DNA of 32,000 nucleotides, taken from assembly GCA_039809905.1 (NCBI GenBank), contig JBDHVY010000001.1, forward strand, positions 600,001-632,000, read 5' to 3'. Below are positions 1-32,000 of the stretch, piece after piece. The DNA is from Candidatus Babelota bacterium (GTDB taxonomy: Bacteria; Babelota; Babeliae; Babelales; Vermiphilaceae). The number at the start of each line of letters is the position of its first letter. Positions within the stretch are counted from its first letter, which is position 1. The position numbers and the translations under genes are program-made. The notes below the pieces were generated by a model that was not told the origin of the DNA, made no database searches, and saw only the letters and a program-made list of their open reading frames with translations.

Positions 1-8649: not shown

Positions 8650-9714
8650 ATGTTTGTTCGATGTGTGTTGATGGCAGCATTTTTAGTTTCGTCGCATTTA
8701 TCCTCCATGGATTCGGTAATCAAGCCAGAAGAATCTCTTAAGCTCAGAATAATGACGTATAATACCTGTAATTTTTGGGGCATGGCCGATAAAGCAGAAA
8801 CAGCTCATCTGACGTGGGATGCAAGAAAAGATAGGATTATTAGATTAATTTTAGATGAAAAACCAGATATTGTTGGGTTTCAAGAACTGAGAGATGATAA
8901 TGAAAAATCAACACTGAAAGATTTATGGCTTGGTCTAGCTGATCATGGATATAGAATAGAAAGCGTTAAGCATAATCCTTCTCCAGGTTCTTATATTAAT
9001 GTAATAGCATATAACAGTAATAAATTAATGTCAGACAATGTTCATCGTTGGTGGCTATCAGAAACTCCTGATAAGTGTTCTGATTCATGGGGAAATGGAT
9101 GGGGAAATGCTGCATTAATGGTTTCATTGTATCCTATTATTAAGCAAAAAAAAGGAAACTTTGATGTTTCGTTTCCTGATTATACCAGACCTGTTCATGT
9201 TGCTAATGTACATAATGGCTTAAAGCATCAAGAAAAAATGAAAACAAATATTGTTCTGGTGAATGAAATTGATAGGCGTACACAGGGCAGTAAAGGAGTT
9301 GTTATTCTTACAGGAGATTTTAACAGTTTTCCAGAGCCTGAGCGCGGCGGAGCAATAGAATTGGCTATACTGAAAGATGCTGGTTATAGCGAATTATTGA
9401 ATGATTTAAAAACCAAAAATGGAATAGCCATTTCAGGTACCTTTATTGGCTATTCATCGGATAGATTTCAGTGTCCGACTGGTACATTATCTGGTCAATT
9501 AGATCATATTTTTTTGAAAAATTTATCCAATGTTGCATTTGGATCAAAATCATATGTAAATATGAAAAAATATAATGGCAAAGATAAAGAAGATGCAACT
9601 ACCCAAGCAGAACTACTAATGGGACCTGATGGCAAAGAAGTTCGGGACGAATTTCCATCAGATCATGTACCAGGAATTGTCGATTTAGAAATTTTATTTA
9701 ATATTGCCAAGTAA
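8650..9714 (+). CDS. Secreted endonuclease/exonuclease/phosphatase (EEP) family protein
   Basis: The start is chosen at ATG 8650, with AAAGGAG 5-6 nt upstream; the listed ORF begins at 8602. Signal peptide is MFVRCVLMAAFLVSSHLSS|MD. EEP motifs are LRIMTYNTCNF, PDIVGFQELRD, LTGDFNS, LDHIF and the C-terminal PSDHVP. Confidence 0.8.
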   Translation: MFVRCVLMAAFLVSSHLSSMDSVIKPEESLKLRIMTYNTCNFWGMADKAETAHLTWDARKDRIIRLILDEKPDIVGFQELRDDNEKSTLKDLWLGLADHGYRIESVKHNPSPGSYINVIAYNSNKLMSDNVHRWWLSETPDKCSDSWGNGWGNAALMVSLYPIIKQKKGNFDVSFPDYTRPVHVANVHNGLKHQEKMKTNIVLVNEIDRRTQGSKGVVILTGDFNSFPEPERGGAIELAILKDAGYSELLNDLKTKNGIAISGTFIGYSSDRFQCPTGTLSGQLDHIFLKNLSNVAFGSKSYVNMKKYNGKDKEDATTQAELLMGPDGKEVRDEFPSDHVPGIVDLEILFNIAK

Positions 9715-9755
9715 TATAAGCACAGTCATATTGTTTTTGAGACAGGTGATTTGCT

Positions 9756-9801
9756 TCTCCTTTAAAAACAAAGTTTTTGTTTTTAAAGGAGATTTTTTTT
9801 T
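9756..9801 (+). terminator. Rho-independent terminator after the EEP gene
   Basis: Perfect 15-bp stem tctcctttaaaaaca (9756-9770) pairs with tgtttttaaaggaga (9778-9792), followed by a T9 run. Confidence 0.8.
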
Positions 9802-9804
9802 GTG

Positions 9805-9810
9805 TATAAT
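9805..9810 (+). promoter_or_regulatory. Candidate -10 box (TATAAT) for eno
   Basis: A consensus TATAAT lies 25 nt upstream of the eno ATG, immediately after the preceding terminator. A weak -35 (TTTAAA) sits at 17-bp spacing. Confidence 0.3.
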
Positions 9811-9835
9811 GATAAAAAAATGAAAAGGTTAAGTA

Positions 9836-11074
9836 ATGAAAATACAAGATATTCATGCTCGCGAAATTTTTGATTCACGAGGCACTCCAACTATTGAATG
9901 TGATCTTATTTTAAATGACGGTACGATGTTTACTTCATCCGTGCCATCAGGCATTTCTCGTGGTATGTATGAAGCTGCTGAACTACGTGATGGCGGTGAT
10001 CGATTAATGGGGTTAGGGGTACAAAAAGCGGTTGATATTATTGAAGATATTATAGCGCCGACTTTGCTTGATAGAGATCCTGATGTAATTGCGTTTGATC
10101 TTGAATTATTAGAATTGGATCAAACAAAAAATAAATCTCATCTTGGTTCAAATGCAATGCTTGCTGTGAGTATGGCTGTATGCAAAGCACAGGCTTATGC
10201 AGAACATCTTGAGTTGTATGAATTGATTGCGCATCTTGTGCAGTATTCATCCGTTTCTTTACCGTGTCCTATGTTTAATATTCTTGGCGGTGGTTTGCAT
10301 GCGGATAATCATTTTCCGATACAAGAAATTTTAATTGTTCCTACAAAAGAATTTTCCTTTCATGAATCTATGGAAACAGGAGTTACTATTTTCCATACGC
10401 TTAGAAAACTATTAAAAAATGGGGGGAAAATAACAGCAATGGGTTATGAAGGGTGCTTTGTTCCATCTTTTAAAAATGAACGAGAAGCATTTGATTTGTT
10501 GATGGAAGCAATTCATATATCAGGCAGAGGGGATAATGTTATGATTTCGCTTGATGTTGCAGCATCACATTTATTTAATCACGAAACAGGATTATACAAT
10601 TGGTTTGGTGATCAGCTTTCATCACAACAATTAATAGGAAAATATCATTCTCTTATTTCAAATTATCCCATTTATTCGATAGAAGATGGATTAGATCAAA
10701 CTGATTGGAACGGCTGGCATGCTATGAAATCTGCGATAGGCGATCAAATCAAGCTTATTGGTGATGATTTATTTGTGACAGATTCACAACGAATTTGGAA
10801 AGGCATAGAAAATGATTGTGCAACAAGCGCGCTTATTAAACCAAATCAGATTGGCACGGTAACAGAAGCACTTCAGGCTGCTGTGTTGTGTAAAGATAAT
10901 AATTGGGATGTAGTTGTTTCCCATCGCTCAGGGGAAACAAATGATTCATTTATAGCCGACCTTGCTGTTGGTGTTAGTGCAGAACATATTAAGGCTGGCG
11001 GATGCCATAACGGTGAACGTATGGCAAAATATAATCGGTTACTTGAAATTGAGCAAGATTTAACGTCACAATAA
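9836..11074 (+). CDS. eno: Enolase (phosphopyruvate hydratase)
   Basis: Motifs found are SRGTPTIE, VPSGISRGMYEAAELRDGG, LDVAAS, SIEDGL, GDDLFVT, IKPNQIGT and SHRSGETND. At 412 aa it is somewhat short and divergent (GYEGCFVP in place of the usual GDEGGFAP). Confidence 0.92.
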   Translation: MKIQDIHAREIFDSRGTPTIECDLILNDGTMFTSSVPSGISRGMYEAAELRDGGDRLMGLGVQKAVDIIEDIIAPTLLDRDPDVIAFDLELLELDQTKNKSHLGSNAMLAVSMAVCKAQAYAEHLELYELIAHLVQYSSVSLPCPMFNILGGGLHADNHFPIQEILIVPTKEFSFHESMETGVTIFHTLRKLLKNGGKITAMGYEGCFVPSFKNEREAFDLLMEAIHISGRGDNVMISLDVAASHLFNHETGLYNWFGDQLSSQQLIGKYHSLISNYPIYSIEDGLDQTDWNGWHAMKSAIGDQIKLIGDDLFVTDSQRIWKGIENDCATSALIKPNQIGTVTEALQAAVLCKDNNWDVVVSHRSGETNDSFIADLAVGVSAEHIKAGGCHNGERMAKYNRLLEIEQDLTSQ

Positions 11075-11077
11075 GTC

Positions 11078-11113
11078 AAAACTCCCGTTTATCAATAATA
11101 AACGGGAGTTTTT
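11078..11113 (+). terminator. Rho-independent terminator after eno (between convergent genes)
   Basis: 14-bp stem aaactcccgtttat (11078-11092, the leading aaa shared with the upstream A-run) pairs with ataaacgggagttt (11098-11111), followed by a T-run. Confidence 0.8.
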
Positions 11114-11134
11114 ATGACAATATTATTTTTAGTC

Positions 11135-11542
11135 TTATCGCATTTTTATGATTTCTGATTCTTTAATATTACCATCCTTTGAGAAAAAGCCTTTTAAACC
11201 TTTTTTTGCAGGTTTTTGAGGACGTAATCTTTTAGTATCCTGATCCCATTCTAAGAACACTGTTTGAGTTTTTGGGGTTACGTTGATCTTATACATACGA
11301 CCTGCTGGATTTAAATTAGCAAATATGGATACATAAAAAGGTCTATTAAATGGTATTGATCCTGAATATTCATCACCAGTATCAATTGTATCTATATAAT
11401 TGGAATAACTACTATCTATTGGATCAGTAAGTAAAGCTGAAATTTCATGAGATCGCGATACGTTTTTTAGTTTAAAATCAATTGCTTGTAAGTTTATAAC
11501 GGTTGCAACGATAGCAAATATGGCAAGCTTCATTGTTTTCAT
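11135..11542 (-). CDS. Small secreted hypothetical protein (135 aa)
   Basis: ORF with signal peptide MKTMKLAIFAIVATVINLQA|IDF. No recognisable domain. No lipobox, so it is not a typical pilotin. Confidence 0.55.
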   Translation of the reverse strand: MKTMKLAIFAIVATVINLQAIDFKLKNVSRSHEISALLTDPIDSSYSNYIDTIDTGDEYSGSIPFNRPFYVSIFANLNPAGRMYKINVTPKTQTVFLEWDQDTKRLRPQKPAKKGLKGFFSKDGNIKESEIIKMR

Positions 11543-11701
11543 AATATTTTCTCTACATTAAAATAATTAATATAATATACATGGCTTCTATTGATAATAT
11601 TAACCAATAAAAAATTCAAATTGCAATGGTTTTTGGTTGATTATATCGAAACTTACTGAATTTTAGATAACCGGGGTACCCATTTTTCGGAGAAATGGGC
11701 T

Positions 11702-11727
11702 AAAAAAAACCCCAGTGTTTCTGGGGG
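11702..11727 (-). terminator. Rho-independent terminator ending the secretin operon
   Basis: On the minus strand, ccccag / ctgggg form a stem followed by T8 (plus-strand A-run at 11702-11709). It lies 10 nt after the stop of secretin B. A second hairpin (cccattt/aaatggg, 11679-11699) follows. Confidence 0.8.
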
Positions 11728-11736
11728 TTGGCTTCT

Positions 11737-14202
11737 TTATGTTCTCAAGAATGGATTAGGATCATCTCCAACTATACATTTTAAATCAGGTAATTGTTCG
11801 GTATTTATAGTTTGATTTGCATCATTATAGGAGATAGTAAGACCTGTTTTTCGTGTTAATGCCGTGGTGCTATCAATATCTTGCAGATCAGGATTGATGT
11901 TCTTTTTAAGTTCTTTATCCTTAACGGTGTTTTTGCGCGCTGTAAGACTTTCATCTTGAGATGCAAAATCGTCAAGAGCAGTTGCTATATCAACTTCTGC
12001 TTTAAAGAACCAACGAGTAATTGGGTCTTTAAGTGAATCAAATAAATCTCCTCGTGCATAATCTTTTGCTACGTCAATATAATCTTGCGTATATTCGTTT
12101 ATTCCTTGTCGCAGACGAGGCTCAACTATGGTTGGAGATATGAAAACAGTAAGATTATTTTTTATTATGTCTTTTCTTTTTCTTTTAAAGAACCAACCAA
12201 TTATAGGAATTTTTCCTAAGACAGGAACTTCAGCCATAGAGTCAGTTGTAGTGGTTCTAATTAAACCACCAAGAGCAAATATACCGCCACTTTTTATGTT
12301 TGCATTGGTCTCAAGGGTACGTACGTTTTTAACGTTACCAGGGCCATCTTGCCATTCGTTGATATCAATAAGAATTTGAAGATTAACGGTATTTGCAGAG
12401 CTAATGCGTGGCGTTATTTTCACGACAAGGTTAGCTGCAATAGGTTTATGTTTAATGGTTGTTGCACCACCATAATAGTTACCGGCTATATCTTTTACTC
12501 TATCAGTAAGCCAACGTGTTTGACCTATAGAAACAATTGCTTCTTTATTATTTCGTGCAATAACGTGTGGATGAGAAAGTATTTTGGAATTGGTAAATAG
12601 TTGTTGTAATTCCCAAATACTCCACGTGCTGCCATTATTATCATTTAGTGAAAGCATAGTAGTTCCAAAATCAATGGAAGGATTTAATAATGTTGCAATG
12701 TTATTTGTACCAGGAGAAGGATTTGCAAGTGTTCCATCAGCATTATAGCCATTGCTTAAAAGATCGGATTCAATGGTGGTAGTTGGCACCGGAGGCAATT
12801 CACTCGGAAGTACTTGTTCAAGCATTGCCGATTGAAATTCTATATCATCAGGAAGAGGTACTTTATCAGGCATACGTGTCATGGCACCTAAAAGTCTTAC
12901 ATCGTCTACCGTTAAATCTGCTATGAGTACTTCAATAAGAACTTGTTTTTGGGGAGTATCTAGTTCCTCAATTAATTTTTTTATTTGTTTCCAATCATCA
13001 TTACGAGCAGCAATAACTAAATTGTTACCACCATAAAAAGTAGGGCGTTGTTCTTTGACAGGAGTGTTAGCATTATCTACTTCTTGATTGAGTGGACTAT
13101 CAGTATGAATAATTACTTTATCAAAAAAGCGTTCTGTGCCGCCGCCTTTGCGCTCACCAGCACTTGCTTGACTTGGACCACCTGATTCTCCTCTGTCTTC
13201 TACTATCCTTGTTAATACCGGAGCAAGATCACGTGCATTAAGATATTGCAAATGATATACGTGCAGAATTGATTTACCAGTATCTGGTGCAACATCTATA
13301 TATTTTTTAATAAAATCTTTTAAACGTTCAACTGCTTGAGGACGGCCAAGAATAATTAATTTATTTAAACGTGTTTCAGGAATTATTTTGGTGAATCCAG
13401 AAAAATAAGGAATTTCTTTGGCTTTTTTAGTATCAAGGCGATAAGGATTATTATTTTCTGGTTTAATGAGCTGTTGGTTGATTAATTCTGCAACAATACT
13501 TGCAGAAGTATGATGCAATGATATGATATCTACTTTTTCCTGAAAATCGAGATGATCAAGTTCTATGATAATTTTCATTGCACCACGAATATCATTTGCT
13601 TTTGCAATTAATAAAAGTCCATTGGTAACTGGATCGCCTTTAATGAGAGCATTTTCAGGTAAAATATCTTTTAAAATACCATTTAATTCATTATCTTGCT
13701 GATCAGAAACTTTAATGTTGGCAAGATAGTAAAGATAGCGAATTGGTTGATCAGTATTTGGTAAATCATCAGGATGAACACCGATATATGTTGTCATTGG
13801 TTCTCGTGAAATTTCTTTTCCACTTTTGACGATTCTAATGAGCGAACCTTGCTGAACAACAAAAAATCCTGCAACATCAAGTAATGTTTCAAGAATATTC
13901 CATGCTTGAGAAAGTGTCATTTTATCATCAATATGGAGTGTTACTTTTGTATTAAGAGTTTCTCCTGGAGGAAAGATGACATTAAAATTTTTTAATGCTG
14001 CTAAAGTATTAACGATGTTGCCAAGGTCTTCATTATCATATTTAAACACGATATCTGCGCGTTCTTGTTCATCTGTTTCTGTTGTGATGTCGTCTGTTTC
14101 ATCTATATTTTGACAATAAACAGGTGAAATACAGATGAATATATTCAAAGCAAGCGCAATGAAATATTTTGAGAGCAGATTGATGATTGTATGTATTTTC
14201 AT
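11737..14202 (-). CDS. Secretin B (GspD/PilQ superfamily, N0 + N1-type repeats + secretin domain + 126-aa C-terminal extension)
   Basis: Signal peptide ...ICISPVYC|QN. N0-like segment IVFKYDNEDLGNIVNTLAALKNFNVIF. Repeated N1-type modules are present. Secretin-domain hallmarks are VLIEVLIADLT, HPHVIARNNKEAIVSIG and VPVLGKIPIIGWFFKRKRK. SD AAGGA lies upstream. Confidence 0.9.
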   Translation of the reverse strand: MKIHTIINLLSKYFIALALNIFICISPVYCQNIDETDDITTETDEQERADIVFKYDNEDLGNIVNTLAALKNFNVIFPPGETLNTKVTLHIDDKMTLSQAWNILETLLDVAGFFVVQQGSLIRIVKSGKEISREPMTTYIGVHPDDLPNTDQPIRYLYYLANIKVSDQQDNELNGILKDILPENALIKGDPVTNGLLLIAKANDIRGAMKIIIELDHLDFQEKVDIISLHHTSASIVAELINQQLIKPENNNPYRLDTKKAKEIPYFSGFTKIIPETRLNKLIILGRPQAVERLKDFIKKYIDVAPDTGKSILHVYHLQYLNARDLAPVLTRIVEDRGESGGPSQASAGERKGGGTERFFDKVIIHTDSPLNQEVDNANTPVKEQRPTFYGGNNLVIAARNDDWKQIKKLIEELDTPQKQVLIEVLIADLTVDDVRLLGAMTRMPDKVPLPDDIEFQSAMLEQVLPSELPPVPTTTIESDLLSNGYNADGTLANPSPGTNNIATLLNPSIDFGTTMLSLNDNNGSTWSIWELQQLFTNSKILSHPHVIARNNKEAIVSIGQTRWLTDRVKDIAGNYYGGATTIKHKPIAANLVVKITPRISSANTVNLQILIDINEWQDGPGNVKNVRTLETNANIKSGGIFALGGLIRTTTTDSMAEVPVLGKIPIIGWFFKRKRKDIIKNNLTVFISPTIVEPRLRQGINEYTQDYIDVAKDYARGDLFDSLKDPITRWFFKAEVDIATALDDFASQDESLTARKNTVKDKELKKNINPDLQDIDSTTALTRKTGLTISYNDANQTINTEQLPDLKCIVGDDPNPFLRT

Positions 14203-14207
14203 CTATC

Positions 14208-14777
14208 CTATTCCTTAGCTGGGGTAGTTTCTATTTTTGGTAACAATGTCGAAATAGTTAAGGTAACATCAATTGTCTTAGGTCTATTTTTTGGCGCAAC
14301 AATATCAAGGCGGTTGGTTGCAACACGTGGATTTTGTTCTAACTTTTCCAAAAGTATAGTTAAATCCTGCATAGTCATGCCTTCAAATTTTGTGGTAAGT
14401 TCACTTTTTCGATAATTTTCTTCAAGATCAGTTGTGCTTATTTCTTCGCTTACTTTTTTATCTGTCATGTGCAAGTCTTCTAGCAGTTTTTTAAAATATC
14501 CTGCAATTTTAAAATTGGGATCTTTTGCGAGAATTTCTTCTACAACAATTTGCTGTTGTTTGACTATCGCGTAGCGATCAAAAATTTCCCGGACTTCTTC
14601 GCGATATCCTTCTAATGATTTTATTTTTTTTTGTAATCCACTCATTGAGCTGTAATAATAAATGATTATAAGGATACAAAGTAATAGGCAGGATGATGCA
14701 TACCCTATCATATAAATATAAAAGGTTCTTAGATCGATTTTATTGATAAATATTTTTATTGGTTCTAGGAACTTCAT
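14208..14777 (-). CDS. Bitopic inner-membrane protein, PilO/GspM-like
   Basis: 189 aa with a short cytoplasmic N-terminus, one TM helix (MIGYASSCLLLCILIIIYYY), then a coiled-coil and a small periplasmic domain. Its position after the PilM/N-like gene and the ATGA overlap with it (14774-14777), with GAGGAG as SD, support the call. The assignment rests on architecture and context, not on a motif. Confidence 0.5.
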   Translation of the reverse strand: MKFLEPIKIFINKIDLRTFYIYMIGYASSCLLLCILIIIYYYSSMSGLQKKIKSLEGYREEVREIFDRYAIVKQQQIVVEEILAKDPNFKIAGYFKKLLEDLHMTDKKVSEEISTTDLEENYRKSELTTKFEGMTMQDLTILLEKLEQNPRVATNRLDIVAPKNRPKTIDVTLTISTLLPKIETTPAKE

Positions 14778-16408
14778 GAAGGCTCCTCATTACCAACTAA
14801 GGTTAGTTTCATAGTAAATTGTGGCATTTCCGGTGATTCAATTGGTCGAAGTATCTTTGATTGTTCTAGTTCGCGTTCAAATTCCTTGAGTGCTTCACTA
14901 TCTCGCACTTCAGCTTTTAGTGTTAAAATTCCGTCAGCTATATTGATTTGTTCAACCTTGAGATCAATTTTTTTTCTATCAATCTTTGAGGATAATTCGA
15001 GCAAATATTGCAAAAATGATGCGCGAGATTGATGAGAGAAAGCAAACCATCTTTTTTGTAATTCTTCCATTTCTTGATTTGCATCCTCAATAACATCATC
15101 ATCTAATGTTTTTGGATTTTCTAAAGTATTGAAAGTTGCAGTAAGAGCATCAAGTGCTTGTTTTTCAGAAATATGCGCAACTTCTTTTAATTTGCTTGTT
15201 TGAACATAATAGTGTGTGATCAGAGTGGCAAATATAGTTATGGTCAGAACAATAAGAACAATTAATTGCTTAAGAAGCAATGAATCGCTTTGTGTTATAA
15301 ATTCTTTCTGTGCAAGATTGTAATCAACGGTTATGGCAAGAGGCAATGTGGCGCTTACGCTAATGGCGTTAAAGGGAGTAATAAGATTGCCATTTTTTAT
15401 CGTAGATGGTGGATCTTGTATTGTTTCTTCAGCAGTAAAGAGTTCGCAACTTAATCCTGTTTTTTGTGCAATAAAAGGTACCAAGCCTTTAATAATGGAG
15501 CCACTACCAAGGAAAATAATCTTTGTTATAGGTCGGCGATTTAATAATTGTGCATTGAAAGAATTTAAGGTAAAGCTAACTCCATCCCACCATTCGGAAG
15601 TATTTTTTTGTATTGTTGATGAATGTTCAGCATTTTCAGTTTGCTCAAGCCCAAATCGTAATAAGTAGTCTACTGTTTCTTGAAGACTCTTATTAAGTTC
15701 TTGAGCAATTTGTTTGGTGAGAGCGCTAATACCTTTTGGTAATGTACGTACTGTTTTTAATTGTCCATCAACCATAAACGCAATAGCAGTTGAATGACCG
15801 GTTATATTAATTAAAGCGGTTCCACCTTCTAAGTTTTTATATGCACTAATGGATTTATATAATCCATAGATGGATATCATATCGATAGTAATAACTTCTG
15901 GTCGTATGCCTATTGCTTCAAAAAGTGCTATGTGTTGAATAATATGTTGTTTTTGAACAGCAGTTACTAAAATTTCAGAACTTTTTTCTTCAGGAATTTG
16001 CCTGGTTATAATAAAATCTATTGCTGCATCACGCAAAGAAAAAGGTAAAAGAGGTTCTATTTCAAACCCTATTACCATGCTTATTTTATCTCGAGAAGTA
16101 AAAGGAAGTTTTAGTTCTTTAAATACAACAACAGAACTTGCCAGTACGGTATGAATTTCATCATACGAACCTATTTTGGCAAAAATGGCTTTTAAAGCAG
16201 GTGATGTTGGATCAATATCTTCTTCTGATACCTCTTCTGATATCTTTTCTTCAACAATAAGTTCAATAGTGCTGGTTGTTCCGGTAATGCGTGTTTTTGT
16301 AGCAATAATTTTTGTTTTATTAATCTCAACAGCAACAACTATTTTGGTAAAAAGATAATAGGATTTTATTTTTTCTGGCAACAATACGTCTTTAATGAAT
16401 GTGCTCAT
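14774..16408 (-). CDS. PilM-like actin-fold domain fused via one TM helix to a PilN/GspL-type periplasmic domain (GspL-like architecture)
   Basis: The N-terminal ~370 aa resembles PilM/FtsA-type ATPase folds (VVVFKELKLPF, EIEPLLPF, ITIDMISIYGL, ALINITGHSTAIAFMVDG, IIFLGSGSIIKGL). Next comes a TM helix LLLKQLIVLIVLTITIFATLITHYY, then a ~150-aa coiled-coil/periplasmic part. There is a strong SD (AAGGAGG) and an ATGA overlap with the upstream secretin (16405-16408). Confidence 0.75.
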   Translation of the reverse strand: MSTFIKDVLLPEKIKSYYLFTKIVVAVEINKTKIIATKTRITGTTSTIELIVEEKISEEVSEEDIDPTSPALKAIFAKIGSYDEIHTVLASSVVVFKELKLPFTSRDKISMVIGFEIEPLLPFSLRDAAIDFIITRQIPEEKSSEILVTAVQKQHIIQHIALFEAIGIRPEVITIDMISIYGLYKSISAYKNLEGGTALINITGHSTAIAFMVDGQLKTVRTLPKGISALTKQIAQELNKSLQETVDYLLRFGLEQTENAEHSSTIQKNTSEWWDGVSFTLNSFNAQLLNRRPITKIIFLGSGSIIKGLVPFIAQKTGLSCELFTAEETIQDPPSTIKNGNLITPFNAISVSATLPLAITVDYNLAQKEFITQSDSLLLKQLIVLIVLTITIFATLITHYYVQTSKLKEVAHISEKQALDALTATFNTLENPKTLDDDVIEDANQEMEELQKRWFAFSHQSRASFLQYLLELSSKIDRKKIDLKVEQINIADGILTLKAEVRDSEALKEFERELEQSKILRPIESPEMPQFTMKLTLVGNEEPS

Positions 16409-18993
16409 ACTTGTACCTCCTTATCAGGCAAAAATTGAGCAAGAGATAATTGTGTCCGTTTCTTATTATGCATAGTTTCTATAAGATTCTGATGAGCTGT
16501 GCTCACTATTTTTTCTGGTACATCAACAGCAGGTTCATTTGGCGCAATGCTTTCTTCTTGTTGAATTATCACAGCTTGTTCTTTTTTTGCTTGCCGTTCA
16601 AAAATAAGGCCTTCAACTGATTTTTTAGCTCTGTCAGCTTTATCCTGGAAGAAGAGACGATGAATAGGATCACGATTGACGGCTGTAGTATCCATATAAT
16701 TAATCGTAGCTTGATAATCCTCAATGTGTTCACGCGTGAATGATTTCATATCTTCTCCCGCATTTGATTCAATAATGCGTGTAGAAATAAGTACCAAAAG
16801 ACTTTGTTTAATATTTATTTTACGTTTGTTTTTAAAAAACCAACCAATAATAGGAATGTCTCCTAATACAGGAACTTTTGTTTCTATATTTTGTATATTG
16901 TTTCTAATTAAACCACCAAGAGCAAGAACTTCTTTGTTCGCCACAATGGCATGAGTAACAATTTCTCTGGTGTTTTGTGTTGCACTGGTCGGATCGTTTG
17001 GATCAGCAAATTCATTAATCAGAATGCGAATGGTTAGGCCAATCATGCCATCAGAATTAATTTGTGGTGTGATAGTAACTTCAAGCAATGCGTTATCTGC
17101 ATCAAAAGCATTTACGGTGTTTGATGTGCTTGCGCTGCTTGATGCTCCGGTAATAACTTCTTCTGATACGATACGGCGTTGTTCACCAATAGAAACGGTT
17201 GCTTTGGAATTATTGGTTGCAAGTATAAACGGATTTGCTACCACTTCTGTATCAGTAATTGATTGAAGTGCTTGAAAAGCTCCCCATACGCCAAATGCAT
17301 CTCTGCCAAGAGTTAAGAACGATGTTCCTGGTACTGATCCTTGCACAAGATTAATGAGATTACCAAGAAGCCGTTGCGCTCCTGTTGTTGCATCAGGATT
17401 AGTTACGATAGTTGAAGTACCATACATTCCTGATGTTTGGAATTTAATATTATTGCCAAGAATACCATTCGGACCAGGTTCTTTAGTTCGTATTTGTGCA
17501 CCAAGACTTTTTGTATCAGTAAGGTCTACTGATGCAATAAGAACTTCAATAGCTGCTTGTGGTTGTTTTGCATCAAGCTGTCTAATAATTTTTTCTGCTT
17601 TTAGATAGTCATCATAATGGCCTTTAATAATGATGCGATTAGTTTCTGGTTCGGCAATAAATACCATTGGCCTCATGTATTGATCAGTACCACGTACACC
17701 ACCAAATTCTCGTTCTTTTGTTCCCGCACCAAATGACGTAACATCTGTCATAAGTTGAGCAATGGTTTTAGCATCAGCATATTTCAGTTGATATGTGTAA
17801 AGTGGTGAATAGGCTTGATCAAGTTCAATATCAACATATTTTACGATAAAATCTTCAATTTTTTTAATTGCGTTTTTTGGTCCGAGTAAGATGAGCGTAT
17901 TTGTTCGCGGATCAGAAATAATGCGTGTATTTTCTGGAAAGAAAAGAGAAGTCGGTTGTTTTTTAGTGAAAAAACGTGATGATGTATCTTCTTTAGGCAG
18001 CAATTCTTGATACAAATTTTTTACGGTATCTGCATCAGCATTGCGGAGTTTAAGCACAGACATAGATTCTGGAATACTGACTTTATCAAGTTCTTTAACG
18101 ATAGCCATCAACATTTTGATATTGTAGGCTTTATCAGTCAGTATAAATCCTTTGTGTTCTCTGAGTGCAATAAGACCTTGTGAACTACTGCTTCGCAGAG
18201 GCCCGACGATTTCCATAATAGTATCAACTGATGCATTTTCTAAGAAATAAACATAGCGAATTAATTCATCGTTATCAGGCAATAATTTATAATCGACACC
18301 AATAAACGTTGGCAATGGAGCTTTTCGTGCTGATTCTATTGTGGTAATTCTAAAAATTTTCGGATCTGCTTGAGGGGTGATTGCAAAGCCAGCTATATCA
18401 ATAAATGTGACAAATAAATTCCACGTTTCTTTTTTAGAAAGAGGATTATTTGTTTTGAATGATATTTTATTATTTTTTATTGATTTTTTACCCTGAGGTA
18501 GTGGAGATATTGCATCATCACTTATGAAGGTAATTTCAAAAATATCTTCAATTTGTTTCACAAAGTTTTGAAGATCAGCATTTTCAAAATTAAGTTCTAT
18601 ACTAACTTCTTCATCTTCTTCGTCTTGTATAGCAAGAGGCATTTCAACAGGTTGTGTTGCTTTATCAATGGCAGCAGGTTTTTTAGGATCTACAAAAGGA
18701 TCAGTGTATTGTTGTATTGGTCGCTGATCTAATCCATTGTTCATTTGAGATGTCTCAGCAGATTTCGGTGCCTTATCGTTGGTTGGTTTTTTTGTGGTGA
18801 AAGAAGTGCTTGCCCTGCCTGCGGTTGGAGCTGTAGCTATTGGGCTGGTATAAGCCTCAATATTCATGTGAGTATTAACGCTTTTATTTGCTGCTTTTTT
18901 TTTGCGGTAGCGTTTTCGACTTCCTGTTTCTGTTATGCTCATAACAGTGGCAAGAATAAAAACAAGAGAGAGATGAACTTTATATTTATTCAT
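16405..18993 (-). CDS. gspD: Secretin A (GspD-type: signal peptide, ~105-aa low-complexity linker, N0-N3, secretin domain, 119-aa C-terminal extension)
   Basis: N0-like segment ELNFENADLQNFVKQIEDIFEITFI. Several N1-type modules are present. Secretin-domain motifs are AIEVLIASVDLT, ANPFILATNNSKATVSIG and VPVLGDIPIIGWFFKNKRK. It lies directly downstream of the GspC-like gene. Confidence 0.9.
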   Translation of the reverse strand: MNKYKVHLSLVFILATVMSITETGSRKRYRKKKAANKSVNTHMNIEAYTSPIATAPTAGRASTSFTTKKPTNDKAPKSAETSQMNNGLDQRPIQQYTDPFVDPKKPAAIDKATQPVEMPLAIQDEEDEEVSIELNFENADLQNFVKQIEDIFEITFISDDAISPLPQGKKSIKNNKISFKTNNPLSKKETWNLFVTFIDIAGFAITPQADPKIFRITTIESARKAPLPTFIGVDYKLLPDNDELIRYVYFLENASVDTIMEIVGPLRSSSSQGLIALREHKGFILTDKAYNIKMLMAIVKELDKVSIPESMSVLKLRNADADTVKNLYQELLPKEDTSSRFFTKKQPTSLFFPENTRIISDPRTNTLILLGPKNAIKKIEDFIVKYVDIELDQAYSPLYTYQLKYADAKTIAQLMTDVTSFGAGTKEREFGGVRGTDQYMRPMVFIAEPETNRIIIKGHYDDYLKAEKIIRQLDAKQPQAAIEVLIASVDLTDTKSLGAQIRTKEPGPNGILGNNIKFQTSGMYGTSTIVTNPDATTGAQRLLGNLINLVQGSVPGTSFLTLGRDAFGVWGAFQALQSITDTEVVANPFILATNNSKATVSIGEQRRIVSEEVITGASSSASTSNTVNAFDADNALLEVTITPQINSDGMIGLTIRILINEFADPNDPTSATQNTREIVTHAIVANKEVLALGGLIRNNIQNIETKVPVLGDIPIIGWFFKNKRKINIKQSLLVLISTRIIESNAGEDMKSFTREHIEDYQATINYMDTTAVNRDPIHRLFFQDKADRAKKSVEGLIFERQAKKEQAVIIQQEESIAPNEPAVDVPEKIVSTAHQNLIETMHNKKRTQLSLAQFLPDKEVQV

Positions 18994-19008
18994 ATTTTTT
19001 TACTCAAT

Positions 19009-20115
19009 TCAACTGCTACTGTGGGTTGCCCGAGCACCTTTTTGAAACATTAATTGGTGATCTGCTTTTTTCATTTTATCAACGGTAGGAGCAAAAGCAT
19101 ATTGTTGTTGTTTTATAGTCTCATTTTTTTTGTGTAAAAGAAAAGCTGTTTCCTGTTTTTCAGTATTATTGAGAGACTCTTCTTCCTTTGTAGTAAAGTC
19201 TTCTAAGGTATAAACGAGGGTAATATCTCTATTTTTACGCATTAATTTTATGGTTATTGTGTTGCCAATTTTGAGTGAAGTAATGTTTTTATAGATTGCA
19301 AGCCGCTCTTCTGTTGTTTGTGCCGGAATACCATTTATAGAAAGTATTATATCACCATTTTGCAATCCTATTAAGCCGCCAAATGGAGATTTATTCATAA
19401 GGCCTATACGCAATCCTACACTTTTTCCTTGTTGATATGCTGTTGTTGCATTCAAAAGCTCAATGCACTCAGTCAAACTTTTGACTTGTTCTATAAATGA
19501 TTCAGGATTAATGAGATAAGTACTATTTCCTGTTTTTTTAACAACAGTATCCCATTCATGTGCAATATTATAGACTGGATCAGTTTTTGCATCTTGTTCT
19601 CGTAAATAAAGCACTTCTTGTTGTCCATTTAAACGCAAGAAGATAACTTTATTTTTAAATATTCGTATAAGTTGTGAATCTTGAATAAGATCACCAACTT
19701 TATAGGTACCTTCTTGTGTTGTTTTATTATCTTGAATCATTGCCCTATTTTTTGAATCATTAGAGCTTACAACAATAATACCTTTCAGTGTTATTTGAAG
19801 TGGATCAAGAAATTCTGGTTCGGCAATAGCAGGTATTATTATTTTTTGTTGAGCTGGAGGAGCAGGAAAAGGAATAACTGTTTCAGATTGTTTTACCTGT
19901 GGAATTTCTTTTACATAAGTGCCAAAAAGATCATCTTCATAAATTTTTTTGATATTGATAGCAACTTTTTGTTCTTTGCGTGGAGCAACTTCTTCTGCCT
20001 CAAGATCTTCTGATTTTGGTCGAGAAATTTTAACAGATGACACATAAATAAATGCAAAGATGACAAGGACTAAAGAAAGTAGTCCAAGATTTATAATCCA
20101 AAATGGTTGTTTCAT
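19009..20115 (-). CDS. gspC: GspC-like protein (N-terminal TM anchor, HR-like secretin-interaction segment, C-terminal PDZ domain)
   Basis: TM helix FWIINLGLLSLVLVIFAFIYV. HR-like segment is LQITLKGIIVVSSNDSKNRAMIQDN...YKVGDLIQDSQLIRIFKNKVIFLRLNGQQEVLYL. PDZ-like segment is GLRIGLMNKSPFGGLIGLQNGDIILSINGIP...TIKLMRKNRDITLVY. SD AAGGAA lies upstream. Confidence 0.75.
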   Translation of the reverse strand: MKQPFWIINLGLLSLVLVIFAFIYVSSVKISRPKSEDLEAEEVAPRKEQKVAINIKKIYEDDLFGTYVKEIPQVKQSETVIPFPAPPAQQKIIIPAIAEPEFLDPLQITLKGIIVVSSNDSKNRAMIQDNKTTQEGTYKVGDLIQDSQLIRIFKNKVIFLRLNGQQEVLYLREQDAKTDPVYNIAHEWDTVVKKTGNSTYLINPESFIEQVKSLTECIELLNATTAYQQGKSVGLRIGLMNKSPFGGLIGLQNGDIILSINGIPAQTTEERLAIYKNITSLKIGNTITIKLMRKNRDITLVYTLEDFTTKEEESLNNTEKQETAFLLHKKNETIKQQQYAFAPTVDKMKKADHQLMFQKGARATHSSS

Positions 20116-20149
20116 TAGGAATTCCTTGCATTATTTTTTTACTTTTTTC

Positions 20150-20179
20150 ACAATAACGCTCTTAACTTACCCTTGTCAA
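20150..20179 (-). promoter_or_regulatory. Candidate sigma70-type promoter for the secretin operon
   Basis: On the minus strand, TTGACA (plus 20174-20179), an 18-nt spacer, then TATTGT (plus 20150-20155), about 35 nt upstream of the gspC-like ATG. Sequence match only; read-through from the MoxR gene is also possible. Confidence 0.3.
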
Positions 20180-20223
20180 GTATACAAGCAGATCTGTTTT
20201 TTTAGAAAAGAGTAATAATTTCA

Positions 20224-21216
20224 TTACGGTGTAGGGATTGTGCTCATTATTTTCTTTATGATTGCTTCTGCTGAAACATTATCTGCTTCTGCTTCATATG
20301 TTAAGTGTAAACGATGTTGCAATGCAGGCAAACATATTGCTTTAACATCATCAGGAATCACATAATGCCGTTTTGCCAAAAAAGCATGTGTTTTTGCTGC
20401 ATGATAGAGCGCCAAAGTTGCTCTTGGAGAAACGCCATATTTAATATACGGTGTAAGCTCGTTTAATTTATAATCAGCAGGCTTTCGTGTTGCAAAAATA
20501 ATTGAAACGATATAATTAATTATTTTTTCATCAACGTAAATGCATTGTGCAAGCTTTTGTGATTCTAGTATATCGCTTTGTGTTAAAACTTGGTTGATTG
20601 TATTGGTATTGAGCGAGCGATGCAAAATTTCACGTTCTTCAAAAATAGTAGGATAATCAACGTGTATTTTGAACAAAAAGCGATCAAGTTGTGCTTCTGG
20701 CAAACGATATGTTCCTTCTTGTTCAACAGGATTTTGTGTTGCAAAAACTAAAAATGGAGCGTCAAGTTTATAGGTATGTGATCCAATAGTTACTTGTTGC
20801 TCTTGCATAGCTTCCAAAAGAGCAGCCTGGACTTTTGCCGGAGCACGATTAATTTCATCAGCAAGAATGAGGTTGGCAAAAATAGGTCCTTTTTTTGTTT
20901 CAAAATCTTGAGTTTTTGGATTAAAAATTAAGGTGCCAATCAAATCAGATGGTAGTAAGTCTGGTGTAAATTGTATGCGGTTAAAGGTAAGACCAAGAGC
21001 GGCTGCCACGGCTTTGATCATCGTAGTTTTTGCCACACCCGGAACGCCTTCAAGCAAAATATGGCCTTTACATAAAATTGCATTAACAATTAATTCAATA
21101 ATATGATTTTGACCAACAATTACTTTGCTTATTTCTGTAGGTAAATCGTTAAATCGATTGCTTTCTAGTTTTATTTGATCAATATCAGTCTGTGTCGGCA
21201 TTATATTATTCATCAT
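20224..21216 (-). CDS. MoxR-family AAA+ ATPase
   Basis: Walker [11 protein letters not shown], Walker [11 protein letters not shown], the MoxR-type [23 protein letters not shown] motif, and a C-terminal lid. I place the start at the MMNNIMPTQ methionines. The 21270 start would leave only 9 bp before the divergent dcd ORF. Confidence 0.88.
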
Positions 21217-21300
21217 ATGAATATCTTTTTTTAAAAAATAATCCTGGTACTTTATAGTATACGTTAACATTATCTTGCAATGAGTTCAATAAGGAGCATT

Positions 21301-21825
21301 ATGATTCTTTCTGGAAATGAAATTAGACGTCGATTAGGTAAAGAGCTTTTTATAGAGCCATTTAATCCATCTCAATTAGGTCCTAATAGCTATAACCTGT
21401 GCTTGCATAATGAATTGGTTGTCTATGATGAACCTCATCTTGATATGAAAAAAGAACATCAAATTCAAACATTAGTTATTCCAGAAGAAGGGATGCTTCT
21501 TGAAGCTGGTAAATTATATCTGGGAAGAACGGTTGAGTATACAAAAACTGATACTCTTGTTCCTATGATTGAAGGGCGTTCATCAATTGGCCGTTTAGGA
21601 TTGTTTATCCATGTAACAGCAGGCTTTGGTGATGTTGGTTTTCGCGGATATTGGACCCTTGAGATCTTCTGTGTTCAACCAGTTCGCATCTATCCTGGTG
21701 TAGAAATATGCCAAATCTTTTATCACACCATTGAGGGTGATTATGCAAAGTATTCGAGCAATAAATATCAAAACAATCGCGGTATCCAGCCGAGCATGCT
21801 CTATAAAGATTTTCAGAAAGAATAG
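21301..21825 (+). CDS. dcd: dCTP deaminase
   Basis: Sequence is MILSGNEIRRRL..., SYNLCLHNEL, EGRSSIGRLGLFIHVTAGFGDVGFRGYWTLEI. The start at 21301 has a consensus SD AAGGAG (21291-21296) upstream; the listed 21280 start lacks one. Confidence 0.92.
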   Translation: MILSGNEIRRRLGKELFIEPFNPSQLGPNSYNLCLHNELVVYDEPHLDMKKEHQIQTLVIPEEGMLLEAGKLYLGRTVEYTKTDTLVPMIEGRSSIGRLGLFIHVTAGFGDVGFRGYWTLEIFCVQPVRIYPGVEICQIFYHTIEGDYAKYSSNKYQNNRGIQPSMLYKDFQKE

Positions 21826-21826
21826 C
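21770..21826 (+). repeat. Direct repeat copy A (functional 3' end of dcd)
   Basis: These 57 nt align without gaps to 22725-22781, with 44 of 57 identical by hand alignment. Confidence 0.8.
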
Positions 21827-21842
21827 ACTTTAAAGGGATGTT

Positions 21843-22715
21843 ATGAAACAATTGATAATACCCGTATTTGCGCTTCTATCTACTATTTTTCAGGCACAAA
21901 GCATGGAAATTTGTGATGAGACAAAAAAATCTGAAAAAGATAGTTTAAATGCAAAAAGTAAATATCCGAATTACAACTCACTTTCAAATAGGAGTAATAA
22001 TTATTCGAAAGCAGAGGATCTGAAAATTTTTTTGAAAATAACTGCACAAGAACTTATCCCTGATGTTCAAAACCGTATTGCAACCAAATTTATACAGCTG
22101 TATTTTTCAAACACTTCTCTGAGTTGCGCCAAGTTAAAACCTCTGGAGTTATTGCATTTTGTATCTAAGGTTCAAAATATTTGTCCAATAAAAATTGGTA
22201 ATAAAATATTTGAATGGAAAGATATAATTGTCTTAACAAAAAAACAACAGGAAAAACTTTTTGTTGTAGGAAATCCTCACTATCTTTATACATGCTTAAC
22301 CGGCTTTGATAATAATGTTATTGAAGCACCAAATGATTGTTGCACAAAAACTGTGTATTGTTTACCCCAATATTGTTGTGGAAAAATGGCTCCCGATATA
22401 AAACTTCTAGAAGATCAGCCAGCGCATATCAAAAAAAATCTTATTGTTCATACTGATGATTATTCGGCTGTATGTTGTCAATGCATTCCTGCTTGTACGG
22501 CTGGATTTTGTTTGTTATATCCTGTGCTTGGTGTTGCTAATGGTTGTGCAATTTCTTTTTGTTCGACAACATTATCATCATGGGTGTGGTGGTTGCCTAT
22601 GGGATTCTGGCCTACTTGTGGGGGGCTTTTTCTTCTAAAGAGATTTTTGCTAAGAGCAAAAAACGGTTCTTGTTGTTCAAACGAACATGATTTACATGAA
22701 AGAAGATTTGAATAA
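21843..22715 (+). CDS. Cys-rich, hydrophobic-tailed secreted protein family, member 1 (290 aa)
   Basis: SD AAAGGGA lies upstream. Signal peptide is MKQLIIPVFALLSTIFQAQS|ME. Shared family motifs are LIPDVQNRI, PIKIGNK..EW, LTKKQQEKL and QPAHIKKN. CC/CxC clusters give about 16 Cys in the last 140 aa. The C-terminal region has two hydrophobic segments. Confidence 0.7.
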   Translation: MKQLIIPVFALLSTIFQAQSMEICDETKKSEKDSLNAKSKYPNYNSLSNRSNNYSKAEDLKIFLKITAQELIPDVQNRIATKFIQLYFSNTSLSCAKLKPLELLHFVSKVQNICPIKIGNKIFEWKDIIVLTKKQQEKLFVVGNPHYLYTCLTGFDNNVIEAPNDCCTKTVYCLPQYCCGKMAPDIKLLEDQPAHIKKNLIVHTDDYSAVCCQCIPACTAGFCLLYPVLGVANGCAISFCSTTLSSWVWWLPMGFWPTCGGLFLLKRFLLRAKNGSCCSNEHDLHERRFE

Positions 22716-22724
22716 TAAAAACTA

Positions 22725-22781
22725 AAAATGATCGTGGTATTCAGCTGAGTATGTTATACAAGGATTCTCAGAAAGAATGGG
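22725..22781 (+). pseudogene. Direct repeat copy B: relic of a dcd 3' end (no upstream gene body)
   Basis: In the dcd-equivalent frame it reads NDRGIQLSMLYKDSQKE, against NNRGIQPSMLYKDFQKE in dcd. The dcd stop position is TGG here. It lies immediately upstream of the next gene's ATG (22788). Confidence 0.75.
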
Positions 22782-22787
22782 AAAATA

Positions 22788-23237
22788 ATGCGTAATAATT
22801 TGTATGTGGTACTAGGGCTTTGGATAATTTTTATTGGTAATGAATCTTTAATTGCGATGCATGAATCGATAAAAGTAAAAATAGAAAATTTGAGAATAGC
22901 TCATGTAGCAGAAATACGACAGCATGAAAAAGGGTGTAGTGACTGTCTTGTTGATCAAGCCTGTGGTAGATCAGAAATTGCGCAAAAATTTACAAAACAA
23001 GTTGGTGAGTTGGTATTAAATGCCGGAGATCTAGTGACTGATCAAGAAAAATTAAATCATGCCTACGGAAAGTTGCTTTATCCTCAACGAAAAGAAGTTA
23101 TTAAAAAAATGATTAGTGAAGGTCAACATCCAAACAATATAGTATATCAGCTAAATGAAGAAACTCCTTTGAAGAAAGCAGTTAAATTTGAAGATGAAGA
23201 ATTTATTCGGTTTTTGCGTGAACATGGTGCTGATTAG
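22788..23237 (+). CDS. Small signal-peptide protein with a single C-terminal ankyrin-like repeat (149 aa)
   Basis: N-terminus is MRNNLYVVLGLWIIFIGNESLIA|MH. The C-terminal ...ETPLKKAVKFEDEEFIRFLREHGAD fits the ANK consensus (TPLh.A...g..e.v.fLl.hGAd). Confidence 0.55.
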   Translation: MRNNLYVVLGLWIIFIGNESLIAMHESIKVKIENLRIAHVAEIRQHEKGCSDCLVDQACGRSEIAQKFTKQVGELVLNAGDLVTDQEKLNHAYGKLLYPQRKEVIKKMISEGQHPNNIVYQLNEETPLKKAVKFEDEEFIRFLREHGAD

Positions 23238-23243
23238 ATAAAT

Positions 23244-23267
23244 CTGCTAAGCAAGGCCCTTGAAACA
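23244..23267. terminator. GC-rich hairpin between convergent genes (probable bidirectional terminator)
   Basis: Stem aggccctt (23244-23251) pairs with aagggcct (23260-23267) across an 8-nt loop. There is no clear U-tract on either side. Confidence 0.5.
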
Positions 23268-23283
23268 TCAAGGGCCTATTAAC

Positions 23284-25143
23284 TTAGCAGAGGTATTTAG
23301 TAATAATATCTTTGAATGATTGGTTTTCAACAAAAAAGTCTCGTATATATTCATATAATGGCTGAGATATATGATTAAGCACAGAAGTATTTTCTTTTTT
23401 TGCTCTGAATAATTGTATTAATGCATAGAAATCAACAAAATTCATGTTTTTTGACAAATCAACAAGAGGGATATTTTCTGTATCCGTAATCAGTTCTGTT
23501 GTTATTGATTTGTATTTATCAAACGTTGTTATTAAAGATCTTCCGTTGTTTGTCATTCCTACCCCCCTAATAGATGGTTCTGCAAAATCAATGGTGCCGA
23601 CGCAGTTGCCAGTTGTGTGATTATATAATTTAACGCAACTAGAGGCACAGCCATTGTTTGTTGCTATGCAGGCAATCGGCGAATGTGGAATTGAGCATGC
23701 AGCTGCATAGATATTTTCGTCTTCTTTTCCCTCTTGTGTTGCCGTTTTGCTTAAAAAAGCCCCTGAAAGAAGATCAAAAAAGAATGTTGCGTATTGTGTT
23801 GAAATAGCAACAATATTTTGTTGAGGGTAGTTAAAGGTAATAGTTGCTTCAGCAGAACGTTTTGTAGGAATTTTAATTGATTGTAATTCTTTAATATTAT
23901 TTAGATTGCTCGTGTCCCATATCATAAATATGTGACCTTCAAATTTCCGATGTGCAAGGCAACCAATAAGTCTTGTATCATTATAATTAAAGGTTAGTTC
24001 TAATGGCCATGATTGAGAAAGAGCAGATTCTCCACTAGGCAACTTTAAAGTATTGACTACTTTTTTCTTTTGAAGAGAAAATAATTCTACTTCTCCTGGT
24101 TTTCCTGATGCAAGAATTGTTGATGCATTATTAAAACAAGGTGCTGTATTAAAGTTACAAGCTGGAACAATGATTGTATCTGATAAATAGTCATTATCAG
24201 AATCATCCAAACAGGTGAGCATAAATTTGCTGTTTTGCTGTCCTATCATAGCATAAGAGCTAGTAACAAGCCATTTGCCATCAGGGCTCAATGAAGCCCT
24301 ATTAATGAGTGAGCCATGGGTAATAGCTGGAATTTCCAAAGTTCCCTGAATTATACCAAATTCATTATCTTTTTTTTCAACAATAAAGTGATTTGTTTTT
24401 GGAGAAAGAAGTATTAAAGGTAGTTCTTCTTGTTCACTATTTTTTACTAAAACGAGACTCGGTTGTCCATTAAAATTATGTATATTAAGATCTTTAACCT
24501 TAGGCATATCGATAGGGCTGCCTCTTTGAGAAATTTTTCTCAAACAATCGTCTTGATTGTAAGAATACGCTGGTGCTTGTATGATTGATTGATTGGTTAT
24601 ATTATCGATAATCATACAAGATTTAAGATGCACAAAAAGTTGATTGAATTGTTTAGGGCAATATTTTTTAATAATACGGTTTAAGACAACAGGGTGATCG
24701 AGCCATTGAACAGCAAGCTGCGCTGTTAAGCGTAAAGCATGTAATTTTTTTGTACCATCACTCAATTGTGCACCTGCAGCGATAGTGAGTACGCGTTGTT
24801 TATCAGGGGTAAGTTTTTTAAAATATTTTGAAAAAGATTTTGATTGTTGATGACCGATATTTTTATTGAGCGATGTATCAAAAAGAGTTATTTCTTCTGT
24901 TGTAATGTTGGGAATGATAATAGGATTTTTTTTATTCTGAGAATAATAGCATTCACATAATGTGTTTGATTCTTTTTTTACTTTCCATTTTTCAATTGAA
25001 TAGGTTGATCCGTCATCTAGTTGAAGATTTATTTTGTTTTTTGTTGTTGGCGCATCCATGGAAATAAGAGAAGCTGAGTATATTAATAGAAAAATGATAA
25101 CGTAATAATCAATTGACCAAAACTGAGCAAAAGTATAGCGCAT
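23284..25143 (-). CDS. Signal-peptide protein: possible Skp1/BTB-POZ-like N-terminal segment plus probable beta-propeller (619 aa)
   Basis: SD AGGATGAAG lies upstream, 30 nt downstream of mlaF on the same strand. N-terminus is ...YYVIIFLLIYSASLIS|MD. Blade-like starts are SLSPDGKWLVTSS, LTFNYNDTRLIGC, ITFNYPQQNIVAIST and GMTNNGRSLITT. The N-terminal segment KINLQLDDGSTYSIEKW...NPIIIPNITTEEITLF is discussed under findings. Confidence 0.6.
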   Translation of the reverse strand: MRYTFAQFWSIDYYVIIFLLIYSASLISMDAPTTKNKINLQLDDGSTYSIEKWKVKKESNTLCECYYSQNKKNPIIIPNITTEEITLFDTSLNKNIGHQQSKSFSKYFKKLTPDKQRVLTIAAGAQLSDGTKKLHALRLTAQLAVQWLDHPVVLNRIIKKYCPKQFNQLFVHLKSCMIIDNITNQSIIQAPAYSYNQDDCLRKISQRGSPIDMPKVKDLNIHNFNGQPSLVLVKNSEQEELPLILLSPKTNHFIVEKKDNEFGIIQGTLEIPAITHGSLINRASLSPDGKWLVTSSYAMIGQQNSKFMLTCLDDSDNDYLSDTIIVPACNFNTAPCFNNASTILASGKPGEVELFSLQKKKVVNTLKLPSGESALSQSWPLELTFNYNDTRLIGCLAHRKFEGHIFMIWDTSNLNNIKELQSIKIPTKRSAEATITFNYPQQNIVAISTQYATFFFDLLSGAFLSKTATQEGKEDENIYAAACSIPHSPIACIATNNGCASSCVKLYNHTTGNCVGTIDFAEPSIRGVGMTNNGRSLITTFDKYKSITTELITDTENIPLVDLSKNMNFVDFYALIQLFRAKKENTSVLNHISQPLYEYIRDFFVENQSFKDIITKYLC

Positions 25144-25173
25144 GCTTCATCCTGTTTTTTTAGAAAAATAGTT

Positions 25174-25968
25174 CTATGCCTTATCTTTAAAGTGCGGAAT
25201 TTCTTGAGAAATTGGTCCCTTCAAATCACCACGAATAAATTGATGAATGTAAGGATTATCAGATTCCCATATTGTTTGAGCATCACCAAAATATTGAATT
25301 TTGCCTTCGTGAAGCAAAGCAACTTTATCAGCGTACTTAAATGTCTCTACATCATGTGAAATAACGACAGACGTTAATTTGAGTTTTTTTTGCATATCAA
25401 ACATAAGTTCATGAATCACGTGAGACGTGATTGGATCAAGACCTGTGGTTGGCTCATCATATAAAATAATTTCTGGATTGGTGACAAGTGTGCGTGCCAA
25501 TCCTACTCGTTTTCTCATACCACCTGATAATTCAGAAGGGTATTTGTATAAGTTTTCTTCTGATAATTGTACCAGCGCCAATTTTTCTTTAACAATAGGC
25601 AAAATCTCTTTTTCTGATTTGCCTTGTTCAATAAGTGTGATGCCAATATTTTCATAAATATTTAATGAATCAAGAAGTGCCGCAAACTGGAAAACATATC
25701 CAAACTTACTGAAACAATCATCAAGATCTTTGCCTTGCAACTGAGTAATATCCGCTCCATCAATAATAATGCTGCCTGATGTTGGTTGAATAAGACCAAT
25801 AACTTGTTTAAGTAAAACAGATTTACCTTCACCAGACCGACCAATAATGATAGTCATCAGCCCTTCAGGAATATCAAGATTAACTCCACGCGTAACCCAA
25901 TGACCATCAAACTCTTTTTGCAGATCGATGATTTTAATTTTAGTTTTATGTGAAGTTTCTTTTTTCAT
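25174..25968 (-). CDS. mlaF: ABC transporter ATP-binding protein, MlaF-like
   Basis: Walker A GRSGEGKS, signature LSGGMRKRVGLARTL, Walker B IILYDEPTTGLD, H-loop ISHD. It lies immediately downstream of the MlaE-like permease. Confidence 0.85.
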   Translation of the reverse strand: MKKETSHKTKIKIIDLQKEFDGHWVTRGVNLDIPEGLMTIIIGRSGEGKSVLLKQVIGLIQPTSGSIIIDGADITQLQGKDLDDCFSKFGYVFQFAALLDSLNIYENIGITLIEQGKSEKEILPIVKEKLALVQLSEENLYKYPSELSGGMRKRVGLARTLVTNPEIILYDEPTTGLDPITSHVIHELMFDMQKKLKLTSVVISHDVETFKYADKVALLHEGKIQYFGDAQTIWESDNPYIHQFIRGDLKGPISQEIPHFKDKA

Positions 25969-25979
25969 AATAACTCTTT

Positions 25980-26759
25980 TTACAAGTGCTCAAGTAATTT
26001 GGTCAAGAAATAATTAGAGATCAAAATTAATATTGAACTTGCAACTACCGATTGAGTTGTTGCAGTACCAACACCTCGCGCACCACCATGAGTATACATT
26101 CCTTTATATGTTCCTACCCATGAAAGAATAAGCCCAAAGATTGCAGCTTTTTTCAATCCACCGTAAATATCTGTTAATTCAACATAATTACGTATACTGC
26201 TTTCATAATCTTCTGGACTTAGTTCAAGCACGTAAACACATACAATGTAACCGCCAATGATACCAAAAAACATAGAAAATAAGGTTAAAAAAGGTAAAAT
26301 TATGGTGCTTGCAAGAATACGAGGGACAACAAGATACTGAAAAATATTGATACGCAAGGTCGTCAGCGCATCAACTTGCTCGGTAATAATCATAGTACCA
26401 ATTTCTGCCGTAATAGCTGATCCAGCGCGACCAGTTACCATTAATGCAGTAAGCACAGGTCCCAATTCTCTGATTAATCCTAATGCGACGATTGCACCGA
26501 TAAATTGTTCTCCACCAACGCGTTGAAAGCCAATATAGGTTTGTAATGCAAGAACCATTCCCGTAAATAATCCCGTCAAAACAACAATACTCAAAGATTC
26601 AACACCAATCCGATTCATTTGGAAAAATGTTTTAGAAACTTTGAGTTTTGTGCTGAAAAATGTTTTAACTGCTTCCAGAAAAAAAAGAGTAAAACTACCT
26701 AAAGCTGTACATGTATTAATAACCAAAGCACCCAAAAAAGTAGCAAATTGAATAAACAC
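25980..26759 (-). CDS. mlaE: ABC transporter permease, MlaE/YrbE family
   Basis: GRAGSAITAEIGTMIITEQVDALTTL is the hallmark MlaE motif. There are about 5 TM segments. GTG start with GAGGT as SD. Confidence 0.85.
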   Translation of the reverse strand: MFIQFATFLGALVINTCTALGSFTLFFLEAVKTFFSTKLKVSKTFFQMNRIGVESLSIVVLTGLFTGMVLALQTYIGFQRVGGEQFIGAIVALGLIRELGPVLTALMVTGRAGSAITAEIGTMIITEQVDALTTLRINIFQYLVVPRILASTIILPFLTLFSMFFGIIGGYIVCVYVLELSPEDYESSIRNYVELTDIYGGLKKAAIFGLILSWVGTYKGMYTHGGARGVGTATTQSVVASSILILISNYFLTKLLEHL

Positions 26760-26786
26760 ATTGAACCTCGTGCTTATGCTCTTTTT

Positions 26787-27110
26787 TTATTCTTCATCAC
26801 TGGTGATTGGCGCAGAAGCTGGTTGTGGGAGTGTTTGTTGAGCCATAGTTTTGGTGTTGATATATCTAAATTTTTTGTGCTCTGTTGATTTCATTAAAGA
26901 AAGTATCATTGCGCCTACCATAAAAATAGATCCAAGAACCCAGGTAATTTTTTGAAAAAGATCTTGTCCGCCACCACCGCCAAAAATCATTTGAGCGCCG
27001 CCACCCAGGCCACCTAGTCCAAGGCCGCCTTTGCCTTTTTGCATAAGAATAATAAGAACGAGTAAAAAGCAGTTAATTAGGTAAAGAGTGAGTAAAAATC
27101 CATATAACAT
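26787..27110 (-). CDS. secG: Preprotein translocase subunit SecG
   Basis: 107 aa with two TM helices flanking the Gly-rich loop LMQKGKGGLGLGGLGGGAQMIFGGGGG. SD AAAGGAAA lies upstream. Confidence 0.85.
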   Translation of the reverse strand: MLYGFLLTLYLINCFLLVLIILMQKGKGGLGLGGLGGGAQMIFGGGGGQDLFQKITWVLGSIFMVGAMILSLMKSTEHKKFRYINTKTMAQQTLPQPASAPITSDEE

Positions 27111-27263
27111 AATTTTCCTTTCATCTGAAGTGTCATAAATCTGAGTATAGCAGGTTTAAATTTTTTTGTAGTATTTTTAGATTTTGTCTATTTTTATAAA
27201 AATTATATAGTTTTTTGGAGTTACTCAAAGAGATAGTAGAGTTGTGGTAAAAAGGAGAAAGTC

Positions 27264-27878
27264 ATGAGAAAAAATGTGATGATAAGTTTGGTATTGTTGG
27301 CTATTACTCAAGCCTTACTTGCGTGCGAAGATAATAAAGTGTTAACGCCTGTTCTTCAGCAACCAAAAGAATTACCGACACCCTTGGTTATCGGCAACAA
27401 GGCAATAAGCCAAAGAAGGTTGTTAAAATTATCTGATGACCAACAAGAAGAACTTCATAGAATATCCCATCCAGGGACTATTGCACGGTGCTTTGGTTAC
27501 AATAGCCAGGTGATTTCTCCTCAAGATGTCAAAACAATTAATACTATGCCTGATTGGATAAGAAAAGATATGAAAGTTAAAGTTCTTACCGTAAATCATT
27601 CTTGTTGTGTTAGTGGCCCCGTTGACCGTCATGATAATTATACAGGAAAGGCTGCTGCACTCACAGGCATAGCATCGGGTCTTGCAGGTTGTGTTTTTTA
27701 TACGGTTATGTTTTTCGGCCCAAATTGTCCATGGAGTTTTTGTGCTATTCCAATAGCTGGCGTCCCTCCGATGTGCGCAGCCGGATGTGCAGAATGCAGC
27801 AGTTGTATATATCATCGCTATTATGCTGAACGACAAGAATACGCATATGCTGATCACAATGAAATTAGTAGTGAGTAA
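27264..27878 (+). CDS. Cys-rich, hydrophobic-tailed family, member 2 (204 aa; probable lipoprotein signal LLA|C)
   Basis: SD AAGGAG lies upstream. N-terminus MRKNVMISLVLLAITQALLAC has a lipobox-like end. Family motifs are PLVIGNKAIS, LSDDQQEEL and NTMPDWIRKD, then HSCC and a Cys/Gly-rich hydrophobic tail. Its 3' end overlaps the tpiA 3' end by 14 nt. Confidence 0.7.
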   Translation: MRKNVMISLVLLAITQALLACEDNKVLTPVLQQPKELPTPLVIGNKAISQRRLLKLSDDQQEELHRISHPGTIARCFGYNSQVISPQDVKTINTMPDWIRKDMKVKVLTVNHSCCVSGPVDRHDNYTGKAAALTGIASGLAGCVFYTVMFFGPNCPWSFCAIPIAGVPPMCAAGCAECSSCIYHRYYAERQEYAYADHNEISSE

Positions 27879-28605
27879 TAATTGAAAAAAATTGCTCAAA
27901 ATGAGTGCTCGCGTTGCCAATTAAAAAGCCATCAATGCGAGCTATTTTTTTTAATTGTGCAATATTTTTTTCATTAACGCTTCCTCCATACAATAATTGT
28001 GGAGTGTAATCAGGTGCATGTGATCCAATGATTTTTCTAATCCACGCAAAAACTTCTTCAAGGTAACTGTTTTCTGGGATAATGCCATTCCCAATTGACC
28101 ATATCGGCTCATATGCAATAATAAGACGCATATTTGTTGCAGATATATTTTCAAGAATTGGGTTTAGTTGTTCTTTCAATACGGTGAGCGTTGCTTTTGT
28201 TTTAAAATGTTCTTGAGTTTCTCCAATACAAATGATTGGTTGAATATTATTCTGAAGCAATAGATTTGCTTTTTCAATAATTACATCAGTTGTTTCGCCA
28301 AAATATATGCGCCGTTCACTGTGTCCCACAAAGCAATACGTAACACCTATTTCTGCTAATGATTGTGCAGATATTTCTCCGGTATAAGATCCCGATTCAT
28401 AGTGCGAACAATTTTGTGCACCGATTTTAATAGAGCTATTTTTTAATATTTCTATCATTGGTGCAAGTGCAATAAATGATGGACATAAAACAATTTCGGC
28501 ATTATTAGTGAGAATTTGTAGTTGTTTTAAATTATTTAAACAAAAATTTACGCTGTTGCCAAAGCTCATATTCATTTTCCAATTAGCGATATAAAGTGGC
28601 TTCAT
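27865..28605 (-). CDS. tpiA: Triosephosphate isomerase
   Basis: Catalytic motifs are ANWKMN (Lys), VGHSERR (His) and AYEPIWSIGNG (Glu), plus the GGSV phosphate loop. Confidence 0.93.
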   Translation of the reverse strand: MKPLYIANWKMNMSFGNSVNFCLNNLKQLQILTNNAEIVLCPSFIALAPMIEILKNSSIKIGAQNCSHYESGSYTGEISAQSLAEIGVTYCFVGHSERRIYFGETTDVIIEKANLLLQNNIQPIICIGETQEHFKTKATLTVLKEQLNPILENISATNMRLIIAYEPIWSIGNGIIPENSYLEEVFAWIRKIIGSHAPDYTPQLLYGGSVNEKNIAQLKKIARIDGFLIGNASTHFEQFFSIITHY

Positions 28606-28904
28606 TTTAAATCCTGATTTTTAGATAACGATAAAAAGATTATATGGTGATAGTAGCATACAATTTTTTTTATAAGGATTGTTTTTTACATAATTTTCGT
28701 TCTAATAATTGGTAAGTATTATAGTTTTATATTATCGATGAGGCGGAATGAAATTTACTTATATTGGTTTTTTAATATACTCTTTGTAGTTGCAAAAAAT
28801 AGTTTTTTAATTATAAAAATAAGGGAAAAATAAGATAAGATCTCATAATACATAATCGTCTATAAATACAAAGATATATAATTAACATCTTTTAAGGATT
28901 TCAT

Positions 28905-29414
28905 ATGCAAAAAAAATTGATGGCATTAAGTTTTATGATTTTTACTCTATTGAATAATTCTGTTGTGTATGCTTCACAAAAATCTTCAGACGGTGTAAAC
29001 GGGATAAAAGCTGCAGTTGTAATTGCTGGGCTTGGAACAATAACGGGAGCTGGAGCTAAAGCTACACAAATGAATCAAGACTATGCAAAAAATAAAAAGT
29101 CACCAGATTTTAAAATGCGTGCTACTAAGGCTGTTGGAGCTGCTGCGATACTAGTGGGCACTGATTTATTATTGGGTGATACTAAAAATACAAAGCAAAA
29201 TTTGGCTAAGTTAGCAGCATTCTCCGTTTCTTTGTTGGCTATTACTGACACAGCAGCTAATATTGTACGAGAATTACCAATAATAGGTGGTCTTCTTACT
29301 GATCCGGTTGATGAGCATGGTAAAGAACAAAAAGATTCTGGGGCTTATGCTCGTGGTCTTTTAGTGTATGTTCCACTACGTGAATTGGCACTTAAATGTG
29401 CAAACAATATTTAG
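28905..29414 (+). CDS. Hypothetical exported/membrane protein (169 aa, Ala/Gly-rich hydrophobic segments)
   Basis: SD AAGGA lies upstream. Signal peptide is ...LLNNSVVYA|SQ. A terminator follows. No domain recognised. Confidence 0.55.
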   Translation: MQKKLMALSFMIFTLLNNSVVYASQKSSDGVNGIKAAVVIAGLGTITGAGAKATQMNQDYAKNKKSPDFKMRATKAVGAAAILVGTDLLLGDTKNTKQNLAKLAAFSVSLLAITDTAANIVRELPIIGGLLTDPVDEHGKEQKDSGAYARGLLVYVPLRELALKCANNI

Positions 29415-29435
29415 AATAAAATAGCTGAAATTGTT

Positions 29436-29465
29436 AAAAAAGCCTTCTCACGAGAAGGCTTTTTT
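29436..29465. terminator. Bidirectional rho-independent terminator
   Basis: Stem agccttc (29441-29447) pairs with gaaggct (29454-29460). It is flanked by A5 upstream and T5 downstream and lies between convergent genes. Confidence 0.7.
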
Positions 29466-29475
29466 AATTTTGAGA

Positions 29476-29994
29476 TTATTGCGCAGAAAAATAAGCGTTA
29501 TATCGTTTAACATAATTGTCATGTATCATTTTACAATTATCACGGTCTTCTTGAGTAGAACTGTCTCTTGAACATAGTCCAAATTCTTTTATTTTGTCTT
29601 CAACATGCATACGATATTTTAATTCCTGATGTACAAGAAGTTGTCGTTGTTCTTCAGCATCGTTAGCATTGCGTTGAACTTCTGTTTTTTTTTCAAACAA
29701 AGTAAGAGCAACGTAATTCGGATCATTTTTTAATTCAAGATCTTTTATTTTTTTTTGTTTAGTGAGATTTTTTAATTCAGTATCTTCGTAATACATATCA
29801 ATTTGATGTGATATTATTGTTACAAGAATTCCAGATACGCAGGCAGATAATAGAGGATTTTCCTTTGCTGCGTTATTAATGCTTTGATATGCAGTTGAAA
29901 ATGGATTGCTGTAGATTTTTCCACTACATGCAAAAAGTAAAATAAGATGCAAAAATAATGGTAGTTTATTTTTTATGTGAGAAAAATTGAACAC
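29476..29994 (-). CDS. Hypothetical lipoprotein with coiled-coil region (172 aa from GTG start)
   Basis: GTG at 29994 is preceded by AAGGA and gives (M)FNFSHIKNKLPLFLHLILLFA|CSG, a classical lipoprotein signal with lipobox. The ATG-initiated ORF extending to 30054 adds 20 unlikely residues. Confidence 0.55.
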   Translation of the reverse strand: MFNFSHIKNKLPLFLHLILLFACSGKIYSNPFSTAYQSINNAAKENPLLSACVSGILVTIISHQIDMYYEDTELKNLTKQKKIKDLELKNDPNYVALTLFEKKTEVQRNANDAEEQRQLLVHQELKYRMHVEDKIKEFGLCSRDSSTQEDRDNCKMIHDNYVKRYNAYFSAQ

Positions 29995-30100
29995 AGTTAT
30001 TTTCCTTAGTGGATTTAATTTGATTAATACTGAATTTAATAGAAAATATATCATTTTTTAATAATATTGCACATGTATACAAAAAGGGTTTTGATGCATT

Positions 30101-30850
30101 ATGAAAATAAAAAAATATAAAATAGTATTGTTGCTAATGTCTTATGTTATATGCCATACGCAAAAATTATGCTGTATGACTCTTTCAGATCGTTTACATG
30201 GCAAGCGAAATGTTATAGCTGTTCAAGAATCTTTTCTGTGTTCTGGTAAGCATGGAGCATTTGCGGTTATTCCATTAGACCTACAGGGAAAAATTGTTAA
30301 AAATATATTAACTCTTTTGGTTTATCAAGGTAATAATTTTGAAAGATATATTGATAGAGAAGAACTGGATAAATGTATTTTAACACAAAATCCAATTGTG
30401 TTGGGCCATAAGAATATTCAGGACTTTTGTTCTGTGGTAAATCAATGTACCAATCAAAAAATCCACAAATGCTCATTGCATGATATGTATCTTTTGCCAT
30501 TTTCTCAAAGAAATATAATTACCAATATTGGTTCGTTATCTTTTTGTTCTTTTCCTAAAGAATTATTTGAAGATGAATATGATGCAATAAAAAATATGCC
30601 ATTGGAGAAAGGTCTTACCATAAATGTTGTTCCTCGATCTCGATTGGTATATTTATTGAATAAAATTGAGATAGTCAGTTGTATATGTGCTGGTGGAGGA
30701 TTTGTTGGTGTTTGTTACTTGAGATTAATGGATCCTCTTTCGATGCTTTTTCTCATTCCAGCAAAAATTTGTTTTGCGGGAACTGGATGTGCTTTTTTGG
30801 CAGAGGGATTAAAAAACTGTTTTATAGATGTTAAAAAGGTTCATTTATAG
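30101..30850 (+). CDS. Cys-rich, hydrophobic-tailed family, member 3 (249 aa)
   Basis: N-terminal hydrophobic segment is KIVLLLMSYVICHTQKLCC|M. Family motifs are VIPLDLQGKI, PIVLGHK, SFPKELFE and NMPLEKG, then VSCICAGGG and a two-segment hydrophobic tail. Confidence 0.65.
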   Translation: MKIKKYKIVLLLMSYVICHTQKLCCMTLSDRLHGKRNVIAVQESFLCSGKHGAFAVIPLDLQGKIVKNILTLLVYQGNNFERYIDREELDKCILTQNPIVLGHKNIQDFCSVVNQCTNQKIHKCSLHDMYLLPFSQRNIITNIGSLSFCSFPKELFEDEYDAIKNMPLEKGLTINVVPRSRLVYLLNKIEIVSCICAGGGFVGVCYLRLMDPLSMLFLIPAKICFAGTGCAFLAEGLKNCFIDVKKVHL

Positions 30851-30919
30851 AATGAGTTTTCCAGAAGAAGTTTTATTAGGTGCTAGAAATAAAAAATGTA
30901 TTTTTAAAAGAAGTAAAAT

Positions 30920-31654
30920 ATGAAATATAAAATGAGTACACAGCTATTTTGTTTATTGAGCACTATTATTTTTTTTAGCTTGCATGCAGCTGATAATCAA
31001 ATATTGCCACTGCTTGCTTATCAAAACAGTAATTCGTATCAATCGTTATTACCTTTTAAAAAAAATACAAAAACTAAGATAGTTACTGCAGAATCTCAAT
31101 CTTTGTGTTTTCCTAAAGAAATACAGCAAAAAATCATGAAATTAAAGCTATTGTTGTGTTGGAAGGATGAGATTAATTTTTTAGAAAGCATTTCTCCTGT
31201 AAAAATAGGAGATGCGGAATTATGGGCAATTGACTTATGGAGACTTTCGTGCCAAGAGAGAGAGTGTGCATTAAGTTATCGTGACAAGATCACTTTTAAT
31301 CTGGAAGAATGTGATATGTTAAAAAAGATTATTCCTAAAGAAATGCAAACTGGTCTGGTGATACACAGATTTGCCAATAATGATGAATTATATCTGGACT
31401 GTTGCGATATTCCTGGTGGATGCGTGCTATTGCGTTGTATGGTTCCTCCAGCATTCGGAGCAGTGGTAATTGGATTGGGAGGTTTGATAGCTTGGGGAGT
31501 GGCTTCTCATCCAGGAACAGCTTTGAACCAAACACTTACAATTTTAGGAGGTATTGGCTTAGGAATAACAGTTGCTGGTTGGGGAGTAGAATATTGGAGA
31601 TATCGTTGGATGTTGGAACACAATACAGTAGCGACATCATTACAAGATGTTTGA
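30920..31654 (+). CDS. Cys-rich, hydrophobic-tailed family, member 4 (244 aa)
   Basis: Signal peptide is ...LLSTIIFFSLHA|AD. Family motifs are CFPKEIQQKI, PVKIGDAELW, LSCQERECAL and IIPKEMQTG, then LDCCDIPGGC and a Gly-rich two-segment hydrophobic tail. Confidence 0.65.
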   Translation: MKYKMSTQLFCLLSTIIFFSLHAADNQILPLLAYQNSNSYQSLLPFKKNTKTKIVTAESQSLCFPKEIQQKIMKLKLLLCWKDEINFLESISPVKIGDAELWAIDLWRLSCQERECALSYRDKITFNLEECDMLKKIIPKEMQTGLVIHRFANNDELYLDCCDIPGGCVLLRCMVPPAFGAVVIGLGGLIAWGVASHPGTALNQTLTILGGIGLGITVAGWGVEYWRYRWMLEHNTVATSLQDV

Positions 31655-31658
31655 TATA

Positions 31659-32000
31659 TTAATGTAACCAACCGTCTTTTCTTTTTTTTCTGTGAAAACT
31701 AATAGCAAAATGATGTGCATAATCGCGTAAAGCTATAAATAATTTTCCTACGGGCGTTTTTACATCAAGGCGAATTCCTTGACTGAATTGTGGTCCGTAT
31801 AAAGTTTCTTCTCGTTTTGCCAAACTCACCAATGGTGCATTGGGTAAAACATGTTGTGCTGCACTCAACTGTCCCTTGCCTCCATCGATAACAATTAAAT
31901 CGGGAATATCGGCTTTATTTTTGTAGCGACGCGCTATAATTTCTTGCAGTGCAGCGTAATCATTTTGCTCTGTTAATGTTTTAATTTTAAAGTGGCGGAA
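31659..32000 (-). CDS. uvrC: Excinuclease ABC subunit C, 3'-terminal part (5' end outside the window)
   Basis: The minus-strand frame is open to base 32000. It reads FRHFKIKTLTEQNDYAALQEIIARRYKNKADIPDLIVIDGGKGQLSAAQHVL...ALRDYAHHFAISFHRKKRKDGWLH*. IDGGKGQL and RD..H.FAI..HRKKR are hallmarks of the UvrC C-terminal endonuclease domain. Confidence 0.85.
   Translation of the reverse strand, partial: FRHFKIKTLTEQNDYAALQEIIARRYKNKADIPDLIVIDGGKGQLSAAQHVLPNAPLVSLAKREETLYGPQFSQGIRLDVKTPVGKLFIALRDYAHHFAISFHRKKRKDGWLH

What the first reader, a model, noticed from the sequence alone, without database searches (positions are those of the whole stretch)
11737..20115. Compact five-gene operon with two divergent GspD-type secretins and no ATPase, platform or pilin genes
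The minus-strand genes from 20115 to 11737 are tightly packed. Gaps are 15 and 5 nt, there are two ATGA stop/start overlaps (16405-16408 and 14774-14777), and the unit ends at a strong terminator (11702-11727). The order is: GspC-like (TM + HR-like + PDZ), secretin A (862 aa), PilM-like actin-fold domain fused through one TM helix to a PilN/GspL-type periplasmic domain (544 aa), PilO/GspM-like bitopic protein (189 aa), secretin B (821 aa). Both secretins have an N0 module, several N1-type modules and the VPVLG.IPIIGWFFK.KRK motif. Outside the conserved motifs they are clearly diverged (not quantified), so the paralogy is old rather than a recent duplication. Canonical T2SS operons have one gspD and continue with gspE-F-G and onward. 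Canonical T4P clusters are pilMNOPQ with one pilQ. This operon reads like gspC-gspD joined to a pilMNO-plus-secretin unit. No gspE/pilB, gspF/pilC, prepilin or prepilin-peptidase ORF occurs anywhere in the 32 kb. Possible interpretations are a heteromeric or stacked secretin, or two outer-membrane channels sharing one inner-membrane alignment complex. A T2SS-outer / T4P-outer hybrid serving machinery encoded elsewhere would also fit. Many neighbouring genes encode Sec-signal-bearing eukaryote-like proteins, which are plausible substrates.
Basis: partly seen in the sequence, partly recalled or inferred. Interest (0 to 1): 0.72.

Follow-up and report, generated by a model that had tools for sequence, protein, structure and literature searches.

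The report
Dependentiae T2SS scaffold operon, two secretins
This operon encodes the envelope-spanning scaffold of a type II secretion system (gspC-gspD-gspL-gspM) plus a second, anciently duplicated outer-membrane secretin; the layout is kept across the parasitic phylum Dependentiae, the rest of the machine is encoded elsewhere, and what the second channel does is unknown.

Summary
Five tightly packed minus-strand genes (20115-11737) carry two ATGA overlaps, gaps of 15 and 5 nt, a promoter-like site and a terminator. They encode GspC, secretin A, a PilM-fold/TM/periplasmic protein, a 189-aa bitopic protein and secretin B.

The T2SS/T4P-hybrid reading is not supported:
- The 189-aa protein is GspM (hhalign 95.5% to Desulfobacterales GspM).
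- The 544-aa protein has the GspL architecture. Its closest relatives found outside the phylum are the gspL genes of canonical Desulfobacterales T2SS operons (gspG-K, L, M, C, D, E).
- Both secretins are GspD-type, not PilQ-type.

So the operon reads gspC-gspD1-gspL-gspM-gspD2.

The organism is a Dependentiae (TM6/Babeliales) bacterium. The same order occurs in 42 species-level genomes, and both secretins are present in 33 of 33 loci long enough to show them. The paralogs are 30% identical and form reciprocal clades, so the duplication is old.

The missing ATPase, platform and pilin genes are not an absence. In Babela massiliensis they are dispersed around the genome (PulE x2, PulF x2, PulG x3, PulO).

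Two gspD copies in all TM6 genomes were already reported in 2016. What is new is the conserved, translationally coupled operon. The role of the second secretin is unresolved.

The parts
20150..20179 (-). Promoter-like site (TTGACA, 18 nt, TATTGT) in the 108-nt gap between moxR and gspC
   Evidence: This is a consensus match only: the region holds no more such matches than shuffled sequence does. It fits the finding that the moxR-gspC gap is never 20 nt or shorter in the 36 relatives measured.
19009..20115 (-). gspC: N-terminal TM anchor, HR domain (about residues 101-175), PDZ domain (about 226-305)
   Evidence: Pfam T2SSC 1.7e-8 and PDZ_2 6.7e-6. NCBIfam GspC_delta 1.5e-23 over the full length, below the curated cutoff. 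The TM segment is residues 1-33. The HR region is the best-conserved part of the protein, column identity 0.61.
16405..18993 (-). gspD1 (secretin A, 862 aa): signal peptide, a variable linker of about 100 aa, N0-N1-N2-N3, secretin domain, C-terminal extension
   Evidence: Pfam N0, Secretin_N x2 and Secretin 5e-34. TIGR02517 GspD 272 bits against PilQ 132 bits. The best PDB sequence hits are GspD chains 5wq7 and 5zdh. All folded domains are conserved across orthologs.
14774..16408 (-). gspL-type gene (544 aa): full PilM-like actin-fold cytoplasmic domain, one TM helix, coiled coil, ferredoxin-like periplasmic domain
   Evidence: PilM_2 1.8e-16. TIGR01709 GspL 5.7e-4 on residues 355-518. AF2 model with pLDDT 78. 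Foldseek top hits are PilM 5eou and 2ych (TM 0.75-0.77), with the EpsL cytoplasmic domain 1yf5 at TM 0.64. The closest relatives found outside the phylum are the gspL genes of Desulfobacterales T2SS operons.
14208..14777 (-). gspM (189 aa): bitopic, TM at residues 18-49, periplasmic domain
   Evidence: Ten of 28 orthologs hit Pfam T2SSM, best E 1e-4. Profile-profile comparison with Desulfobacterales GspM gives 95.5% probability and E 1.5e-8 over 161 columns. That outgroup GspM itself scores T2SSM 4e-11.
11737..14202 (-). gspD2 (secretin B, 821 aa): signal peptide, N0-N1-N2-N3 (with an insert in N3), secretin domain, C-terminal helical extension and disordered tail
   Evidence: Pfam N0, Secretin_N x2 and Secretin 1e-30. 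TIGR02517 GspD 273 bits against PilQ 121 bits. AF2 domain layout. Foldseek top hit is PulD 6hcg at 5e-26, and the best PilQ chain ranks 27th. It is 30% identical to secretin A.
11710..11726 (-). Intrinsic-terminator-like hairpin CCCCAG-AAACA-CTGGGG followed by T8, 10 nt after the gspD2 stop codon
20224..21270 (-). moxR (AAA_3 ATPase): a conserved co-directional upstream neighbour. Whether it belongs to the system is uncertain.
   Evidence: Pfam AAA_3 3e-65. It lies upstream of gspC in 36 of 40 Dependentiae loci, with a median gap of 114 nt that is never 20 nt or shorter. dcd and eno are also recurrent neighbours, so this may be general synteny.

Best explanation
The window comes from a Dependentiae (TM6, Babeliales) chromosome. 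The operon is gspC-gspD1-gspL-gspM-gspD2: the inner-membrane alignment proteins of a type II secretion system (GspC, GspL, GspM), the outer-membrane secretin, and a second GspD paralog. The second copy arose by duplication at or before the base of the sampled Dependentiae and has been kept intact beside the first ever since.

The motor ATPase (GspE/PilB), platform (GspF/PilC), (pseudo)pilins and prepilin peptidase are not missing. In this phylum they are scattered around the chromosome.

Inferred mechanism:
- Sec exports the many signal-peptide-bearing effectors to the periplasm.
- GspL and GspM couple a cytoplasmic GspE-type ATPase and a GspF platform to a pseudopilus.
- The GspC HR domain docks onto a secretin N0 ring.
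- Folded proteins leave through the GspD channel.

Most likely both secretins form working channels, presumably homo-oligomeric. Each would dock on the same single set of GspC/L/M proteins. They may serve the two GspE/GspF pairs that Dependentiae genomes carry: one secretion pseudopilus and one pilus-like filament.

Shown here: gene identities, operon structure, phylum-wide conservation, paralogy, and dispersal of the other components in relatives. Inferred: co-transcription, docking partners, and the division of labour between the two channels.
For: Organism: homologs are named Candidatus Babeliales or Dependentiae.

Gene identities.

T2SS affinity: the only relatives of the 544-aa protein found outside the phylum sit in Desulfobacterales operons that read gspG-H-I-J-K, gspL (PilM_2 + T2SSL + PilN + GspL_C), gspM, an unassigned ORF, gspC, gspD, gspE. 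GspC best matches the GspC_delta model.

Conservation:
- The gspC-gspD1-gspL-gspM-gspD2 order is seen in 42 species-representative Dependentiae genomes, preceded by moxR in 36 of the 40 loci scored, down to 27% GspL identity.
- Both secretins are present in 33 of 33 loci with room for them.
- The 4-nt secretin A/gspL overlap is kept in 36 of 40 loci.

Paralogy:
- A-B identity is 30%.
- Mean identities are A-A 46%, B-B 42%, A-B 28%, and 22-23% to the outgroup. A and B form reciprocal clades, sister to Desulfobacterales GspD in an NJ tree.
- A C-terminal DPIxRxFF motif occurs in 34/41 A and 31/35 B sequences but in 0/7 outgroup sequences.
- Every folded domain of both copies is conserved.

Rest of the machine is elsewhere:
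- The COG table of Pagnier et al. 2015 gives, for Babela / TM6SC1: PulE 2/2, PulF 2/2, PulG 3/0, PulO 1/1, PilE 1/1, PilM 1/1, PulD 3/2.
- In Babela these genes lie near 58, 140, 301 and 518 kb.
- Babela-type GspF stands alone among housekeeping genes.
- No GspE Walker-A motif or prepilin motif occurs within 10 kb of the cluster in any Dependentiae locus.

Against: - I could not search the window's own genome beyond 32 kb. The presence of gspE/F/G/O there is extrapolated from Babela massiliensis and TM6SC1.
- Nothing here shows which secretin GspC binds, whether both form channels, or whether they are homo-oligomeric.
- All T2SS family scores are below the curated NCBIfam cutoffs (GspD 272-273 against 351; GspC_delta 84 against 150). 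These are divergent members.
- The cytoplasmic domain of the 544-aa protein is structurally closer to PilM than to gammaproteobacterial GspL, so a T4P-like working mode of the platform is not excluded.
- The tree uses a single outgroup lineage and a distance method.
- The locus scan found only genomes that match two peptide patterns, so 'phylum-wide' means every locus recovered, not every Dependentiae genome.
Confidence: 0.72

Rival explanations
1. T2SS/T4P split, as proposed by the first reader and by Yeoh et al. 2016. gspC-gspD1 is the T2SS outer module. The PilM-fold protein, the 189-aa protein and secretin B form a pilMNO-pilQ-like module in which a recruited GspD paralog replaces PilQ as the exit pore of a type IV pilus.
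For: - The cytoplasmic domain of the 544-aa protein is a complete PilM-like actin fold (Foldseek TM 0.75-0.77 to PilM, 0.64 to EpsL; PilM_2 1.8e-16).
- The gene order places secretin B directly after that pair.
- Babela has T4P-type pilins (PilE, PilV x2) and two PulE/PulF pairs.
- pilQ is absent from TM6 genomes and the authors suggested this substitution. Deeg et al. suggested a 'derived pulD channel' for pili.
Against: - The 189-aa protein matches GspM, not PilO.
- The same PilM-fold fusion is the gspL gene of canonical T2SS operons in Desulfobacterales.
- No PilP is present, and GspC is the only HR-domain protein.
- Secretin B keeps the four-N-domain GspD layout, has no AMIN hit, and scores 273 bits as GspD against 121 as PilQ.
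- No pili were seen on Babela by EM, according to Yeoh et al..
- The secretin A/gspL overlap is the most conserved junction (36 of 40 loci). That ties gspL to secretin A at least as tightly as to secretin B.
Confidence: 0.2
2. A single composite channel. The two secretins co-assemble into one structure, either a heteromeric ring or two coaxially stacked rings, serving one T2SS.
For: - Both genes are always together in one translationally coupled operon.
- They evolve at similar rates.
- Their distance matrices are the best-correlated pair in the cluster (partial r 0.86 after controlling for MoxR).
- There is only one GspC, one GspL and one GspM for two secretins.
- No paper describing a comparable co-operonic pair was found.
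Against: - To my knowledge all solved secretins are homo-oligomers; the PDB hits here are single-species 12-15-mers.
- A high mirror-tree correlation is expected for paralogs under the same constraints, so it is not evidence of contact.
- 30% identity implies diverged protomer interfaces.
- A third tandem copy in L042 and three PulD genes in Babela fit independent channels better than a fixed two-part complex.
- No multimer prediction could be run.
Confidence: 0.1
3. One secretin is redundant or decaying: a relic duplicate with no separate function.
For: Fragmented secretin ORFs occur in three loci, L013, L016 and L027.
Against: - Those three loci are long-read MAGs in which neighbouring genes (GspL, MoxR, GspC) are fragmented too. 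This points to assembly frameshifts.
- Both copies are full length in 33 of 33 informative loci and conserved in every domain, across lineages whose GspL is only 27-40% identical.
Confidence: 0.03

Closest known systems
T2SS of Desulfobacterota ('delta-type'; NCBIfam GspC_delta NF041515; loci L047-L053)
   Same: - GspC with HR + PDZ domains.
- GspD with N0-N3.
- GspL with a PilM_2-like cytoplasmic domain plus TM and periplasmic domains.
- GspM.
These are the closest relatives of the 544-aa protein detected outside the phylum.
   Different: - The Desulfobacterales systems have one secretin of about 680 aa and one contiguous operon, gspG-K, L, M, x, C, D, E.
- Dependentiae have the order C-D-L-M-D, two secretins of about 830-890 aa with a shared C-terminal extension, and the other genes dispersed.
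Canonical gammaproteobacterial T2SS (Gsp/Pul/Eps/Xcp)
   Same: The same four component families. The best solved-structure matches for both secretins are GspD/PulD/EpsD chains.
   Different: - Canonical operons run gspC-D-E-F-G...O with a single gspD (my own knowledge).
- Their GspL has a reduced actin-like domain, whereas here the domain is PilM-sized.
- No pilotin gene is seen here.
- Scores here fall below the equivalog cutoffs.
Type IVa pilus alignment complex PilMNOP-PilQ
   Same: It is homologous at superfamily level (PilM+PilN ~ GspL, PilO ~ GspM, PilP HR ~ GspC HR, PilQ ~ GspD). The cytoplasmic domain here is structurally closest to PilM.
   Different: - PilM and PilN are separate proteins in T4aP and fused here.
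- The 189-aa protein matches GspM, not PilO.
- GspC with a PDZ domain stands in place of the lipoprotein PilP.
- Both secretins are GspD-like and have no AMIN-domain hit.
Extra or orphan secretins in other bacteria (for example P. aeruginosa XqhA backing up XcpQ; separate Xps/Xcs or Xcp/Hxc systems); from my own knowledge, not tested here
   Same: More than one GspD-family secretin in a single genome, with possible alternative use by one machine.
   Different: Those paralogs lie at separate loci or in complete second systems. Here both sit in one translationally coupled operon flanking gspL-gspM, and the arrangement is fixed across a phylum.
Published Dependentiae/TM6 genome descriptions (Yeoh 2016 PMC4776705; Pagnier 2015 PMC4378268; Deeg 2019 PMC6561590)
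   Same: They already report two gspD copies in all TM6 genomes, the absence of pilQ, T2SS as the only secretion system in Babela, and T4P assembly genes.
   Different: None of the passages I read describes the operon architecture, the GspL/GspM assignments, the age of the duplication or the translational coupling.

Membership tests
Type II secretion system (T2SS) | GspD secretin with N0-N1-N2-N3 domains plus a secretin domain | tested here: met
   Both secretins hit Pfam N0, Secretin_N x2 and Secretin. TIGR02517 aligns end to end at 272-273 bits, below the 351-bit cutoff. The AF2 layout and the Foldseek top hits to PulD/GspD agree.
Type II secretion system (T2SS) | GspC with a TM anchor, HR domain and PDZ domain | tested here: met
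   T2SSC 1.7e-8, PDZ_2 6.7e-6, and GspC_delta 1.5e-23 over the full length (below cutoff). TM segment at residues 1-33.
Type II secretion system (T2SS) | GspL: actin-like cytoplasmic domain, one TM helix, ferredoxin-like periplasmic domain | tested here: met
   The architecture is seen in the AF2 model. There is a weak TIGR01709 GspL hit on the TM and periplasmic part. Homologs occupy the gspL position of Desulfobacterales T2SS operons. Caveat: the cytoplasmic domain is closer to PilM than to EpsL.
Type II secretion system (T2SS) | GspM: small bitopic partner of GspL | tested here: met
   Ten of 28 orthologs hit Pfam T2SSM. hhalign gives 95.5% probability and E 1.5e-8 to Desulfobacterales GspM. 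The window protein alone has no hit, and a family profile finds nothing in PDB sequences.
Type II secretion system (T2SS) | GspE ATPase, GspF platform, pseudopilins GspG-K and prepilin peptidase GspO in the same genome | not testable with these tools
   These genes are absent from the 32-kb window and from the 10-kb flanks of the cluster in 42 relatives. They are present but dispersed in Babela massiliensis and TM6SC1 according to the COG tables of PMC4378268 and the Babela GspF loci. The rest of the window's genome could not be read.
Type II secretion system (T2SS) | A single secretin per system, in a contiguous gsp operon | tested here: not met
   There are two (occasionally three) GspD paralogs in the operon, and the other gsp genes lie elsewhere. 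This is a typical feature of the family rather than a strict requirement.
Type IVa pilus PilMNOPQ | PilQ-type secretin (AMIN domain(s), N0 plus one N1-type domain) | tested here: not met
   TIGR02515 PilQ scores 121-132 bits against 272-273 for GspD. There is no AMIN hit. Four N-domains are predicted for secretin B. PilQ chains rank well below GspD chains.
Type IVa pilus PilMNOPQ | Separate PilM, PilN and PilO proteins plus the lipoprotein PilP | tested here: not met
   The PilM-fold domain is fused to the TM and periplasmic part. The 189-aa protein is GspM-like and PilO is not among the Pfam families listed for its orthologs. No PilP is present and GspC takes its place.
Type IVa pilus PilMNOPQ | PilM-type actin-fold ATP-binding cytoplasmic protein | tested here: met
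   PilM_2 1.8e-16. Foldseek gives 5eou/2ych at E 1e-18 to 1e-23 and TM 0.75-0.77. Nucleotide binding was not assessed.

The most novel reading that the evidence does not exclude
The two co-operonic GspD paralogs do not simply run two independent machines. Either they build one composite outer-membrane conduit (a heteromeric or coaxially stacked secretin), or they are two channels that compete for or alternate on a single GspC/GspL/GspM platform. In the second case, one inner-membrane alignment complex would switch between exits, for example effector secretion versus a filament, or different stages of infection. Either case would be an architecture not reported in any secretin structure or paper retrieved here.
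Probability: 0.2. Interest if true: 0.8.

Novelty: new variant of a known kind. Interest (0 to 1): 0.45.

Why it matters
Dependentiae are widespread obligate parasites of protists. Their genomes are filled with signal-peptide-bearing, eukaryote-like effectors, and the T2SS is the only dedicated secretion system reported for them. This operon is therefore probably the main gateway for host manipulation.

A secretin duplication kept for the whole history of a phylum with reduced genomes, always in the same translationally coupled operon and with only one set of alignment proteins, implies a non-redundant job for the second channel. Working out that job would show how one inner-membrane platform can serve two outer-membrane pores, or whether secretins can form mixed assemblies.

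It also shows that a PilM-sized GspL is a normal T2SS component outside the Gammaproteobacteria. That matters for annotation: these genes are currently labelled 'pilus assembly protein PilM'.

Tried and rejected
- Exact-sequence look-up of the 544-aa protein found nothing. The source contig was later recognised through secretin B (P0211), but only 10-kb flanks can be read, so the genome-wide search for gspE/F/G was not possible.
- A family profile of the 189-aa protein against PDB sequences gave only noise, E > 0.5. Homology was established through Pfam scans of the orthologs and hhalign.
- Mirror-tree co-evolution, meant to decide which secretin partners GspC, did not discriminate: GspC-A 0.75, GspC-B 0.73. 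The A-B maximum of 0.86 is uninformative because paralogs share constraints.
- Using Babela PulF to reach GspF in the window's lineage failed. The family diverges fast, and beyond about 12 Babeliaceae sequences the hits run into Patescibacteria; L057 is a CPR-like pilB-pilC-pilM operon with no secretin.
- Literature searches for two-secretin operons or heteromeric secretins found nothing relevant. The type IV filament survey of Denise et al. 2019 does not mention Dependentiae. McLean 2013 is not held, and the supplement of Yeoh 2016 is not held.
- The secretin B monomer model has modest confidence (pLDDT 63) and low TM-scores. I used it only for domain order.
- A decaying-paralog reading was considered because of the fragmented ORFs in L013, L016 and L027. 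I rejected it because neighbouring genes in those long-read MAGs are fragmented too.
- The search of protein representatives, the metagenome scan and the viral-contig scans were not used. Without organism names they could not answer the remaining questions.

Full report
**1. Observation**

The ORF list reproduces the five minus-strand genes at exactly the stated coordinates. The two ATGA stop/start overlaps (16408-16405 and 14777-14774) and the terminator hairpin CCCCAG-AAACA-CTGGGG followed by T8 (11726-11710) were read directly. The terminator was also found by the scan, which additionally gives a TTGACA-18-TATTGT promoter-like site at 20179-20150 in the gap upstream of the first gene.

- GspC-like protein: T2SSC plus PDZ.
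- Both secretins: N0 + Secretin_N x2 + Secretin.
- 544-aa protein: PilM_2.
- TM segments lie where predicted, and both secretins carry VPVLG.IPIIGWFFK.KRK.

The divergence left unquantified is 30% identity over 736 aa, E 1e-82.

Pfam scans of every other ORF of at least 100 aa found no GspE/PilB, GspF/PilC, pilin or prepilin-peptidase gene in the 32 kb. A six-frame scan for the GspE Walker-A box and the prepilin motif also found nothing. The neighbours are housekeeping genes (aspS, eno, tpiA, secG, mlaEF, dcd) and secreted-looking proteins. A MoxR AAA+ ATPase gene lies directly upstream.

**2. Organism and conservation**

Homologs of the 544-aa protein and of secretin B are named Candidatus Babeliales or Dependentiae. 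Window GC is about 34%.

A scan of one genome per GTDB species returned 42 Dependentiae loci. A blastp map shows the gspC-gspD1-gspL-gspM-gspD2 order in these loci, as far as each contig extends, and moxR precedes gspC in 36 of the 40 loci scored. This holds down to 27% identity of the 544-aa protein.
- Both secretins are present in 33 of 33 loci with room for them.
- The 4-nt overlap between secretin A and the next gene is kept in 36 of 40 loci.
- The moxR-gspC gap (median 114 nt) is never 20 nt or shorter.
- Three long-read MAGs show fragmented ORFs in several genes of the cluster at once. This most likely reflects assembly frameshifts.
- One locus (L042) has a third, tandem copy of secretin B.

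So neither secretin is a pseudogene, and no gspE-M or pilB-C genes lie just outside the window.

**3. What the genes are**

The third refutation condition also fails, but the answer changes the interpretation.

The 189-aa protein has no hit by itself. Ten of 28 orthologs hit Pfam T2SSM, two hit T2SSM_b, and PilO is not among the 25 most-matched families listed. A profile of the family aligns with the GspM proteins of Desulfobacterales at 95.5% probability and E 1.5e-8 over 161 columns. Those GspM proteins themselves score T2SSM at 4e-11.

The 544-aa protein is predicted (pLDDT 78) to be a complete actin-fold domain (17-340), a TM helix, a coiled coil and a ferredoxin-like domain. The cytoplasmic part is closest to PilM (TM 0.75-0.77), and the EpsL cytoplasmic domain aligns at 0.64. 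The TM and periplasmic part weakly matches GspL.

The only relatives found outside the phylum lie in Desulfobacterales operons that read gspG, three N-methyl pseudopilins, gspK, a 490-aa PilM_2/T2SSL/PilN/GspL_C protein, gspM, an unassigned ORF, gspC, one gspD and gspE. The 'PilM-PilN fusion' is thus the GspL of this kind of T2SS. GspC also best matches the GspC_delta model.

Both secretins score as GspD (272 and 273 bits) well above PilQ (132 and 121 bits). Their best solved relatives are GspD, PulD and EpsD. The secretin B model shows N0-N1-N2-N3, the barrel and C-terminal helices.

The operon is therefore gspC-gspD1-gspL-gspM-gspD2. Apart from the PilM-like fold of GspL, which the Desulfobacterales T2SS shares, no part of it is specifically T4P-like.

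**4. The two secretins**

Across 84 sequences, mean identities are A-A 46%, B-B 42%, A-B 28%, A-outgroup 23% and B-outgroup 22%. In an NJ tree, A (40 sequences) and B (36, including the L042 extra copy) are reciprocal clades that together are sister to Desulfobacterales GspD. One long-branch A sequence falls at the base.

Both paralogs share a C-terminal extension carrying a DPIxRxFF motif: 34/41 A, 31/35 B, 0/7 outgroup. All folded domains of both are conserved, with N0 at 0.50 in A and 0.38 in B.

This points to a duplication at or before the base of the sampled Dependentiae, with both copies under purifying selection since. The limits are a single outgroup lineage and a distance method.

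**5. Where the rest of the machine is**

No GspE or prepilin motif occurs within 10 kb of the cluster in any Dependentiae locus. The supplementary COG table of Pagnier et al. 2015 lists, for Babela massiliensis / TM6SC1:

| COG | Babela | TM6SC1 |
|---|---|---|
| PulD | 3 | 2 |
| PulE | 2 | 2 |
| PulF | 2 | 2 |
| PulG | 3 | 0 |
| PulJ | 1 | 0 |
| PilV | 2 | 0 |
| PilE | 1 | 1 |
| PulO | 1 | 1 |
| PilM | 1 | 1 |

. In the Babela gene table these genes lie far apart: PilV near 58 kb, a PilB N-terminal fragment near 140 kb, PilE and PulO near 301 kb, and PulF near 518 kb.

Babela PulF is in the protein collection as a 'type II secretion system F family protein'. In two related contigs it stands alone among housekeeping genes.

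The lack of ATPase, platform and pilin genes in the operon is therefore a matter of dispersed gene organisation. I could not verify this for the window's own genome.

**6. Literature**

- Yeoh et al. 2016 state that pilQ is absent, that two gspD copies occur in all TM6 genomes, and that one copy may substitute for pilQ.
- Pagnier et al. [quoted passage not shown]
- Deeg et al. 2019 mention T4P assembly proteins possibly using 'a derived pulD channel', and report that 44% of CDS carry signal peptides.
- None of the passages read describes the operon.
- Searches for two-secretin operons or heteromeric secretins found nothing, and the type IV filament survey of Denise et al. does not cover this phylum.

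**7. Mechanism**

Best supported: the operon supplies the envelope scaffold of the Dependentiae T2SS. GspL and GspM link to a cytoplasmic GspE and to GspF. The GspC HR domain docks onto a secretin N0 ring. Sec-exported effectors then leave through GspD.

There is one C/L/M set for two secretins and, in Babela and TM6SC1, two E/F pairs. The most economical model is therefore two homo-oligomeric channels that dock on the same kind of platform, possibly one for secretion and one for a pilus-like filament.

Rivals are a true T4P role for secretin B with a PilMNO-like platform, a composite heteromeric or stacked channel, and redundancy. The mirror-tree test could not assign GspC to either secretin. 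No multimer modelling was possible.

**8. Verdict**

The system is a divergent, conserved variant of a known machine rather than a new kind, and its most striking feature (two gspD) was already noted in print. What remains open is why a reduced-genome phylum keeps two translationally coupled secretins around a single gspL-gspM pair. That question is specific and testable.

Noticed in passing
window 20224-21270 (-): A MoxR-type AAA+ ATPase gene (AAA_3 3e-65) lies directly upstream of gspC on the same strand. It holds this position in 36 of 40 Dependentiae loci, always separated by a real gap (median 114 nt). No VWA or DUF58 partner gene is visible next to it. It could be a conserved functional neighbour, for example an assembly chaperone, or just local synteny: dcd and eno are also recurrent neighbours.
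   Followed up: partly
L042:14358-16628 (+), after L042:12000-14348: One Dependentiae genome carries a third secretin gene in tandem after gspD2. In the NJ tree it groups inside the secretin B clade, so it is a recent lineage-specific duplicate. The Babela COG table also lists three PulD genes.
   Followed up: partly
window 11737-14202 and 16405-18993 (C-terminal about 120 aa of each secretin): Both paralogs extend about 120-160 residues beyond the secretin domain and share a DP[ILVM]x[RK]x[FWY]F motif (34/41 A, 31/35 B). The motif is absent from all seven Desulfobacterales GspD sequences, which are about 680 aa. In the secretin B model the region is helical, so it may be an S-domain-like element. 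No pilotin gene is evident.
   Followed up: partly
window 18613-18921 (secretin A residues about 25-127): Secretin A has a Lys/Pro/Thr/Ala-rich linker of about 100 aa between its signal peptide and N0. It is poorly conserved (column identity 0.12). Secretin A orthologs vary in length from 812 to 1171 aa.
   Followed up: no
window 4268-5482 (+), 23284-25143 (-), 22788-23237 (+), 8602-9714 (+), and others: Fourteen of the 23 other ORFs scored have a signal-peptide-like hydrophobic N-terminus by a crude hydropathy test; two of these are the membrane proteins MlaE and SecG. The rest include two WD40-type proteins, an ankyrin-like protein and an endonuclease/exonuclease/phosphatase-family protein. 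These are plausible exported effectors.
   Followed up: partly
L013, L016, L027: In three long-read (MFD) MAGs the secretin, gspL, gspC or moxR genes are split into several ORFs. Because several adjacent genes are affected at once, this looks like homopolymer frameshift error rather than pseudogenisation. This was not verified.
   Followed up: no
L053:11832-12689 (+) and equivalents in L048-L052: The Desulfobacterales T2SS operons contain a conserved 285-aa ORF between gspM and gspC with no Pfam hit. It may be a GspN-like or other accessory component. Dependentiae have no counterpart at this position.
   Followed up: no
L057:8141-17295: A contig reached through weak GspF similarity carries pilB-pilC, five unannotated small genes, pilM and three more small genes, with no secretin. 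It sits next to cell-wall synthesis genes and looks like a Patescibacteria-type T4P locus rather than a Dependentiae one.
   Followed up: no
window 11135-11542 (-): A 135-aa protein with a signal-peptide-like N-terminus is encoded just downstream of the terminator. It has no family hit and no detectable ortholog at this position in any related locus, so it is probably not part of the system.
   Followed up: partly

What the first reader, a model, noticed from the sequence alone, without database searches (positions are those of the whole stretch)
21770..22781. 57-bp diverged direct repeat of the dcd 3' end brackets a single Cys-rich family gene: an insertion scar
The last 57 nt of dcd including its stop (21770-21826) recur 955 bp downstream at 22725-22781. 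The gapless hand alignment gives 44 of 57 identities, and weaker similarity may extend another ~18 nt upstream. In the dcd frame the second copy reads NDRGIQLSMLYKDSQKE against NNRGIQPSMLYKDFQKE. Of the 13 differences, seven fall in six synonymously changed codons (cgc/cgt, atc/att, agc/agt, ctc/tta, tat/tac, aaa/aag). That pattern implies both copies once evolved as coding sequence. The stop position is TGG in copy B, and six differences are C in dcd versus T in the relic. The only gene between the repeats is family member 1 (21843-22715). Copy B abuts the ATG of the next gene (22788), just as copy A abuts the ATG of member 1. This is the pattern left by elements that integrate into the 3' end of a gene and carry a replacement end, displacing the native end to the far side. 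Here the cargo is one ~0.9-kb gene and no integrase or transposase is visible. It gives direct evidence that this gene family is, or was, mobile within the chromosome.
Basis: seen in the sequence. Interest (0 to 1): 0.75.

Follow-up and report, generated by a model that had tools for sequence, protein, structure and literature searches.

The report
Recombination scar after the dcd gene
A dead 64-base copy of the end of the dCTP deaminase gene sits one gene downstream of the live gene in this uncultured amoeba-parasite-type bacterium (Babeliales); related genomes show it marks where two alternative gene arrangements were spliced together, which is a clear but ordinary kind of genome scar.

Summary
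The repeat is real. Copy A is 21763-21825, the last 63 nt of dcd. Copy B is 22717-22780. The gapless core matches at 44/57, against a next-best 31/57 anywhere in the window. Related Babeliales genomes show what it is. The order moxR<-, dcd->, [variable], <-abc/mlaE/secG is conserved, and the dcd-abc gap ranges from 15 bp to about 5.5 kb with different genes in each genome. Some relatives have dcd followed directly by the p149 gene (empty site). Others have dcd followed by the Cys-rich gene (mem1) with no repeat. One other species (three samples) has the window's layout, dcd-mem1-relic-p149, with the same junction and a fresher relic (58/63). Its sister genome has the clean empty site. So the insertion-scar reading holds. 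The idea that mem1 is mobile cargo is weaker. Every mem1 homologue whose context could be read (eight further genes, six further loci) lies in this interval. There is no recombinase, no terminal inverted repeat and no attC-like fold, and other family members carry no scars. In the window, synonymous-site data suggest relic+p149 is the later arrival. The likeliest mechanism is one microhomology (TAAT) join between two arrangements, later passed on by homologous recombination. Interest is moderate.

The parts
21301..21825 (+). dcd (dCTP deaminase, 174 aa), the live gene whose 3' end is duplicated
   Evidence: Pfam PF22769 DCD on the exact product. It is 97% aa identical to L004, L087 and L084. 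A Shine-Dalgarno AAGGAG lies at 21291.
21763..21825 (+). Copy A: the last 63 nt of dcd including the TAG stop (functional)
   Evidence: All of its lineage-specific changes are synonymous.
21826..21842 (+). 17-nt dcd-mem1 spacer, a shortened version of the 37-nt spacer seen in L168 and L175
21843..22715 (+). mem1: 290-aa Cys-rich protein with an N-terminal signal-peptide-like segment and a hydrophobic Cys-rich C-terminus. It is the only gene between the repeats.
   Evidence: No Pfam match. The family has about 10 proteins among 5.8 billion, all in Babeliales dcd-abc intervals where context could be read. It is related to p204 (27264-27878) with blastp E = 1e-8. The AF2 model is unusable, pLDDT 42.
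22713..22719 (+). Novel junction: mem1 stop TAA plus T, then the relic. A TAAT/AAT microhomology is shared with dcd position -66 to -63.
   Evidence: The same junction occurs in L168...GAATGAT|AAATATC.
22717..22780 (+). Copy B: dead relic of the dcd 3' end (64 nt). The stop codon is now TGG, and there are 6 changes at codon positions 1/2 plus a 1-nt insertion.
   Evidence: It is 84-88% identical to the dcd tails of L087, L008 and L004, but only 77% identical to its own copy A.
22781..22787 (+). 7-nt remnant of the original dcd-p149 spacer, after a deletion of about 16-20 nt relative to L167 and L168
22788..23237 (+). p149: small, fast-evolving gene with a weak ankyrin-like C-terminus. It follows dcd directly in the empty-site genomes.
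   Evidence: Homologues P0005-P0007 and their contexts. Pfam Ank_2 is below threshold at E = 0.008.
23254..23277 (.). G+C-rich inverted repeat (AGGCCCTTGA...TCAAGGGCCT) between the convergent p149 and p619; possibly a bidirectional terminator
   Evidence: Read from the sequence. The strict terminator scan did not call it.
23284..25143 (-). p619: WD40-like protein, shared with the close relative L087 (63% aa). It fills the rest of the variable interval.
   Evidence: Its synonymous divergence equals that of the flanking genes.
25174..25968 (-). ABC ATPase (MlaF-like), the conserved right border of the variable interval

Best explanation
The repeat is the scar of a recombination that spliced together two alternative gene arrangements downstream of dcd. 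In one arrangement dcd is followed by mem1. In the other dcd is followed by p149. The only new junction lies 1 nt after the mem1 stop codon and 63 nt before the dcd stop, at a 3-4 nt TAAT/AAT microhomology. As a result the last 63 nt of a dcd gene (copy B), with its native spacer, stayed attached to p149 and decayed, while the live dcd kept copy A.

Shown: the repeat; both parental arrangements; the occupied and empty sister pair; the identical junction in two species; and the absence of any recombinase or structured site.

Inferred: the join was an illegitimate (homology-facilitated, microhomology) event made once. It was then passed between related lineages, or lost again, by ordinary RecA-type homologous recombination using dcd, the 63-nt repeats and p149 as homology. 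This would explain why the relics look younger than the species split. In the window the relic+p149 segment is the likelier import, and mem1 the resident.
For: - Synteny moxR<-, dcd->, [variable], <-abc<-mlaE<-secG holds in about 25 Babeliales loci. The gap ranges from 15 bp (L064, L092) and 102 bp (L011) up to 3.3 kb in the window and 5.5 kb in L174, with different content in each genome.
- The parental arrangements exist. dcd-p149 occurs in L167 and L171-173. dcd-mem1 without a repeat occurs in L175 and L084, and mem1 lies next to abc in L086 and L174.
- L168, L169 and L170 (three samples) carry dcd-mem1-relic-p149 with the same junction and a relic 58/63 identical to their own tail (E = 1e-22). 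L167 and L168 are sisters: 200/200 bootstraps, 94-95% nt identity in the flanking genes. After the cassette is removed they align straight through.
- The relic-p149 spacer of L168 is collinear with the dcd-p149 spacer of L167. The dcd-mem1 spacer (37 nt, GTG start) is homologous in L168 and L175. Only one junction is therefore new.
- Relic ages, counted at 42 codon-position-1/2 sites. L168_R has 1 change against 13.4 expected if it had been neutral since the WIN/L168 split (P = 2e-6). WIN_B has 6 against 13.4 (P = 0.008). The two relics share no derived states.
- Of the 12 in-codon A/B differences, 8 are synonymous, where random single changes give 16% (P = 1e-4).
- p149 between WIN and L167 differs at 5/26 four-fold sites, against 82/167 in the flanking genes (Fisher 0.005). 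Four control comparisons equal their flanks.
- No integrase or transposase, terminal inverted repeats, tRNA, Rfam hit or hairpin was found.
- Dependentiae encode rec/ruv homologous recombination (PMC6561590).
Against: - An identical junction in two non-sister species, each with a sister lacking it, is also what a site-specific element would give.
- The lateral-transfer evidence rests on small counts (26 four-fold sites, 63-nt tails). The WIN-L168 p149 comparison is only P = 0.09.
- Copy B is nearest to the L087 tail (8 differences), not to L167 (14) or L168 (11), which fits an L167/168-like donor poorly.
- If relic+p149 came from an L168-like donor, the left crossover in the window must have used no more than about 13 nt of homology at the mem1 end, because the mem1 alleles are saturated at four-fold sites (0.50).
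- No donor genome has been sampled, and no direct evidence of DNA exchange among these obligate intracellular bacteria was obtained.
Confidence: 0.55

Rival explanations
1. A small site-specific integrative cassette. [dcd tail + spacer + mem1] is a mobile unit that a recombinase encoded elsewhere (for example a Xer-type or other tyrosine recombinase) inserts into an attB in the dcd 3' end. It supplies a replacement end and displaces the native one.
For: - The direct repeat equals the gene's 3' end exactly up to the stop codon.
- The junction is identical in two non-sister species, each of whose close relatives lacks the insert.
- The relics are young relative to the species split, as recurrent insertion would give.
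- The synonymous excess fits a carried replacement end.
- mem1 homologues always sit at the dcd locus.
Against: - No recombinase lies in the 955 bp, in the 32-kb window, or in any variant of the interval examined.
- There is no inverted-repeat or hairpin structure and no long identical core. The longest exact A/B match in the window is 11 nt.
- mem1 occurs directly after dcd in L175 and L084 with no repeat at all.
- The dcd-mem1 spacer is shared by L168 and L175 as ordinary orthologous sequence.
- The mem1 alleles are as diverged as the species (four-fold 0.50-0.53).
- In the window the younger-looking part is p149, not mem1.
Confidence: 0.15
2. One ancient event in the common ancestor of the clade, inherited vertically. 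Precise loss followed in L167 and L171 by recombination between the repeats, and larger deletions in L087, L175, L084 and L004. Intragenomic gene conversion from the live tail refreshed the relic, strongly in L168.
For: - The identical junction.
- mem1 four-fold divergence equal to species divergence.
- 63-nt direct repeats can mediate both deletion and conversion.
- The interval is demonstrably prone to gain and loss.
Against: - It needs at least five independent losses plus conversion.
- Conversion across a 63-nt tract that had already diverged by more than 20% is unlikely.
- The window's A and B share none of A's six lineage-specific synonymous changes.
- It does not explain the low p149 synonymous distance between WIN and L167.
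Confidence: 0.2
3. An in-situ duplication, by tandem duplication or replication slippage of the dcd tail region within one genome, unrelated to gene movement.
For: It is a direct repeat in one orientation, 955 bp apart. Tandem duplication of mem1 does occur at this locus in L084.
Against: - The sequences that follow A and B are unrelated. mem1 and p149 give no blastp match.
- The L084 paralogues have no relic between them: score 20 against shuffles of 16.2 +/- 2.4, with 49/500 reaching it.
- The relic with its spacer matches the native dcd-p149 junction of the empty-site genomes.
- The excess of synonymous differences.
Confidence: 0.05
4. Chance similarity in AT-rich sequence, or an assembly chimera.
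For: The window is 34% G+C, and it comes from a metagenome-assembled genome.
Against: - 44/57 against a window-wide maximum of 31/57. E = 9.5e-10. 0/500 shuffles reach the score.
- The relic matches the dcd tails of seven other genomes at 81-88%.
- The sequence is identical in two further assemblies.
- The same layout occurs in three independent samples of another species.
Confidence: 0.01

Closest known systems
Homology-facilitated illegitimate recombination (additive integration of foreign DNA anchored by one homologous arm, with the other end joined at a microhomology). Described for naturally transformable bacteria; this description is from my own knowledge, not tested here.
   Same: There is one new junction, at a 3-4 nt microhomology (TAAT). 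The other side is ordinary conserved sequence (moxR-dcd). The outcome is additive and leaves a short duplicated piece of the anchor region. No element-encoded enzyme is needed.
   Different: It has not been observed experimentally in this phylum. Competence and DNA uptake in Babeliales are unknown. The same junction is present in two species, so a single event must have been propagated afterwards.
Integrase-mediated genomic islands and prophages that insert into the 3' end of a tRNA or protein gene and carry a replacement end (attL/attR direct repeats)
   Same: The direct repeat equals the 3' end of the target gene up to its stop. The gene stays intact. The displaced or duplicated end lies on the far side. 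Empty sites exist in relatives.
   Different: There is no integrase. The cargo is a single 0.9-kb gene. There is no identical core and no arm structure. The cargo gene is a long-standing resident of the same interval in related genomes that lack any repeat.
Campbell-type (single-crossover) insertion-duplication by homologous recombination of a circular DNA carrying a short homologous segment
   Same: It produces exactly an insert flanked by two copies of the homologous segment. It is reversible by recombination between the repeats, which would yield the clean empty site seen in L167.
   Different: No circular intermediate has been seen. 63 nt is short for efficient RecA-dependent integration.
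Integron gene cassettes
   Same: A single promoterless ORF placed behind an expressed gene, bounded by elements of about 60 nt.
   Different: The repeat is coding sequence of dcd. It has no attC-like imperfect palindrome (DNA folding z is about 0). No intI was found.

Membership tests
Integrative element at a gene 3' end (attL/attR, integrase-mediated) | Direct repeats that duplicate the 3' end of the target gene and flank the insert | tested here: met
   A is 21763-21825 and B is 22717-22780. In L168 the pair is 58/63 identical.
Integrative element at a gene 3' end (attL/attR, integrase-mediated) | Integrase or recombinase gene inside or next to the element | tested here: not met
   The only ORF is mem1, which has no Pfam match. 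No recombinase was found among the window ORFs or in the interval genes of relatives.
Integrative element at a gene 3' end (attL/attR, integrase-mediated) | Unoccupied site in related genomes | tested here: met
   L167 and L171-173 have dcd directly followed by p149.
Integrative element at a gene 3' end (attL/attR, integrase-mediated) | Identical core (crossover) sequence shared by both repeats, with recombinase-binding inverted repeats | tested here: inconclusive
   The longest exact match in the window is 11 nt (TCAGAAAGAAT). No conserved inverted repeats were found. Decay could have erased a core.
Integrative element at a gene 3' end (attL/attR, integrase-mediated) | Excised circular form, or mobility to new genomes | not testable with these tools
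   This needs raw reads or PCR.
Illegitimate / homology-facilitated recombination scar | A single novel junction at a short microhomology, with the remaining sequence collinear with two parental arrangements | tested here: met
   The junction is ...GAATAAT|AAAAAC in the window and ...GAATGAT|AAATATC in L168, against dcd ...GCAAT|AAATATC. The parental arrangements are in L175 and L084, and in L167 and L171. Both spacers are collinear.
Illegitimate / homology-facilitated recombination scar | The two joined segments have different evolutionary histories (donor versus recipient) | tested here: inconclusive
   p149 between WIN and L167 differs at 5/26 four-fold sites against 82/167 in the flanks (P = 0.005), but WIN-L168 gives P = 0.09. 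The tails are too short to place.
Transposon / IS / MITE | Terminal inverted repeats, a short target-site duplication and a transposase | tested here: not met
   No terminal inverted repeats are shared by the window and L168. The duplication is 63 nt. No transposase was found.
Integron gene cassette | attC imperfect palindrome at the cassette end, and intI nearby | tested here: not met
   DNA folding of the three repeat copies gives z = +0.29, -0.26 and -0.35. No integrase was found.
Tandem duplication | Homologous sequence following both repeat copies | tested here: not met
   mem1 and p149 show no similarity, and the spacers differ.

The most novel reading that the evidence does not exclude
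[dcd tail + mem1] is a minimal single-gene cassette with no recombinase of its own. It repeatedly enters and leaves the 3' end of dcd in different Babeliales species, either through a recombinase encoded elsewhere or by excision and Campbell-type re-integration through its 63-nt repeat. That would make it a new type of host-dependent mobile unit, spreading a fast-evolving surface or effector gene among obligate intracellular bacteria.
Probability: 0.15. Interest if true: 0.7.

Novelty: new member of a known kind. Interest (0 to 1): 0.4.

Why it matters
Babeliales/Dependentiae are uncultured obligate parasites of protists with small genomes, and little is known about how they gain and lose genes. 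This locus is an unusually clean case. It is a conserved housekeeping frame (moxR-dcd ... abc-mlaE-secG) with one slot that holds different lineage-specific secreted, ankyrin-like or Cys-rich genes in each species. The dated scar in that slot shows that two versions of the slot were physically recombined. With the occupied and empty sister genomes and the p149 synonymous-site anomaly, it gives testable evidence for recombination-driven exchange of host-interaction genes between related intracellular lineages. It does not reveal a new class of mobile element.

Tried and rejected
- Exact lookup of the 181-aa dcd ORF found nothing. The 174-aa product from ATG 21301 is the one on record.
- I searched 25 genome loci, plus L084, L174 and L175, for a relic of each locus's own dcd tail. 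Only the window and L168-170 have one.
- An apparent relic between the two mem1 paralogues of L084 is not significant (49/500 shuffles reach its score).
- I looked for a recombination breakpoint inside the window's dcd by sliding-window differences against 12 relatives. No clear breakpoint appeared.
- I tried to decide which copy is native from tail distances. B is nearest to L087 (8 differences) and A to L092 (4) and L004 (7), but 63 nt is too short to decide.
- L167 and L168 p149 are only 69% aa identical, which first suggested recombination. Their synonymous divergence equals the flanks, so this is fast protein evolution instead.
- The AlphaFold2 model of mem1 from a 9-sequence alignment had mean pLDDT 41.9, so no fold search was run.
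- Pfam found nothing for mem1, p204, p249 or p244.
- The promoter/terminator scan found no enrichment and no terminator between dcd, mem1 and p149.
- There are no tRNAs in the window and no Rfam hits in 20000-26000.
- No duplicated neighbour ends flank p204, p249 or p244.
- Literature searches on Dependentiae genomics and on homology-facilitated illegitimate recombination found nothing about this locus or gene family.
- The cluster lookup gave no accession or name for the source genome.
Full report
**1. The observation**

The window is 34% G+C. dcd is best read as 21301-21825 (174 aa). A Shine-Dalgarno AAGGAG lies at 21291, and this exact product, not the 181-aa ORF, is on record on two Logan contigs.

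The last 57 nt of dcd (21770-21826) match 22725-22781 at 44/57 without gaps. The best other 57-mer on either strand of the window reaches 31/57 (mean 14.9, sd 3.4). blastn gives E = 9.5e-10. A local alignment scores 58 against 15.6 +/- 2.4 in 500 shuffles, none of which reaches it. The repeat finder returns the same pair on its own as its only comparable family. The stretch 21251-23300 is identical in two independent assemblies.

The true extent is 63/64 nt: A = 21763-21825 and B = 22717-22780, with one 1-nt indel. The in-codon differences are 8 synonymous and 4 non-synonymous (N>D, P>L, F>S, stop>W).

**2. Where the window comes from, and the locus frame**

The dcd protein finds close relatives (85-97% aa) only in Babeliales/Dependentiae MAGs. 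Across about 25 such loci the order is conserved: T2SS-C<-, moxR<-, dcd->, [variable], <-abc<-mlaE<-secG(...<-tim).

The dcd-abc gap is about 15 bp in L064 and L092, 102 bp in L011, about 1 kb in L004, L006 and L010, 2.5-3.3 kb in L007, L009 and the window, and 5.5 kb in L174. Its content differs in nearly every genome: ankyrin-like proteins, kinase-like proteins, methyltransferases, a DUF4143 ATPase, a YhcG nuclease and small secreted ORFs. The repeat therefore lies inside a hypervariable slot between convergent housekeeping genes.

**3. The two genes next to the repeat, in other genomes**

mem1 (21843-22715) has no Pfam match. It belongs to a very small family: 10 proteins in 5.8 billion with a family profile. 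Every homologue whose context could be read lies in the same dcd-abc interval.

| Locus | Arrangement |
|---|---|
| L175 | dcd-mem1-<abc |
| L084 | dcd-mem1a-mem1b-<abc |
| L086 | mem1-<abc |
| L174 | dcd, five other genes, mem1-<abc |
| P0013 contig | dcd-p203-mem1 |
| L168 | dcd-mem1-relic-p149 |

None of L084, L174 or L175 has a relic of the dcd tail.

p149 (22788-23237) has homologues that follow dcd directly. In L167 the spacer is 27 nt. In L171-173 the order is dcd-p149-<abc.

**4. A second, fresher instance**

L168, L169 and L170 are three independent samples. They carry dcd, a mem1 homologue (278 aa, 44-46% identical to the window's), a relic, and then a p149 homologue. The relic (L168 2516-2578) is 58/63 identical to that genome's own dcd tail (E = 1e-22). 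It still ends in TAG and has a single disabling change, CAA>TAA.

The left junction is the same as in the window:
- window: ...AGATTTGAATAAT|AAAAACTAAAAATGATCGT
- L168: ...AGATTTGAATGAT|AAATATCAAAACAATCGT

In dcd the same point reads ...GCAAT|AAATATC, a 3-4 nt TAAT/AAT microhomology.

The relic-to-p149 spacer of L168 (GTAAATTAATTATAGGAAAAATG) is collinear with the dcd-to-p149 spacer of L167 (GGCATATTAATTTTAATAGGAAAAATA). The window keeps only GAAAATA. The dcd-to-mem1 spacer is 37 nt with a GTG start and a similar signal peptide in both L168 and L175. So only the mem1-end|relic joint is new. Everything else is collinear with one or other parental arrangement.

**5. Phylogenetic placement**

In an NJ tree of moxR+dcd (1472 columns), L167 and L168 are sisters in 200/200 bootstraps, with 93.6% and 94.8% nt identity. 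The window groups with L175 and L087, then L084.

The occupied state is thus found in two non-sister species. Each has a close relative that lacks it: L167 has the clean empty site, L175 has dcd-mem1-abc, and L087 has dcd-p80-<p619. After the cassette is removed from L168, L167 and L168 align straight through at 89-98% until p149.

**6. Age and origin of the relics**

Four-fold-site divergence in moxR+dcd is as follows.

| Pair | Four-fold divergence |
|---|---|
| WIN-L168 | 0.50 |
| WIN-L087 | 0.44 |
| L167-L168 | 0.20 |

At the 42 codon-position-1/2 sites of the tail, the observed and expected changes are as follows.

| Relic | Observed | Expected if neutral since | P |
|---|---|---|---|
| L168_R | 1 | 13.4 (WIN/L168 split) | 2e-6 |
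| L168_R | 1 | 4.5 (L167/L168 split) | 0.05 |
| WIN_B | 6 | 13.4 (WIN/L168 split) | 0.008 |
| WIN_B | 6 | 11.1 (WIN/L087 split) | 0.047 |

The two relics share no derived state. Hence they did not decay together from a relic in the common ancestor of the two species. Either the structure reached the two lineages later, or the relic was refreshed.

In the window, all changes specific to copy A are synonymous (CGC, ATC, AGC, CTC, AAA), and B shares none of them. Eight of the 12 in-codon A/B differences are synonymous, where random single changes would give 16% (P = 1e-4).

Copy B resembles the tails of L087 (8 differences), L008 and L004 more than its own copy A (15 differences). However, 63 nt cannot decide which copy is native, and no breakpoint is visible inside dcd.

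**7. Which part moved?**

The mem1 alleles are saturated at four-fold sites: 0.50 for WIN-L168 and 0.53 for WIN-L175. That is as old as, or older than, the species.

p149 behaves differently. WIN-L167 differs at 5/26 four-fold sites against 82/167 in the flanking genes (Fisher 0.005). Synonymously different codons are 23/90 against 170/437 (P = 0.017). WIN-L168 shows the same trend (P = 0.09). Four control comparisons equal their flanks: L167-L168, L167-L171 and WIN-L171 for p149, and WIN-L087 for p619. The counts are small, but this points to p149, and with it the attached relic, having been exchanged between the window's lineage and the L167/168 lineage after the species split.

The 69% aa identity of p149 between the sisters L167 and L168, at normal synonymous divergence, indicates very fast protein evolution.

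**8. Mechanism**

Shown:
- There is a single novel junction at a microhomology.
- Both parental arrangements exist.
- A sister pair is occupied and empty, bounded exactly by the repeat.
- No recombinase or transposase is present in the cassette, in the 32-kb window, or in any variant of the slot examined.
- No terminal inverted repeats are shared by the two instances.
- The repeat has no hairpin or attC-like fold (z about 0).
- There is no tRNA or Rfam element.

Inferred: the joint arose once by illegitimate, homology-facilitated recombination between a dcd-mem1 genome and a dcd-p149 genome. The merged arrangement was then transmitted, or resolved back to the empty site, by ordinary homologous recombination through dcd, the 63-nt repeats and p149. 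Dependentiae encode rec/ruv functions (PMC6561590).

With no terminator called between dcd, mem1 and p149 and spacers of only 17 and 7 nt, the three genes are probably co-transcribed from the dcd promoter. This too is an inference.

**9. Rivals**

- A site-specific cassette using a recombinase encoded elsewhere would also explain the identical junction in non-sister species and the young relics. It is not excluded (0.15). It lacks every enzymatic or structural hallmark, and it conflicts with mem1 being an old resident of the slot without repeats in L175 and L084.
- One ancient event with vertical descent, several losses and gene conversion is possible (0.2). It needs many steps and does not explain the p149 anomaly.
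- In-situ tandem duplication is close to refuted.
- Chance similarity or an assembly artefact is refuted.

**10. Family mobility**

mem1 is related to p204 (27264-27878; blastp E = 1e-8). p204 occupies a second variable slot between secG and tim in the window, L087, L084 and L004. No duplicated neighbour ends flank p204, p249 or p244. At the dcd locus the family also expands by tandem duplication (L084). The claim that the family is mobile within the chromosome is not supported beyond this one scar.

**11. Verdict**

This is a real and well-documented recombination scar in a hypervariable slot of Babeliales genomes. The cargo and mechanism need to be reinterpreted. It is a new example of a known kind of event, not a new kind of element. 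Interest is moderate. It would rise if read-level data showed active excision and re-integration.

Noticed in passing
window 21826-25173; loci L004-L011, L064, L084, L087, L092, L167-L175: The dcd-abc intergenic slot is hypervariable across Babeliales. It runs from 15 bp to about 5.5 kb and holds different lineage-specific genes in almost every genome: ankyrin-like, kinase-like, methyltransferases, a DUF4143 ATPase, a YhcG nuclease and small secreted ORFs.
   Followed up: partly
window 22788-23237; L167 8001-8456; L168 2599-3054: p149 evolves extremely fast. The sister genomes L167 and L168 share only 69% aa identity, although four-fold divergence (0.23) equals the flanks (0.20). This suggests diversifying selection on a putative host-interaction protein.
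   Followed up: partly
window 22788-23237 versus L167 and L168: Synonymous divergence of p149 between the window and L167 (5/26 four-fold sites) is far below that of the flanking genes (82/167; Fisher 0.005). This hints at lateral exchange of this gene between species.
   Followed up: partly
L084 9070-10885: Two tandem mem1 paralogues (274 and 294 aa, 66% identical over the N-terminal 147 aa) lie with no dcd relic between them. The family also grows by local tandem duplication.
   Followed up: yes
window 27264-27878: p204, a distant relative of mem1 (blastp E = 1e-8), sits in a second variable slot between secG and tim. Its 3' end overlaps the tim 3' end by 14 nt. secG and tim are only about 40 nt apart in L011. 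p204 homologues occupy the same slot in L087, L084 and L004.
   Followed up: partly
L007 9930-11012; L084 12847-13956; L175 9088-10161: A YhcG/DUF1016 PDDEXK-nuclease gene appears in different variable slots of different genomes: dcd-abc in L007 and next to secG in L084 and L175. It may itself be a roaming gene.
   Followed up: no
window 4534-5148 (inside ORF 4268-5482): Four direct-repeat copies 68-72% identical, spaced 123 nt apart, lie inside a gene with strong WD40 beta-propeller Pfam matches. The repeats are probably the WD40 blades.
   Followed up: partly
window 11737-14202 and 16405-18993: Two paralogous secretin (GspD-like) genes flank a PilM-like gene, matching the two gspD copies reported for TM6 genomes (PMC4776705). 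A 30-nt 93% repeat (12249 / 16896) reflects this paralogy.
   Followed up: no
window 23244-23290: A nested G+C-rich inverted repeat (CTGCTAAG...AGGCCCTTGA / TCAAGGGCCT...CTTAGCAG) lies between the convergent p149 and p619 and overlaps the p619 stop codon. It looks like a bidirectional terminator but was not called by the T-run-based scan.
   Followed up: no
L087 3986-4336: L087, one of the two closest relatives of the window, uses TGA as its dcd stop (the window relic has TGG). It carries an unrelated 80-aa secreted coiled-coil-like ORF where the window has mem1-relic-p149.
   Followed up: partly
window 21280-21300: The longest dcd ORF starts at 21280, but the start that has a Shine-Dalgarno sequence and is on record is 21301. 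ORF-based annotation would over-extend dcd by 7 codons.
   Followed up: yes

Follow-up and report, generated by a model that had tools for sequence, protein, structure and literature searches.

Four ORFs of the window analysed here, a stretch of 32,000 nucleotides, very probably encode paralogues of an undescribed protein family which is restricted to one clade, has a five-part architecture, and diverges fast, its copies being gained and lost in fixed genomic slots. The family is new; the theme to which it belongs is already known. An earlier note on this DNA had described the ORFs, named P1 to P4 in the following, as members of an unrecognised family, and the coordinates and lengths (290, 204, 249, and 244 aa) given there match exactly. 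In line with that description, no match to the family was found in Pfam, NCBIfam, PHROGs, PADLOC, PDB sequences, Foldseek-PDB, or BFVD. All features are compiled in Table 1.

Table 1. Features of P1 to P4 in the window (a slash marks the predicted signal peptidase site)
Feature	Position	Strand	Basis
P1, 290 aa, typical full-length member	21843..22715	+	ORF; profile E = 1e-78
P1 signal peptide, aa 1-20, ...FQAQS/MEI	21843..21902	+	hydropathy; family -1 position
P1 LPxEIxxxI helix, IPDVQNRIATKFIQLYF, aa 72-88	22056..22106	+	family alignment; AF2 helix 73-87, pLDDT ~90
P1 conserved core domain, aa 115-205	22185..22457	+	family alignment; AF2
P1 Cys/Gly-rich double hydrophobic module, aa 207-241 and 247-265	22461..22637	+	AF2 helices 215-240, 252-275
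P1 basic juxtamembrane stretch KRFLLRAK, CC cluster, conserved C-terminal ERRF-E tail	22638..22712	+	sequence/family alignment
P2, 204 aa, short-form member	27264..27878	+	BLASTP to P1 E = 7e-10; profile E = 4e-37
P2 leader with lipobox L-L-A-C21	27264..27326	+	sequence
P2 core domain, PLVIGNK ... LSDDQQEEL ... MPDWIRKDMKV	27381..27578	+	comparison with P1
P2 double hydrophobic module and C-x-E-C-x-x-C-x-Y-H-R-Y tail motif	27651..27842	+	sequence
P3, 249 aa, probable divergent member	30101..30850	+	profile E = 2.8e-4; hhalign P = 1.5e-5, probability 80%
P3 double hydrophobic module, IVSCICAGGGFVGVCYLRL / MLFLIPAKICFAGTGCAFL	30671..30799	+	sequence
P4, 244 aa, divergent member	30920..31654	+	profile E = 6e-8; hhalign P = 2.7e-8, probability 95%
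P4 double hydrophobic module, Gly-rich, and basic EYWRYRW stretch	31451..31609	+	sequence

Homology of the four proteins

P1 and P2 are clear paralogues according to BLASTP, and no other pair of the four proteins gave a significant BLASTP match. P3 and P4 were the top non-trivial matches of a 45-sequence family profile among 2,917 ORFs (hmmsearch), and hhalign aligned both with the family over the soluble domain only, leaving out the hydrophobic tail (values in Table 1). No shuffled version of P3 or P4 reached the real score, either among 1,000 full shuffles or among 1,000 in which blocks of 20 residues were permuted. Moreover, P4 matches L085 3417-4220 (BLASTP E = 9e-5), the orthologue of P3 carries the family motif ...A/ME, and the P3/P4 slot of L082 contains a clear family member. 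These results argue against the alternative that P3, or P3 together with P4, is unrelated and that architecture and short motifs are shared by chance in AT-rich coding sequence, such that only P1 and P2 would be paralogous. This alternative, which we regard as very unlikely, can invoke the missing pairwise matches of P3 to P1, P2, and P4, as well as the earliest profile of 6 sequences, in which P3 had an E-value of 15 and P4 one of 0.18. In addition, the soluble part of P3 as a single phmmer query retrieved no family member at E < 0.3, and the placement of the P3 motif PIVLGHK differs between hmmsearch and hhalign. As profile-profile comparison and the absence of equal scores in 2,000 shuffles favour homology, the proposed four-way paralogy is supported: P4 is strongly assigned to the family by profile, and P3, which is the weakest case with its basis at the profile level, probably joins it.

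Architecture and predicted structure

Full-length members consist of five parts. A Sec-type signal peptide, with G, A, or S at position -1 in 27 of 29 members, ends at an SPase I site abutting the conserved mature N-terminus [MA]-E-[IV]-x-x-E-T-K. It is followed by an optional helical LPxEIxxxI module and by a conserved α/β domain of ~90 aa (CPLxIGNKxFxWxDLIxLxxxQQxxLxxIGNP...C.TG.DN...L..MPxHIKKxLxV). Two marginally hydrophobic helices rich in Cys, Gly, and Ala, which are connected by a loop of ~6 residues, constitute the fourth part; a basic stretch and a short conserved tail, for which the motifs KYxVDxDKYL and CxECxxCxYHRYCxERE occur in the family, form the fifth. Cysteine makes up 8.2% of the residues in the tails and 3.6% in the heads, whereas 12 housekeeping proteins encoded in the window contain 0.58%.

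The six motif features listed in the earlier note were all found in the sequences. A hydrophobic leader precedes each of the four proteins, with an LLAC lipobox in P2; the P-h-h-h-G segment reads PIKIGNK in P1, PLVIGNK in P2, PIVLGHK in P3, and PVKIGDA in P4; and the (M)P-x-x-I-K-K motif, the CC/CxC clusters, and the bilobed tail, i.e. two Cys/Gly-rich hydrophobic segments within the last 60-90 residues, are present as described. The L-x-x-x-Q-x-E-x-L helix exists as well; its assignment to three of the four proteins can be extended, since P3 contains the divergent version LLPFSQRNII behind an insertion of ~18 aa that follows PIVLGHK.

The P1 gene starts 18 nt after dcd, and the predicted SPase I site is located immediately N-terminal to the conserved [MA]-E-[IV] motif. 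The core of P1 comprises, in this order, the PIKIGNK hairpin, the LTKKQQEKL helix, GNP, C-x-TG-x-DN, and the QPAHIKKNLIV strand; in 37 sequences, G119, K121, G154, P193, and I196 (P1 numbering) are near-invariant. Orthologues of P1 are P0002 (44% identical), P0003 (38%), and P0018/L082 (45-46%). In P2, the LPxEI module near the N-terminus is missing, and the gene shares its last 14 nt with the 3' end of tpiA. Orthologues of P2 in syntenic positions are L003 14026-14634 and L082 14955-15605; a comparison of the N-termini showed that the lipobox is not kept in P2 orthologues, and the tail motif of P2 also occurs in P0034, P0042, and L003_202. The P3 orthologue P0014 (46% identical) is syntenic in L076 and carries ...ISA/MEF. 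P4 was seen in the source species only: no database homologue other than itself was found, and the corresponding slot of L076 is without P4.

An AlphaFold (AF2) model based on the alignment of 37 sequences (pLDDT 75, pTM 0.60; P1 numbering) consists of an α/β domain (~90 in the core) and two subsequent long helices (215-240, 252-275). The pLDDT is ~87-95 for residues 101-160 and 181-200 and 57-71 for residues 161-180; for the helical hairpin, confidence is low to moderate (50-73), and a C-terminal strand (285-289) after helix 2 is predicted with low confidence.

Two further likenesses concern parts of this architecture. The eukaryotic tail-anchored module CYSTM (PF12734) and plant PCM proteins also have a Cys-rich hydrophobic C-terminal module with CC/CxC clusters beside or within the helix; however, CYSTM consists of a single helix, with which small eukaryotic cytosolic proteins without signal peptide end, and the family has no Pfam match. 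The helix LPxEIxxxI(h)xx(h) fits the first 15 positions of the F-box, but only 1 of 10 segments gave a weak F-box-like match (E = 0.17, model positions 2-16 of 47), the remaining F-box (L...VCK.W) is missing, and the region sits behind a signal peptide.

Distribution and evolution

An exhaustive profile search in 1.84 billion proteins yielded 39 clusters, all of 93-330 aa, and the architecture of the full-length members among them is uniform. All recovered genomic contexts are syntenic with the window (MlaE is 91-93% identical). In the dcd–uvrC stretch, each relative possesses 1 to 5 copies, located in the same few fixed intergenic slots between housekeeping genes, and copies have been gained and lost between close relatives. 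The family is thus lineage-specific, as had been supposed, and its copy number indeed varies among related genomes. That each copy is wedged between housekeeping genes is roughly correct; yet the genes after P1 are ankyrin-like and β-propeller-like, and P3 has P4 as its immediate neighbour.

Orthologues of family members are 35-45% identical, whereas the flanking genes reach 74-96%. Likewise, dN is 0.53-0.66 for the family versus 0.03-0.20 for the neighbours, and dN/dS is ~0.38 versus 0.04-0.13; non-synonymous divergence is 3 to 20 times faster in the family.

Membrane properties and location

For 80 family helices, the median 19-mer sum on the Hessa scale is +3.6 kcal/mol, whereas 27 bona fide transmembrane segments from this clade have a median of +0.3 (p = 1.4e-4). 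The values, plain sums of central-position values, are crude, and they overlap with those of the less hydrophobic helices in polytopic proteins. Much more hydrophobic helices (-1.2 to -2.7) occur in the organism's own single-anchor proteins (GspC, PilO-like, PilMN). Among 45 sequences, 47 K and R residues precede helix 1, 16 are found in the loops, and 84 follow helix 2. Marginal hydrophobicity combined with basic flanks instead of a basic loop makes an ordinary inner-membrane hairpin a poor fit. The pattern fits an exported, Inc-like anchor inserting into a host membrane, or a type-I topology. Our tentative interpretation is that the proteins are exported by Sec and anchored by the C-terminal hairpin.

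A possible, if somewhat doubtful, alternative is that these are inner-membrane proteins with an envelope-related function, whose conserved domain is periplasmic after signal-peptide cleavage and whose C-terminal module is the anchor. The anchor would be either the hairpin or, in a type-I arrangement, helix 2 alone, with helix 1 as a Cys-rich juxtamembrane segment and with the basic cluster and the conserved tail in the cytoplasm; the role of the cysteines would be disulfide formation or metal binding. Such a location equals the default stop-transfer behaviour of Sec, and the basic cluster right after helix 2 resembles a stop-transfer anchor with cytoplasmic tail, whose two motifs could be cytoplasmic interaction or metal-binding sites. 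The lipobox of P2 agrees with it, and values of +3 to +8, by this crude measure, are also reached by helices of several polytopic inner-membrane proteins of the clade. However, the hairpin form breaks the positive-inside rule, the single anchors mentioned above are much more hydrophobic than the family median, and the C-terminal strand of the AF2 model might, with low confidence, pack on the domain. Moreover, in a reduced 1.2-Mb genome, one would not expect the genes with the fastest evolution and the most variable copy number to belong to a strictly periplasmic family.

The genes just upstream of the cluster encode two GspD-type secretins, GspC, and PilM. A further reading, with which these T2SS-type genes beside the cluster agree, is surface display, in which module and basic cluster would be a sorting signal like GlyGly-CTERM (rhombosortase), PEP-CTERM (exosortase), or MYXO-CTERM. 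The protein would stay at the inner membrane, to be cut by a dedicated protease or transpeptidase, and a T2SS-type system would carry the domain, a variable adhesin or antigen, to the surface. Signal peptide, domain, hydrophobic segments, and basic cluster occur in the same succession, MYXO-CTERM contains Cys, and rapid diversification is consistent with surface exposure. GlyGly-CTERM cargo goes via T2SS; the rhombosortase substrate VesB is such a cargo and has a C-terminal transmembrane anchor. Nevertheless, we consider this reading unlikely: no NCBIfam C-terminal sorting-domain model matches, and no gene of a sortase-like enzyme was found in the window or in related loci. The known signals are tripartite motifs of 25-35 aa at the extreme C-terminus with one helix, whereas the family module is about three times longer (~90 aa), has two helices, and is followed by a conserved tail of 10-25 aa.

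Comparison with Inc proteins and possible host contact

The earlier note had likened the tail to the bilobed domain of chlamydial Inc proteins. A bilobed hydrophobic C-terminal module does exist, and both groups have two helices of ~20 aa with a very short loop (~45-60 aa in total), charged or functional parts on the flanks instead of the loop, and lineage-specific, multi-copy, fast-diverging families in an obligate intracellular bacterium, a lifestyle which is presumed here. Defining Inc features are missing, and we rejected membership: the family has a Sec-type cleavable signal peptide in place of a type III signal, its module is C-terminal and not N-proximal, and there is no sequence similarity to any Inc Pfam family. 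Strong Cys-richness also distinguishes the family, and the window contains T2SS-type but not T3SS genes.

Among the readings considered, we favour the following route, though with reservation. The protein would be exported by Sec; since efficient stop-transfer would require more hydrophobic helices and positive charges in the loop, the hydrophobic module may not be retained in the inner membrane. Release from the cell would follow, e.g. in vesicles or through the T2SS-type machinery, whose genes lie 2 kb upstream, and the hairpin would enter a membrane of host origin. Conserved domain and basic Cys-rich juxtamembrane flanks would thereby lie on one face, functionally like Inc proteins, and host S-acylation might act on the flanking cysteines. 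The hydrophobicity of translocated transmembrane effectors of T3SS and T4SS is similarly moderate, near or slightly under the inner-membrane targeting threshold (Krampen et al. 2018, PMC6110835). These effectors, however, have no Sec signal peptides and bypass SRP/Sec, whereas the family enters Sec, so any escape would fall at the stop-transfer stage. In Babela, T2SS is the only secretion system found (PMC4378268), and in Chromulinavorax, 44% of CDS, including most ankyrin effectors, have signal peptides (PMC6561590). A secreted palmitoyl-thioesterase (Palm_thioest) homologue adjoins family members in two syntenic relatives only; its gene is absent from the window. This adjacency, the marginal hydrophobicity, the 'inverted' K/R pattern, and the very fast divergence may point, indirectly, towards host-membrane targeting and S-palmitoylation.

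Several points count against host-membrane insertion. Proteins that combine a signal peptide with hydrophobic helices end up by default in the inner membrane of the bacterium, and no α-helical hairpin membrane protein is known among T2SS substrates. After release into a vacuole lumen, the termini would face the lumen, and the cysteines would be out of reach of host cytosolic acyl-transferases. Finally, the lipobox of P2 suggests that this copy is retained in the envelope. That the family as a whole stays in the bacterial envelope is a no less ordinary interpretation.

The clade carrying the family is probably intracellular, with low GC content and small genomes; from its gene content, which resembles that of Dependentiae/TM6 parasites of protists, we infer a Dependentiae-like assignment. 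Divergence of the family outpaces that of the neighbouring genes by far, which suggests that it acts where bacterium and host meet; under the proposed route, fast divergence and copy-number change would reflect host adaptation.

Homology of the four proteins

Four cysteine-rich genes of the window, here P1 to P4, had been described in the earlier note as dispersed paralogues; its coordinates coincide exactly with open reading frames (ORFs) found in the window (see the table), and all motifs it quoted were located in the translations. Judged by sequence, P1 and P2 are certainly paralogues: BLASTP gave E = 7e-10 with 27% identity over 134 residues, and this is the sole pair established by pairwise comparison. 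P1 and P4 aligned only weakly, in two collinear stretches (E = 0.011 and 0.15), and P3 matched none of P1, P2 and P4. In single-sequence database searches, P1 retrieved the proteins P0002 (44%) and P0003 (38%), P3 retrieved P0014 (46%), and P4 found itself only. A profile made from six sequences did not link P3 (hmmsearch E = 15, hhalign P = 0.09) or P4 (hmmsearch E = 0.18, hhalign P = 0.018).

What proved decisive was to search 1.84 billion representative proteins exhaustively with HMMER, using a profile of P1, P2, P0002 and P0003. This search yielded 39 clusters at E <= 1e-3 (22 at E <= 1e-10), which range from 93 to 330 aa and have an architecture common to the full-length sequences. When the profile of these cluster sequences was compared with 136 ORFs, P4 scored E = 1.4e-6 and P3 E = 2.6e-5, the next unrelated ORF reaching 0.28; for each of the two proteins, none of 1,000 full and none of 1,000 block shuffles attained the real score. 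Metagenomes were scanned with a 13-sequence alignment, and eight further members from metagenome loci were added. The resulting 45-sequence profile defines the family, named IGNK-HIKK; P1 and P2 are inside the profile, P3 and P4 are outside it.

Against the family profile, P1 scored E = 1e-78 and P2 E = 4e-37. Among 2,917 ORFs, P4 was found with E = 6e-8 (hhalign P = 2.7e-8, probability 95%) and P3, the weakest of the four, with E = 2.8e-4 (hhalign P = 1.5e-5, probability 80%). Both alignments are confined to the soluble domain, so that the score is not driven by the hydrophobic tail. P4 additionally matched the family member at 3417-4220 of locus L085 by plain BLASTP (E = 9e-5), and six of its eight best non-self matches in a single-sequence phmmer search were family members; the same kind of search gave no significant link to the family for P3. 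The register of the PIVLGHK motif of P3 differs between hmmsearch and hhalign, and the two would be reconciled if about 18 residues were inserted between PIVLGHK and SLHDMYLLPFSQRNII. In summary, the HMM search joins P1, P2 and P4, the last almost certainly a family member, and on profile evidence P3 is joined as a probable one. No further family copies were found elsewhere in the window or within 9.7 kb past its 3' end.

Features of the window and of related loci (positions in the numbering of the locus named; slots are fixed intergenic positions in the dcd-uvrC stretch that hold family copies)
Locus	Feature	Position	Strand	Remarks
Window	Leader-bearing protein	2257-4188	+	no Pfam match; unrelated to family
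Window	WD40 β-propeller, N-terminal hydrophobic leader	4268-5482	+	WD40 E = 1.8e-30
Window	Leader-bearing protein	5530-6558	-	no Pfam match; unrelated to family
Window	Leader-bearing protein	11135-11542	-	no Pfam match; unrelated to family
Window	T2SS/T4P-type block	11737-20115	-	five genes below
Window	GspD-like secretin, N0 domains	11737-14202	-	
Window	PilO-like bitopic protein	14208-14777	-	189 aa
Window	PilM-like protein	14774-16408	-	544 aa; C-terminal TM
Window	GspD-like secretin, N0 domains	16405-18993	-	
Window	GspC (T2SSC), PDZ domain	19009-20115	-	
Window	P1	21843-22715	+	290 aa; long form
Window	Ankyrin-like protein with leader	22788-23237	+	149 aa; weak ankyrin matches
Window	β-propeller-like protein with leader	23284-25143	-	619 aa; weak β-propeller matches
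Window	P2	27264-27878	+	204 aa; short form
Window	Hypothetical membrane protein	28905-29414		169 aa; tpiA-uvrC slot
Window	Hypothetical membrane protein	29476-30054		192 aa; tpiA-uvrC slot
Window	P3	30101-30850	+	249 aa; long form
Window	P4	30920-31654	+	244 aa; long form
L003	Gene order			dcd; two tandem P1-type genes; mlaFE; secG; yhcG; one P2-type gene
L003	YhcG/DUF1016 nuclease	12847-13956		
L076	Family copies			P3 orthologue only, before uvrC; P4 absent
L076	YhcG/DUF1016 nuclease	3813-4895		
L077	PF02089 homologue	1004-1909	-	65.8% identical to that of L085
L082/L083	Family copies (442-kb metagenome contig)			five: one P1-type after dcd; two P2-type before tpiA; one after tpiA; one before uvrC
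L082	YhcG/DUF1016 nuclease	13058-14131		
L082	Small His-rich proteins	17287-17682, 17794-18231	-	tpiA-uvrC slot
L085	Family copies			three in tandem before tpiA
L085	PF02089 homologue	4970-5878	-	
L085	Small His-rich protein	6039-6563	-	tpiA-uvrC slot
L090	Family copies			one before tpiA, one after, possibly a third at contig end

Architecture and predicted structure

P1 to P4 have in common a predicted cleavable leader, a core domain, a double hydrophobic module rich in Cys and Gly, and a basic stretch. Hydropathy analysis bore out what had been proposed for each of the four, namely an N-terminal hydrophobic leader and two hydrophobic Cys/Gly-rich stretches within the last 60-90 residues. The leader, assigned by hydropathy and the -3/-1 rule, consists of a basic n-region and a hydrophobic h-region, with G, A or S at position -1 in 27 of 29 members. 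Its predicted end conforms to a typical SPase I site, and the mature N-terminus behind it is conserved to an unusual degree: in most long forms, [MA]-E-[IV]-x-x-E-T-K stands directly after the predicted cleavage site (residues 21-28 of P1, nucleotides 21903-21926), and this segment might be a second sorting signal. The leader of P2 contains the lipobox LLAC; orthologues of P2 do not.

A helical module LPxEIxxxI is found in the long forms P1, P3 and P4 and not in the short forms of P2 type. The core domain has the consensus CPLxIGNKxFxWxDLIxLxxxQQxxLxxIGNP...C.TG.DN...L..MPxHIKKxLxV, in which G119, K121, G154, P193 and I196 (P1 numbering) are nearly invariant. The hydrophobic module comprises two helices rich in Cys, Gly, Ala and Ser, which are separated by a loop with a median length of about 6 residues (19-mer windows, 45 members). 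After the basic stretch, many long forms end on KYxVDx[DE]K[FY]L and the P1 subgroup on ERRF; forms of P2 type carry CxECxxCxYHRYCxERE, which looks like a metal-binding or acylation cluster. Cysteine accounts for 4.1-6.6% of the residues of P1 to P4, compared with 0.58% for 12 housekeeping proteins of the window; family-wide, the last 95 residues contain 8.2% cysteine and the remainder 3.6%.

With a 4-sequence alignment, AlphaFold2 gave an unusable model (pLDDT 35); with 37 sequences, the mean pLDDT was 75 and the pTM 0.60. In the latter model, residues 60-160 and 180-205 reach a pLDDT of about 90. The domain consists of helices around a small β-hairpin (PIKIGNK) plus more short strands; two long helices (215-240 and 252-275, pLDDT 55-73) and a short C-terminal strand follow.

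Comparison with known families

The family had been called unrecognised, and it has kept this status in all profile libraries, PDB sequences, structure comparisons and literature searched. No Pfam match was obtained at E <= 1 for P1 to P4 or at E <= 0.1 for 37 members; NCBIfam contained nothing at E <= 1 for P1 to P4 beyond unrelated noise, and scans of P1 to P4 with PHROGs and PADLOC were without match. Searching PDB sequences with the family profile gave nothing credible, Foldseek found no match in PDB or BFVD (best E = 2-3), and the literature on cysteine-rich membrane effectors of Dependentiae held no description of the family. The conserved core domain is one for which no relative was detected, and the family is undescribed in these libraries and publications.

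The start of the F-box, a three-helix motif of about 45 aa, resembles the LPxEI helix. An assignment to the F-box (PF00646 / PF12937) was rejected: one of 10 N-terminal segments gave a weak and partial match (E = 0.17) that covers only model positions 2-16 of 47, and none of 37 full-length members matched. Membership in CYSTM (PF12734) was likewise discarded, as neither P1 to P4 nor the 37 members gave a Pfam match; CYSTM proteins have a single C-terminal Cys-rich TM segment and no signal peptide, whereas the family has two helices and a signal peptide.

The likeness to chlamydial Inc proteins, drawn in the earlier note, holds in part. Inc proteins reside in the membrane of the pathogen-containing vacuole, with their termini in the host cytosol. 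Their bilobed hydrophobic domain, which consists of two TM segments and a short loop within about 40-60 aa, is matched by the two helices of the family in hydropathy windows and in the AlphaFold2 model. The likeness fails with respect to export and sequence: Inc proteins carry an N-terminal type III signal and no Sec signal peptide, whereas the family has Sec-type leaders (P2 with a lipobox), and neither P1 to P4 nor 37 family members match Inc families such as IncA in Pfam. Its general kind is familiar, being that of a lineage-specific, fast-evolving family of exported membrane proteins in a host-dependent bacterium. What sets it apart is that a Sec signal, a Cys-rich C-terminal hairpin of sub-threshold hydrophobicity and inverted charges occur together.

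Genomic context and evolution

The window, with 34% GC and located on a contig of 1.23 Mb, encodes the C-terminal part of CTP synthase, endonuclease IV, AspRS, enolase, MoxR, dcd, mlaFE, secG, tpiA and uvrC. The T2SS/T4P-type block, 1.7 kb upstream of P1, is kept in L003 and L082. Three genes of the window code for eukaryote-like repeat proteins (WD40, ankyrin-like and β-propeller-like); the latter two, between P1 and mlaF, are not at that position in these two loci. A 643-aa leader-bearing protein of the window looks like an outer-membrane β-barrel, given its end ...LGLIYTF. The 3' ends of P2 (+) and tpiA (-) converge with a 14-nt overlap (27865-27878), and the convergent stop codons of P4 and uvrC are only about 5 nt apart, too close for separate terminators. 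By our comparison, gene content, contig size and GC match published features of Dependentiae and suggest such an assignment: a T2SS was the sole secretion system found in Babela (PMC4378268), and Chromulinavorax has a genome of 1.17 Mb with 33.7% GC and signal peptides in 44% of its CDS and 78% of its ankyrin proteins (PMC6561590).

Every family-bearing contig with flanks that can be judged is syntenic with the window. MlaE of the window is 91-93% identical and TIM 60-74% identical to those of the loci, which indicates that window and loci represent one fairly narrow clade; a TpiA scan of species-representative genomes found no close relative (best match 44% identical). Between the window and L082, flanking proteins are 74-96% identical (dN 0.03-0.20, dN/dS 0.04-0.13). 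Family members of matching slots are only 45% (P1) and 35% (P2) identical, with dN of 0.53-0.66 and dN/dS of about 0.38; note that all these ratios are rough, as dS is near saturation. With 1-5 copies per syntenic relative and a divergence far above that of the flanks, the earlier note's notion of an expanding lineage-specific family is supported, and the data point to a few fixed slots in which copies are gained, lost and diverge fast.

A YhcG/DUF1016 PD-(D/E)XK nuclease lies between secG and the P2 slot in L003, L076 and L082 but not in the window, which marks this intergenic region as a general hotspot of insertion and deletion. In L076, an AAA-ATPase_like/PDDEXK_9 gene is located upstream of mlaF; the same gene (AAA-ATPase_like, PF09820) flanks the family member P0035 (L079/L080/L081), together with a toxin-antitoxin-like pair of nucleotidyltransferase and NTase-substrate-binding protein. 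The small His-rich proteins of L082 and L085, with runs such as HHHGHHGHHGHHHHDH, begin with a leader, have a hydrophobic segment rich in Gly and Ala at the C-terminus, and are unrelated to the two hypothetical membrane proteins in the tpiA-uvrC slot of the window.

Topology and possible mechanisms

The architecture supports Sec export and membrane anchoring by the C-terminal module as the predicted fate of these proteins. For 80 family helices, 19-mer sums on the Hessa scale had a median of +3.6 kcal/mol, compared with +0.3 for 27 bona fide TM segments of the same clade (Mann-Whitney p = 1.4e-4), where the scale was applied crudely as plain sums and the family range overlaps that of weak helices of polytopic proteins. 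The comparison segments were taken from MlaE, SecG, an ABC permease, an MFS transporter, GspC, and PilO-like and PilMN-like proteins; single-anchor proteins of the clade reach -1.2 to -2.7 on the same sums. Counted over 45 members, Lys and Arg total 47 within the 12 positions preceding helix 1, 16 in the loops taken together, and 84 within the 15 positions that follow helix 2. For a hairpin with periplasmic ends, the positive charges are on the "wrong" side. Marginal hydrophobicity and flank-side positive charges argue against an ordinary inner-membrane hairpin.

Three readings may be inferred. The one we rank first, though only tentatively and at less than even chances, is an exported hairpin that would act in a host membrane. 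Helix 1 would not stop transfer, so that the entire module would be exported; the protein would exit the cell via the adjacent T2SS-type system or vesicles, and the hairpin would insert into a host membrane and be functionally Inc-like. Host S-acylation of the juxtamembrane cysteines would then be possible. [quoted passage not shown] The rank follows from the divergence and copy-number change considered below and from the argument that an α-helical hairpin suits the phospholipid bilayer of a host better than the bacterial outer membrane. On the other side, release into the vacuole lumen would leave the cysteines hidden from cytosolic acyl-transferases unless the protein crosses the membrane too. 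We know of no T2SS substrate that is an α-helical membrane hairpin. For a T2SS substrate, a signal peptide of Sec or Tat type is needed, as is a genome that encodes a T2SS; predicted Sec leaders and T2SS-type genes (two GspD-type secretins and GspC) were found here, which is necessary but not sufficient.

The charges could also be accommodated by a type-I topology, in which helix 2 alone would span the bacterial inner membrane, with the basic cluster and the conserved tail in the cytoplasm; we rank this only slightly below the exported hairpin. Extreme divergence and changing copy number in a reduced genome speak for a host-exposed location, that is, for the exported hairpin or for a third reading, in which the module would be a C-terminal sorting signal for surface display. 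The latter we consider improbable. Such signals are tripartite (motif, single TM segment, basic cluster) and sit at the extreme C-terminus; in the family, a helix with a basic cluster is present, the helices number two, and another 10-25 aa of conserved tail come afterwards. None of the NCBIfam sorting-domain models (GlyGly-CTERM, PEP-CTERM, MYXO-CTERM and others) matches P1 to P4.

With regard to acylation, a secreted palmitoyl-protein thioesterase homologue (PF02089), of eukaryotic type, about 301 aa long and equipped with a leader at its N-terminus, adjoins family members in L077 and L085. No such homologue was found in the window, L003, L076 or L082. The adjacency is an intriguing but weak lead.

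The exported hairpin can be extended to the lineage. Dependentiae-type parasites seem to possess Sec and a T2SS-like system only, and they may have evolved an Inc-like effector class of their own: a Sec-exported, weakly hydrophobic, Cys-rich hairpin would escape the inner membrane into the vacuolar or an organelle membrane of the host, its juxtamembrane cysteines would be S-acylated by the host, and the conserved domain, then a novel fold, would interact with host factors. The thioesterase homologue of some relatives is encoded in the same variable region. As a whole, we hold this scenario to be unlikely.

Implications

To our knowledge, Dependentiae (TM6) and similar uncultured protist parasites are without type III, IV and VI secretion systems, and almost nothing is known about how they remodel host membranes. 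So far, the proposed effectors are for the most part signal-peptide-bearing proteins of ankyrin, WD40 or ubiquitin-related type. The family presented here is membrane-anchored, multi-copy and the fastest-evolving element of an otherwise highly conserved syntenic region; it constitutes a concrete candidate set for the membrane interface of parasite and host, and a test case for whether Sec-dependent hydrophobic hairpins below the threshold can reach host membranes. A new domain family could be defined from the alignment, and in metagenomes the family could mark this clade. If the proteins are ordinary periplasmic anchors, the gain would be a new domain of unknown function only; if host-membrane insertion is true, this would be an Inc-like strategy in a phylum without type III, IV or VI secretion.
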